From contig JAYUGN010000152.1 of the NCBI GenBank assembly GCA_043767605.1, forward strand, positions 1-33,834: DNA of 33,834 nucleotides, in the 5' to 3' direction. The position numbers were made by a program, and so were the translations under genes. Source of the DNA: Gammaproteobacteria bacterium (GTDB lineage: Bacteria > Pseudomonadota > Gammaproteobacteria > Nevskiales > Nevskiaceae). Under the pieces are notes generated by a model. That model did no database searches, had not been told where the DNA came from, and saw nothing but the letters and a program-made list of their open reading frames with translations. How positions within the stretch are numbered: the first letter of the stretch is position 1; each line of letters opens with the position of its first letter. Positions 1 through 33,834 of this stretch are shown piece by piece.

Positions 1-78
1 GCGGAAGCCAGCGAGTTCTACCGGCGCGGGCTGGAGTTCGTGCAGCGACAACGGTCAACTAACCATTTGCCGAACTGA
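1..78 (+). CDS. 3' end of an unidentified upstream CDS (partial)
   Basis: Frame +1 is open from the window edge (AEASEFYRRGLEFVQRQRSTNHLPN) to TGA at 76-78. Too short to identify. Confidence 0.25.
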   Translation, partial: AEASEFYRRGLEFVQRQRSTNHLPN

Positions 79-84
79 ACGAAA

Positions 85-1614
85 GTGCTACCAAGACAAA
101 AAACGAGCATCGGTCTCGCGTTTGTTGCAGCGATCGTTACCGTAGCCGCTCTATCAAGCTGTACCGCCGAGCGATTAGCACGCGCGCTGATCCCGGGCGA
201 TCACGCAAGCGCGCTGGATAGAAAGGCGCCGTACCTCCTCGCACACATGCGCAACGGCGACGCTTACGTCCTGACGCAGTGGAAGGTCGACGATTCGAAG
301 CGTGTTGTAACGGGCACGGGCGAGCTCCAGGGTCCCGATCGAGCTGTCCGTCAGACGGGCGCCTTCACGATTCCGGTCAAATCGGTTGCGCTGTTCGAAA
401 CCAATGTCGCTTCGCGCTCGAACAGCGCCACTGCACTAACTATCATGACCGGCGTGTCCCTCGGCGTGAGTGGCGTCTGCCTCGCCGACGAGAAAGCCTG
501 CTTTGGCTCCTGCCCAACGTTTTATGTGTCCGATGGCAGCTCTTCGATACTTCAAGCAGAAGGTTTCTCAGCGAGCGTTCTGCCCTCGCTAGAGGCTCGG
601 GACGTGGATGCGTTGTATCGCGCGCATCCCACGCAGCGAGACTTTGCAGTGACCATGAAGAACGAGGCGCTGGAGACGCACATTACCCGCTATGTGCACG
701 TGCTTGCCGCGCGTCGACCGGGAGGAGGACGCGTTGTCGCAGGCCAGGACGGCACGCTTTGGGGAGCCAGCAACGTTACCGAACCTGCGTCATGCCGAGC
801 TGCCGAGGGGGATTGCCTGGGCGCGATCCGGCATTTCGATGGAAAAGAGCGATGGAGCGAAGCGGACAAAGCTGACTTGGCAACAAAAGAAACCATTGAT
901 CTTGATTTCGTGGCCTCACCCGATGGGCCACTGGGGATCGTGATCAGCTCGCGGCAATCGTTGCTGAGTACGTTTCTTTTCTATCAGGGATTGGCATATC
1001 TAGGTCGCAGCGCTGGCGCCGCGATGGCAGAGGCGGAGCGTGACGGCAACGCACGTGATGCCCTACAGGGTCTCGCGCGAGCAATGGGAGGCATCGAAGT
1101 GATGGTGCCGGATGGCGCGGGCTGGCGAGTTGCAGGCGAAACCAACGAGAACGGACCGCTGGCGTCAGATGTAAAGGTCGTGCCACTGCCGGCGATGCGC
1201 CATGGCGATACGCGGGTACGCCTGCGACTCGCAAAAGGTCATTGGCGAATCGATTACATCGCCATGACGAAGCTGGAAGGACCGGTTCAGCCGCTCCCAC
1301 TGGAACCGCTCTCGGTAACAGGAAGGGATGGCAAGGTGGCGCAGGGCGTCGACATTGTCACCCTTCCCGGAGATGAGCTTACGTTCAGCTATCGCCTTCC
1401 AGCTCATCCTGAGAATTACGAACTCTTTTTGGACACGCGCGGCTATTACCTTGAATGGATGCGTGATGAGTGGCTGCCGGATGAAGACCCCGTAAAGGCG
1501 GCGCGGCTGATCCTGGATCCCGAGCAGGCGCTGCGGGATTTGGCGCCGGTCTATAAGCGTCGTGAACCTTCGATGGAGAAGGCTTTCTGGAACAGTCGCT
1601 ATGTCCCGCGCTGA
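85..1614 (+). CDS. hypothetical lipoprotein (no recognised family)
   Basis: 509-codon ORF with a GTG start. N-terminal signal plus lipobox (AALSSC). Normal amino-acid composition, unlike the Arg/Ala-rich shadow ORFs. Lies in the lower-GC segment. Confidence 0.6.
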   Translation: MLPRQKTSIGLAFVAAIVTVAALSSCTAERLARALIPGDHASALDRKAPYLLAHMRNGDAYVLTQWKVDDSKRVVTGTGELQGPDRAVRQTGAFTIPVKSVALFETNVASRSNSATALTIMTGVSLGVSGVCLADEKACFGSCPTFYVSDGSSSILQAEGFSASVLPSLEARDVDALYRAHPTQRDFAVTMKNEALETHITRYVHVLAARRPGGGRVVAGQDGTLWGASNVTEPASCRAAEGDCLGAIRHFDGKERWSEADKADLATKETIDLDFVASPDGPLGIVISSRQSLLSTFLFYQGLAYLGRSAGAAMAEAERDGNARDALQGLARAMGGIEVMVPDGAGWRVAGETNENGPLASDVKVVPLPAMRHGDTRVRLRLAKGHWRIDYIAMTKLEGPVQPLPLEPLSVTGRDGKVAQGVDIVTLPGDELTFSYRLPAHPENYELFLDTRGYYLEWMRDEWLPDEDPVKAARLILDPEQALRDLAPVYKRREPSMEKAFWNSRYVPR

Positions 1615-2443
1615 CTTCAGGCTTGGAGTGGCGCTTGCGACACAGCTCACTTTGGCGGGATGCGTCACAGATCCCTCTCCAGATGGCTGGTTGCCGACCG
1701 CGCGCGAAGGTTTGAACTCGACGGAGGGTGGATGGGTTGCGGTCGACTGCAAGAGCGGGCAGCGGTGTGCGGAAGGCGAACTGATTGCGGCCAAGGACCA
1801 GAGTCTTGAAGTCCTCACTCAAGGCGGGTTGGTTGAGGTCCAGCGCGTGGACATCGAGGAAGCTACGTTGGCCGCCTACCATTCCCAGCATGGACAGTTG
1901 ACCCTCTGGATGAGCTTGGGAACTCTCTCGACAGTTACCCACGGCTGGTTTGCGGTTATCACAGCGCCGCTCTGGCTCATCACCGGCACTACGGCGAAGG
2001 AATACGAGCGGCGCGCCGCTTTGCGGTATTACCCAGATGTATCACTTGCCGAGTTCGTTACGTTTGCTCGTTTTCCACAGGGGCGGCCGTTAAATGTCAC
2101 GCCCAAATCGCTGGGGGCGTTGAGAACCAGGACGGCGGAAGAAGCCCTATCAGCGCACACCGCCTCGACTGCTCTACCTACGCTGCCTTCAGCCGCCGAG
2201 ACAGCGCCAGCTGCGCCGCACGTGCTGCCATCCCTGACTGTTGGCGGTACCGTAAAGGTGCGCGCGGGTGGGATGTTGAGATCCCGACCGAAGTTGAGCG
2301 CTTCTTCTCAGCCTGTGAGCGAAATGACGCCCCTGGAGCTCAAAGCGGCGATCAAAAATTCCGACGGGCAGTGGTGGTACGTCGCGACCGGAACGCAGCG
2401 GGCATGGGTGCTCGAATCCGATTTGGAACTAGTTGATCAGTAG
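1601..2443 (+). CDS. hypothetical lipoprotein with C-terminal SH3b-like domain
   Basis: Internal ATG at 1601 gives MSRADFRLGVALATQLTLAGC (lipobox LAGC). It overlaps the upstream gene by 14 nt. The C-terminal ~65 aa (GGTVKVRAGGMLRSRP...GQWWYVATGTQRAWVLESDLELV) resemble a bacterial SH3 domain. Confidence 0.55.
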   Translation: MSRADFRLGVALATQLTLAGCVTDPSPDGWLPTAREGLNSTEGGWVAVDCKSGQRCAEGELIAAKDQSLEVLTQGGLVEVQRVDIEEATLAAYHSQHGQLTLWMSLGTLSTVTHGWFAVITAPLWLITGTTAKEYERRAALRYYPDVSLAEFVTFARFPQGRPLNVTPKSLGALRTRTAEEALSAHTASTALPTLPSAAETAPAAPHVLPSLTVGGTVKVRAGGMLRSRPKLSASSQPVSEMTPLELKAAIKNSDGQWWYVATGTQRAWVLESDLELVDQ

Positions 2444-2496
2444 GTCGCATAACGTGGCCGCAGGACACAGCGGGATTCTCCCGGCGCCCCGTCCTT

Positions 2497-2558
2497 TTCT
2501 CACCTATTTTGGCGCCGGTTCTCATTCAATCTGGCGCGCTTCTCACGTATTTTGTCGC
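2497..2558. repeat. three direct repeats of a 19-nt motif at 21-22 bp spacing
   Basis: TTCTCACCTATTTTGGCGC (2497-2515), TTCTCATTCAATCTGGCGC (2519-2537), TTCTCACGTATTTTGTCGC (2540-2558). Copies 1 and 3 match at 17/19, copy 2 at 14/19. AT-rich, in a convergent intergenic gap. Confidence 0.55.
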
Positions 2559-2577
2559 TCTACGATTCGCGCCGCGC

Positions 2578-3600
2578 TCAACCCAGCGCCGGCCAGGTCT
2601 CGAAGGCGTAGTCGAAGGAATCGTAATAAAGGTGGTCGGCGTCGAGGCCGGCCGCGACGAAAGCTTTCTTGCCCGCGTGCACCATGACGGGTGGCCCGGC
2701 CATGTAGACCTCGTGGCCCGAGAGATCGGGCTGCGCGCGCAGCACGGCTTCATGCACGAAGCCGGTTTCGCCGCTCCAGCCGGCTTCGTGCTCCGACAGC
2801 ACCGGCGTGTAGCGAAAGCCCGCGTGCTGCTGCGCCCACGAGCTCGCGAGTTCGTGCAGGTAGAGATCGCCCGAGGTGCGCGCGCCCCAGAACAGGTGAA
2901 ACGGCCGTTTCAGTCCCCGCGCGAGCTGGCGCTCGAGCATGGCCTTGATCGGCGAGAAGCCCGTGCCACCGGCCATCATGATCACCGACCGGGCGGAATC
3001 CTCGCGCACGTAGAACGCGCCGAACGGGCCCTCGAAACGCAGGATCGCGCGCTCGGGCATGTCGTCCTGCACGTAGTGCGTGAAGAAGCCCCCCGGCGTC
3101 ACGCGCAGGTGGAACCCCAGCGTGCCGTCAGCCGGCTGCGCGTTGGCGATGGAAAAACTGCGGCGGCGGCCGTCGGCGAGCAGGAAATCCACGTACTGGC
3201 CCGGCACCCAGCGGAACGCCTCGCCGCGCGGGAGGGTCACGCGCAACTCGATCACGTCGTGCGACAGCGGCCGGTGGCCGGCAACACGCACCGGCAGCGT
3301 GCGCGGGCGCAGCATCTCCAGCGACTCGGGCTGGTGCAGGTCGAGCGTGAGGTCGCTGTGTGCGTGCGCGAGGCACATCAGCACGTAGCCGGCGCTGGTT
3401 TCCGCTTCCGACAGCGCGCGCGGTGGCGCGGCATGCTCAACCTTGCCCTCGACGAGACGCACGCGGCACGAACCGCAGGCGCCGTTGCGGCAGCCGAACG
3501 GCAGCGCGTATCCCTGGCGCAGGCCGGCGTTGAGCACGGTCTCGGCGGTCTCGGCGTCGAAACACCGGCCCGAGCGCTGTAGCTGCACTTTGAAAGACAT
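2578..3600 (-). CDS. 2Fe-2S ferredoxin / FAD / NAD(P)-binding oxidoreductase (CDP-6-deoxy-3,4-glucoseen reductase-like, Fre/FNR family)
   Basis: Start taken at MSFKVQL (3600). Plant-type 2Fe-2S motif [11 protein letters not shown]...C, FAD motif [11 protein letters not shown] motif [11 protein letters not shown]. Confidence 0.85.
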
Positions 3601-3641
3601 GGGGGCTAGAATCTCATGACACAACTACAGGGGCAGGACGC

Positions 3642-4043
3642 ATGAGCGTACTCGATGAATTCAAGGCATTCGCCGTCAAGGGCAACGTGGTGGACATGGC
3701 CGTCGGCATCATCATCGGCGCCGCGTTCGGCAAGATCGTGAGCTCTGCGGTCGGCGACGTGGTGATGCCGCCGCTGGGCATGCTGGTCGGCGGCATGGAC
3801 TTCTCGGACCTCGCGATCACGCTGAAAGACGCCGCGGGCACCGCCCCGGCCGTCGTGCTCGGCTACGGCAAGTTCCTCCAGTCGCTGCTGGATTTCGCCA
3901 TCGTGGCGTTCGCGATCTTCATGCTGATCAAGGGCATCGAGCGCCTGAAGCGCAAGGAGGCCGCGGCGCCTTCGCTGCCGCCGGTGCCGACGAAGGAAGA
4001 GCTGTTGCTCACCGAGATCCGCGACCTGCTCGCGAAGAAGTAG
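3642..4043 (+). CDS. mscL: large-conductance mechanosensitive channel MscL
   Basis: 133 aa. [29 protein letters not shown]...VMPPLG is the canonical MscL N-terminus/TM1. Size and second TM fit. Confidence 0.95.
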
Positions 4044-4050
4044 GTTGTCC

Positions 4051-4566
4051 ATGCGAGGCCGCGCACATCAGCTGCTGTTGTGCGCGGCCTTGCTGTTTGC
4101 GGGCTGCGCGGGAACCCCTGCGGCGCCAGAGTCCGCGGCCGCGGGTTCGCAGCCCGCGGATCTCGGCGAGCAGCGCAACCCGCTGGCGGTGGAAGCTGAC
4201 CGATTGCTCGAGGCCGATCGCGCGTTCGCCGCGCGCGTGCTCGAGAAAGGCGCGCCGGAGGCCTTCCACGATTACTTCGACAGCCAGGGCGTGCGGCTGA
4301 CCTTCGATGGCGAGCCGCCGCTCGGGCCCGATGTCGTGGCGCAAAGCCTCGAGAACGCGCCGCTGCTGCTGAGCTGGGATCCGCGCTACGCGGAAGTTTT
4401 CGCACCCGGCGGCTGGGGCGTGACCTGGGGCGACTGGCAGGCTTACGAGACGGGCGCGGGCGGCAAGCGCCTCGGCCAGGGCCGCTACCTCAATGTCTGG
4501 AAAAAACAGCGCGACGGCAGCTGGAAGGTGCACATGAACCTGACGCCGGCGCAGGCGGCACCGTAA
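4051..4566 (+). CDS. small lipoprotein, SnoaL/DUF4440-like (NTF2 fold) by motif
   Basis: MRGRAHQLLLCAALLFAGC signal plus lipobox. C-terminal YLNVWKKQRDGSWKVHMN is typical of DUF4440/ketosteroid-isomerase-like proteins. The ATG at 4051 is preferred over the TTG at 4045. Confidence 0.6.
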   Translation: MRGRAHQLLLCAALLFAGCAGTPAAPESAAAGSQPADLGEQRNPLAVEADRLLEADRAFAARVLEKGAPEAFHDYFDSQGVRLTFDGEPPLGPDVVAQSLENAPLLLSWDPRYAEVFAPGGWGVTWGDWQAYETGAGGKRLGQGRYLNVWKKQRDGSWKVHMNLTPAQAAP

Positions 4567-5630
4567 TCCTGGGCGTAGCGCCGTAGGCTGGGCTGACTCC
4601 CGCGAAAGCGGGGGGAAGCCCAGCATCCGAGGAGCAGCGCCAGCAACACGCCCGGCGACAGCGACCCCGCGCTCGTACCGTCGCGCGCTTGCCGCATCTC
4701 GGCGTCCTCGATGAACTTCCGGTACTCCGCCACGATCGGCGCATCGATCCGCAAATCGTTGTGGTACGTGCCCGGAAACTGGCGGTTGTCGGCGCCCTTC
4801 AGCAGCGGGCTCTGCGCGTAAGTCGGGCCTTCGAAAGCCGGATCGCCGGCGCCGGTGCCGTCGTACACCGTCAGCCACTGCGCCGGGCCATAGCTTTCGT
4901 CGTCGCCGTTGGGGCCATTGAGCTCGGCCAGCCAGGGCGTACCGGCCGCGATCTCGTCGCAGGAATTGAGCTGGCCCTGCGAGCCCTCGGGACAGAAGCT
5001 CGTGCCATGGTTGGCGCCCGCGATCGCGACGAAGGCGACGAGGTCGCGCCGCAATTCCGGGTGCACCTTGAGCAGCTTGCGTCCGAGCGTGACGCCCAGC
5101 GAGTGCGCGGCGATCGAGAATTTCTCAGAGCCGGTGTAGGCGCGCACGGTCATGACGAAGTCGTAGAGATCCGGAACGTTCACGTCGTTGCTCGTCACCA
5201 CGGCATTGCAGCCCGCCGCGCCGCAGACTTCCGTGTGCTCGGCGTCCCGCTCGGGATTGGTGCGCATCGTCGCGGAGCCGTTGGAACCGCCCGCGCCGTT
5301 GTACGCCAGGCCCCAAAGTTCCTGGTTGGTCCAGCCCGCGGCCTTGAAGTCGTCGCGCACCGGGTACCAGTCGGCGTGGTCCACGTCGTTGCCGTGGACC
5401 ATGATCAGCGGCACGTGTCGCCGCGCCGCGCCACGCTCGATGCCGCCGAAACCGCCGATCTCGTAGTCGGGCCACTGGTGGTCGACGAGGTGCGGAAAGT
5501 CGGCCGCAAAAACACGCTTGGCCGCGGCCTGCGGCTTGTCGGGGATCGCCTGCGCCGCGAGCGCGCCGCTCGTGGCGAGCAGCAGTGACAGGGCGAGCGC
5601 GCTATTCCACGTAGTCCAGGTTCTTGCCAT
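4485..5630 (-). CDS. secreted alpha/beta-hydrolase lipase/esterase (lipase class 2 / PhaZ7-like by motif); 3' end uncertain
   Basis: Sec signal MARTWTTWNSALALSLLLATSGALAAQA, then PLIMVHGN and the nucleophile elbow AHSLG. Clear paralog of 7550-9016 (PWLAELNG / PWLAQLN, YDGTGAGD / YDGTGWGD). The last ~47 codons read through the REP element and overlap the convergent gene. Confidence 0.75.
   Translation of the reverse strand: MARTWTTWNSALALSLLLATSGALAAQAIPDKPQAAAKRVFAADFPHLVDHQWPDYEIGGFGGIERGAARRHVPLIMVHGNDVDHADWYPVRDDFKAAGWTNQELWGLAYNGAGGSNGSATMRTNPERDAEHTEVCGAAGCNAVVTSNDVNVPDLYDFVMTVRAYTGSEKFSIAAHSLGVTLGRKLLKVHPELRRDLVAFVAIAGANHGTSFCPEGSQGQLNSCDEIAAGTPWLAELNGPNGDDESYGPAQWLTVYDGTGAGDPAFEGPTYAQSPLLKGADNRQFPGTYHNDLRIDAPIVAEYRKFIEDAEMRQARDGTSAGSLSPGVLLALLLGCWASPRFRGSQPSLRRYAQDYGAACAGVRFMCTFQLPSRCFFQTLR
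4586..4628. repeat. REP-like nested palindromic element, copy 1
   Basis: GGCTGGGCTGACTCCCGCGAAAGCGGGGGGAAGCCCAGCATCC. Outer stem GCTGGGCT/AGCCCAGC, inner stem CCCGC-GAAA-GCGGG. Near-identical to 22263-22304. Lies just after the stop of the 4051-4566 gene and inside the 3' tail of the lipase ORF. Confidence 0.65.
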
Positions 5631-6810
5631 AGGTTTCCTGCAGTGCAGTGAGGCCGAGGAAGGCCAGCCCGAACACGACCAGCCCGATCAGCAGGGTGCC
5701 GGGAATCAGACCGGTCGCGGGCCAGATCGCGGTCAGCGTGAGCGTGACCGGCACGATCGTGGCGCGCACGAAATTCGGCACCGAAGTGGCGACGGTCGCG
5801 CGGATGTCGGTGCCGAACTGCTCGGCAGCGGTGGTCACGAACACGGTCCAGTACCCCTGCGCGAGGCCGATCGCGAACATCAGCGCGCAATAGGTGCTGA
5901 CACTGGCGCCTTCCCGTGTCAGCAGCGCGGCCAGCAAGATCATCAGCAGGACGAGGCAGGCCTGGATCACGCGCTTGCGTGTGCCCAGCCATTCGCTGGC
6001 CAGGCCGGTGAGTGCACTGCCGAGCGCAAGGCCCAGCGCCTGCCACCGCAGTGCCTGCGCCACCGTCAGCGGCTCGGTGAGCGCGAGCGCCTTGCCGTAT
6101 TCCGGCGCGAGGTTCACGAACAGCGCGGAGACATACCAGATCGGCACGCCGACGGCGATCACGGCAAAAAACTTCCGCAGTCGCGGCGCGGACCGCAACA
6201 ACAGGGTGATGTCGCCGGCGTGCGCCCCGGCAGCCTTGCGGACGCTATAGAGATCCGATTCGCGCAGGCCGTACCAGCGCCCGGCCATCACGGCCAGGCC
6301 CATGACGCCGCCGACGATGTAGGCGGTGCGCCACTCGAACATCACGCCAACGTACGAGGCGGTGAGTGCGCCGACCAGCCCGAGGAACGAAATGACCGTA
6401 GTGCCGTAACCGCGGAATTTCGCCGGCATCAGCTCGGCGACCAGCGTCACGCCCATGCCCAGCTCGCCGGCCAGGCCCACGCCGGCTATGAAGCGCAGCA
6501 CGGCGTACTGCTGCGGGCTGTCGATGAAGCCGTTGGCGATGTTGGCCAGCGAGTACAGGCCGATGGTCGAGAGCAGCGCCACGCGGCGGCCGAGCTTGTC
6601 GCCGACGATGCCCCACAGCACGCCGCCCACGAGCATGCCGATCATCTGCAGGTTCAGCAGCGCGATGCCCCAGGACGTGTTGTCCGCGCCGGTGAGGCCG
6701 AGCTCTGTCAGGCTCTTCACGCGCACGACGCCGAACAGCACGATGTCGTACAGGTCGACGAAATAGCCCAGCGCCGCGAAGCCGACGGAAAACGCGACCG
6801 TTCTTTTCAT
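5602..6810 (-). CDS. MFS transporter
   Basis: Start at MKRTVAF (6810), overlapping the phaB-like stop as ATGA. About 12 hydrophobic segments. MFS signature GDKLGRRVALL between TM2 and TM3. Confidence 0.85.
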   Translation of the reverse strand: MKRTVAFSVGFAALGYFVDLYDIVLFGVVRVKSLTELGLTGADNTSWGIALLNLQMIGMLVGGVLWGIVGDKLGRRVALLSTIGLYSLANIANGFIDSPQQYAVLRFIAGVGLAGELGMGVTLVAELMPAKFRGYGTTVISFLGLVGALTASYVGVMFEWRTAYIVGGVMGLAVMAGRWYGLRESDLYSVRKAAGAHAGDITLLLRSAPRLRKFFAVIAVGVPIWYVSALFVNLAPEYGKALALTEPLTVAQALRWQALGLALGSALTGLASEWLGTRKRVIQACLVLLMILLAALLTREGASVSTYCALMFAIGLAQGYWTVFVTTAAEQFGTDIRATVATSVPNFVRATIVPVTLTLTAIWPATGLIPGTLLIGLVVFGLAFLGLTALQETYGKNLDYVE

Positions 6811-7547
6811 GACATGTACAAGCCGCCATTCACGGCCAGGTTGGCGCCGGTGATGTAGCCCGACTCGTCGCTGCACAGGAACGCGACCACGCGCGCGATT
6901 TCACCGGGCTGTGCCATGCGGCCCAGCGGCACGCTCGCGACGACCTTCGCCAGCACCTCCGGCTTGATCGCCGCGGTCATCGGCGTCTCGACGTAGCCCG
7001 GCGAGACTGTGTTGACGGTCACGCCTTTCGCGGCGCCTTCCTGCGCCACCGCCATGGTGAAGCCGTGCATGCCGGCCTTGGCCGCGGAGTAGTTGGCCTG
7101 GCCGAACTGGCCTCTCTGGCCGTTCACCGAGGAGATGTTGACGATGCGGCCGAAGCCGCGCGCGCACATGCCCTCGAACACCGGCTGGGTGGCGTTGAAC
7201 ACGCTGTCGAGGTTGGAGCTGATGACCTCGCGCCACTGCTGCGGGTGCATCTTCGAAAGGCGCGCATCGCGCGTGATGCCGGCGGCGTTGACGAGGATGT
7301 CGACCGGCCCGAGCTGGCGCTCGATGGAAGCGATCGCGGCGGCGGCGGCGTCGAAGTTGCCGAGATCGCACAGTTCCACCACGACCGGGCAGCCGAGCGC
7401 GGCCTGCCAGGCGCCGATGCGCGTGGTTTCGGAAGGGTGGCCCAATGCACCGATGCGGCAGCCCGCCTTGGCAAGCGCGCGGCAGATCTCGGTGCCGATG
7501 GCGCCGGTGCCGCCGGTGACCAGCGCGATGCGCGCAGGAGGTTTCAT
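6807..7547 (-). CDS. phaB: acetoacetyl-CoA reductase-like SDR (PhaB/PhbB type)
   Basis: 246 aa. TGGTGAIG cofactor motif, and NISSVNGQRGQFGQANYSAAKAGMHGFT is the PhaB-type active-site block. No phaA or phaC nearby. Confidence 0.8.
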   Translation of the reverse strand: MKPPARIALVTGGTGAIGTEICRALAKAGCRIGALGHPSETTRIGAWQAALGCPVVVELCDLGNFDAAAAAIASIERQLGPVDILVNAAGITRDARLSKMHPQQWREVISSNLDSVFNATQPVFEGMCARGFGRIVNISSVNGQRGQFGQANYSAAKAGMHGFTMAVAQEGAAKGVTVNTVSPGYVETPMTAAIKPEVLAKVVASVPLGRMAQPGEIARVVAFLCSDESGYITGANLAVNGGLYMS

Positions 7548-7549
7548 GT

Positions 7550-9016
7550 TCAGCGGCCCAGCTTGCGTTCGCCGGCGTAGCGGTCTGGCACGGACGAATC
7601 GAACTGGCGCTCGAGCGTGTGCGCGCTCTCGGCTTTCTCGAGGCTGATGTCGTAGACGAGCTTCGCGGGCGCGCTGACGCGGCCATCGGGCGAGTAGGCC
7701 ACGGCCGTGACCGTGAGCGGCCCCGGCACGTAGACCGGCTCGCCATACAGGGGCGAGCCGCTGTCCGGCACGTTGCCCGTCGTCGTGTAGACGATGAAGG
7801 CATTGGGATCGCTGGCCCTCAGCTTGACCGACACCGGCTGCTCGTAAACGCCGCCGCGCGGCGAGGCGAAAAGGTGCAGCGTCTCGTCCTGGGCGGGCAC
7901 CTTCATCATGTAGCGCGACATCGGGCTCGACAGCTCGGTCGTCGGATCGTGCGCGTAGCAGGTATACAGCGCCAGCTCGCCGAGCTGCACCTGTTCGCGG
8001 CTGGGCGTGGTGCGGTCGGGGTAGCGGCCGCCGGTGGCGCAGTGCACGCGCGCGCTGGCCGGGTCGGCGCGCAGGCTGTCGCCCTCGCGCACCAGCGTCG
8101 GCGGCGTCGCCTCGGGCAGGGGCTCGGGCGACTTCTTGAAGAACTCGAGCATGGCGTCCAGCGTGCCGGGCTGGCGCGGCAGCTGCAGGTGGTCGAAGGA
8201 CGTGCCGTGCTCGACGTTGTACGCGAGGTTGTACGCGCCCTTCAGCGCGCTGTCGTTTTCGTGCGGCGGCGGGAACAGCACATCGCCCCAGCCGGTGCCG
8301 TCATACAGCGTCATGTAGCGCGTCGGTCCCGGCGTCTCGCCGTGGCGGTTGAGCTGCGCGAGCCACGGGCTGCCGGGCGCGAGCTCGAACGACACGACCC
8401 GGTTCTGTCCGCGTGCATCGGGCCAGGCGGTCCACACGCCCTGGTTGGCGCCGCAGGCGCCGACGAAGTTGCGCACCTTGTGCCAGTTGTTGGTCTGCTG
8501 CATCCACTGCCGCACCAGCGTGACGCCAAGCGAATGGCCGACGATGTCCACCTGTTGCACGGGGCGGCCGGTCTTCTTCGACAGGTAATCCATCACGCTG
8601 GTGACGATGCGATCCACGCTCGGCACCGACAGGTCGTCGCTGTCGAAATAGCGCACGTTGTCCCAGCCGTAACCCAGCGCCCAGACCTCGTCGTCGCTGT
8701 AGCCCGCCGCCTTCAGGTGTTCCCGTGCTGGCAGCCAGAAACGCGCCGAGACGGTGTTGCCGTGGATGAAGATCACCGGCGTGCGGTGCACGCCGCCGCC
8801 GTTGCCACCGAAGCCGACCATGCGCTGGTTGGTTTCATTCGAGATCGGCGGCGTGAAGTCGGCGGGAAAATCGCGCAGCGCCGGCGGGTCGATGCCGACT
8901 TTCGGCAGCAGCCATTCGCGGGGCGCGCAAGCGCTCGCGCCGAGGATGAGCGCCGCCATCCCCGCCCAGGCCGCGATCCCCGCGAAAGCGGGGACCCAGT
9001 TCTTGTTCGTCTTCAT
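7550..9016 (-). CDS. secreted lipase/esterase with C-terminal chitobiase/hexosaminidase-C-like (CHB_HEX_C) domain
   Basis: Signal peptide ending ILGASAC (possibly a lipoprotein). PVIFIHGN, GHSLG nucleophile elbow. C-terminal FASPRGGVYEQPVSVKLRASDPNAFIVYTTTGNVPDSGSPLYGEPVYV matches the CHB_HEX_C pattern as I recall it. Confidence 0.8.
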   Translation of the reverse strand: MKTNKNWVPAFAGIAAWAGMAALILGASACAPREWLLPKVGIDPPALRDFPADFTPPISNETNQRMVGFGGNGGGVHRTPVIFIHGNTVSARFWLPAREHLKAAGYSDDEVWALGYGWDNVRYFDSDDLSVPSVDRIVTSVMDYLSKKTGRPVQQVDIVGHSLGVTLVRQWMQQTNNWHKVRNFVGACGANQGVWTAWPDARGQNRVVSFELAPGSPWLAQLNRHGETPGPTRYMTLYDGTGWGDVLFPPPHENDSALKGAYNLAYNVEHGTSFDHLQLPRQPGTLDAMLEFFKKSPEPLPEATPPTLVREGDSLRADPASARVHCATGGRYPDRTTPSREQVQLGELALYTCYAHDPTTELSSPMSRYMMKVPAQDETLHLFASPRGGVYEQPVSVKLRASDPNAFIVYTTTGNVPDSGSPLYGEPVYVPGPLTVTAVAYSPDGRVSAPAKLVYDISLEKAESAHTLERQFDSSVPDRYAGERKLGR

Positions 9017-9026
9017 CGCATCCCCC

Positions 9027-10304
9027 TCACGGCGCCCAGAACAGGTAGACGAAGCGCAGCTCGTAGTACGGCGAGGCCGACACCGAGGCGGCCTCCTGCA
9101 CGGTGTTCTGCGTGGTGGCGGTGGTCAGGCAGGTGCCCGGCGTGCTGCCGGGAATGCAGTTGGCGCTGCGCGTGTAGGTGCCCGGATTGTTCGGATCCGG
9201 ATCGGCGTTGTAGATGTCGTAGACCACGTCGATCTGGCCGCCGCGGCCCTTGACCGGGATCGCCACCCGCGCGGCCACCACGGCCGAGGTGCGATAGATG
9301 TAATAGAACCCGGTGGTGAACAGCGCGCCCATGATCCCGCGATCCTGGTAGGTGCGTTGCTGTGGCGAGATGTAGAACGCCGAGGTGGAATTGCACAAAC
9401 CCGCGTCCACGAAGGACACGCCGAGGGAATTGTTGGTGCCGTTGTTGGTGTTGTCGCAGGCGGACTGCGCCTGGATCGGCTGGTCCTTCAGGTTCAGCGA
9501 ATACTTGTCGAAGTAGTTCGGTCCCACGGTCTTGCGATACGAGTAACCGGCATCCACGAACCAGTGCTCGCTGAGCTTGAAGGCCATGTTGCCCTCGAGG
9601 TTGCGCACGTCGGCGGGCCGCGTCGGCGTGAGGCCGCCGAAGCTCGGCGAGTCGTTGTCGCCGTTGATCTGCTGCGCGACGGTGCCGTCGAAGATCAGCC
9701 GGCCAAACAGCTCGGCGTGGCCGGCGAGCTGCGGAATGGTGGTCCAGTAGTTCGTGCCGGTGTTGAGCAGGGCGTCGGTGTCGTAGCGCCCGACCGGGAA
9801 CTTCACCGTGTTGGCGAGCAGGGCATTGAAGTGCAGCGGTCCCCAGACGTGGTCGTCGCCATAGATGCCGCAGAGCGCGTAGAAATCACCGAGGCCGCTG
9901 GCGCCGGAGGATTGGCCCGCGGTGAGGTCGCGCGCGACCACGGCCGAGCTGCCCTGCTGCCAGCCGAGCACGCCGATGCCGCGGCAGAATTGCGGGTGCG
10001 AGCTCAGGATCGGCACGTGGCTGTCGCGGAACGGATTGCCGATCCACAGCATCTTCAGCAGGAACAGGCTGGCGAAGACATCGTCGCCGCCGCCGATGAA
10101 GGGCGCGCCGGTGTGGACCTCCTTGCCGTCGCGGTTATAGATGCTCCGGATGTCGGTGAAGATGAAGGTGCCCTCGGTGTACTCGCCGGCGGGCAGGCGC
10201 GAGTACTCCCCCAGGTGCGGCGTGAACACGATGCCGGCGTGGGCCGGGGCGGCCAGCAGCGCCGCGCACAGCGCGGCAAGCAGGATCCGGGCTTTCATTT
10301 TCAT
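9027..10304 (-). CDS. putative outer-membrane beta-barrel protein
   Basis: Real start MKMKARILLAALCAALLAAPAHA at 10304, overlapping the upstream stop as ATGA. Alternating-residue strands, aromatic C-terminal strand (YYELRFVYLFWAP), paired Cys in predicted loops. Family not identified. Confidence 0.6.
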   Translation of the reverse strand: MKMKARILLAALCAALLAAPAHAGIVFTPHLGEYSRLPAGEYTEGTFIFTDIRSIYNRDGKEVHTGAPFIGGGDDVFASLFLLKMLWIGNPFRDSHVPILSSHPQFCRGIGVLGWQQGSSAVVARDLTAGQSSGASGLGDFYALCGIYGDDHVWGPLHFNALLANTVKFPVGRYDTDALLNTGTNYWTTIPQLAGHAELFGRLIFDGTVAQQINGDNDSPSFGGLTPTRPADVRNLEGNMAFKLSEHWFVDAGYSYRKTVGPNYFDKYSLNLKDQPIQAQSACDNTNNGTNNSLGVSFVDAGLCNSTSAFYISPQQRTYQDRGIMGALFTTGFYYIYRTSAVVAARVAIPVKGRGGQIDVVYDIYNADPDPNNPGTYTRSANCIPGSTPGTCLTTATTQNTVQEAASVSASPYYELRFVYLFWAP

Positions 10305-11536
10305 TTCTGGCACCCCGCGCAGGAAAACGCGTCGCCCAGGCCGAAGTGGTGGGTGACTGTGAGCATCAGGCTGTCGGAGCTGTAGCTGCGCGCGGAGCCC
10401 AGGCCGTCGACCAGGACCGGGCTGCCCGGCGCCTGCGTGTCGGTGCAGGTGGACGATGCCTGGCCGCCCGTGGCCGTGCACTGGCGGTTGGTGAAGGGCT
10501 GCATGAACTGCCCGCTCCTGCCGGACTGCGGCCGCGTGTAGTCCACCGACACGCGCCAGCGCTGCGCCAGGAAATACTGCACGCCGGCGCCATAGCTGCG
10601 CAGGGCGGTGCCGTCGTCGAAATACGTGCCGGGCGTGGGGAAATTGCGCGAGGTGAAGTTGCCGCCGGTGGGCATCGGCGCCGGCGGCGCGTTCGGCGTG
10701 AAGTCGAGGTTGCGGTACTGGTTCTGCTTGCCCTTGCGATCGGTGGCGAACAGCGACAGGTACAGCCCGGTGAAGACGCGCTGGCCGATGGACAGGTCGG
10801 CCAGGCGCTCGTCGCCCGCGCGAAACGGCGCCTCGTTGCCGAAGTCCGATTGGTAATTGACCGAGTGCACGCGATAGGCGTAACCGCCCTCCACCGAGCC
10901 GCCGGGCCACGGCGTGTCCCAGTGCGCGGCGAGTGCGCCGCTGAAGGCCCAGTGGTTGGTGCCGGCGTTGTTCGGGGATTCATGCTCGTAGACGCCGGTC
11001 GGCGCGTTGACGCCGGCGAGCAGCAGCACGTTCAGTGGCGAGTGTGCGCCGGTGCGCCAGCCGCTGGACGGCGCGCCGTACAGGTAGCTGCCGAACTCCA
11101 GCGTCAGGTCGCCCACGCCCTTGCCGTTGTTCTTCAGGCTGTCGGCGTTGGTCGCGGCGTCGTCGGACGAATCGGCTGCAAACGTTGCCAGCGCTCCGTC
11201 GGTGCGCGTGTCCACGTAGCGCAGGGTCACGCGCGCCAGGTGCATGCGGCTCGAGAAGAACGGCAGGCCCTGGCTCTCGAACATCGGGAAATGCCAAGTG
11301 AACGCATTCACCAGCGCGCGCTCGGGGAAGCTCGTTGCGCCATACGTCGGCGTCGCGCTGTCGCGGTCCGTGCCGCTCTGGTCGTAGCTGCTGTCGCGCG
11401 CATCCTGCACGTAGCCGCCGGTCCAGTAAAAAGACGGGTACAGGGGCTTGTATCGGCCGGGTTCCGGCGCGAGCTCCTGCGCCAGCGCGCCGCGCGCCAG
11501 CAGCAGCGCGGCCAGGGCAAGGCATCGGTGTTTCAT
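10301..11536 (-). CDS. putative outer-membrane beta-barrel protein
   Basis: Signal MKHRCLALAALLLARGALA, Gly/Tyr/Ser-rich beta-type composition. Start overlaps the ligase stop as ATGA. Unusual C-terminal CAGCQK instead of a terminal aromatic residue. Confidence 0.55.
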   Translation of the reverse strand: MKHRCLALAALLLARGALAQELAPEPGRYKPLYPSFYWTGGYVQDARDSSYDQSGTDRDSATPTYGATSFPERALVNAFTWHFPMFESQGLPFFSSRMHLARVTLRYVDTRTDGALATFAADSSDDAATNADSLKNNGKGVGDLTLEFGSYLYGAPSSGWRTGAHSPLNVLLLAGVNAPTGVYEHESPNNAGTNHWAFSGALAAHWDTPWPGGSVEGGYAYRVHSVNYQSDFGNEAPFRAGDERLADLSIGQRVFTGLYLSLFATDRKGKQNQYRNLDFTPNAPPAPMPTGGNFTSRNFPTPGTYFDDGTALRSYGAGVQYFLAQRWRVSVDYTRPQSGRSGQFMQPFTNRQCTATGGQASSTCTDTQAPGSPVLVDGLGSARSYSSDSLMLTVTHHFGLGDAFSCAGCQK

Positions 11537-13014
11537 GCGGATCTCCTCGAGGATTCGTACAGCCGCTGGATCTCGGGCTTGGCGATCTTGCCAGCCCCGG
11601 TTTTCGGCAGCGATTCCAGCAACAGGAATTCAGTCGGAACCTTGTAGCCGGCGAGCCGGCTTTTCAGCTCGTGGCGCAGCAGGTCCACCGATAGCTGCGT
11701 GCCGGGACGCGCGGCGACGGCAGCCAGGCCGGTCTCGCCCCAGCGCGCGTCCGGGATCCCGATCACGGCGCATTCCGAGACGCCGCGGCACTGGCTTAGC
11801 ACGGCCTCGACCTCCGCCGGATAGACGTTTTCGCCGCCGGAGATATACATCTCCTTGCGGCGCCCGCAGATGTAATAGCGGCCGTCGTCGTCCTGCCGCG
11901 CGAGGTCGCCGGTCCACAGCCAGCCGTCGCGCAGCGTGGCTGCGGTTTCCGCGGGCTTGCGGAAATAGCCGGCGCAGACCATCGCGCCGCGCAGCGTGAG
12001 CTCGCCGGTGGCGCCAGCGGCAACCGGCGCGCCGCCGTCGGTGCGGATCACCGCCTCCAGTCCCGGCATCGGCCGGCCGACGGATTCCGGGAAACGCTGC
12101 GCCTCGTCCGTATCCATCGCAAAACAGTTCACGCCGCATTCCGTCATGCCGTAGCCGAGCTGGAAGCGGACACCGCGGCGCGCGAAGGCCTGGCGCAACA
12201 CGGGTGGGCAGGGCGCGCCGCCCGCGATCGCGAAGCGCACCGAGGAAAGGTCCGCGCCGGCGAAAGCCTCGCACTCAACAAGCATCTGGAACATGGTCGG
12301 CACCATGAACAGCACGCTGGCGCGGTGCTCCGCCGCCAGTTGCAGGTAATCGCCCGCGTCGAAGGTTTCGCTCCAGACCACGCGGCCGCCGGCATGCCAC
12401 AGCGGCGTGGCGAGCACGTTGAGCGCAGCGTGGAACGCCGGCGTGGCCTGGATCGCGCAGTCGTCCTCCGAGAGTTTCCACGCGGCCGCCGTGTTCTGGG
12501 CGTTGGCGTGGGTCTGGCGATACGGCAGCTGCGCGCCCTTGGGCAGGCCGGTGCTGCCGCCCGTGAACAGGATCATGTGGATGTCGTCGGCCTGCGGCTC
12601 GCGCGCGGGCAGTGCGGCCGCCGGCTTGGCGAGCCAGTCGGCGTAGCGCTCCAGCGGCAGCCGGCGCGCGCCGGTGGCCTGGGCTTTTTCCTCGTGCGCG
12701 CGGTCGTGCAGCAGCAGCGCGGGCTCGATGGTCGCGGCGATGCCTTGCTGCTCCGCCGCCGAGAGCCGGTAGTTGAACGGTGTGTAGATGAAGCCGAGCT
12801 TGGGCGCCGCCAGCAGCAGGTCCACGTGCGCAAGATGGTTCAGCGCGAGGATCGACACGCGATCGCCAGCGCGGATGCCCTCGGCCGCGAGCCTCGCGGC
12901 CAGCGTGCAGGCGCGCCGGTCGAGCTCGGCGTAGGTGAGCCAGCGGCCGCGCCAGAGCAGCGCGGGCCGTTCCGGCGAGAGCCGCGCGCGCCGCGCCGAA
13001 AGGTCGAAGCTCAT
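11533..13014 (-). CDS. acyl-CoA synthetase / AMP-dependent ligase (ANL superfamily)
   Basis: FTGGSTGLPKG (AMP-binding P-loop), GYGMTE, TGDLARQDDDGRYYICGRRKEMYISGGENVYPAEVE, C-terminal PKTGAGKI. Confidence 0.9.
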   Translation of the reverse strand: MSFDLSARRARLSPERPALLWRGRWLTYAELDRRACTLAARLAAEGIRAGDRVSILALNHLAHVDLLLAAPKLGFIYTPFNYRLSAAEQQGIAATIEPALLLHDRAHEEKAQATGARRLPLERYADWLAKPAAALPAREPQADDIHMILFTGGSTGLPKGAQLPYRQTHANAQNTAAAWKLSEDDCAIQATPAFHAALNVLATPLWHAGGRVVWSETFDAGDYLQLAAEHRASVLFMVPTMFQMLVECEAFAGADLSSVRFAIAGGAPCPPVLRQAFARRGVRFQLGYGMTECGVNCFAMDTDEAQRFPESVGRPMPGLEAVIRTDGGAPVAAGATGELTLRGAMVCAGYFRKPAETAATLRDGWLWTGDLARQDDDGRYYICGRRKEMYISGGENVYPAEVEAVLSQCRGVSECAVIGIPDARWGETGLAAVAARPGTQLSVDLLRHELKSRLAGYKVPTEFLLLESLPKTGAGKIAKPEIQRLYESSRRSA

Positions 13015-14039
13015 GCCGGGACGGCCACGGCGTGGCCGTGGTCACGGCCCCGATAGCGCACGCACATGGCATTCCAGACATAGCCGATGCCGGCCGCCAT
13101 CAGCACGCAGGTGTCGCCGCCCTTGATGCGGCCGGCGTCGCGCGCGAGCTTCAGCGACAGCAGCGGATCGACCTGGCCGATGTGGCCATAGTCCGAGAGA
13201 TAGATGGAGCGCTCGAGCGGGATGCCGAGGCGCGACAGCACGTTGTGGTGCGCGCTGCGCTTCATGTGCAGCACCGCGGCGTAGGCGACCTCGCCCGGCG
13301 TGATGCCGGACCGTTCGCAGGCCTCGCGCACGACCGTCACGAAATTCTCAAGCGACTTCTGCTCGAGCCGCGCCTTCATCCCCACCGGGTCCGGCACCTG
13401 CAGGCGGTATTGCGCGAGGTTGGCGGCGGTGAGCGGCTCGCGCGTGCCGCCGACGGGCACGATCACGTCGTCGGAAAAACTGCCGTCGGTGCGGAACGAG
13501 GCGCCGAGGATCTCGAAGCCCGGGCCGTCTTCCTTCACCACCGCCGCGCCGCCACCGGCGGCAAGGTTGTAGAGGAAACGCACGTTCGGGTCCTGATACG
13601 ACACCAGGTCGGCGTTGCGGTAGCCGCCGGCGATCAGCAGCGTGCTGACGCCGTCGGCCTTGATCATGTCGCTGGCGAGCTTCAGGCCCAGGACCGCTGT
13701 GCCGCACTTCTGGCCGAGGTCGAAGGCGTAGGCGCGCGAGGCGCCGAGCTCGTGCGCGGTCTTGATGCCCGCGGTCCAGACCGGGAATTCCTTGTGCTCC
13801 TCCGTCATCGAGATGACGACGTCGAGCTCCGCGGCGGCGACGCCGGCGTCCTTCAGCGCCTCGCGCGCGGCGTGCACGCCCATCGCATTGGTGTGGTCGT
13901 CGGGGCCGGGCACGGTCTTGCGGGCAAGGCCCATTTTTTCGCGAACGATGTTCTCGGGCACGCCCGAGGCCGCCGAAATGTCGGCCGCAGTGTGGCGCCC
14001 GTTGGGCAGGTAAATGCCGAGTCCCGCGATGACCGCCAT
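13011..14039 (-). CDS. KAS III (FabH)-like thiolase-fold enzyme, non-canonical active-site motif
   Basis: 342 aa. Nucleophile Cys112 (AFDLGQKCGTAV; codon 13704-13706) and His258. The FabH GNTS Asn motif is replaced by YGHIGQVD (His286 codon 13182-13184). Stop overlaps the ligase start as ATGA. Confidence 0.85.
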   Translation of the reverse strand: MAVIAGLGIYLPNGRHTAADISAASGVPENIVREKMGLARKTVPGPDDHTNAMGVHAAREALKDAGVAAAELDVVISMTEEHKEFPVWTAGIKTAHELGASRAYAFDLGQKCGTAVLGLKLASDMIKADGVSTLLIAGGYRNADLVSYQDPNVRFLYNLAAGGGAAVVKEDGPGFEILGASFRTDGSFSDDVIVPVGGTREPLTAANLAQYRLQVPDPVGMKARLEQKSLENFVTVVREACERSGITPGEVAYAAVLHMKRSAHHNVLSRLGIPLERSIYLSDYGHIGQVDPLLSLKLARDAGRIKGGDTCVLMAAGIGYVWNAMCVRYRGRDHGHAVAVPA

Positions 14040-14043
14040 CGGA

Positions 14044-14655
14044 TCAGGCTTTGCCAGGCCCCATGCCGCGGGTCACGAAGCGCATGACTTCCTCGATCAC
14101 TTCCTTCGAGGGCTGCTTCTTCTGCCACAGGCACCAGCGCAAGCCGAGGAAATGGCCGATGCCCATCATCGACCAGGCGCGCACCTCGGAATCGCCGGGC
14201 GTGAGCTCGCCGTCGCGCGCGGCGCGATCGAGCGCGGCGCCGTACCCCTCGGCGATTTTCTCGTAGTACTCGCGGAACACCTGCGGGTCCACGAACTGCG
14301 ATTCCTGCACGATGCGGTACAGGCCGCGGTGCTTGTGGGTGAACTCGAGGAAGGCTTCCATGCCGAGGCGCTCGGCCTCGACGCGGTTGCCGGCCTTCGC
14401 AATCGCCTGCGCCGAATGCGAGCGCAGCTGGTGGCCGATGTCGCGCACCAGCGTGAGGAACAGTTCTTCCTTGCTGCGGAAGTACAGGTAGAAGGTGCCC
14501 TGCGCGACGTCGGCGCGCTGCGTGATCGAACTGACGGAGGCGCCGTGGTAACCCTTGGCGCCGAACTCCTGTTCGGCGGCGTTCAACAGGCGGCGACGGG
14601 TGGCTTCGCCACGGGCAGTGACGGGGGGCGGCAGCGGGTTCGCGTGGGAGGCCAT
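14044..14655 (-). CDS. TetR/AcrR-family transcriptional regulator
   Basis: N-terminal HTH: TRRRLLNAAEQEFGAKGYHGASVSSITQRADVAQGTFYLYFRSKEELF. Only 4 nt separate its stop from the KAS III-like start. Confidence 0.9.
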   Translation of the reverse strand: MASHANPLPPPVTARGEATRRRLLNAAEQEFGAKGYHGASVSSITQRADVAQGTFYLYFRSKEELFLTLVRDIGHQLRSHSAQAIAKAGNRVEAERLGMEAFLEFTHKHRGLYRIVQESQFVDPQVFREYYEKIAEGYGAALDRAARDGELTPGDSEVRAWSMMGIGHFLGLRWCLWQKKQPSKEVIEEVMRFVTRGMGPGKA

Positions 14656-14668
14656 GGCTACTCCGATA

Positions 14669-14689
14669 TGACACCTGAATCAGGAGTCA
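14669..14689 (-). promoter_or_regulatory. 21-bp palindrome, candidate TetR operator
   Basis: TGACACCTGA-A-TCAGGAGTCA (9/10 arm symmetry). Located 14-34 nt upstream of the TetR ATG and immediately downstream of the predicted -10. Confidence 0.5.
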
Positions 14690-14692
14690 TAG

Positions 14693-14721
14693 AGCTTATT
14701 CCCTGCAAGGCAGGGAGTCAA
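14693..14721 (-). promoter_or_regulatory. sigma70-type promoter candidate for the TetR-headed operon
   Basis: Read on the minus strand: TTGACT (14721-14716), 17-nt spacer, TAAGCT (14698-14693). GGAG RBS 6 nt before the ATG. Confidence 0.45.
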
Positions 14722-14748
14722 CGCAGGGCAAGCTGCCCGGGCCACCCG

Positions 14749-16350
14749 CTAGTAGGACGGGACCTTCAGGGTAGTGCCTGTGCGCACGACTTGCGACTCT
14801 TCCAGGCCATTGAGCTGGCGCAGCGTCACGATGGTTGTCCGGTACTGCTCCGCGATCGTGGAGAGGTTCTGGCCCGGCCGCACGCGGTGCATCAGGTAGG
14901 TGATGCCGTTGACGACGGACGGCGTCGGCTCGGCTTTCGCCGCGACTTTGACGCTGTGTGCGCCGCCGCGCGGCGGGATGCGCAGGAACTGGCCGGCGCG
15001 GATGAAGGTCCGCGATCCGATGCCGTTGGCTTCCTTGAGCGAGGACACGCCCACGCCGTACCGGCGCGCGATGGCGCCGAGGTTGTCGCCTTTCTGCACG
15101 CGGTAGCGCACGTAGTAGAAGCGCTGCTGGCCGAAGCGCTGGTCGTCGCCGAGCAACTGGTACGCGGCCTTGAACGCCTCGCCCTTGCCGACCGGCACGC
15201 GGATCGTGGTCTGCGGCGGCACGTACAGGCGGCCGTCGAGCACCTCGGGGCGGAAGCCCGGGTTCAGCGAGCGGAAGGTTTCCTCGTCCACGGCGGCGCA
15301 GTGGCGCAGCGATTCGTAGGCCACGAAGTGCGTGGTCTGGGCGGACTCGAAGTCGATCGGGTCGCGCCGCTGGATATCGCCGAAATGCGTGCGGTAGTCG
15401 CGCTCGACGTCGCTGGCCGCGATGAACTCCGAGTAGAAATTGCGCGAGGCGAAGCCGAAGCGCTTGCCGTCCCAGCGCGTGAGCAGGTCGTCCAGTTGCG
15501 TGCCCTTGACCTCGCGCAGGCCGCGGGCCAGGCCGTCCCGGCCGAAGTTGTAGGCGGTAATCGCGAGCGGCCAGTTGCCGAGCACCGCGTAGTCTTGCTT
15601 CAGGTGCTGCGCGGCGGCCTCGGTCGAAGTCCACGGGTCGCGGCGATCGTCCACCGCCTCGTCCAGCCGCATGTAGATGCGCGCCGAAGAGGGGATGAAT
15701 TGCCACAGGCCGGCGGCGCCGACCTTGGAGTAGGCCTCGACGTTGAACGAGGACTCGACCAGCGGCAGGCGCGTGAGCAAAACCGGCAGGCCCTTCGCCT
15801 TGAAGGTCTCTTCCATCCTCGGCAAATAAGAGCCCGAGACGTTCAGCGCACGCTCGGTGGCTTCCTTGAGCCCGCGCTGCGCGCGGAAGCGGCCGATGGC
15901 CTTGGCCCAGCGGTCCGGGTCGGTGCCGTCGGCGAACATGTCGTAGAGCCTGCGCTCGACCGGCGAGAGTTTTTCCGGGGTCTTGCTGAGCAGCTGCACG
16001 TGGCGCAGGTAGCCGTCCACTTCGCGCTCGACCGCTTTCTCGGTGCGGATCTGCGTGCGCCGCGCCGCGGTTTCGCCCAGCCGGTCGCGGTCGTCGCGGA
16101 AATCGAGCACCGCGTAGATCTTCTGCGGCGCGTCCTGCGAGTGGATGATGCTCTGGTAAGCCGAGTATTGCGAGAAGACCTGCGTCCAGAACGCGATGTT
16201 CGGCGCCAGCACGTCCGGACGCGGGAACTCGGCGTTGATCGTCGGCAGGCTGCTGGAAGCAACCGGGTCGTCGGGGTTCGCGGCCGCGGCAAAAGCCGCC
16301 GCAATGCAGCAGAGCGCTGCGCCCGCATTCAATACCCGTCTCATGACCAC
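14749..16350 (-). CDS. mltD: membrane-bound lytic murein transglycosylase D-like (SLT domain plus LysM repeats)
   Basis: Signal/lipoprotein-like N-terminus. SLT motifs LPLVESSFN and GAAGLWQFIPSSAR. Two C-terminal LysM repeats (YRVQKGDNLGAIARRYGV..., HRVRPGQNLSTIAEQYRT...). Confidence 0.85.
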   Translation of the reverse strand: MVMRRVLNAGAALCCIAAAFAAAANPDDPVASSSLPTINAEFPRPDVLAPNIAFWTQVFSQYSAYQSIIHSQDAPQKIYAVLDFRDDRDRLGETAARRTQIRTEKAVEREVDGYLRHVQLLSKTPEKLSPVERRLYDMFADGTDPDRWAKAIGRFRAQRGLKEATERALNVSGSYLPRMEETFKAKGLPVLLTRLPLVESSFNVEAYSKVGAAGLWQFIPSSARIYMRLDEAVDDRRDPWTSTEAAAQHLKQDYAVLGNWPLAITAYNFGRDGLARGLREVKGTQLDDLLTRWDGKRFGFASRNFYSEFIAASDVERDYRTHFGDIQRRDPIDFESAQTTHFVAYESLRHCAAVDEETFRSLNPGFRPEVLDGRLYVPPQTTIRVPVGKGEAFKAAYQLLGDDQRFGQQRFYYVRYRVQKGDNLGAIARRYGVGVSSLKEANGIGSRTFIRAGQFLRIPPRGGAHSVKVAAKAEPTPSVVNGITYLMHRVRPGQNLSTIAEQYRTTIVTLRQLNGLEESQVVRTGTTLKVPSY

Positions 16351-16450
16351 CGCATCCCCAGACCTTCAGCGCCAACGACTCTATCCGACCGGGTAAGCCC
16401 CGGCAATCAAGACCTTGGGCGATGATGGGTCGTTCCACCGGGATTCCCGC

Positions 16451-17398
16451 ATGTCCGACCCCTACGCCATCACCGAGCCTTTTCGCGTCCACCGCCTGAA
16501 GGTCTCGCCGATCCATGAAATCCATGTCGAGGAATGTGGCAACCCCCAGGGCAAGCCGGTGGTCTTTTGCCACGGTGGGCCCGGCGGCGGCGTCGAGGCC
16601 TGGCACCGGCAGTTCTTCAATCCGCAGAAGTACCGCATCGTGCTGTTCGACCAGCGCGGGTGCGGGCGGTCCACTCCGCACGCGGGGCTCACCGACAACA
16701 CCACCTGGCACCTGGTCGAGGACATGGAGCGCATCCGCGACTTGCTCGGCATCCAGCAGTGGGTCGTGTTCGGCGGCAGCTGGGGCTCGACCCTGGCGCT
16801 GGCGTACGCGCTCACGCATCCCTGGCACGTGAAGGGCCTGATCCTGCGCGGCATCTTCCTGTTGCGCCCCGAGGAGATCCGCTGGTTCTACCAGGAAGGC
16901 TGCTCGTGGCTGTACCCGGACGCGTGGGAGAAATACCTCGAGCCGATACCCTCCACCGAGCGCGGCGACCTCGTGCAGGCTTACCACCGGCGCCTGACCA
17001 GCCCCGATGCGCGCATCCGCAGCGCGGCGGCCAAGGCCTGGAGCATCTGGGAAGGCTCGACCAGCAAGCTGATGCCGAGCGAAGACCTCGTGCGCCGCTT
17101 TGGCGAGGACAAGTTCGCCGAGGCCTTCGCGCGCATCGAGTGCCATTACTTCGTGAACAAGGGGTTCTTCGAGAGCCCGAACTGGATCCTCGAAAATGTC
17201 AGCCGCATCCGCAAGATTCCCGGCGTGATCGTGCAGGGCCGCTACGACGTGGTCTGCCCGCTCAAGTCGGCCTGGGACCTGCACCGCGCCTGGCCGGAAT
17301 CCGACCTGCAGATCGTGCAGGACGCCGGCCACGCCGCCAGCGAGCCCGGCATCCTGCGCCGGCTGGTCGCGGCCACGGACCGGTTCGCGGACCTATAA
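16451..17398 (+). CDS. pip: proline iminopeptidase (prolyl aminopeptidase)
   Basis: Start at MSDPY (16451). GKPVVFCHGGPGGG, LFDQRGCGRSTPH, nucleophile motif GGSWGSTLALAY. The whole length looks like Pip. Confidence 0.9.
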   Translation: MSDPYAITEPFRVHRLKVSPIHEIHVEECGNPQGKPVVFCHGGPGGGVEAWHRQFFNPQKYRIVLFDQRGCGRSTPHAGLTDNTTWHLVEDMERIRDLLGIQQWVVFGGSWGSTLALAYALTHPWHVKGLILRGIFLLRPEEIRWFYQEGCSWLYPDAWEKYLEPIPSTERGDLVQAYHRRLTSPDARIRSAAAKAWSIWEGSTSKLMPSEDLVRRFGEDKFAEAFARIECHYFVNKGFFESPNWILENVSRIRKIPGVIVQGRYDVVCPLKSAWDLHRAWPESDLQIVQDAGHAASEPGILRRLVAATDRFADL

Positions 17399-17428
17399 TC
17401 ACGGTCTACGACTTTCGAGGTCACTCCC

Positions 17429-18253
17429 ATGGGCAAGAGCACGAAGTATGTGGCTCGAGCGCCCGATTCCAGCGGCATCGTCCAGTACACGGACGAGGAG
17501 CACCGCATCTGGGCAACGCTGTACGAGCGCCAGTACCAGGCCATCCAGGGCAAGGCCTGCGACGAATTCTTCCAGGGCATCGACCTGCTGAAGATGCCGT
17601 CCGACCGCATCCCGCAGCTGCCGGAGATCAGCAAGATCCTGAAGCGCGAGACCGGCTGGGAAGTGGCCTACGTGCCGGCGCTGATCCCGTTTTCCGAGTT
17701 CTTCAAGCTGCTGGCGAACCGCCAGTTCCCCGCCGCGACCTTCATCCGCACGCGCGATGAGCTGGACTACTTGAAGGAGCCGGACATCTTCCACGAGATC
17801 TTCGGCCACACACCGCTGCTGACCAACAAGTATTTCGCGGATTTCACCCACGCCTACGGCCAGCTGGGCCTGGCGGCCTCGAAGGAAGACCGCGTGTTCC
17901 TGGCGCGCATGTACTGGTTCACGGTGGAGTTCGGCCTGATCCAGCCGCCGGGCAAGCCGCTGCGCATCTATGGCGGTGGCATCCTGTCGTCCATCGGCGA
18001 GACGGCGTACGCCTTCAACAGCACCCCGCAGCGCAAGCGCTTCAACATCACGGATGCGCTGCGCACGCCGTATCGCATCGACATCATGCAGCCGCTGTAC
18101 TACTACCTCGAGGACCTGCGGGAGCTGTACGAGCTCGCGCGCATGGACCTGATGGGGCTGGTCGCGGAAGCCAGGCAGAAAGGCCTGCATGCGCCGCTGT
18201 TCGCGCCGAAGGCGGACAGCCCAAGCGTCACCAAGCTCGCAGGAAACATGTAA
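17429..18253 (+). CDS. phhA: phenylalanine 4-hydroxylase
   Basis: YTDEEHRIWATLYERQ, iron ligands in PDIFHEIFGHTPLL, MYWFTVEFGL, YGGGILSS. Confidence 0.92.
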   Translation: MGKSTKYVARAPDSSGIVQYTDEEHRIWATLYERQYQAIQGKACDEFFQGIDLLKMPSDRIPQLPEISKILKRETGWEVAYVPALIPFSEFFKLLANRQFPAATFIRTRDELDYLKEPDIFHEIFGHTPLLTNKYFADFTHAYGQLGLAASKEDRVFLARMYWFTVEFGLIQPPGKPLRIYGGGILSSIGETAYAFNSTPQRKRFNITDALRTPYRIDIMQPLYYYLEDLRELYELARMDLMGLVAEARQKGLHAPLFAPKADSPSVTKLAGNM

Positions 18254-19347
18254 TGCCCACGCAGCCTGCGCAGCCTACGCAGAAAGAAATGAACCCGCTC
18301 GGCAGCGACGGCTTCGAGTTCGTCGAGTTCACCGCGCCCGACAAGCAGGGCCTCTCGCAACTGCACACGCTGTTCGAGCTGCTCGGCTTCACGGCGGTGG
18401 CGAAGCACCGCAGCAAGGACGTCACGCTGTTCCGCCAGGGCGACATCAACTTCCTGGTCAACGGCACGCCGTACACGCACTTCCACCAGTTCGCGATGGC
18501 GCACGGCCCCGCGGCCTGCGCAATGGGCTGGCGAGTGAAGGATGCCGTGAAGGCTTACGAATACGCCGTGGCCCAGGGCGCGGTGCCCTTCGACGCACGC
18601 CCGGGCTACATGGAGCTGCGCCTGCCGGCCGTCTACGGCATCGGCAACAGCGTCCTTTATTTCATCGACCGCTACGGCCCGGAGCACTCGCTCTACGACG
18701 TGGACTTCCGCTGGATCGAGGGCGTGGACCGCAATCCGAAGGGCGTGGGCCTCGACACCCTCGATCACCTCACCCACAACGTGCAGCGCGGCAACATGGA
18801 TGTGTGGAGCGGCTTCTACGAGCGCATCGGCAATTTCAGGCAGATCCGCTACTTCGACATCGAGGGCAAGCAGACTGGGCTGGTCTCGCGCGCGATGACC
18901 AGCCCTTGCGGCAAGATCCGCATCCCGATCAACGAAAGCTCCGACGACAAGTCGCAGATCGAGGAATTCCTCAGGCAGTACCGTGGCGAGGGCATCCAGC
19001 ACATAGCGCTGTCGAGCAAGGACATCTACAAGACCGTGGCGGCGATGCGAGCGCGCGGCGTCACGTTCATGGACACCCCCGAGTCGTATTACGACGGCAT
19101 CGCCAGGCGCGTGAAGGGCCACCAGGAAGACGTGGCGCAGCTCAAGGCGCTGCGCGTGCTGATCGACGGCGCGCCCGAGGAAGGCATCCTGCTGCAGATC
19201 TTCACCAGCACCGTCATCGGCCCGATCTTCTTCGAGATCATCCAGCGCAAGGGCAACGAGGGTTTTGGCGAAGGCAACTTCAAGGCCCTGTTCGAGAGCA
19301 TCGAGGAAGACCAGATCCGCCGCGGCGTGCTCAAAGAGCCGGCGTAG
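18253..19347 (+). CDS. hppD: 4-hydroxyphenylpyruvate dioxygenase
   Basis: GFEFVEFTAPD, DHLTHNV, GEGIQHIALSS, LLQIFT..IGPIFFEIIQRKGNEGFGEGNFKALFESIE. TAATG overlap with the phhA stop. Confidence 0.95.
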   Translation: MPTQPAQPTQKEMNPLGSDGFEFVEFTAPDKQGLSQLHTLFELLGFTAVAKHRSKDVTLFRQGDINFLVNGTPYTHFHQFAMAHGPAACAMGWRVKDAVKAYEYAVAQGAVPFDARPGYMELRLPAVYGIGNSVLYFIDRYGPEHSLYDVDFRWIEGVDRNPKGVGLDTLDHLTHNVQRGNMDVWSGFYERIGNFRQIRYFDIEGKQTGLVSRAMTSPCGKIRIPINESSDDKSQIEEFLRQYRGEGIQHIALSSKDIYKTVAAMRARGVTFMDTPESYYDGIARRVKGHQEDVAQLKALRVLIDGAPEEGILLQIFTSTVIGPIFFEIIQRKGNEGFGEGNFKALFESIEEDQIRRGVLKEPA

Positions 19348-19378
19348 CGCCCGGGCGCGGCGAGGGATCGAGACCGAC

Positions 19379-20506
19379 ATGAAGAAGTGGATTTACCGCC
19401 CGCACATCGAGGGCACGTCCTCGCGGCAGGCCCACGCCGACCTGCCCGAGGGCACGGTCGAGCGCGAAATGAGCAAGGAGGGCTTCTTCGGCCCGGCTGC
19501 GCATTTCTACCATCCGCGCCCGCCGACGGGATGGACGAAATGGGATGGCCCGCTCAAGCCGCGCGCGTTCGACCTCGCCAAGCTCGGGTCGCACGGTGCT
19601 TCGCCGTGGCACGCCCACGACGTGCTGCACAACGCGCACGTCCGCATGCGGTACTGGGTGTGCAAGGTCTCGATGGCGCACCTCGCGCGCAATGCGGATG
19701 GCGATGAGCTCTTGTTCGTGCACGCCGGCCACGCGGAGCTGTTCTGCGATCACGGTCACCTGGCGATCGCGGCCGGGGATTACGTCGTGCTGCCGCGCGG
19801 CACGATGTGGCGCATCGAGTGCGCCGCGCCGGTGACGATGCTGCTGATCGAGGCCACCAACAGCAGCTACCAGTTGCCGGACAAGGGCCTGGTCGGCGAG
19901 CACGCGATCTTCGACCCGGCGATGCTCGATATCCCCGCCATCGACGAGGCCTTCAAGGCGCAGGCCGCGAAGCCCGGCGAGTGGCACGTGAAGATCAAGC
20001 GCCGCAACGAGATCTCGACGGTCGTGTATCCGTTCAACCCGCTCGACGCGGTGGGCTGGCATGGCAACCTGCACCCGGTGCGGATCAACGTGAAGGACAT
20101 CCGCCCGCTGATGTCGCACCGCTTCCACGTGCCGCCGAGCGCGCACACCACGTTCGTGGCGAACCGCTTCGTGGTCTGCACCTTCGCGCCGCGGCCGTTC
20201 GAGACGGACCCGGGCGCGATCAAGGTGCCGTTCTTCCACAACAACGACGACTACGACGAAGTCCTGTTCTACCACGCAGGCGATTTCTTCTCGCGCGACA
20301 ACATCCACGCCGGCATGGTCACGCTGCATCCCTGCGGCTTCACGCACGGGCCGCACCCGAAGGCGCTGAAAAAGATGCTGAAGCAGGACAAGCCCGCAAC
20401 CGACGAATACGCGGTGATGATCGATGCGCGCGATGCGCTCGAGGTGGATGCGCCTGCGACGAGCGTCGAGAACGCGGAATACCACATGAGCTGGGCCGGG
20501 AAATAA
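19379..20506 (+). CDS. hmgA: homogentisate 1,2-dioxygenase, short (~375 aa) cupin-type form
   Basis: Start at MKKWIY (19379). NADGDELLFV, DAVGWHGN, PFFHNNDDYDEVLFYH, TLHPCGFTHGPHP parallel the HGD motifs. Sits between hppD and fah. Confidence 0.8.
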   Translation: MKKWIYRPHIEGTSSRQAHADLPEGTVEREMSKEGFFGPAAHFYHPRPPTGWTKWDGPLKPRAFDLAKLGSHGASPWHAHDVLHNAHVRMRYWVCKVSMAHLARNADGDELLFVHAGHAELFCDHGHLAIAAGDYVVLPRGTMWRIECAAPVTMLLIEATNSSYQLPDKGLVGEHAIFDPAMLDIPAIDEAFKAQAAKPGEWHVKIKRRNEISTVVYPFNPLDAVGWHGNLHPVRINVKDIRPLMSHRFHVPPSAHTTFVANRFVVCTFAPRPFETDPGAIKVPFFHNNDDYDEVLFYHAGDFFSRDNIHAGMVTLHPCGFTHGPHPKALKKMLKQDKPATDEYAVMIDARDALEVDAPATSVENAEYHMSWAGK

Positions 20507-20525
20507 TCGGGGTCAGACCCCGATT
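20505..20525 (+). terminator. perfect intercistronic hairpin (attenuator or RNA-stability element candidate)
   Basis: AATCGGGGTC-A-GACCCCGATT, overlapping the hmgA TAA and followed by GATTTCATT. 13 nt before the fah ATG. Confidence 0.35.
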
Positions 20526-20538
20526 GATTTCATTACCC

Positions 20539-21555
20539 ATGAAATTTGCCACGCTGCGTGACGGAAGCCGCGACGGCCGCCTGCTGGTGGTCTCGCGCGA
20601 CCTCAAGTCCTGTGCGCCCGCGCCGGCCCGCGCGGCAACGCTGCAGAAGGCGCTCGACGACTGGGACGCCGTCGCGCCACTGCTGCAGGCGATCTCGGAC
20701 GAGATCAATGGCGGCAGGATCGCGGGCACGGCGGAGTTCAATGCACGCGACTGCCACTCGCCGCTGCCGCGGGCCTACCAGTGGGCCGATGGCTCGGCCT
20801 ACGTGAATCATGTCGAGCTGGTGCACAAGGCGCGTGGCGCCGAGATGCCGGCTTCGTTCTGGACCGACCCGCTGATGTACCAGGGCGGCTCGGATGCGTT
20901 CCTCGCGCCGTACGATCCGATCCGCATGGCGGACGAAGCCTGGGGCATCGACCTCGAGGCGGAAGTCGCCGTGGTCACCGGCGATGTGGCGATGGGCGCG
21001 AGTGCCGCGCAGGCGCTGGCGGCCGTGCGCCTCGTGATGCTCGTGAACGACGTGTCGCTGCGCAACCTGATTCCCAACGAGTTGGCCAAAGGCTTCGGCT
21101 TCTTCCAGTCCAAGCCTTCGAGCGCGTTCTCGCCGGTGGCGGTCACGCCCGACGAACTCGGCGCGGCCTGGCAGGGCGGCAAGCTGCACCGCCCGCTGCT
21201 CTCGCACCTCAACGGCAAGAAGCTCGGCGAGCCCGACGCGGCCACCGACATGACCTTCGACTTCGGAACCTTGGTCGCGCACGCCGCGAAGACCCGGCCG
21301 CTATGCGCGGGCAGCATCATCGGCAGCGGCACGGTCAGCAACCGCGGCGCCGATGGCGGCCCGGGCAAGTCCATCGAGGAGGGCGGCGCGGGCTATTCCT
21401 GCCTCGCCGAAGTCCGCACGGTGGAAACACTGCGGGATGGCAAGCCGAAGACGCCGTTCCTGAAATTCGGCGATCGCGTGCGCATCGAGATGCTGGACGC
21501 GCAGGGCGCCAGCATCTTCGGCGCGATCGAGCAGGCCGTCGAGAGATACCCGTGA
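20539..21555 (+). CDS. fahA: fumarylacetoacetate hydrolase-family enzyme (short ~338 aa type)
   Basis: Start at MKFATLRDGSRDGRLLVVSRDL (20539). FAH-fold blocks IDLEAEVAVVTG, LVMLVNDVSLR, GSGTVSN. Sits between hmgA and maiA. Confidence 0.8.
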   Translation: MKFATLRDGSRDGRLLVVSRDLKSCAPAPARAATLQKALDDWDAVAPLLQAISDEINGGRIAGTAEFNARDCHSPLPRAYQWADGSAYVNHVELVHKARGAEMPASFWTDPLMYQGGSDAFLAPYDPIRMADEAWGIDLEAEVAVVTGDVAMGASAAQALAAVRLVMLVNDVSLRNLIPNELAKGFGFFQSKPSSAFSPVAVTPDELGAAWQGGKLHRPLLSHLNGKKLGEPDAATDMTFDFGTLVAHAAKTRPLCAGSIIGSGTVSNRGADGGPGKSIEEGGAGYSCLAEVRTVETLRDGKPKTPFLKFGDRVRIEMLDAQGASIFGAIEQAVERYP

Positions 21556-21575
21556 CCGGGTCGCAAGCGACCCGG
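21556..21575 (+). other. intercistronic GC hairpin
   Basis: CCGGGTCGC-AA-GCGACCCGG immediately after the fah stop. No T-tract. Confidence 0.3.
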
Positions 21576-21604
21576 CGGTCCGTGACCCGGCGGCTCGGGG
21601 CCTG

Positions 21605-22258
21605 ATGCTCAAGCTCTATTCGTTCTGGCGCTCCTCGGCTTCGTACCGGGTGCGGATTGCGCTCGCCCTGAAGAAGCAGGAATACGAGTACATCCCGATC
21701 CACCTGGTGCAGGACGGCGGCCAGCAGTACAAGGCCGAGTTCACTGCGCTGAATCCGCAGGCGCGCGTGCCGCTGCTGGTGGACGGCGACTTTCGCATCG
21801 GCCAGTCTCTGGCGATCCTCGACTACCTCGAGGCGAAATTACCGCAGCCGGCGCTGGTACCCGCCGAGCCGCAGGCGCGGGCGCGGCTGCTGTCGTTCTG
21901 CCACGTGATCGCGTCCGACATCCAGCCGCTGCAGAACACCGGGCCGCTGAAGTACATGAGCGAGACCCTCGGCATCGACGAGCCGCGCAAGGATGCCTGG
22001 CTGCGGCACTGGATCGAGCGCGGCCTGCGCGCGCTCGAGCAGGAATGCGCCGCGCTGCCGCTCAAGGATTTCGTGTTCGGCGAGTCGGCCACCTGGGCGG
22101 ACTGCGTGCTGGTGCCACAGGTCTACAACGTCGACCGCTTCAAGTGCGACACGAGCGGATTTCCGCGGCTGTATGCGCTGGCCAGGCGCCTGAGCGTCCG
22201 ACCGGAATTCGCCGCCGGCAATCCCGACGTGCAGCCGGACGCACCCAGGAAACCCTGA
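21605..22258 (+). CDS. maiA: maleylacetoacetate isomerase (GST zeta class)
   Basis: MLKLYSFWRSSASYRVRIALALK, NPQARVPLL, IGQSLAILDYLE are the zeta-class GST/MaiA signatures. Confidence 0.9.
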   Translation: MLKLYSFWRSSASYRVRIALALKKQEYEYIPIHLVQDGGQQYKAEFTALNPQARVPLLVDGDFRIGQSLAILDYLEAKLPQPALVPAEPQARARLLSFCHVIASDIQPLQNTGPLKYMSETLGIDEPRKDAWLRHWIERGLRALEQECAALPLKDFVFGESATWADCVLVPQVYNVDRFKCDTSGFPRLYALARRLSVRPEFAAGNPDVQPDAPRKP

Positions 22259-22262
22259 CGCA

Positions 22263-22304
22263 GGCTGGGCTGACCCCCGCGAAAGCGGGGGAAGCCCAGC
22301 ATCC
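22263..22304. repeat. REP-like nested palindromic element, copy 2
   Basis: GGCTGGGCTGACCCCCGCGAAAGCGGGGGAAGCCCAGCATCC. Fills almost the whole 48-nt gap between convergent maiA and the thioesterase gene. It differs from copy 1 (4586-4628) by a T/C substitution and one extra G. Confidence 0.65.
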
Positions 22305-22306
22305 TG

Positions 22307-22834
22307 TTAGCCCGAGGCCGGCAGGCCCGCCGCGGCGCGGATCCGGTCCAGGTCCTGCGCGTGCTTGAGCCGCAATTCTCGGCGCAGCTGCGCTTCCTCG
22401 TAGCGGTGTTTCTCAAGCGGCGTCTCGGGCATCAGTGGTGGCACGCGCCTCGGGACGCCCGGCGATTCCTGGGCCACGAAGGTGAGGTAGGCCGAGAGGA
22501 TGCGCCGGCGCTCGCCGCCGCCCACCTTCACCGCCTCGACCTTGCAGCCGATCTCCATCGAAGTCTTCCACGCTCGGTTGACCGCGGCGTTGAAGATCAG
22601 GACATCGCCGCGTCCCGCCGGGGCGATGAAGTGCATTTCATCCACGCCGACCGTGACGCAGACGCCGCCCGCATGCCGGTCGGCGCAGACCGCGGCGTAG
22701 CGGTCCATCTGCGCCATGATCAGGCCGCCGAACACGGTGTCGTTCGAGTTCAGGTCGTTCGGGAACACCATGTAGACCTGTTCCTGCACGGCCGAATACG
22801 ACACGGGCCGCGGTGAGAGGTTCGCCTCGTTCAT
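22307..22834 (-). CDS. acyl-CoA thioesterase (hotdog fold, YciA-like)
   Basis: VFPNDLNSNDTVFGGLIMAQMD and HFIAPAGRGDVL...EIGCKVE match the YciA/Acot-type hotdog pattern. Confidence 0.85.
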   Translation of the reverse strand: MNEANLSPRPVSYSAVQEQVYMVFPNDLNSNDTVFGGLIMAQMDRYAAVCADRHAGGVCVTVGVDEMHFIAPAGRGDVLIFNAAVNRAWKTSMEIGCKVEAVKVGGGERRRILSAYLTFVAQESPGVPRRVPPLMPETPLEKHRYEEAQLRRELRLKHAQDLDRIRAAAGLPASG

Positions 22835-22864
22835 TGCTGCTCCTTTTCGCCTAGATTAGCGGCC

Positions 22865-24244
22865 ATGAAGCCAAATGTTTTCGGGATGCTCCTGCTGGGC
22901 CTCGCGCTGCTCGCCGCTGCCGACCCTGCGCCGCAGTTCGTGGACTTGTTCAAGGCGGCGACCGCTGCGCACGAGGCGAAGGATTACCCGGCGATGGAGC
23001 TGCGCCTGCGCGAGGCGCTGAAAGTGCGGCCCGGGCACCCGGCGGCGCTGTACAACCTCGCCGCGGCACTGGCGCTGCGCGGCGAGCGCAAGGATGCGAT
23101 GGCGACGCTGGAGAAACTGGTGGCGATGGGCCTGTCCTACGACCCTGCTGGCGATGCCGACTTCGCGGGGCTCAAGGGCTCCGAGCGTTTCACGGACATC
23201 GGCAAGGATTTCGCGCGCAACGCCAAGCCCGCCGGGCGCGTGCGCACCGTGCTGCAGATCAGCGACCGGCCGACCTACATCCCGGAAGGGCTCGCCTTCG
23301 ACGAGGACACCGACACCTATTACCTCGGCAGCGCGCGGCAGCGGCGCATCCAGAAGATCAAGCGCGCCGGGCGCGACGAAAACTTTGTCCTGCCGGGCGA
23401 AGGCTCGCTGTGGGCGGCGCTCGGCATGGTCACCGACCCGGACCGGCACCTGCTGTGGGTGGCATCGGCGGCGATTCCCGAGATGGAAGTCGGCGATCCG
23501 AAGGACCTCGGCCGCTCGGCCGTGCTGGCCTATGACCTGCGCAGCGGCGACCGGCGCCGGCGCTACGTGCTCGAGGACGGCGCGGCGGCGCACCAGCTCG
23601 GCGACCTCGCGCTCGCGCGCAACGGCACGATCTATGCGACCGACAACAAGGCCGGCATCCTGTATTCGCTCGACACCAGCAGCGGCAAGTTCGAGGCCCT
23701 GACCCAGCCGGGCGAGCTGGTCTCGCCGCAGGGCGTCGTGCAGGGCCGCAACCGCAACTTCCTGTTCATCGCCGACTATGTGCAAGGCCTGTTCCGCTAC
23801 GACATCAACAGCCGCACGCTGCGGAAACTCGACGTTGGCAGCGACATCTGCGTCTACGGCATCGACGGCCTGTACCGTTATCACGACGACCTCGTCGCCG
23901 TGCAGAACGGTGTGCGGCCGCATCGCGTCGTGCAGCTGGAGATCGACGATGGCGGCCGGCGCGTGCGCCACGCGCGCGTACTGGCCTCGGGCGCAACCTA
24001 TTTCGACGAACCCACGCTCGGCGTCGTGATCGGCGACCACTTCGACTTCGTCGCCAACAGTCACTGGAGCCGCTTCAACGACAAGCACGAGCTGCCGGGC
24101 AACCTCAGCGGGCCGCTGGTGCTGCGTGTCGAGCTGGAAGACCTGCGCCGCAATGGCAACGACCGCGATCCGCTGAACGAAAACCCGTCGCAACCCGGTG
24201 GCGCGCTGCCCAGCCTGCCTTGCATCGGACCCCTGTGCCGCTGA
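22865..24244 (+). CDS. secreted TPR plus beta-propeller (SMP-30/gluconolactonase/NHL-like) protein, function unknown
   Basis: Signal MKPNVFGMLLLGLALLAAA. TPR-like helices (HPAALYNLAAALALRGERKDAMATLEKLV). Repeated blade-like segments (PEGLAFD, GMVTDP, GTIYATD, PQGVV, GIDGLY). Confidence 0.6.
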   Translation: MKPNVFGMLLLGLALLAAADPAPQFVDLFKAATAAHEAKDYPAMELRLREALKVRPGHPAALYNLAAALALRGERKDAMATLEKLVAMGLSYDPAGDADFAGLKGSERFTDIGKDFARNAKPAGRVRTVLQISDRPTYIPEGLAFDEDTDTYYLGSARQRRIQKIKRAGRDENFVLPGEGSLWAALGMVTDPDRHLLWVASAAIPEMEVGDPKDLGRSAVLAYDLRSGDRRRRYVLEDGAAAHQLGDLALARNGTIYATDNKAGILYSLDTSSGKFEALTQPGELVSPQGVVQGRNRNFLFIADYVQGLFRYDINSRTLRKLDVGSDICVYGIDGLYRYHDDLVAVQNGVRPHRVVQLEIDDGGRRVRHARVLASGATYFDEPTLGVVIGDHFDFVANSHWSRFNDKHELPGNLSGPLVLRVELEDLRRNGNDRDPLNENPSQPGGALPSLPCIGPLCR

Positions 24245-24267
24245 GCCGCGCGTTGTCATGCCCGCGA

Positions 24268-24933
24268 ATGCGGGCCTCCAGAAATGCCGCGGTGGTGTTG
24301 CTGCTCGCGGCCCGCGCGGCGCAGGCGCAGGGCGAGGATCCGCAGCGGCTGCTCGCGCAGCTCGAGGCGCGCGTGCTGGCCGCGCCGCACGTCACGATCG
24401 AGGCGCAGGTGCAGGCCAGCGGCCTGACCTCCCTGCACTTGAGCGGCACGCTGGAGCTGAAGGAACGAAATCGCGCGAGCGCGAGCTGGCGTGGCGACCT
24501 GCGCGGAGAGCCGGCCGTGCTGGCGTATTCCTCCGACGGCCGTGCGGCCGAGATGAAGGCGGCGGGGCGGCCGCGCACAGAAGGCACCGGGCGCGAGTCC
24601 AATCACGCGCTGCTCGCCGGCGCGCTGCGCATGGGCCTGCTGCACAACGTGCTGCGGCTCGCAGAGCTGCAGTTGCCGGATCACGCCGCCGACGGCTTCG
24701 ACGCCTGGGCCGTGACCGAAAATTTCCGCCCGACAACGTTCGCGCTGGGCGGCGACCTGCAGGGCGCGATGTCCTTCGGCTACGACCTCGTGATCGGCGG
24801 TGTCACTGCGGGCAGCGTGCGGCTGTGGCTGGATCCGCTCACCGGCCTGCCGAAGCGGCAGCAACTCGTGCTGCGCGAGCCGGGGGGCGAAACCATCTTC
24901 ACCGAGGACTACACGCGCTTCGCCCTGGAGTAG
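24268..24933 (+). CDS. secreted hypothetical protein
   Basis: Start chosen at MRASRNAAVVLLLAARAAQA (24268; Sec signal with AQA cleavage site). No motif recognised. 23 nt after the previous gene. Confidence 0.5.
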   Translation: MRASRNAAVVLLLAARAAQAQGEDPQRLLAQLEARVLAAPHVTIEAQVQASGLTSLHLSGTLELKERNRASASWRGDLRGEPAVLAYSSDGRAAEMKAAGRPRTEGTGRESNHALLAGALRMGLLHNVLRLAELQLPDHAADGFDAWAVTENFRPTTFALGGDLQGAMSFGYDLVIGGVTAGSVRLWLDPLTGLPKRQQLVLREPGGETIFTEDYTRFALE

Positions 24934-24937
24934 CCGA

Positions 24938-24967
24938 GCGGGGGGCCCGCCGCAACGGGCCCGCCGC
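24938..24967. terminator. GC-rich hairpin between convergent genes (bidirectional terminator candidate)
   Basis: GCGGGGGGCCCG-CCGCAA-CGGGCCCGCCGC, a 12-bp stem with one mismatch. No U-tract. Confidence 0.35.
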
Positions 24968-27900
24968 TATTGCTCGGTGCGGTTCCAGAACGTGCGGAAT
25001 CGCGTGGCGCCCGTGCCACTGCGGCATTGCAGATCGGAGGCGAGCACGCACTTGACCGAGCCGCCAACGCTCGCGGAATCGGCGACGTTGACGTACACCG
25101 GCGAGGCCGGGATGCCGGCGCTGGCCAGCGGCCGCGCGCGGTCGGCGGCGGAGTTGGCGCCGCCCGTGCTGCTCGCGCCGTCCGCGGTGTTGTAGTTGAA
25201 CGACGCCGTGCCATCGGCTTGCGACACGGTGTAGAACAGGCCGCTGCCTTCCGATGACGTGCAGCTCGTCGTGTTGTGCATGTCCGGTGGCAGGTAGCTC
25301 GTGAAGTACACGCGGTTGGCCGCGGTCAGCGCCGAGCTCAGGATTTTTTCGCCGGGGGTTGCCGTCAGCCGTACGCGCCAGCCCGCGCCGAGGTCCGGCG
25401 TGCAGCCACTGGTTTGCAGGCAGTCGCTGGTGACATCGGTGAGCTGGGTGGGCGTGAGCGGCGTGATGCCGGCCGCGCTGCCGACCGCGGTGCGCCGATC
25501 CTTGATCACGTAAAGACCATTTTCGGTGAACGTCTCCACGCCGGCGGCGCTGCGCGCGCGGCCGTAGTCGAGCGGGTCTTCGCGATCGCCGCTGCCGATC
25601 ACGATCGCGTCGTACGGGCCGGCCGCATCGCGCGCCAGCACCAGGTCCGGTTCGTGGAAGAAGCGGCGGTCGTCGCCCTTGGCGGACGCACCGGCAGCGT
25701 GGCGCCCGAGCTGCGCGACCAGCGTCAGGGTCCAGTCGCGCGGATCGCCCTTGAGATCCGCCCGCCACAGGTTGCCGCCCGTGTCGCCGACCAGGATGCG
25801 GTCGGCGTTGCCGTCGCCGTCGGTGTCCACCACGGTCAGCGCGGACGGGATGCTGTCCTTGAGTTCGACGTGGGTGTAGACGCGCGCGTCGCTGGCCGCG
25901 CCGGTGCTGGCGCCCTTCACGGCCTTCCAGATCAACGCGCCGGTCTCGGCGTCCACCACGTAGATCGCATTGCCCATGCTGTCGTCGGTGCCCATCGAGC
26001 CGGTCGAGGTCTGGCTGTTCTGGAACAGGCCGAGCAGAGTGCCGGTGTAGTCCTTGTTGGGATCGTAGCCGCCGCCGAAGAACACGGCGGGGCGCGTGGT
26101 GACGCCGCTCGCGCCGCTTCCGGTGCGCACGCGCGCGACGCGCGGCTGCGAGAAGGTGTAGCCCAGCTCCGGGAAGTCGATGGTGTCGTTGCCGATGCGC
26201 CACTGGAATTTCGGCACGGTGGGGTCGGTCACGTCCAGCGCGTACTGCACGCGGCCGCCGCGACGCATGCCGGCGTACAGCCAGGCGCGGTCGCCGTCGC
26301 CCGACTGGATCGTGCCGTCGCCATTCACGTCGCGCATATAGGCGGTGGGCACGCCGTCGAAGCCAACCACGCGCGCCGGTGTCGGCGCGTTCAGCGCGAG
26401 CTTCTGCTGGATCGCGAGCATCTCGAACGGCATGAACGCCCAGGCCTCGCCGCCGTTCTCGGCGCCGCCGGCGGTGGTGTTGCGGATGAAGTGCAGGAAG
26501 CCGTCATTGGTGTTGACCGCGATGTAGATGGCGGGATTGGTCTTGCTGTAGCCACCCAGCGCGCCGTAGTTGATCGGCAGCGGCCGGCTGTGCATCGGGT
26601 CGCCCATCAGCCACGGCCGCACCGCGCTGGGCGTCGCGAAGTCGTAGCCGCGAATGTAAGTCAGCAGCGCCAGCGCTTCGGGCGTGCTTCCGACACCGAG
26701 CGACCCCTGCACGGTTACTGCCGTCGTCAGGTCGGCGTTCAACGCTTGCAGTTCGGCGTGACCGCTGGCGTAAAGGTAGAGCTGCCGTGCGCCCGCGGCC
26801 GAGTTCGACATTCCCGGCGTGCCGGGAATCCTCGATCCCGCGCCGCCGAGTGTCACGGCGCGGCCATCGCGGCCGGCGATCACGCCGTTGGCCGGATCTG
26901 CCGCGATCGTGCTGCCGTCGGACCAGAAGGTGAGCGCGTCCTGGCGGATGCGCCCGTCCGAGGAAGTGGCCTCGCTGCCGTTCGCATCCACCATCCGCAC
27001 TTCGCGGCCGGGCGTGCAGCCGGTGTCGCCGGCGGCGCAAGTCGTGTCGAAGGCCTTGAGCTTCAGCTTCTTCACATTGCCCGGCCAGAACGGCTTCAGG
27101 CCGAGGTCCGGCTGGAACAGCGTGAGGTAGACGCTGTCCAGCGTCTCGGCGCGATTGAAGGCGTTGGTCGCCAGCGAGGGTGCGACGAAGGTCGTGCTGA
27201 CGCTGACCACCTGCCCGAGCAGGCTGCGCAGCGAATCCACCAGCGCAGCCGGATCCTCGCCCAGCGGCAGCGGCAGCGGCCGCGTCGTGCCGCCGCTGGA
27301 AGCGTACTCGGTGGTGGTGGCGTCGAAGGTCGCCGGGCTGCTGTTGCGCGGCGTCGGCGGCACGTAGAAATAGGACGTGACGTTCTGCGTGCCCTCGAGC
27401 AGCGGCACCGTGCCGAATGCGCTGGGCGAGCGCGCGAGGTCGGCGTCGTGCAGCCAGCCGACCACGGTTGCGAGCTTGTTGCTGGCGCCCGCCAGGCTGA
27501 TGCCGTCCATGCCGCCGCCGGCCAGCCCCGCGGTGATCGCGGCGTCGGAGTCGCCGTCGTTCGAGGTGACGTCCATCAGGAAATTGATGGTGTAGAGGCG
27601 GCTGCACCGCAGCGACACGGTCAGCGGCGAAAGGTACTTGCCGAGCGCTGGCACCTCTGCCGTCACGTCCCAGCTTGCCGCCGTGTTGTCGAGGTCGAGG
27701 TTGAGCGTGTTGTTGGTGCCGTAGTCGGTGTAACCGTTGTGGCCGTTGTAGAGCCCCTGACCGGTGAGGTAGCGGAAGTACTCGAAGAACAGCTCCTTGC
27801 CCTGCCACGGCGCCGAGCCGGCCGCGGGCAGGTTGTCGAGCTTGGCCAGGAACGGCGAGAGGTTCGCGCCCGGCGCGAGGCTCGAGGGCGTGGTCAACAG

Positions 27901-28374
27901 GTTCACCAGCTGGTCCACCGGCTTGATGCCGGCGGCGACGTACGCGCCGTTGCTGCAGCGCTGCAGGCCGAGCGGCAGCAACGGCCGAGGGCCGGCGCAG
28001 GCCGCGTCCTGCCCGTGGTTCAGCATCAGGCCGACCTGCACGCCGCTGGTCTGCAGCAGCGCCATGCGCATCGACAACCGGATCGCGTCGAAGTACGTGA
28101 ACGAGGCCAGTGCGGTCGGCAGCACGCAGCTGGGGCAGTTGTCGCGGAAATATTTCGCGGGCGCGCACATCGCCGCGCCGGCGCCGACCAGGGTGCAGCC
28201 GGCGTACACGGCCTGCTGCGCCTTGCGGGCATCGACGCTGAACATCACCAGCGGCTGCGACAGCGCCGGCGGCACGCGGTTGGCGTAGATGTCGGAGTCG
28301 GCCGCGCGCACCGTGCCCGCGGTGGCTCCCGCCAGCACGGCTCCGGCGAGCGCCACGGCACTGCGGGTGTTCAT
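24967..28374 (-). CDS. pilY1: type IV pilus tip-associated adhesin / assembly protein PilY1 (PilC family)
   Basis: Start MNTRSAVALAGAVLAGATAGTVRA at 28374, overlapping the pilX stop as ATGA. 1135 aa. C-terminal propeller with EF-hand-like loop DTDGDGNAD (25801-25827) followed by ILVGDTGGNLWRADL. Confidence 0.9.
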   Translation of the reverse strand: MNTRSAVALAGAVLAGATAGTVRAADSDIYANRVPPALSQPLVMFSVDARKAQQAVYAGCTLVGAGAAMCAPAKYFRDNCPSCVLPTALASFTYFDAIRLSMRMALLQTSGVQVGLMLNHGQDAACAGPRPLLPLGLQRCSNGAYVAAGIKPVDQLVNLLTTPSSLAPGANLSPFLAKLDNLPAAGSAPWQGKELFFEYFRYLTGQGLYNGHNGYTDYGTNNTLNLDLDNTAASWDVTAEVPALGKYLSPLTVSLRCSRLYTINFLMDVTSNDGDSDAAITAGLAGGGMDGISLAGASNKLATVVGWLHDADLARSPSAFGTVPLLEGTQNVTSYFYVPPTPRNSSPATFDATTTEYASSGGTTRPLPLPLGEDPAALVDSLRSLLGQVVSVSTTFVAPSLATNAFNRAETLDSVYLTLFQPDLGLKPFWPGNVKKLKLKAFDTTCAAGDTGCTPGREVRMVDANGSEATSSDGRIRQDALTFWSDGSTIAADPANGVIAGRDGRAVTLGGAGSRIPGTPGMSNSAAGARQLYLYASGHAELQALNADLTTAVTVQGSLGVGSTPEALALLTYIRGYDFATPSAVRPWLMGDPMHSRPLPINYGALGGYSKTNPAIYIAVNTNDGFLHFIRNTTAGGAENGGEAWAFMPFEMLAIQQKLALNAPTPARVVGFDGVPTAYMRDVNGDGTIQSGDGDRAWLYAGMRRGGRVQYALDVTDPTVPKFQWRIGNDTIDFPELGYTFSQPRVARVRTGSGASGVTTRPAVFFGGGYDPNKDYTGTLLGLFQNSQTSTGSMGTDDSMGNAIYVVDAETGALIWKAVKGASTGAASDARVYTHVELKDSIPSALTVVDTDGDGNADRILVGDTGGNLWRADLKGDPRDWTLTLVAQLGRHAAGASAKGDDRRFFHEPDLVLARDAAGPYDAIVIGSGDREDPLDYGRARSAAGVETFTENGLYVIKDRRTAVGSAAGITPLTPTQLTDVTSDCLQTSGCTPDLGAGWRVRLTATPGEKILSSALTAANRVYFTSYLPPDMHNTTSCTSSEGSGLFYTVSQADGTASFNYNTADGASSTGGANSAADRARPLASAGIPASPVYVNVADSASVGGSVKCVLASDLQCRSGTGATRFRTFWNRTEQ

Positions 28375-28862
28375 TCGTTGGCCGGAACGATGACCGCGAC
28401 ACCTTCCTGCAATTGGTCGCGGCCCCAGCCGTAGCTGGTGGCGTCGTAGCGCGATTCGACCTGCATTTGCGCCGCGGAGAACTTCACCGCGCTGTAGCCG
28501 GTGCCGCGCGGCGGCGGAGCGAACTCCGGCGCCAGGCGGCGCACCTTCACCGAGATGCCGGCGCTGCCCATGCCGACGGGCGTGGAGACGGTGTTGCCAA
28601 AGCAGTCGGCGTCCGTCACTCCGGGCAGGCAGTTGGCGCGATCCACCGGGCCGGTCACGGCCGTGTTGGCGGGCACGGCCAGGGTCATGTCGATCAGCGA
28701 TTGCGCGTTCTGGAAGGCGTCGATCCGGAGTTCCTCGCCGACGGCGTTGCGCATCGCGCCGACGGAGAGGCGGAAGCCCGACAGCGCCAGCGCCGTCAGC
28801 AGCACGAGCATGATCAGCGAGACGAACAGCGCCACGCCGCCCTCGTGCCGGCGCCGGTTCAC
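28371..28862 (-). CDS. pilX: type IV pilus minor pilin PilX
   Basis: GTG start overlapping the pilW stop (GTGA). N-terminal hydrophobic helix GGVALFVSLIMLVLLTALALSGF of PilX_N type. Sits between pilW and pilY1. Confidence 0.75.
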   Translation of the reverse strand: MNRRRHEGGVALFVSLIMLVLLTALALSGFRLSVGAMRNAVGEELRIDAFQNAQSLIDMTLAVPANTAVTGPVDRANCLPGVTDADCFGNTVSTPVGMGSAGISVKVRRLAPEFAPPPRGTGYSAVKFSAAQMQVESRYDATSYGWGRDQLQEGVAVIVPANE

Positions 28863-29851
28863 TGGTACCCCAGTCCCTGCAGCGAGCGCGTATTGCGCAG
28901 CACCACTTCGCTGGCCAGGGTCTTGCGGTAGTAGTGGCTGTTATCGCCGGACGGCTGCAAGGCCGGCGAATTGCCGACCCAGTAGGTCTTGTCGTTGCGG
29001 TAGCCGGGGTCCGGCGTCGCTGAGCGCACGAGCAGGTAGACCCGCACCGCCACCGCGCGCGCAAGGTCGGCGGCGGCCGGCGCCTGCGAGAAGAAGTTCG
29101 CGACGCCGTCACCGTCGCTGTCCACGCCCACTTCGAGCTGCAGGTTCTCCACGCCCTGCGCGAGGCATTCCTTCGCGAAGAACGGCGGACTGCCGGCGCG
29201 CAGCACCATCCGGCACAACGACGGCACCCGCGGTGACTCCGTGGGCGAGACGGTGTACGGCTGCACGAAATAGAGGCGCGGGCGGTATTCGTAGTCCTGG
29301 TAAGGCTGTTCCATCGCCGGTGCGGTGCCGCCACCGAGGTAGAGCGCGCCCAGGCCCTGGTGGGTGCGCAGGTAAGTGCGGCCGATCACCAGGCCTGAGG
29401 CATCGGTGTCGCTGGCGTCTGCGCGGCCGCGCACCCGCTTGATCGCCACGATGTCGGCACCGGCCTGCACGTCTGCCGCGGGCAGGCAGGGATGGAGCAG
29501 GTTCGCGCTGGCCGCGGCCGGGTTGTCGTCCAGCGCCAGCGAGCTGAGGTCCTGCACCGCCCAGCCGGTCGGGCCACAGTCGTTGCCCACGGTCAGGGAG
29601 CCCGGCCGCTCGATCAGCGCGCCGTCGCGCACCCGCGACCAGAAGCCGGCCATCTCCAGGTCCTGCGTGAGCTGCGTCATCGCGAACGCGAGCTCGTCGT
29701 GCATGCGCGACAGTTTCTCGTCCTGCCGGTAGTTGCTGGACCCGCCGAGGAATACGTTGCCGACCGCCGCCACGCTCACGATGCCGAGCGAACTGGCGAT
29801 CATCAGTTCGATCAGCGAAAACCCCCGCTGCCGGACGCGCGCGCGGCTCAT
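28859..29851 (-). CDS. pilW: type IV pilus minor pilin PilW
   Basis: Prepilin cleavage/methylation motif QRGFSLIELMIASSLG. 330 aa. ATGA overlap with pilV. Confidence 0.85.
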   Translation of the reverse strand: MSRARVRQRGFSLIELMIASSLGIVSVAAVGNVFLGGSSNYRQDEKLSRMHDELAFAMTQLTQDLEMAGFWSRVRDGALIERPGSLTVGNDCGPTGWAVQDLSSLALDDNPAAASANLLHPCLPAADVQAGADIVAIKRVRGRADASDTDASGLVIGRTYLRTHQGLGALYLGGGTAPAMEQPYQDYEYRPRLYFVQPYTVSPTESPRVPSLCRMVLRAGSPPFFAKECLAQGVENLQLEVGVDSDGDGVANFFSQAPAAADLARAVAVRVYLLVRSATPDPGYRNDKTYWVGNSPALQPSGDNSHYYRKTLASEVVLRNTRSLQGLGYQ

Positions 29852-30561
29852 CGTGCGGCCACCGGCACGATCCAGGCCTGCACCGTCACCGTGCGGCGGT
29901 ACTGGTCCTGGGTGCCGTACAGGCGGGTTCCGTCGCTATAGACGGCGCTGCGGCCGCAGGCGTCGGCGGCGTTGTCCGGCAGCGCCTGGTCGCCGCGGAA
30001 CGCGATGCTCAGCGTATACATCCCGGCCGCTCCGGCGCCGGTCGCCGGCGCCGCCAGGCAGGCGGTGGCCAGCGTCAGGCCGCCGACCTTCTTGCCGGTG
30101 GGGCCCGTGCCGGTGCCGCCGAGCCGCTCGGTGGCGCCATCCAGCAACTGCTCCCATTGCCACAGGTCGAAGGCGGCCATTTGTTCGGCGGTGCAGGACG
30201 ACGTCGCGTCGCTGCAATTGGGCGAAGGAGCGGTCTCGCCCAGGCGGCCGCCCCCGAGCGCAGTCCCGGCGCCGGCGACATAGGCCCGCAGGGCCGCCGG
30301 TACGCTGTTGGCCCGCACCCGTTCGAGCAGGCTGTAGGCCAGCTGCGAGGCTTGCAGGCGCTGGCTGGCGTCGCGCAGGTTGCGCTTGGATACGACTTCA
30401 AGGGAAGTCAGCGACAACACGCCAACCGAGGTCACCATCAGCGAGGCCAGGACCTCGATCAGCGACACGCCGCGCTGCGCGCGCGACCGCTCGCGCGACG
30501 CTGTCGCCGCCGGGCTCTCATCGCCGGGCGGGAATGCCGGCGGCGGATTTGATTTGTGCAT
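29848..30561 (-). CDS. pilV: type IV pilus minor pilin PilV (unusually long leader)
   Basis: Prepilin motif QRGVSLIEVLASLMV, preceded by a 31-aa Pro-rich leader (MHKSNPPPAFPPGDESPAATASRERSRAQRG). No in-frame alternative start closer to the cleavage site. Confidence 0.8.
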   Translation of the reverse strand: MHKSNPPPAFPPGDESPAATASRERSRAQRGVSLIEVLASLMVTSVGVLSLTSLEVVSKRNLRDASQRLQASQLAYSLLERVRANSVPAALRAYVAGAGTALGGGRLGETAPSPNCSDATSSCTAEQMAAFDLWQWEQLLDGATERLGGTGTGPTGKKVGGLTLATACLAAPATGAGAAGMYTLSIAFRGDQALPDNAADACGRSAVYSDGTRLYGTQDQYRRTVTVQAWIVPVAAR

Positions 30562-30620
30562 GACAGTCCCCTGACGCGAGGACTATCTTGTAGCGGGGGC
30601 CGGGTTGCCCCCATAGGACC

Positions 30621-30650
30621 TTGGTCGTAAAAATACTTAAGTCGTATAAA
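30621..30650 (+). promoter_or_regulatory. sigma70-type promoter candidate for the 30685 gene, inside an AT-rich divergent control region
   Basis: TTGGTC (30621-30626), 18-nt spacer, TATAAA (30645-30650), 34 nt upstream of the ATG. Overlaps direct repeats GTCGTA at 30624 and 30641. Confidence 0.3.
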
Positions 30651-30684
30651 GTTCTAGCCGCCGCTCAAGCGTGACTGGACAAGA

Positions 30685-32376
30685 ATGACCTCAGTGAATG
30701 CCCGGTTGATGGCCGCAGCGCTGCTCAGCCTGGCCTGCGCCGGCGCTGCAGCGCAGGCACCGCCATTCTGGGCACGGCCGCGCGCCCCGGCGCCGGCGGA
30801 CTGCGTGACAACGGCCACCCCCAAGGCTTCCGGGGGCAGCACCCTGCAGTCCGGGCTGCTCGGCGCCGCCGCGCTGGCGCTGTTCGGGTGGATGGTCCGC
30901 GTCCAGCTGAAGAAGTCCGCGGCCGCCCGGGCCGCGATTCCCAGGGCTGAGTCCAGCGCGTCCCCGGCTACGCCCGCACCGCGCCACGACGACCTGGCGA
31001 TGAATCCGCTGTCGGCCATCGGCGGTGCGGGCATCGAGATGCACGACCCGGAAAAGCTCGGCGCCAACGAAGCCGTGCGGTTCTACGCCGAGGTGGCCGC
31101 TTCGCTGGTAACCGCGCTCCAGCGCGAGCCGGAGCGCGAGGACCTGCAGCTGAAGCTGCTCGAGATCTACCACGCCGCCGGCCGCGTGCACGAATTTGTC
31201 CAGCTCGCGCGGGTGTTCTTCGACCAGCATTTCGGGACGCGCGGCCGTCACTGGCCGGCGGTCTGGGAGATGGGCGCGCGCCTGGCGCCCGACCACCCGC
31301 TGTTCCGCGAAGCCCGGCCGGCAGCGGAAGGCGCGCGCGGCGGCAGGCGCGGCGCCTCGCCGTTCCGCCGCTTCAACGAAGTCAACCTGGACCAGGGCCG
31401 GATCTACGGCGCGCAGAAGGACATGATCGCGCAGGTCGAGCGCGTGCGCGGCGATCCGGCGTTCCACACCCTGGTGCGCGCGGTGCTGGTCAAGAGCGCG
31501 CGACGGCCGTCGCCGGTCACGGCGCTGCCGGTGCTGGCCGGCGCTGGCCGGGGTGGGCAGCTGTACCTGAAGCGCGAGGACCAGCGCCGCGGGCACGACG
31601 ACGTGCGCATCAACGCGCTGTGCCAGACGCTGCTCGCGCGCCAGCTCGGCCGCACCATCGTCGTCACCGCCACGCGCAGCGGACTGCACGGCCAGGCGGT
31701 GGCGTCCGCCGCGCAGCGTTTCGGCCTGGAATGCACGATCTACATTTCGGAGTCGGCGATGATCCACCACTACACCGACGTGCTGCGGATGCGCGAGCTC
31801 GGCGCCTTCGTGCGGCCGGTCAAGGTCGGCGACTCGCGTTATGCCGATCCGCGCCAGTTCGCGCTCGACGATGCCTGGCTCAACGACCCCGAGCACGTGA
31901 TGTACATCAGCGACCTGGACGGCGGCCCCGATCCGTATCCGGCGATCGTGCGCGAGTTCCAGATGACGGTGGGCCGCGAGGCGGCAGAGCAGCTGGCGCA
32001 GCTCGGCGCGCCGCCGGCGGCGGTGGTGGCGGGCGCCGCGGATGGCTACCAGGGCCTGGGGCTGCTGCACGCATTTGAAAGCGATCCGGCGGTCAGCCTG
32101 CACTATGTCGGCCCGAAGACCGTGCCGGGCTTCGAGCGGGAGCGCCACCGGCTCAAGGAAATGAAGCGGATGCAGTGGGTCCCCGGAGACCACGCCGAGG
32201 GGCTGCTCGTGCTCGAGCAACTGTATCCCGAACAGATCCAGATGTCCCTCGACACCGCCTGCACGCTCGCCGTCGCGCGCAAGCTCGCCGCCGGCCTTTC
32301 GCCCTCGCAATCCGTGCTGGCCCTGGTGCCGAGCCGCGAGGACACCGGGTCGCGCGAATTCGCGCGCAAGATGTGA
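30685..32376 (+). CDS. membrane-anchored FimV-like helical-repeat / TrpB-like (PLP fold, catalytic residues lost) fusion protein
   Basis: 563 aa. Signal-like N-terminus plus one TM helix (LLGAAALALFGWMV-RVQLKK). Helical repeat LQLKLLEIYHAAGRVHEFVQLARVFF...WPAVWEMGARLAPDHPLF. C-terminal region collinear with TrpB (LYLKREDQRRGHDDVRINAL, GPDPYPAIVREFQMTVGRE), but the Lys is Arg and GGGSNA is AADGYQ. Its stop overlaps the fimT GTG. Confidence 0.8.
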   Translation: MTSVNARLMAAALLSLACAGAAAQAPPFWARPRAPAPADCVTTATPKASGGSTLQSGLLGAAALALFGWMVRVQLKKSAAARAAIPRAESSASPATPAPRHDDLAMNPLSAIGGAGIEMHDPEKLGANEAVRFYAEVAASLVTALQREPEREDLQLKLLEIYHAAGRVHEFVQLARVFFDQHFGTRGRHWPAVWEMGARLAPDHPLFREARPAAEGARGGRRGASPFRRFNEVNLDQGRIYGAQKDMIAQVERVRGDPAFHTLVRAVLVKSARRPSPVTALPVLAGAGRGGQLYLKREDQRRGHDDVRINALCQTLLARQLGRTIVVTATRSGLHGQAVASAAQRFGLECTIYISESAMIHHYTDVLRMRELGAFVRPVKVGDSRYADPRQFALDDAWLNDPEHVMYISDLDGGPDPYPAIVREFQMTVGREAAEQLAQLGAPPAAVVAGAADGYQGLGLLHAFESDPAVSLHYVGPKTVPGFERERHRLKEMKRMQWVPGDHAEGLLVLEQLYPEQIQMSLDTACTLAVARKLAAGLSPSQSVLALVPSREDTGSREFARKM

Positions 32377-32924
32377 TCCACCGTGGCCGGGGCTTCACCA
32401 CGAGCGAGCTCATGATAGTGCTCGCGATTTCGGCCATCCTGCTGTCGCTCGCGCTGCCGGGCTTCCGCACGCTGGCGCTCAACACCCGGCGCACGGTCAC
32501 CGTCGATACGCTGGTGCTGAGTTTTTCGCTGGCGCGCGCCGAAGCGCAGAAGCGCGGCAGCGCCGTGACGGTCTGCGGGCTCAACAGCAGCGGCGCCGGC
32601 TGCGCGAACGGCGCCGACTGGCGCTACGGCTGGATGGTGTTCGTCGATACCAACGCCAACGGCGCCTGGGACGCCGGCGAGCCCGCGCCGCTGCAGAAAT
32701 ACATGACCGACGATCCGGCCCGGCGCCGCGTGACGGCCAACACTTATGGAATGACGGCCGGCTTCGTGCTGCTGCAGCCGTTCAACCAGGGCGCCACGGC
32801 GGCCACCGTCACCGTCTGCGACAGCCGCGGCGCCAGCGCGGCGCGCGCGGTCACGGTCAGCGGCACCGGCCGCGCCGCGGGGTCCGACAAGGACCTGAAC
32901 TACGCTGCGCTGACCTGCCCATGA
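32373..32924 (+). CDS. fimT: type IV pilus minor pilin FimT/GspH-like
   Basis: GTG at 32373 gives a 7-aa leader, then G|FTTSELMIVLAISAILLSLALPGF with Glu at +5. GspH/FimT-like core GWMVFVDTNANGAWDAGE. Confidence 0.8.
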   Translation: MIHRGRGFTTSELMIVLAISAILLSLALPGFRTLALNTRRTVTVDTLVLSFSLARAEAQKRGSAVTVCGLNSSGAGCANGADWRYGWMVFVDTNANGAWDAGEPAPLQKYMTDDPARRRVTANTYGMTAGFVLLQPFNQGATAATVTVCDSRGASAARAVTVSGTGRAAGSDKDLNYAALTCP

Positions 32925-33403
32925 CGAACGAGCCGCGCGAGCGCCGGCGATCCGGGTTCACGCTCACCGAGCTGCTGGTGGTGCTGACGGTGGTCGGCAT
33001 CCTGGCCGCCGTGGCGCTGCCCTCGTACCGCGACGCCACGCTGCGCGGGCGCCGCACGGTGGCCAAGACCTTCCTGACCGAGGCCGCCGGGCGCGAAGAG
33101 GGATGGTTCAGCGACCGCAAGGGCTACACCGCATCGCTCGGTGACGACGGCCTGCGCTACGCGCCGGGCAATGCGGTCACGAGTTTCTACGTGGATGTGA
33201 ACGGCAAGGCCGGGGTTTCCGCCAGCGCGGCGCTGTATTCGATTTCGCTGGCCACGATCAGCACCGGCGGCATCGTGACGTCGTGGACGCTCACCGCCGC
33301 GCCGCAGAACGCCCAGGCCCGGGACGCCTGCGGCAGCCTGATCCTCGCCCAGGACGGCACCCGGAGCGCCAGCAGCGGACGCAGCGACTGCTGGTCGCGC
33401 TAA
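32921..33403 (+). CDS. pilE: type IV pilin PilE-like
   Basis: RSGFTLTELLVVLTVVGILAAVALPSYRD (class III signal, Glu +5). C-terminal Cys pair (DACGS...SDCWSR). ATGA overlap with fimT. Confidence 0.85.
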   Translation: MTNEPRERRRSGFTLTELLVVLTVVGILAAVALPSYRDATLRGRRTVAKTFLTEAAGREEGWFSDRKGYTASLGDDGLRYAPGNAVTSFYVDVNGKAGVSASAALYSISLATISTGGIVTSWTLTAAPQNAQARDACGSLILAQDGTRSASSGRSDCWSR

Positions 33404-33416
33404 GATCGCCGCGCGT

Positions 33417-33717
33417 GGGCCTGTAGCTCAGATGGTTAGAGCAGGGGACTCATCACAAAGGTGCGTTCGCGCCGGAAGGCGCGAAATGAACGGGATGAAT
33501 TCAGGGAAACCGTCACGGGTGATGCCGCCGGCAATCCTGAGCCAAGCCGGGAGTGCACTTCCGGAAGGTGCAGAGACTACCTGAGGGCTTAAGCGCCCTT
33601 AATGACAGGCTCGAGCGTCCCGCGCCCTGATCGGGCGGTGAGATAGTCCACTCCCCTCGGAAACGAGGGGTTCAGTGAATCCTTTGGTCGCTGGTTCGAA
33701 TCCAGCCGGGCCCACCA
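33417..33717 (+). tRNA. tRNA with anticodon CAU, probably tRNA-Ile2 (lysidine type), interrupted by an intron
   Basis: Exon 1 (33417-33453) is GGGCCTGTAGCTCAGATGGTTAGAGCAGGGGACTCAT. Exon 2 (33678-33717) is AATCCTTTGGTCGCTGGTTCGAATCCAGCCGGGCCCACCA. Joined, they form a canonical 77-nt cloverleaf with encoded CCA and a G1-C72 pair, so not an initiator. Variable loop and T-arm closely resemble E. coli ileX as I recall it. Confidence 0.85.
33454..33677 (+). ncRNA. group I (IC3-like) self-splicing intron in the anticodon loop
   Basis: 224 nt inserted directly 3' of CAT. GGTG near the 5' end can pair with exon ..TCAT (P1 with a G-U pair). Hairpins TTCGCGCC-GGAA-GGCGCGAA and CCCCTCG-GAAA-CGAGGGG have GNRA loops. 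Core-like strings GAGCCAAG and GGTGCAGAGACTA. Ends in G. No ORF. Exact splice boundaries could shift by 1-2 nt. Confidence 0.75.
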
Positions 33718-33834
33718 TTAAGTCATTGATTATGCGGAGATTTTATCTATTTGGCCCTATTGCCCGGGGAAAAGGCCTTCCATTGGTCCCGGAGCAGAGA
33801 TGTTGCTGGGCAACATGGGGCGAATTGGAGCAAG

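Follow-up and report, generated by a model that had tools for sequence, protein, structure and literature searches.

A TetR-headed gene cluster of a Nevskiaceae bacterium that may scavenge extracellular short-chain polyester

Within a 33,834-nt stretch of DNA from a gammaproteobacterium of the Nevskiaceae (the whole of which we call the window), nine genes may together form an operon, repressed by TetR, through which the cell scavenges a short-chain polyester from outside, most likely PHB, amorphous PHB granules or 3HB oligomers; we put the probability of this reading at roughly 55%. The data show the gene set, a conserved operator and, across phyla, that the KAS III-like family is linked with importers and with PHB/3HB enzymes. 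The PHB reading itself rests on gene context and family models throughout.

Cluster layout, promoter and operator

According to the ORF listing and translation, the nine co-directional genes all lie on the minus strand between 4485 and 14655 and encode a TetR-family repressor, a KAS III-like enzyme, an ANL ligase, two outer-membrane proteins, a lipoprotein lipase (LipA), an SDR, an MFS transporter and a second lipase (LipB). The sequence-only reading had announced ten genes, although its own list also sums to nine; the gene content that it described was confirmed with Pfam and NCBIfam domains. Four ATGA overlaps (13011-14, 11533-36, 10301-04 and 6807-10) and a 29-nt overlap (5602-5630) lie exactly where that reading had placed them. 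Its range of 2-7 nt for the intergenic gaps holds at 14040-43 (4 nt) and 7548-49 (2 nt) but not at 9017-9026, which is 10 nt long. The identical cluster, with unchanged gene calls, is found on independent metagenome contigs, and terminator-like sites between 3500 and 15000 are not in excess (8 vs 6.7 expected by chance). Given the gene content and the tight coupling, a single TetR-controlled unit, as had been proposed, is plausible. A homogentisate pathway adjoins the cluster; its genes fall outside this unit because a peptidase gene and an MltD gene in divergent arrangement stand in between.

Upstream of the TetR gene, a putative sigma-70 promoter can be read on the minus strand at 14693..14721, with a -35 element TTGACT (14721-14716), a 17-nt spacer and a weak -10 element TAAGCT (14698-14693). 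The promoter called readable earlier has a good -35, but it fails a consensus scan because its -10 matches at only 3 of 6 positions. In an alignment of nine loci, five (the window, L004, L006, L007 and L008) have a TTGACA-type -35 at a fixed distance from the operator, and L013 has TTGCCA at that position. The predicted TetR operator, a palindrome ATGACTCCTGA-T-TCAGGTGTCAT on the minus strand (14668..14690, core 14669-14689), overlaps the -10/+1 region, and its full span, 14668-14690, reads ATGACTCCTGATTCAGGTGTCAT. That the palindrome noticed earlier at 14669-14689 is real is indicated by the pattern TGACNNCTGANTCAGNNGTCA, which has a single match in the window (vs 0.04 expected by chance) and likewise exactly one in each of 31 loci out of 87 related ones, including those of Trueperaceae, each time directly 5′ of the TetR gene. 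Aligned operators share an invariant core, TGA..C.TGA.TCA....TCA, and on this evidence we take the palindrome to be a conserved operator, kept across phyla. The 203-aa repressor (14044..14655, minus strand; Pfam TetR_N, 59 bits) weakly resembles FasR, ScbR and Bacillus FadR, all below cut-off. In about 49 loci, its gene is kept directly 5′ of the one for the KAS III-like enzyme, and the protein is probably autoregulatory and ligand-responsive.

Hydrolases, membrane proteins and the CoA-dependent enzymes

LipA (7550..9016, minus strand) is a lipoprotein hydrolase comprising a Lipase_2 catalytic domain (Pfam, 45 bits), a Cys-containing beta linker and a CHB_HEX_C beta-sandwich domain (CHB_HEX_C_1, 44 bits); its N-terminal 130 residues match PhaZ7 (E 1e-12). 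Cys30 (in the lipobox ...ACAPRE), S162, D239 and H276 do not vary among 24 homologues, and Ser162-Asp239-His276 is the likely catalytic triad. For the AF2 model (pLDDT 83.7), the top Foldseek matches were PhaZ7, the A. fulgidus two-domain lipase, MAS1 and B. subtilis LipA, a ranking that does not set PhaZ7 apart from ordinary lipases. The LipA family has about 299 matches, of which all the named ones are annotated merely as CHB_HEX_C-domain proteins, and it looks confined to Nevskiales. LipB (4485..5630, minus strand; Lipase_2, 60 bits) is a secreted LipA paralogue (32% identity) with a Sec signal peptide in its translation, no CHB_HEX_C domain, and a hydrophobic and basic C-terminal tail. It is found only in the window's own lineage, and L004 has a PcaD-like alpha/beta hydrolase there instead. 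Pfam, the PhaZ7 sequence match and Foldseek all agree with the earlier assignment of the lipases to the Bacillus LipA/PhaZ7 class. PhaZ7 is the best named relative of both, and its equivalog cut-off of 450 bits is reached by no cluster enzyme (66 and 49 bits, with the domain partly aligned), which, like the Foldseek ranking, counts against the PHB reading.

The two outer-membrane beta-barrels had been left unidentified, but both score above the Pfam threshold (22 bits) for Phenol_MetA_deg (PF13557, COG4313): OMP1 (10301..11536, minus strand; 50 bits), with a signal peptide in its translation, and its distant paralogue OMP2 (9027..10304, minus strand; 40 bits), which is 25% identical to it over 227 aa. 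OMP1 orthologues occur in Nevskiales-type loci and L057 only, and 11 of 13 carry a C-terminal F-x-C-x-G-C motif. OMP2 proteins conserve both ends of the mature chain (N-terminus GIVFTPHLSEY, C-terminus ...VYLFWAP), and the top PDB match of a 12-orthologue profile is the COG4313 channel Pput2725 (4RL8), at a marginal E of 0.077. COG4313 channels are implicated in taking up hydrophobic molecules (PMC4493636).

The 402-aa MFS transporter (5602..6810, minus strand; Pfam MFS_1, 83 bits, plus Sugar_tr), presumed to be the inner-membrane importer of the hydrolysis product, gives partial, below-cut-off matches to the aromatic-acid and sialate:H+ symporter subfamilies. By tblastn, its gene is present in L004/L011, L008, L013-L016 and L025 and was not found in L006/L010, L017, L018 and L057; the L007/L009, L021 and L023 loci end before its position. 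The ANL (AMP-forming) acyl-CoA ligase (493 aa; 11533..13014, minus strand; Pfam AMP-binding, 253 bits, plus AMP-binding_C) is encoded by a gene translationally coupled to the KAS III-like gene; of the 73 loci whose neighbourhoods were put through clustering, 64 have an ANL gene along with the KAS III-like one. Its best PDB matches are 8weu/8wev (fatty-acyl-/feruloyl-CoA synthetase, 330 bits), then FadD13, MatB and MenE; it is thus nearer to medium/long-chain and feruloyl-CoA ligases than to known acetoacetyl-CoA synthetases, which counts against the PHB reading. The SDR (6807..7547, minus strand) is a classical SDR of the PhaB (acetoacetyl-CoA/(R)-3-hydroxyacyl-CoA oxidoreductase) type, as had been suggested: it passes TIGR01829 (351 bits vs a cut-off of 302), and its best PDB matches are acetoacetyl-CoA reductases (260-266 bits).

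These relatives could also point to the catabolism of aromatic (hydroxycinnamate-type) esters, which we consider highly improbable. In that scheme, ferulate or coumarate freed by the esterases would enter through a Phenol_MetA_deg channel and an MFS transporter of the aromatic-acid type, a feruloyl-CoA-synthetase-like ANL would activate it, and the SDR and the thiolase-fold enzyme would shorten the side chain by beta-oxidation. The deposited name of the ANL relative 8wev is indeed feruloyl-CoA synthetase, the outer-membrane proteins are members of a “phenol degradation” family, and the best partial match of the MFS transporter is to the aromatic acid:H+ symporter subfamily, but that match is far under cut-off and the SDR is PhaB-type. 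An enoyl-CoA hydratase and an aldehyde dehydrogenase do lie nearby in one Bacillota MAG, but a hydratase is absent from the window cluster and from most relatives; likewise, the adjoining homogentisate pathway would suit the scheme, but its genes are outside the unit. The PHB-specific enzyme context in Bacillales described below would be left unaccounted for.

The KAS III-like family and its neighbours across phyla

The KAS III-like (FabH-fold) enzyme (13011..14039, minus strand) belongs to NF005308/PRK06840 (444 bits vs an NCBIfam cut-off of 315), and FabH models score far under their cut-offs on it. It had been described as non-canonical, and both HMMER and MAFFT alignments place an invariant His of the family at the position of FabH Asn274. 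The triad is Cys112-His258-His286, and the loop T/G-E80-E81-H-K83-E84 is invariant. For the AF2 model (pLDDT 88.5), Foldseek ranks FabH, BioZ and FabH2 at the top (TM 0.80-0.93), and the proteins share 52-87% sequence identity across phyla. At the position of FabH Phe87, the family has an aromatic residue (Phe85 or Tyr); in E. coli FabH that residue restricts the primer to short chains, which would fit a C2-C4 substrate. A Cys-His-His triad is that of the decarboxylating KAS I/II enzymes. Our rough ranking of reactions tentatively puts decarboxylative condensation (FabH/NphT7-like) first, followed by acyl transfer between ester, CoA or ACP as a weaker candidate, with retro-Claisen thiolysis and some other reaction both doubtful. 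“Thiolase-fold processing”, the last step of the sequence-only reading, is unproven: a true thiolase adjoins the KAS III-like gene in two relatives, so the enzyme is probably not merely the thiolase.

Judged from gene neighbourhoods, this family, which recurs in Nevskiales, Deinococcota and Bacillota, is the constant element and conserved core of a recurring module. It is regularly accompanied by an ANL ligase, an alpha/beta hydrolase and an importer that depends on a binding protein (mostly Liv-type); Bacillaceae relatives, Meiothermus and most gammaproteobacterial loci have an SDR as well. In Trueperaceae and Meiothermus, the genes run TetR, KAS III-like, ANL, alpha/beta hydrolase and LivKHMGF; in Bacillaceae and Paenibacillus, they run MalT-like regulator, LivKGFHM, KAS III-like, hydrolase and SDR, with an ANL gene a few genes off.

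In three or more bacterial phyla, the NF005308 gene is a neighbour of genes for PHB degradation. The hydrolase beside it is an intracellular scl-PHA depolymerase in four Bacillales genomes (437, 410, 447 and 439 bits; curated equivalog cut-off, 300 bits); a Tumebacillus cluster has an extracellular type-1 scl-PHA depolymerase domain (315 bits vs 150) and a 3-hydroxybutyrate dehydrogenase (368 bits vs 307); and the Meiothermus SDR is a 3HB dehydrogenase (335 bits vs 307). The presence of the family beside PHB depolymerases, 3HB dehydrogenases and importers in other phyla argues for PHA or oligo-3HB scavenging, as first proposed from the sequence. Counting against the PHB reading, Trueperaceae operons lack an SDR, the SDRs across lineages are PhaB-, FabG- or Bdh-like and so of three different subfamilies, and the hydrolases are non-orthologous between lineages (22-30% identity).

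The SDRs in the Bacillaceae clusters pass FabG cut-offs (318 vs 296 and 304 vs 298 bits), as would be expected if the module served the general scavenging of ester-bound short/medium-chain fatty acids into lipid synthesis, which we regard as unlikely. Carboxylic acids released by the lipases from esters in the environment would be imported through the COG4313 channels and the MFS transporter and turned into acyl-CoA by the ANL ligase; condensation with malonyl-ACP by the KAS III-like enzyme and ketoreduction by a FabG-type SDR would then bring the acid into FAS II as a primer. Such condensation of an acyl-CoA has been reported for PA3286 of P. aeruginosa; FabH2 of V. cholerae is believed to act likewise. 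The FabH fold, the nearest structures (FabH, BioZ, and FabH2 crystallised with octanoyl-CoA), the KAS I/II-like triad, the FadD-like ANL, the membership of the lipases in Lipase_2, a true lipase/esterase family, and the handling of hydrophobic molecules by COG4313 channels would all fit, and the gene set of the minimal operon in Trueperaceae, with ANL, KAS III-like, hydrolase and importer, would be enough. However, the repeated co-location with PHB depolymerases and 3HB dehydrogenases that pass curated thresholds, and with thiolase, is left unaccounted for, fatty acids are not the usual cargo of Liv-type and Opp-type binding-protein importers, the window SDR is PhaB-type rather than FabG-type, and the aromatic residue at the FabH Phe87 position would oppose medium and long chains.

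A possible route and its comparison with known systems

For polyester scavenging, the preferred reading, LipA, as an outer-membrane-anchored PhaZ7/LipA-class lipoprotein, would cleave polyester at the cell surface; the two COG4313-type channels would pass poorly soluble oligomers across the outer membrane; LipB would trim oligomers; and the MFS transporter would import 3HB or short oligomers. The ANL ligase would then form the CoA thioester, the PhaB-type SDR would interconvert (R)-3-hydroxybutyryl-CoA and acetoacetyl-CoA, and the KAS III-like enzyme, with its Cys-His-His triad, would act on a short-chain (C4-type) thioester at this node. This reading is supported by the window SDR, which passes an acetoacetyl-CoA reductase model, by the proximity of both lipases to PhaZ7, by the implication of COG4313 channels in hydrophobic uptake and by the conservation of the operator across phyla. 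Binding-protein-dependent ABC systems work in import only, which suggests that the flow is inward. Dedicated hydrophobic outer-membrane channels are not needed for the 3HB monomer, which counts against PHB. To our knowledge, the canonical 3HB route requires no KAS III, and with a thiolase in two relatives, the role of the most conserved enzyme is left unexplained.

We found no characterised pathway that matches the gene set, in line with the earlier statement that it fits no canonical one. OleA, OleC, OleD and OleB belong to the thiolase-fold, ANL, SDR and alpha/beta hydrolase superfamilies, which are also the four enzyme superfamilies of the cluster. An Ole-like quartet might accordingly make an acylated envelope lipid, a beta-lactone or an olefin, to be exported by the outer-membrane proteins and the MFS transporter. 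Exporters exist among MFS proteins, and papers on the Fap system discuss FapF-type secretion channels alongside COG4313 proteins. Even so, such a biosynthesis and export module, of which the envelope-lipid version was the alternative in the sequence-only reading, strikes us as very improbable: in Deinococcota and Bacillota, the same module is joined to binding-protein-dependent ABC importers, and partner transporters capable of import only disfavour export. The cluster hydrolases bear secretion signals, and the cluster has no ACP, acyltransferase or glycosyltransferase. Compared with the Ole enzymes themselves, the SDR is of the classical PhaB type, not the 3-beta-HSD type, and the KAS III-like enzyme gives a weak, partial match to OleA (E ~2e-5, residues 26-146).

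Gene order and the region upstream of the TetR gene

The cluster consists of nine ORFs on the minus strand (4485-14655); the ten genes counted in the sequence-only reading were a miscount, and independent gene calls on metagenome contigs carrying an identical copy of the cluster also give nine. ORF listing and translation reproduced the ATGA stop/start overlaps at 13011-13014, 11533-11536, 10301-10304 and 6807-6810, together with the 29-nt overlap at 5602-5630. Gaps of 2-7 nt had been claimed at three further junctions: those at 14040-14043 (4 nt) and 7548-7549 (2 nt) are of this size, but the one at 9017-9026 is 10 nt long. Terminator-like hairpins are not in excess between 3500 and 15000 (8, versus 6.7 in shuffled sequence).

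The gene at the head of the cluster (14044-14655) encodes a protein with a TetR_N helix-turn-helix domain (59 bits, Pfam), and there is an inverted repeat in its own promoter: TTGACT, 17 nt, TAAGCT and then the palindrome ATGACTCCTGA-T-TCAGGTGTCAT. A consensus promoter scan upstream of this gene reported nothing because the -10 element is weak, matching at only 3 of 6 positions. When nine related upstream regions were aligned, the closer relatives showed a TTGACA-type -35 box at constant spacing from an operator core that does not vary. In the window the operator pattern TGACNNCTGANTCAGNNGTCA has a single occurrence, against 0.04 expected, and it is found exactly once in 31 of the 87 loci fetched, many of them from Trueperaceae, each time directly upstream of the TetR gene. 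The palindrome and regulatory region noted from the sequence alone are thus real and far exceed chance, and the gene and its upstream region have the features of a TetR-family repressor with a palindromic candidate operator in its own promoter.

Elsewhere in the window, positions 1-2500 have a G+C content of 0.59-0.63 (0.66-0.72 in the remainder) and hold two ORFs (85-1614 and 1562-2443) with low GC3 and no Pfam match; this segment may be foreign or non-coding DNA. A prolyl aminopeptidase (TIGR01249, 451 bits) and a complete set for phenylalanine/tyrosine conversion to fumarate (Biopterin_H hydroxylase, HPPD, homogentisate dioxygenase, FAH and a GST-type isomerase) lie at 16415-22258; in related contigs the set is again found next to the MltD-TetR cluster, and we judge it to be a separate unit. 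A very long minus-strand ORF (24967-29334, 1455 aa), three fragments of which had no Pfam match, lies near type IV pilin-like genes (Tt1218-like, 29848-30561; ComP_DUS/N_methyl, 32921-33403), and the region 24967-33403 may be a pilus-associated locus. A Pfam scan of the window outside the cluster found no PHB synthesis genes.

The encoded proteins

The KAS III-like protein (13011-14039) scores 444 bits over residues 3-330 against NCBIfam NF005308 (PRK06840; cut-off 315), an uncharacterised KAS III-like family labelled '3-oxoacyl-ACP synthase', and misses the cut-offs of the canonical FabH models (TIGR00747, 98 versus 292 bits; PRK09352, 110 versus 249 bits). Among the best 120 matches, homologues share 70-87% identity. 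The AF2 model (pLDDT 88.5) adopts the five-layer thiolase-like KAS III fold and in Foldseek matches FabH, BioZ and V. cholerae FabH2 with TM scores of 0.80-0.93 (for Aquifex FabH, query TM 0.84, target TM 0.93, rmsd 2.2 Å). In HMMER/MAFFT alignments, Cys112 and His258 correspond to FabH Cys112 and His244, but the FabH Cys-His-Asn triad is not preserved: His286 takes the place of Asn274 and does not vary across 31 family members. A second signature of the family is an EEHKE loop (residues 80-84), and Phe or Tyr aligns with FabH Phe87, a residue that limits E. coli FabH to short primers; this suggests a short primer here as well.

Several chemistries can be proposed for this enzyme, and our ranking of them is only a guess. 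A His-His pair is the hallmark of decarboxylating KAS I/II enzymes, and its combination with a FabH fold favours a condensation that uses a malonyl thioester. KAS III-like acyltransferases such as CerJ and DpsC likewise have another residue at the third triad position. An acidic residue provides the base for non-decarboxylative or retro-Claisen chemistry in OleA and HMGS, and the conserved acidic loop could do the same here. The N-terminal half of the protein resembles archaeal HMGS (NCBIfam), and Glu80 lies 32 residues ahead of the catalytic Cys, the same spacing as between Glu79 and Cys111 in HMGS; we read this likeness only as hinting that Glu80 may be a general base. HMG-CoA synthase itself was rejected as a reading, the predicted fold being closest to FabH and HMGS being absent from the top 50 Foldseek matches. 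Plain thiolase activity is a weakened candidate, as true thiolases adjoin the gene in two related loci (L090 and L091).

LipA (7550-9016) has Lipase_2 and CHB_HEX_C domains. Because 24 homologues all retain its lipobox cysteine (Cys30, ...ACAPRE) as well as Ser162, Asp239 and His276, we regard it as a conserved lipoprotein hydrolase, with a Lipase_2-type alpha/beta fold and a Ser-Asp-His triad (GHSLG) predicted from its sequence. The nearest Foldseek neighbours of the AF2 model (pLDDT 83.7) are PhaZ7, an Archaeoglobus two-domain lipase, Streptomyces MAS1 and B. subtilis LipA; PhaZ7 tops the list (E 1.9e-9), though with a TM score on the target of just 0.42-0.46. The modelled structure is consistent with the LipA/PhaZ7 class, to which the hydrolases had already been assigned from sequence, and does not tell a lipase from a PHB depolymerase. 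Neither lipase reaches the full-length PhaZ7 equivalog NF050060 (cut-off 450 bits): LipA scores 66 bits over residues 66-195 only and LipB 49 bits over residues 155-214 only. LipB (4485-5630), a Lipase_2 paralogue 32% identical to LipA, is confined to the window's own lineage; one related locus (L004) has a PcaD-like alpha/beta hydrolase at this place instead. Its C-terminal segment (...SAGSLSPGVLLALLLGCWASPRFRG; 4485-4620), hydrophobic and then basic, resembles a GlyGly-CTERM/PEP-CTERM-type sorting signal; no sorting-signal model of NCBIfam matched the tail. The LipB ORF continues for about 40 codons past the tail, overlapping a convergent DUF4440 gene (4045-4566, plus strand) by 82 nt, and this extension may reflect a lost stop codon.

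OMP1 (10301-11536) and OMP2 (9027-10304) both carry signal peptides and score 50.0 and 40.3 bits, respectively, against Pfam Phenol_MetA_deg (PF13557/COG4313; threshold 22), a family implicated in hydrophobic-molecule uptake (PMC4493636). Translation gives mature proteins of about 390-400 aa. Single-sequence searches of the PDB returned no matches for either; a profile of 12 OMP2 orthologues placed Pput2725 first, at a marginal E of 0.077 over about 56 aligned residues. OMP2 invariably ends in ...VYLFWAP. The OMP1 C-terminus (10301-10330; related loci L006-L057) is without the usual aromatic beta-signal, and its ending, ...(Q/E)(G/R)D(A/T)F-x-C-x-G-C-x-x, is conserved in 11 of 13 orthologues; the paired cysteines suggest a disulfide, a metal site or a partner contact.

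The SDR (6807-7547) exceeds the cut-off of the TIGR01829 acetoacetyl-CoA reductase subfamily (351 versus 302 bits) and has acetoacetyl-CoA reductases as its best PDB matches (260-266 bits); it does not reach the PhaB equivalog NF042966 (178 versus 436 bits). The ANL ligase (11533-13014, 493 aa) is nearest in the PDB to 8wev/8weu (feruloyl-/fatty-acyl-CoA synthetases), followed by FadD13, MatB and MenE, and no OleC-type name appears among the best 25 of the 107 ANL models that it matched. The MFS transporter (5602-6810) gave weak, partial matches only to named subfamilies.

Conservation of the module and its proposed function

A homologue scan at one genome per species yielded 80 loci, and a further search that started from a Bacillota member added cultured Bacillaceae and their relatives. 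The nine window proteins were mapped on the 80 loci by tblastn and neighbouring ORFs were clustered; in high-GC loci, where choosing the longest ORF yields wrong-strand artefacts, ORFs were chosen with GC3 weighting. Represented among these 80 are Nevskiales (Fontimonas, Sinimarinibacterium, Nevskia, Oceanococcus), Salinisphaera, many Trueperaceae, Meiothermus and other Deinococcota, and Bacillota MAGs; Natranaerobius also has a KAS III-like homologue.

The TetR, KAS III-like and ANL genes form a near-universal triad in the mapped and clustered loci, with the ANL gene relocated in L008 and none found on the short contig L007. The OMP1-OMP2-LipA-SDR extension, with or without the MFS gene (missing from L006 and L018), is limited to Nevskiales-type loci and one MAG labelled Ectothiorhodospiraceae; in Oceanococcus and L057 the SDR gene is divergent from TetR. 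Loci L006/L010 and L007/L009 (GCA_035526825.1 and GCA_035526525.1), which carry the cluster, belong to MAGs labelled Verrucomicrobiia and Candidatus Binatia. Their flanking synteny is Nevskiales-like and their KAS III-like proteins are 74-77% identical, and these contigs are probably mis-binned.

Behind the triad, Trueperaceae and Meiothermus have a full Liv-type ABC importer with its binding protein and, in roughly half of their loci, a cytoplasmic alpha/beta hydrolase as well, and the last gene of the Meiothermus cluster is a 3-hydroxybutyrate dehydrogenase (335 versus 307 bits). Downstream of the Liv genes, Trueperaceae loci such as L034, L042, L048, L055 and L059 have a convergent gene pair, one encoding a zinc alcohol-dehydrogenase-like protein of about 349 aa and the other a PLP-dependent acyltransferase-like protein of about 401 aa; by eye the pair resembles tdh-kbl, and it is probably unrelated to the module.

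The order in Bacillaceae and relatives is a MalT-like regulator, LivKGFHM, a 58-59-aa ORF (three of four loci), the KAS III-like gene, an alpha/beta hydrolase and the SDR, with an ANL ligase gene within a few genes of the KAS III-like gene (a fragment only in Anaerobacillus). In all four Bacillales genomes tested, the adjacent hydrolase passed the intracellular scl-PHA depolymerase equivalog (437, 410, 447 and 439 versus 300 bits). Rossellomorea also has a thiolase in this locus, Paenibacillus has prpB, prpC and prpD downstream of the cluster, and in one more genome the KAS III-like gene, SDR and thiolase are flanked by two Opp-type importers. Tumebacillus has the order FabG-like SDR, ANL, regulator, KAS III-like, LivKGFHM, hydrolase, and next downstream an extracellular type-1 scl-PHA depolymerase domain (315 versus 150 bits), a GntP permease and a 3-hydroxybutyrate dehydrogenase (368 versus 307 bits). 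The 58-59-aa ORF (...QWRI(K/R)VTHVQ...), which in Bacillaceae and Paenibacillus separates the KAS III-like gene from the Liv permease genes (L088 8810-8989, L089 8819-8995, L093 8815-8994), is conserved and has no Pfam match; its sequence is not ACP-like, and we rejected it as an ACP.

Across at least three phyla the KAS III-like family is constant, and an ester hydrolase, an acyl-CoA ligase, a short-chain 3-hydroxy/3-oxo oxidoreductase and an importer recur with it, with non-orthologous fillers; the hydrolases of different lineages share only 22-30% identity. Binding-protein-dependent ABC systems only import, so the module that has them as partners takes something up. The sequence-only reading had offered, as its alternative, the biosynthesis and export of an acylated envelope lipid. 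This is contradicted by the importer partners in relatives and, since the module imports, is strongly disfavoured along with Ole-like readings; we give export hardly any credence.

The partners that can be named at curated thresholds are PHB depolymerases, 3-hydroxybutyrate (3HB) dehydrogenases and acetoacetyl-CoA reductase, and PhaZ7 is the best named relative of the window lipases. The reading that we prefer as the most economical, drawn throughout from context and with a probability of roughly 55%, is that the module assimilates 3HB units from PHB or its oligomers, with a Nevskiales front end rebuilt for the diderm envelope. LipA would act there as a surface-anchored lipoprotein depolymerase, the two channels for hydrophobic molecules would carry poorly soluble oligomers, the MFS transporter would be a further part, and LipB would be a second secreted hydrolase added in the window's lineage. 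The TetR repressor, with its phylum-spanning candidate operator, would sense a pathway thioester or acid. General scavenging of esters and fatty acids into FAS II is chemically conservative and would fit the enzyme's FabH fold, the FabG-like SDRs found in Bacillaceae and the presence of COG4313 channels, but it leaves the PHB-specific neighbours unexplained, and we consider it possible, if unlikely. Catabolism of aromatic (hydroxycinnamate) esters is suggested by how the closest PDB relative of the ligase is named and by family labels; with a hydratase absent we ranked it low, as very unlikely.

To our knowledge, the canonical path from 3HB to acetyl-CoA requires no KAS III-like enzyme. For the assimilation of 3HB, one conceivable though rather improbable role would have the ligase activate the free carboxyl of an imported 3HB oligomer, and the KAS III-like enzyme cleave its oxoesters with CoA via an acyl-Cys, the reverse of CerJ-type O-acyl transfer, giving one 3HB-CoA per monomer for one ATP; this would be kept in Nevskiales, Deinococcota and Bacillota. 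If true, oligoester thiolysis would be an energy-sparing pathway and a reaction new to the thiolase superfamily, coupled in Nevskiales to a surface lipoprotein depolymerase and paired COG4313 channels.

PHB is one of the major carbon stores of microbes and is also used commercially as a bioplastic, and how its poorly soluble breakdown products pass the Gram-negative envelope is, as far as we know, largely a blank. If the module does assimilate 3HB units from PHB, it would provide candidates for the channels that take 3HB oligomers through the outer membrane, a PhaZ7-like depolymerase of a new, lipoprotein kind and a testable function for the widespread FabH-like NF005308 family, which recurs with PHB enzymes and importers across phyla. 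The conserved operator/repressor pair could serve as a sensor of the pathway metabolite, and the cluster gives a concrete, testable way to approach both the passage of oligomers through the outer membrane and this widely conserved orphan family.

Comparison with known systems

In agreement with the initial impression that the content matches no canonical pathway, literature searches turned up no characterised pathway for the cluster. All of its proteins come from known superfamilies, and PHB-scavenging operons are already known as a kind; for the architecture and for the function of NF005308, we found no prior description in the searchable literature or in database names. Literature searches on PRK06840, on 8WEV, on a KAS III-like enzyme with ligase and TetR, and on a PHB depolymerase with KAS III returned no account of this module, two B. 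cereus/B. thuringiensis papers give no locus context, and the names in databases go no further than '3-oxoacyl-ACP synthase' and 'chitobiase C-terminal domain-containing protein'.

Four superfamilies (thiolase-fold, ANL, SDR and alpha/beta hydrolase) are shared with OleABCD/beta-lactone clusters. We nevertheless rejected membership: the OleA similarity is weak and partial (E about 2e-5, residues 26-146), the SDR is of the classical PhaB type rather than 3-beta-HSD, the hydrolases are secreted, and relatives have obligate importers. KAS III enzymes with non-acetyl primers (V. cholerae FabH2, P. aeruginosa PA3286, BioZ, ZhuH) have the same fold (TM 0.80-0.93) and an aligned nucleophilic Cys and His, and an acyl-CoA-supplying enzyme is encoded next door here. 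The cluster's enzyme differs from them in the invariant His in place of Asn274, the family-specific EEHKE loop and scores far below the FabH HMM cut-offs, and its gene sits in import/hydrolase operons, not in lipid or biotin synthesis clusters.

The outer-membrane proteins are linked to the COG4313 channels (Pput2725, TcpY, SphA) by PF13557 scores above threshold and by Pput2725 as top PDB profile match, and, like them, TcpY and SphA are encoded within substrate-specific operons (PMC4493636). Typical members have 270-320 aa (PMC4493636), whereas the mature proteins here have about 390-400 aa and are two divergent paralogues, always paired, beside a lipoprotein hydrolase, with a C-terminal CxGC in OMP1.

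Paucimonas lemoignei PhaZ7 is the best relative in sequence and structure of these secreted Lipase_2-fold serine hydrolases, and the canonical 3HB route (Bdh, acetoacetyl-CoA synthetase or CoA transferase, thiolase) likewise follows hydrolysis with CoA activation and a PhaB/Bdh-type oxidoreductase, the hydrolase, SDR, ANL and thiolase-fold classes all being present here. In contrast to PhaZ7, the lipases score only 66 (LipA) and 49 bits (LipB) against the 450-bit cut-off, and LipA is a lipoprotein with an extra CHB_HEX_C domain; in contrast to the 3HB route, the cluster adds two COG4313 channels and an MFS transporter, its ligase is a 493-aa FadD/FCS-like protein, and its thiolase-fold protein is FabH-like with Cys-His-His rather than a thiolase. 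The Bacillus intracellular PHB depolymerase PhaZ (NF050089) is encoded directly beside the orthologous KAS III-like gene, along with an SDR, in Neobacillus, Paenibacillus, Rossellomorea and Anaerobacillus; the first three have an ANL gene no more than a few kb away, Anaerobacillus no more than a C-terminal ANL fragment. The window has no NF050089 member; secreted Lipase_2 enzymes fill the hydrolase role instead, and outer-membrane channels and an MFS transporter replace the Liv ABC importer.

Follow-up and report, generated by a model that had tools for sequence, protein, structure and literature searches.

The window (the whole stretch of 33,834 nucleotides that was analysed) contains a cluster of minor-pilin genes in which a 563-codon gene, hereafter the target gene, is embedded (Table 1). 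Within a target-fimT-pilE unit it is the first cistron, and it is divergent from pilV, pilW, pilX and pilY1. The ATG of pilV is located at 30561 on the minus strand, 123 bp from the target start. At the other end of the gene, the TGA (32374-32376) overlaps a GTG at 32373 within the 4-bp sequence GTGA, and this GTG opens the FimT prepilin, VIHRGRG/FTTSEL. Both the overlap and the divergent gap, which had been described in a preceding sequence-only reading of this DNA, are real, and the overlap is found again in two other lineages (loci L024 and L028), where the target-fimT-pilE order is repeated. The divergent region contains the conserved blocks ACCTTGGTC(G/T)TAA and GACAAGAATG. A promoter scan of this region returned one weak sigma-70-like match (30560-30589), and a terminator scan between the target gene and fimT-pilE gave no convincing candidate.

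Table 1. Features of the target gene and of the surrounding minor-pilin locus (positions in the window)
Feature	Position	Strand	Basis or remark
Target gene (TPR + predicted dead-TrpB protein)	30685..32376	+	563 codons + TGA; ORF read
Predicted cleavable signal peptide, residues 1-25, ...AAAQA/PP	30685..30759	+	n-region Arg, hydrophobic core, A-x-A; read by eye
Predicted periplasmic stub, residues 26-53, ~30 aa	30760..30843	+	sequence
Predicted single TM helix, residues ~54-72	30844..30900	+	sequence; AlphaFold2 (AF2) helix 53-83
FimV-type TPR module, residues 126-210 (motif PEREDLQLKLLEIY)	31060..31314	+	BLASTP, hhalign, AF2
Predicted dead TrpB-fold domain, residues ~222-561	31348..32367	+	Pfam, NCBIfam, alignments, AF2/Foldseek
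FimT/FimU-like minor pilin (GspH fold)	32373..32924	+	Pfam GspH 5.2e-15 + N_methyl
PilE-like pilin	32921..33403	+	ComP_DUS/N_methyl; third gene of the same-strand unit
PilV-like minor pilin	29848..30561	-	Pfam Tt1218-like + N_methyl
PilW	28859..29851	-	Pfam PilW 7.7e-18 + N_methyl
PilX	28371..28862	-	Pfam PilX_N
PilY1	24967..28368	-	Pfam T4P_PilY1 8e-13; start MNTRSAVALAG...
Divergent intergenic region, pilV to target gene	30562..30684	.	123 bp

The target protein is predicted to be composed, from N- to C-terminus, of a signal peptide, a periplasmic stub, one transmembrane (TM) helix, a FimV-type TPR module and a dead TrpB-like domain. The reading frame, the N-terminus, the TM segment and the RVQLKK sequence that follows it, all proposed earlier, were confirmed by the sequence, and a helix spanning residues 53-83 in the AlphaFold2 model covers the TM segment. 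The third-position GC content (GC3) of the gene, 0.90, is typical of coding DNA in this window, which has 67.6% GC. All 13 stub-form homologs have a hydrophobic N-terminus equivalent to the signal peptide. The peptide contains the sequence SLAC, but a lipoprotein reading was rejected because Cys18 varies among the homologs. The stub carries the motif PPFWARP(R/K/H)(A/P/Q) (30760-30780) and a conserved Cys40 (30802-30804). Basic residues in RVQLKK, directly after the TM helix, place this side in the cytoplasm according to the positive-inside rule, and we predict a type I membrane protein with its C-terminal bulk in the cytoplasm. The TPR module and the TrpB fold are joined by about 20 residues; the stub and the linkers were modelled with low confidence. 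TM counts across family members are rough, as the threshold of our hydropathy screen overlooked the short TM helix of the target itself.

The middle region had been likened to FimV, and this proved well founded. BLASTP matched it with an E-value of 4e-14 to P0030, a bona fide FimV that contains FimV_N, LysM and TPR_19, and hhalign aligned it with an alignment of seven FimVs over 87 columns (99.2%, E = 2.6e-19). The FimV assignment is based on these two comparisons, all Pfam TPR models being sub-threshold on the target (TPR_19, E = 0.02). The AlphaFold2 model shows four helices in this module with a pLDDT of about 85. A sequence search of solved structures with the TPR module alone gave no match below E = 0.7. 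The module corresponds by homology to the TPR module that FimV carries in its cytoplasmic part close to the membrane, for which we know of no binding partner.

The C-terminal part had been proposed to be collinear with TrpB, and several lines of evidence agree on this. Pfam PALP (PF00291) matches above its gathering threshold (2.2e-21, 76.9 bits for a cutoff of 35), a result that establishes homology only and says nothing of activity, while the trpB model TIGR00263 scores 137 bits, far under its cutoff of 392.45. The closest sequence match among solved structures is a TrpB (5ey5_B, 1e-38). In the AlphaFold2 model, residues 237-550 (pLDDT about 88) adopt the two-domain fold of fold-type II PLP enzymes, and the top Foldseek matches are all TrpB chains (5dvz_B, 5e-23; apo E. 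coli TrpB 2dh6, TM 0.85). We aligned the catalytic motifs with HMMER, MAFFT and hmmalign, and all three agree. HTGAHK of TrpB corresponds to RGHDDV, with D306 in place of His86 and V307 (31603-31605) in the column of the Schiff-base Lys87; R308 (31606-31608) is the next residue. AETGAGQHG corresponds to TATRSGLHG, with A329 (31669-31671) in place of Glu109, and the phosphate loop GGGSN corresponds to A452-D453-G454-Y455-Q456 (ADGYQ). The sequence-only reading was thus right that three catalytic signatures are lost and that the phosphate loop at 32035-32061 is altered, but its assignments of Lys87 to Arg and of Glu109 to Thr were each one residue off. Neither a Lys in register with Lys87 nor an intact phosphate loop is present. 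The target domain is therefore predicted to be catalytically dead. An observation that had escaped the earlier reading is that about 45 residues (roughly 255-305), which in TrpB lie near the active site, are absent from the target between 'HYVGPKTVPG' and 'FERERH', after residue ~478.

Against relatives that are 71-80% identical, dN/dS of the whole target gene is 0.33-0.43. It is 0.11-0.24 in the TPR module and 0.29-0.35 in the dead TrpB domain, and rises to about 0.6-1.3 in the linker, which indicates purifying selection on both cytoplasmic modules.

The target does not stand alone: it forms one branch of a sizeable family that has no name. We define this family by a FimV-type TPR followed directly by a TrpB fold in which HTGAHK, AETGAGQHG and GGGSN are missing; it comprises about 75-80 representative clusters at 50% identity, and the target falls within this definition. 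Its members occur in a long form with FimV_N, a membrane-stub form and a soluble form. Pfam detected FimV_N together with PALP in 10 of the 10 long relatives tested, as well as in L002. An example of these FimV_N-TM-TPR-deadTrpB proteins is TXH05706.1, from a Nevskiaceae MAG and annotated as 'pyridoxal-phosphate dependent enzyme', and the soluble form is exemplified by Spectribacter hydrogenoxidans W335 (locus L013). Long and soluble forms share with the target a TPR + dead-TrpB unit that is 25-40% identical, with the junction and the motif losses in common. They differ from it in their N-terminus, where the periplasmic domain of FimV is either complete or missing, in the absence of the PPFWARP stub, and in having no pilin neighbours at the four loci examined. 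Among the loci examined, contexts without pilins were found for the long members L002 and L109, the soluble members L013 and L110 and the anchor-only P0013; neighbours of long and soluble members include folD and a sugar transferase, PDH genes with TetR and GT5, zapE and glpD, or EamA and an acyl-CoA dehydrogenase. Because the non-stub members examined are not near pilus genes, the function of the core module does not appear to be intrinsically pilus-specific. Across the family, the Lys87 column varies (V, A, D, Q or M), and the invariant pocket-lining positions include T330, G333, H335, G336, D453 and G454.

A further homolog search with a profile of the 49-sequence alignment yielded no protein beyond those of the first search. 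A metagenome scan with the FimV TPR pattern only gave, among the matches listed, one new family member (L029, on a 2.3-kb contig without context); the other matches listed fell in canonical FimV loci or in fimV...trpB loci. Public databases list members under generic labels (for example 'pyridoxal-phosphate dependent enzyme' or 'tryptophan synthase beta subunit'), which are misannotations, as the members cannot be either. We found no description of this architecture or of its context in the literature, which agrees with the earlier remark that no described pilus component has it; a FimV-TPR + dead-TrpB membrane protein at a minor-pilin cluster is thus an undescribed design.

The stub defines a branch of this family that is linked to pilins. 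The PPFWARP motif occurs in 13 of 13 stub-form sequences (one of them, P0003, is truncated N-terminally) and in none of the other family members screened. All eight PPFWARP-stub lineages with an informative context adjoin minor pilins, at 39-80% identity to the target, which answers the question of neighbourhood raised by the earlier reading; beyond the window, this linkage is conserved in P0002, P0004, P0006/7, P0008, P0011, P0012 and P0151. At this range of identity the neighbours are fimT/fimU-pilV-pilW-pilX-pilY1, and the linkage is kept despite a differing far flank (alr-dnaB versus fimT-pilE-tRNA). Presence of the motif coincides with pilin linkage, and the motif-less P0013 is not pilin-linked. 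The target itself has the signal peptide, the PPFWARP...Cys stub, the TM helix and a position adjacent to fimT/fimU-pilV that mark this subclade. The target (40%) and the neighbouring pilins (42-53%) show similar divergence. The branch comes from metagenome assemblies only; the GTDB species representatives retrieved by pattern scan did not include it. The architecture accompanies pilin genes in several uncultured Nevskiales bacteria, and the pilin-linked examples are probably confined to this one order.

At the poles of bacterial cells, proteins of the FimV/HubP type organise pili, flagella and signalling, and we take the polar hub family to include FimV of Pseudomonas aeruginosa, HubP of Vibrio and TspA of Neisseria. 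FimV and the target have in common a signal peptide, a single TM helix, a type I topology, an association with type IV pili, and a TPR module about 80 residues after the TM helix with the pattern P-x-R-x-DL-x-LKLLE[IV]Y...W...MG...P...LF. In contrast to FimV, and to its own long relatives, the target has no FimV_N Ig-like domain (PF25800) by Pfam scan. The same scan found no match to the LysM peptidoglycan-binding motif, and the target is also without the acidic repeat region of FimV. The conserved FimV C-terminal domain TIGR03504, which we take to consist of a TPR with a capping helix, is absent from the best 25 of 26 NCBIfam matches to the target (E<=1); these 25 are all PALP-type enzymes, and the 26th would have E>0.16. 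The genes are also placed differently, the target in the minor-pilin cluster and fimV at asd-fimV-truA. As for TrpB, the target aligns collinearly with it (26-37% identity) from around residue 16 of TrpB up to the C-terminal end and has the same fold, but this part is joined to a TPR module and a membrane anchor, and no trpA is adjacent. The membrane-proximal TPR of FimV thus appears to be reused here with a wholly different output domain, a dead enzyme of amino-acid biosynthesis. Parts of FimV reported to bind FimL and PilG are among those replaced in the target by the dead TrpB fold (10.1101/116954).

As this design travels with pilin genes, the role of the target probably lies in pilus assembly or control and not in metabolism. 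With moderate confidence, we propose that it is an inner-membrane adaptor without enzymatic activity, derived from FimV, which serves specifically the minor-pilin/PilY1 module of type IV pili. The earlier idea of a TrpB-fold pseudoenzyme carried by a FimV-like module as a pilus accessory is supported by our data; its pilus part is based on synteny within what is probably the single order Nevskiales. The TPR + pseudo-TrpB unit would form a docking platform at the inner membrane, replacing the acidic region and the C-terminal TPR of FimV. We infer that this platform is probably dimeric, because TrpB is a β2 dimer. The periplasmic stub may tie the platform, through contacts that are purely conjectural, to the minor-pilin/PilY1 priming complex or alignment subcomplex, and the target would help to assemble, position or feed back on the minor-pilin/PilY1 complex. 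A wider scheme is put forward tentatively: the TPR + dead-TrpB unit may be an unrecognised output module of the FimV hub, arisen by a fimV-trpB fusion, with the PPFWARP branch as a dedicated pilus transmembrane adaptor that would use the pseudoenzyme dimer to couple the state of the periplasmic priming complex to cytoplasmic partners. If confirmed, the target would be a new accessory protein of the minor-pilin/PilY1 priming system, and the family, with its 75-80 or so clusters, would be a new family of PLP fold-type II pseudoenzymes.

The unrelated gene contexts of long and soluble members, and the fact that the pilin-linked examples may all come from one order, could also be explained if the target were a FimV paralogue serving as a general polar or envelope hub, with an adjacency to minor pilins that is mere inherited gene order. 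We consider this unlikely: the linkage persists where both flanks are rearranged and where fimT/pilE have moved, other lineages keep the stop/start overlap with fimT, the PPFWARP stub occurs only in the pilin-linked branch, and the pilins next to the target have diverged to a similar extent. Another reading, to which we give a rather low probability, keeps the pilus role and adds a sensory one: without PLP, the pocket would bind a small molecule (Ser, Trp, indole or some other metabolite), and its occupancy would alter the TPR output and tune the pilus. The retention and conservation of the entire TrpB fold, including the COMM-domain region, the invariance of several pocket-lining positions across the family and the purifying selection on this domain are in its favour. 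However, little of the original site is left, given the Asp and Tyr in the phosphate loop, the change of His86 to Asp and the deletion of some 45 residues; the Lys87 column varies across the family, and no ligand-related genes are conserved at the loci compared.

The two readings that deny a pseudoenzyme function fare worse. Automatic annotations name an active PLP-dependent, TrpB-like enzyme, and the PALP match is above threshold, but with the Schiff-base Lys, Glu109, His86 and GGGSN all gone, a TIGR00263 score of 137 against a cutoff of 392 and a large internal deletion, we regard such activity as very improbable. The degenerate enzyme motifs might be those of a decaying pseudogene or of a chance fusion ORF without function. 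This is refuted by the conservation data, and its probability is next to nil: at least 13 close homologs and the 75-80 or so representative clusters keep an intact frame, both domains have a dN/dS well below 1, GC3 is 0.90, and the AlphaFold2 model is confidently folded.

The origin of the non-enzymatic adaptor that we favour can be approached from genuine trpB genes. Loci L003-L012 were considered as relatives of the dead TrpB and rejected, as they carry genuine trpB with HTGAHK intact; they had been retrieved because fimV is located just upstream of it. In 24 loci, a genuine trpB is preceded on the same strand by the FimV motif, at a distance of 2.4-4.9 kb, which suggests that the family originated by fusion inside a copy of the conserved fimV-truA-trpF-trpB neighbourhood. 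This neighbourhood would then clearly exemplify how the fusion of chromosomal neighbours gives rise to a new protein. In a later step, only a stub of the FimV periplasmic domain would have been left in the pilin-linked branch. Among genuine TrpBs, those that score best with the dead domain are the fimV-linked TrpBs of gammaproteobacteria, and in Halospina the gene order is asd-fimV-truA-trpF-trpB-trpA-accD.

The gene under study is a single ORF, just as the sequence-only reading had described it, with a GC3 of 0.90, typical of coding sequence, in a window of 67.6% GC. The protein comprises a signal peptide, a short periplasmic stub, a TM helix, a TPR module and a C-terminal TrpB-like domain. 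It matches Pfam PALP above threshold (2.2e-21) and reaches 137 bits against NCBIfam trpB TIGR00263, whose equivalog cutoff is far higher (392 bits). Its best matches among solved structures are TrpB chains (5ey5_B at 1e-38). An AlphaFold2 model based on an alignment of 14 sequences has a mean pLDDT of 73, with about 85 for the TPR helices and about 88 for residues 237-550. Foldseek placed TrpB structures alone at the top of its matches to this model (5dvz_B, 5e-23); the TM for the apo form of E. coli TrpB (2dh6) was 0.85. The TrpB likeness first read from the sequence is thus borne out.

Catalytic columns were assigned against genuine TrpBs with HMMER, MAFFT and hmmalign, and the three methods were concordant. 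The proposed loss of three catalytic signatures stands, but the K-to-R (R308) and E-to-T substitutions put forward earlier were each one residue off, the columns being occupied by V307 and A329; no Lys is in register with K87, and GGGSN reads ADGYQ. About 45 residues matching roughly TrpB 255-305 are also missing. The catalytic losses are common to 13/13 close homologs, and the K87 column holds V, A, D, Q or M across the family, as expected where a position is no longer used. From these alignments the TrpB-like domain is predicted to be a dead enzyme, and an active enzyme appears highly improbable. Compared with relatives sharing 80% and 71% identity, the protein has a dN/dS ratio of 0.11-0.24 in its TPR module, 0.29-0.35 in the TrpB-like domain and about 0.6-1.3 in the linker. 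Purifying selection maintains the TrpB-like domain, which shows no decay, and the chance that the gene is a pseudogene is practically negligible. A domain devoid of catalytic residues and kept by selection could act as a PLP-independent ligand sensor, which we regard as unlikely.

The middle region had been likened to the TPRs of FimV. Residues ~126-210 can be aligned to the TPR region that lies next to the membrane, on its cytoplasmic side, in P0030, a bona fide FimV with FimV_N, LysM and TPR_19 domains (35% identity, E 4e-14). When the profile of the family was compared with that of seven FimVs, the probability was 99.2% (E 2.6e-19, 87 columns). The resemblance is upheld, with Pfam TPR_19 taken alone being sub-threshold on the window protein. 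A Pfam scan detected neither FimV_N nor LysM, and TIGR03504 is not among the 25 NCBIfam matches listed for the protein, which is therefore FimV-derived, yet outside the strict FimV family. FimV has been described as comprising LysM, one TM, three TPRs and a TIGR03504 C-terminal domain, with FimL and PilG binding at the C-terminal TPR (10.1101/116954). In contrast, the C-terminal features of this description are all missing from the window protein.

Exhaustive profile searching across 1.84 billion representatives, with motif and HMM analyses then run locally, yielded about 75-80 clusters (50% identity) in which the same TPR module stands immediately ahead of a TrpB fold without HTGAHK, AETGAGQHG and GGGSN. 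Three architectures were found. Long forms (750-990 aa) carry Pfam FimV_N and PALP in 10/10 tested and in a further Nevskiaceae MAG protein (locus L002); one of them, TXH05706.1, bears the database label 'pyridoxal-phosphate dependent enzyme'. Membrane-stub or anchor-only forms (510-640 aa) include the window protein, and soluble forms (~450-500 aa) include one from a cultured organism, Spectribacter hydrogenoxidans W335 (L013). The combination is covered by no curated family of Pfam or NCBIfam, and a full-text literature search found no description of it. This is a surprising design in a sizeable family; we rate the window protein as a FimV-type hub protein whose output domain is a pseudoenzyme.

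At 24 independent loci a genuine trpB is preceded on its own strand, at a distance of 2.4-4.9 kb, by a FimV TPR motif or canonical fimV; in Halospina denitrificans the order is asd-fimV-truA-trpF-trpB-trpA-accD. Coverage of TrpB by the dead domain begins at the TrpB N-terminus. Two short FimVs stop immediately past the membrane-proximal TPR, where the dead TrpB is attached in the family, so this junction is a natural module boundary. The dead domain scores 125-135 bits with fimV-linked gammaproteobacterial TrpBs and at most 130 bits with the 56 best genuine TrpB representatives, a small margin in favour of the former. Taken together, these observations suggest fusion within a copy of the fimV-trpB neighbourhood as the simplest origin.

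Downstream of the target in the window lie genes for a GspH-fold FimT/FimU-like pilin and a PilE-like pilin, and the PilV, PilW, PilX and PilY1 genes diverge from it across 123 bp, a gene content that agrees with the earlier description. So does the overlap of the target TGA with the fimT GTG (GTGA), which recurs in L024 and L028, two loci with the same target-fimT-pilE order. There the GTG opens the leaders VIRGHG/FSTTEL and VKRHASRG/FTMTEL; recorded gene calls begin at a later ATG and lose the prepilin motif, and both fimT-like genes most likely start at the GTG. Across lineages (70-80% protein identity) the pilV/target intergenic region keeps the blocks ACCTTGGTC(G/T)TAA and GACAAGAATG, candidates for shared promoter or regulator sites; a single weak sigma-70-like match was found in it.

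The neighbourhood survey suggested by the sequence-only reading revealed further pilin-linked homologs. Gene order at the P0002 and P0004 loci is that of the window, whereas the genes for P0006/7, P0008, P0011, P0012 and P0151 (39-42% identity) diverge from fimU-pilV-pilW-pilX-pilY1, and alr-dnaB forms their other flank. Pilin linkage thus outlasts rearrangement of both flanks, and the target (40%) and the neighbouring pilins (42-53%) have diverged about equally. The pilin-linked branch, so far from metagenomes only, coincides exactly with a signal peptide, an invariant PPFWARP and one or two Cys, followed by the TM helix; PPFWARP was not found in any family member screened outside this branch. 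No pilus genes lie near the other members examined, namely P0013 (anchor only), two long forms (L002, L109) and two soluble ones (L013, L110). A general hub function, with the pilin synteny merely inherited, is a rather doubtful explanation. We lean towards a non-catalytic inner-membrane adaptor, a docking platform tied to the minor-pilin/PilY1 module. The TPR and pseudo-TrpB unit, probably dimeric like TrpB, would form the platform, which the periplasmic stub would tie to this module. At the P0013 locus (L023), TPR proteins adjoin the gene.

Features of the window and of related loci (window positions unless a locus is named)
Feature	Location	Detail
Target ORF	30685-32376 (+)	563 codons and TGA
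pilV/target divergent intergenic region	30562-30684; L024 6409-6531; L028 477-668	conserved blocks
GTGA overlap	L024 8226-8265; L028 2381-2426	opens proper prepilin leader
TrpB H86	D306 in window protein	HMMER/MAFFT/hmmalign
TrpB K87	V307 in window protein	HMMER/MAFFT/hmmalign
TrpB E109	A329 in window protein	HMMER/MAFFT/hmmalign
TrpB GGGSN phosphate loop	A452-D453-G454-Y455-Q456 in window protein	HMMER/MAFFT/hmmalign
fimV upstream of genuine trpB	L003, L005, L011, L030-L051	
Short FimV proteins	L016 6257-8017; L017 8492-10267	586-598 aa; FimV_N confirmed for L016
tRNA(CAU) gene	33417-33717 (+)	14 bp past pilE-like gene
Group I intron, Rfam RF00028 match	33441-33670	65 bits (gathering threshold 50), E 1.9e-15
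Group I intron, extent	roughly 33454-33677	
459-aa protein	22865-24244 (+)	marginal TPR_19 match only
Stretch following the 459-aa protein	24245-24966	no convincing gene
Phenylalanine/tyrosine catabolism cluster	16415-22258	alpha/beta hydrolase, biopterin-dependent hydroxylase, HPPD, homogentisate dioxygenase-like, fumarylacetoacetase, GST
Gene types common to window and L109	2578-4043, 22307-22834; L109 13947-17738	MscL, Fer2/FAD/NAD oxidoreductase, 4HBT thioesterase, TetR
Overlapping ORFs, 9027-11536 (-)	9027-10910; 10301-11536	each matches Phenol_MetA_deg

The anticodon loop of the tRNA gene is split by the group I intron, because of which ARAGORN misses the gene. We take the intron to be of the known kind typified by that of Azoarcus tRNA-Ile(CAU), here in a Nevskiales gammaproteobacterium. 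The gene for the 459-aa protein is flanked by a 4HBT thioesterase gene and the pilY1 3' end, and the catabolism cluster is unrelated to the target finding. Judging by the best-matching named relatives of the HPPD gene in that cluster, the window belongs to an uncultured Nevskiales gammaproteobacterium. L109, a Nevskiaceae MAG locus with the long FimV_N form P0154, shares several nearby gene types with the window that differ in order and distance; they may be what is left of a once-shared chromosomal region. The two overlapping ORFs are probably tandem outer-membrane channel genes, with true starts shorter than the mechanical ORFs.

Follow-up and report, generated by a model that had tools for sequence, protein, structure and literature searches.

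A tRNA-Ile2 gene split by a probably self-splicing, ORF-less group I intron in an uncultured gammaproteobacterium

The window, meaning the whole stretch of 33,834 nucleotides that was analysed, very probably harbors a tRNA-Ile2 gene interrupted between anticodon-loop positions 36 and 37 by an ORF-less, self-splicing group I intron, which represents the setting Ile2.5Ug and belongs to a gammaproteobacterial ribozyme lineage close to phage introns. Exon 1 (GGGCCTGTAGCTCAGATGGTTAGAGCAGGGGACTCAT) ends with ...GACUCAU and is separated from exon 2 by an insert of 224 nt, the last base of which is a G. Once joined, the two exons form a 77-nt cloverleaf that ARAGORN, run on the spliced sequence, identified as tRNA(cat), with the acceptor stem GGGCCTG/CGGGCCC, the D stem GCTC/GAGC, the anticodon loop CTCATAA and the T arm GCTGG-TTCGAAT-CCAGC. 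These stems and the encoded CCA are the ones listed in the original prediction, and each was recovered at the same position. The anticodon stem possesses two G•U pairs, compared to one in most relatives. The intron is inserted between nucleotides 5 and 6 of the anticodon loop (CUCAU/AA), with a U at position -1 and an omega-G at its own end. Thus the core of the original prediction, a tRNA(CAU) gene into which a group I intron some 224 nt long is inserted just 3' of the anticodon, as in tRNA-Ile(CAU), is confirmed by the family match, by the detection of the spliced tRNA and by a fold backed by covariation, and the site corresponds to Ile2.5Ug.

A search against Rfam, another check put forward in the original prediction, revealed a match to RF00028 (Intron_gpI) at 33441-33670, with 65 bits (gathering score 50) and an E-value of 1.7e-14, covering model positions 1-253 of 253. 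It is the sole family to reach its gathering score across the whole window, and the match lies far beyond chance. The core-like strings, GNRA-capped hairpins and terminal G noted earlier are all present: GAGCCAAG is located at 33539-33546 and GCAGAGACTA at 33570-33579, whereas the GNRA loops GGAA and GAAA occupy 33474-33477 and 33660-33663, respectively. As also predicted, the 224 nt contain no ORF, and no homing endonuclease gene is present. Taken by itself, the intron has a modest MFE z-score of -2.5, and the case therefore rests on comparative evidence. The coordinates of all features are compiled in Table 1.

Table 1. Positions of the split tRNA-Ile2 gene, its intron elements and the upstream pilin gene in the window
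Feature	Position	Strand	Description
pilE-like type IV pilin gene (context)	32921-33403	+	GFTLxE motif in translation
tRNA-Ile2 exon 1	33417-33453	+	Acceptor 5' strand, D arm, anticodon stem 5' strand, loop CUCAU; ARAGORN on spliced sequence
Anticodon CAT	33451-33453	+	In exon 1
P1	33451-33463	+	Exon C-A-U and intron C (33451-33454) with guide GGUG (33460-33463); loop ACAAA
Group I intron	33454-33677	+	224 nt, ORF-less; starts after U-1, omega-G at 33677; RF00028 and covariation
P2	33464-33488	+	33466-33473 with 33478-33485; 33464-33465 with 33487-33488; GGAA cap 33474-33477
P3 5' strand	33492-33497	+	GGGAUG; partner 33616-33621
P4 and P5	33501-33540	+	P4 33501-33505 with 33536-33540; P5 33510-33512 with 33529-33531; distal L5 region
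P6 hairpin	33547-33564	+	CCGGGAG-UGCA-CUUCCGG; conserved GAGCCAAG directly before
P7 5' strand	33575-33579	+	GACUA, inside AGAGACUA; guanosine-binding helix; partner 33644-33648
P7.1-like extra hairpin in J7/3	33580-33609	+	30 nt; outer stem CCUG/CAGG, inner stem AGGGC/GCCCU
P3 3' strand	33616-33621	+	CGUCCC; conserved GAG directly before
P8 hairpin	33623-33637	+	CGCCC-UGAUC-GGGCG; short, without 11-nt tetraloop-receptor motif
P7 3' strand	33644-33648	+	UAGUC, inside conserved GAGAUAGUCC; invariant
P9.0, P9 and omega-G	33650-33677	+	P9.0 33650-33651 with 33675-33676; P9 33653-33659 with 33664-33670; loop GAAA 33660-33663; omega-G 33677
tRNA-Ile2 exon 2	33678-33717	+	Anticodon-loop AA, anticodon stem 3' strand, variable loop, T arm, acceptor 3' strand, discriminator A, encoded CCA

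The fold from P1 to P9, including the P3/P7 pseudoknot, was drawn by hand on the window sequence, and its 63 counted pairs were examined in a MAFFT alignment of 23 Ile2 introns (alignment A1). All core helices of the P3-P8 and P4-P6 domains, pseudoknot included, could be drawn. Standard pairs fill 89.9% of the cells (63 pairs in 23 introns), compared to 32-44% in controls with the 3' partners slid by 1-3 columns; 37 of the 63 pairs have changed on both sides, and none of 500 shuffles reaches the observed values on any of five measures. The model of P1-P9 with a P3-P7 core, which had been suggested as a check, is thus well supported. Judged from these homologues, the fold is demonstrably under purifying selection, and the intron is almost certainly functional. 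Nearly every pair covaries in P2, P6 and P9, whereas alignment A1 shows no variation in GACUCAU, the GUG guide, AGAGACUA, AUAGUCC or the terminal G. The invariance of P7 (GACUA/UAGUC) and of the three exon pairs of P1 is expected for a catalytic site.

Further analysis of the individual helices revealed how these changes are distributed. The splice-site wobble of P1 is formed by U33453 and G33461; none of the 23 sequences departs from its C-G, A-U and U•G pairs, and covariation is seen at the fourth pair (CG in 20, AU in 2 and GU in 1). The GGTG guide named in the original prediction is therefore right, but it pairs with CAU|C, i.e. through three exon pairs and one intron pair, and not with UCAU. 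All eight main pairs of P2 have changed on both sides among the homologues. P3 is paired in 99% of cells, with GC to CG and AU to GC changes; P4 (98% paired) and P5 (86% paired) both carry compensatory changes, and they are bordered by J3/4 (AAU) and J4/5 (AAA). P6 is 92% paired, with five of its six counted pairs changed on both sides. The five pairs of P7, which forms the pseudoknot with P3, are invariant in all 23 sequences. The extra hairpin in J7/3 has a conserved 3' internal loop, UAAUGA; it occurs in 16 of the 23 rows (the window and 15 others, mostly gammaproteobacterial), with compensatory changes in the inner stem. P8 is 99% paired and two of its pairs covary. P9.0 covaries as well (AU/GU/GC and CG/GC), six of the seven P9 pairs have changed on both sides, and the last base of the intron is a G in 23 of 23 sequences. 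Reading the sequence, we could not draw a convincing P10 in which the 3' exon (AAUCC) pairs with nucleotides lying 5' of the guide.

To identify the host tRNA, the spliced sequence was compared with all tRNA genes in 5426 complete E. coli genomes. Its best match is a RefSeq tRNA-Ile gene whose anticodon is CAT (88% identity, 100% of the length), and on the basis of this similarity the host is identified as tRNA-Ile2 (CAU, lysidine type), neither Met nor fMet. In tRNA-Ile2, C34 is converted to lysidine, so that the tRNA reads AUA. ARAGORN gives the label Met to every CAT anticodon, which would fit an elongator tRNA-Met; this identity is highly improbable, as the closest E. coli gene in that set is a tRNA-Ile, and the acceptor stem carries C4-G69 and C5-G68, which we take to be identity elements of TilS. 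G1 and C72 are paired in the spliced tRNA, which excludes an initiator tRNA. Run by default, ARAGORN called no tRNA anywhere in the unspliced window, nor in the sibling contigs, and drew the cloverleaf only on the joined exons, a comparison that had been proposed beforehand; the miss is expected because of the 224-nt intron and hence is no evidence against the gene. Its intron mode (-i) reports a 224-nt intron at positions 35/36 and tRNA-Gln(ctg) as the product. In this version the intron would lie 2 nt upstream (33452-33675), where it also has a terminal G, but we rejected the call as an artefact and give tRNA-Gln(CUG) practically no chance of being the product. The 5' exon would end in C instead of U and leave no U•G wobble at the splice site; the invariant GUG guide, which the call disregards, pairs with CAU; and the tRNA body is the one that matches E. 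coli tRNA-Ile(CAT). Moreover, intron mode returned the same "Gln" label for 13 homologous loci, which marks a systematic artefact of a program that disregards the splice-site rules of group I introns. Exactly such trouble in mapping intron boundaries has been reported (Williams 2020, bioRxiv 10.1101/2020.01.27.920355). In practice, tRNA finders at default settings miss the gene and the intron mode of ARAGORN mislabels it as Gln(CUG), and automated annotation would therefore make the organism seem to be without an AUA-decoding tRNA.

It is very unlikely that the locus is a disrupted pseudogene with an inactive intron, complemented by an intact tRNA-Ile2 gene elsewhere in the genome. Such decay would be in keeping with the lack of a sigma-70 consensus match in 32300-33834, a crude scan for a genome of 70% G+C; however, all core helices are intact, the catalytic core has the very nucleotides that 22 other introns conserve, the substitutions relative to the homologues are compensatory or fall in loops, and both exons retain a perfect cloverleaf, which is not what a decaying pseudogene would look like. 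A second, uninterrupted tRNA-Ile2 gene was found neither in the window nor in 20 kb of one sibling contig, and partial tRNA copies resembling att repeats occur neither in the window nor within up to 10 kb downstream in the three sibling contigs (L121, L122 and L123).

The stop codon of the pilin gene lies 13 nt upstream of the tRNA start, and a protein identical to this pilin carries the Pfam domains N_methyl and ComP_DUS. A terminator scan of 32300-33834 yielded only two terminator-like sites, both inside ORFs and at chance level. Given the nearby pilin stop codon and the missing sigma-70 match, the likeliest source of the precursor would be co-transcription with fimT-pilE or a promoter inside the pilin ORF. 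Starting from the observed exon/intron boundaries, conserved fold and tRNA type, catalysis, the order of its steps, when they occur with respect to 5' and 3' processing, and modification can be modelled on the group I family. The precursor would be transcribed, probably together with the upstream pilin gene or from inside it, and the P3-P9 core would fold. The GGUG guide would then pair with the exon CAU and the first intron C to form P1, placing the U•G wobble at the splice site, and a free guanosine bound in P7 would attack after U33453. Subsequently, the terminal G33677, positioned by P9.0, would move into the same P7 pocket, and the freed 3'-OH of the exon would join A33678; the exons would presumably be held together by the anticodon stem of the tRNA rather than by P10. 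Introns in anticodon loops are known to have their exons held in this way in the Anabaena pre-tRNA, as cited in PMC3984707. The mature tRNA would finally be open to modification by TilS and to charging.

Species-representative genomes were scanned with the pattern GAGCCAAG-N(8-38)-AAGGTGNAGAGACTA, which recovered at least 120 loci. In nearly all of these a group I intron interrupts a tRNA gene; the commonest class among the 120 loci listed is Leu(UAA), with 28. Applying an exon-based pattern to the scan loci showed that at least 21 further genomes carry the split Ile2 gene, from Gammaproteobacteria and Betaproteobacteria and one member of the Bacteroidota. Among the loci listed, the hosts comprise Steroidobacteraceae, Woeseiaceae, Rhodanobacteraceae/Lysobacter, Pseudomonadales, several Burkholderiales, a Neisseriaceae strain and one Runella. 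Lysobacter daejeonensis GH1-9 (L078), a cultured relative, has an intron of the window type. The closest relatives are the three metagenome contigs L121-L123, which also carry the split gene and encode the exact pilin protein of the window. The precursor of L121 is identical to that of the window; within the intron, L122 and L123 differ only in the loop of the extra hairpin, and their gene ends in ...ACTA compared to ...ACCA. The introns nearest to that of the window belong to uncultured Gammaproteobacteria, Steroidobacteraceae, Woeseiaceae and Rhodanobacteraceae/Lysobacter. No gene order shared between the window and the other Ile2-intron loci was found. Altogether, this ribozyme lineage, with its extra hairpin between P7 and P3', is widespread in Gammaproteobacteria, and its likeness to phage introns is a property of the widespread clade and not of the window locus. 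The original prediction had called bacterial tRNA group I introns rare, which is contradicted both by the scan and by the 5292 tRNA group I introns that Williams 2020 (bioRxiv 10.1101/2020.01.27.920355) mapped in about 80,000 genomes.

Scanning viral contigs for the block of P7, extra hairpin and P3' of the window yielded nine contigs. Three of them begin inside Lysobacter-like Ile2 introns and are probably provirus edges, four carry cyanophage psbA introns as judged from translation of the downstream exon, and one has an HNH ORF. In the remaining contig (L132) the intron resides in a capsid-like gene (...REDLSNII|YNISPE...) and is likewise placed after ...UCAU. The L132 intron resembles the window intron over the whole length, P2 included, and scores 161 bits by blastn, equal to the Ile2 introns from other gammaproteobacterial families; lower scores were obtained for the psbA introns (about 95 bits) and for a DNA polymerase intron of IA2 type (81 bits). 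The extra J7/3 hairpin also occurs in the psbA intron of phage S-PM2 and in other phage introns. By blastn, the window ribozyme is thus closer to phage introns in protein-coding genes than to Azoarcus-type introns.

For comparison with the Azoarcus pre-tRNA-Ile intron, three betaproteobacterial loci (L004, L098 and L116) served as stand-ins, the ends of which match the published Azoarcus primers GTGCCTT... and ...GAAAGTCACACAAACC. The Azoarcus intron is 205 nt long, self-splices robustly and has been a structural model system. The tRNA, the splice site, the P1 formed by CAU and GUG, and a similar size are common to the window intron and the Azoarcus-type introns, in both of which GNRA loops cap P2 and P9 and the strings GAGCCAAG and AGAGACUA...AUAGUCC occur in the core. 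However, the identity is only 51-54%, and none of the three loci appears among the 69 blastn matches listed for the window intron (E below 1e-3). The window intron has the 30-nt hairpin between P7 and P3', which is missing from Azoarcus-type introns; P3' is GAGCGUCCC compared to GACGGCACC, the 3' end reads ..UUCAGUG compared to ..CAAACCAG, and the window P1 lacks the GAAA-capped extension of the Azoarcus P1. GNRA loops that dock into CCUAAG/UAUGG receptors, as seen in the Azoarcus structure, are a trait of IC3 introns. In these, the receptors in P5 and P8 dock L9 and L2, whereas the window intron has the GGAA and GAAA loops with the receptor motif in neither P5 nor P8. Azoarcus-type, Leu, Arg, Ser and Phe introns all place GACGG(G)C (P3') directly after P7 and carry CCUAAG...UAUGG in P8. 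The cyanobacterial and plastid tRNA-Leu(UAA) intron, also IC3, is like the window intron a small ORF-less group I intron in an anticodon loop, but it differs in tRNA and position (Leu.3Ug), in GACGGGC following P7 directly and in its P8 receptor. Accordingly, the relationship to the Azoarcus IC3 intron that the original prediction had suspected stands for the host tRNA and insertion site and only loosely for the ribozyme, which by its sequence is not Azoarcus-like in detail. At three loci from Burkholderiales and at the Runella locus a third type of Ile2 intron occurs, whose J7/3 hairpin is of another kind (GUGAG...AUAAG); the Ile2 site thus holds at least two structurally distinct ribozyme types, probably three.

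Two origins of the gammaproteobacterial type were weighed. The intron could be a direct vertical orthologue of the Azoarcus IC3 intron, descended from one ancient insertion in tRNA-Ile2, with the J7/3 hairpin gained and the receptors lost, and we regard this as quite possible, if somewhat short of an even chance. It would account for the same host tRNA, the identical insertion point, and the GUG guide and GAGCCAAG...AAGGUGNAGAGACUA core common to the window and the Azoarcus-type introns. The low identity to the three stand-ins and their absence from the matches listed argue against it, and so do the scores of phage introns in the same blastn search; besides, P3', J8/7, P5 and P8 differ jointly, which goes beyond an extra hairpin alone. 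The gammaproteobacterial Ile2 introns might instead constitute a ribozyme lineage of their own, related to phage introns, that reached this anticodon-loop site independently through a GUG guide recognizing ...CAU, a reading that we propose only tentatively. Its core and P7.1-like hairpin would then be held in common with introns of phage psbA, capsid-like and DNA polymerase genes. If such a separate lineage is true, the Ile2 site would be a recurrent landing pad, with phages as a reservoir.

Comparison with known phage introns revealed both shared and distinct features of the window ribozyme. The S-PM2 psbA intron, reported as a group I intron, is A+T-rich and acts with the free-standing endonuclease F-CphI. 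It contains a near-identical block, AGAGACUA-CCUGAGGG..CCCUUAAUAACAGG-..AAGCGUCC..GAUGAUAUAGUCC, which takes in the extra hairpin together with its internal loop; however, it resides in a protein-coding host gene (D1) and differs in P1, P2 and exon context. The IA2 introns within DNA polymerase genes from T7-like phages, such as Ralstonia phage BOESR1, are very similar in P3-P6, J6/7, J8/7 and P9, with corresponding core strings (GAAUUCAGGGAAACC...GGCAAUCCUGAGCCAAGCC...GGAAGGUGCA...GAUGAUAUAGUC). The BOESR1 intron carries P7.1 (UCCCGAAAGGGA) joined through GUA to P7.2, whereas the window has one two-part hairpin in this place. P7.1 and P7.2 joined by G-U-A are the IA2 signature (PMC3428280). 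The window intron lacks a GUA linker and forms a single hairpin that contains an internal loop, and this hairpin (33580-33609) intervenes where IC3 introns have P3' right after P7 and no helix in J7/3; with the J7/3 helix present and the GUA linker absent, it therefore displays neither the tested IC3 feature nor the IA2 signature.

Knowledge of group I introns in tRNA-Ile2 dates back to the work on Azoarcus, and the locus is an ordinary further example of this long-known arrangement in Proteobacteria. The biological gain is small, as tRNA group I introns have already been catalogued by the thousands, and the diversity of ribozyme types at the Ile2 site may already be implicit in the existing catalogues. 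Nevertheless, the occurrence of distinct ribozyme types at one tRNA site, with the type of the window nearest to phage introns, bears on the spread of ORF-less tRNA introns. Ile2.5Ug is one of the four classical settings of bacterial tRNA introns (Williams 2020, bioRxiv 10.1101/2020.01.27.920355). With this class the window intron shares the tRNA-Ile2(CAU) host, the insertion after the fifth anticodon-loop nucleotide, U-1, the omega-G and the lack of an ORF, and it shows no class-defining difference; the window copy is a further member of the class, from an uncultured metagenomic bacterium.

The gene neighbourhood of the intron-bearing tRNA-Ile2(CAU) gene and the related loci compared with it are listed in the table. 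Comparison of the window with two sibling metagenome contigs that encode an identical pilin (L122 and L123) revealed that the tRNA ends in ...CCCACTA in both siblings versus ...CCCACCA in the window, indicating that the 3' CCA is encoded in the window strain and not in these close relatives. The sequence directly 3' of the tRNA varies among sibling contigs (L121 versus L122). An aquaporin/ArsC-like/ArsR cluster is located in this region together with a ParE/Phd toxin-antitoxin pair, and L122 has an additional ParE-toxin pair compared to L121. Over the 10 kb 3' of the tRNA in the sibling contigs, no integrase and no direct repeat originating from the tRNA was detected.

Positions of the compared features
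Feature	Locus	Positions (nt)	Strand	Remark
Phenylalanine hydroxylase, fumarylacetoacetase, GST/maleylacetoacetate-isomerase-like gene	Window	17429-22258		Upstream of pilus cluster
Type IV pilus minor-pilin cluster	Window	24973-33403		Ends 13 nt before tRNA
PilY1, PilX, PilW, PilV-like gene	Window	First part of pilus cluster	-	
563-aa PALP-domain protein, then FimT/GspH-like, then PilE-like gene	Window	Within pilus cluster	+	
tRNA 3' end	Window	33698-33717		
tRNA 3' end	L122	9469-9488		
tRNA 3' end	L123	6896-6915		
Region downstream of tRNA	L121	10800-14050		Window ends at 33834
Region downstream of tRNA	L122	9490-12600		
Region with extra tRNA-Ile2 5' half	L004 (Polynucleobacter)	~6244-6473	-	
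Region with extra tRNA-Ile2 5' half	L041 (Burkholderiales MAG)	~2051-2281	-	
Group I intron in phage capsid-like ORF	L132	9197-9447		IMG/VR UViG_3300030098_003770
Group I intron	L069	~1400-2400	-	Contig binned as Methanosarcinaceae archaeon
tRNA-Thr UGU introns with P7.1-GUA-P7.2	L039, L048, L091, L105			
tRNA-Asn GUU introns with P7.1-GUA-P7.2	L006, L063			
tRNA intron with P7.1-GUA-P7.2	L087			tRNA-Leu UAG (ARAGORN)

In L004 and L041, a partial copy of tRNA-Ile2 lies ~190 nt upstream of the intron-bearing gene. The duplicate is limited to the 5' half, running through CTCATAA and then into unrelated sequence; in L004 it is immediately preceded by the end of an rpoD-like gene. These copies look like scars left by a recombination or integration event within the 5' half or anticodon loop.

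Among the IMG/VR viral contigs, the L132 intron is very similar to that of the window from end to end, including the P1 guide, P2, the extra hairpin and P9. It splits a phage capsid-like ORF at ...REDLSNII/YNISPETTPF..., and the 5' exon ends in UCAU, as in the window. The first ~150-270 nt of three other viral contigs (L128, L129 and L133) start within a Lysobacter-like tRNA-Ile2 intron and continue through exon 2, which suggests that they are proviruses or islands called beside the tRNA gene. The L069 intron possesses a J7/3 hairpin (CUGGAG...CUUAAUAACCAG) of the same type as that of the window intron, and appears to split a ribonucleotide-reductase-like gene (...NPCGEVPL...GSINLSEMV...). It is preceded by an ORF with LAGLIDADG motifs, which is probably itself part of the intron. 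The L069 DNA could be viral or mis-binned.

A different organization was seen in the tRNA-Thr, tRNA-Asn and tRNA-Leu(UAG) introns, the hosts of which are mostly Patescibacteria/CPR. Between P7 and P3', these introns have UCCC-GAAA-GGGA, GUA and a second hairpin, which match the P7.1-GUA-P7.2 signature of subgroup IA2; thus, bacterial tRNA introns are not all of subgroup IC3.
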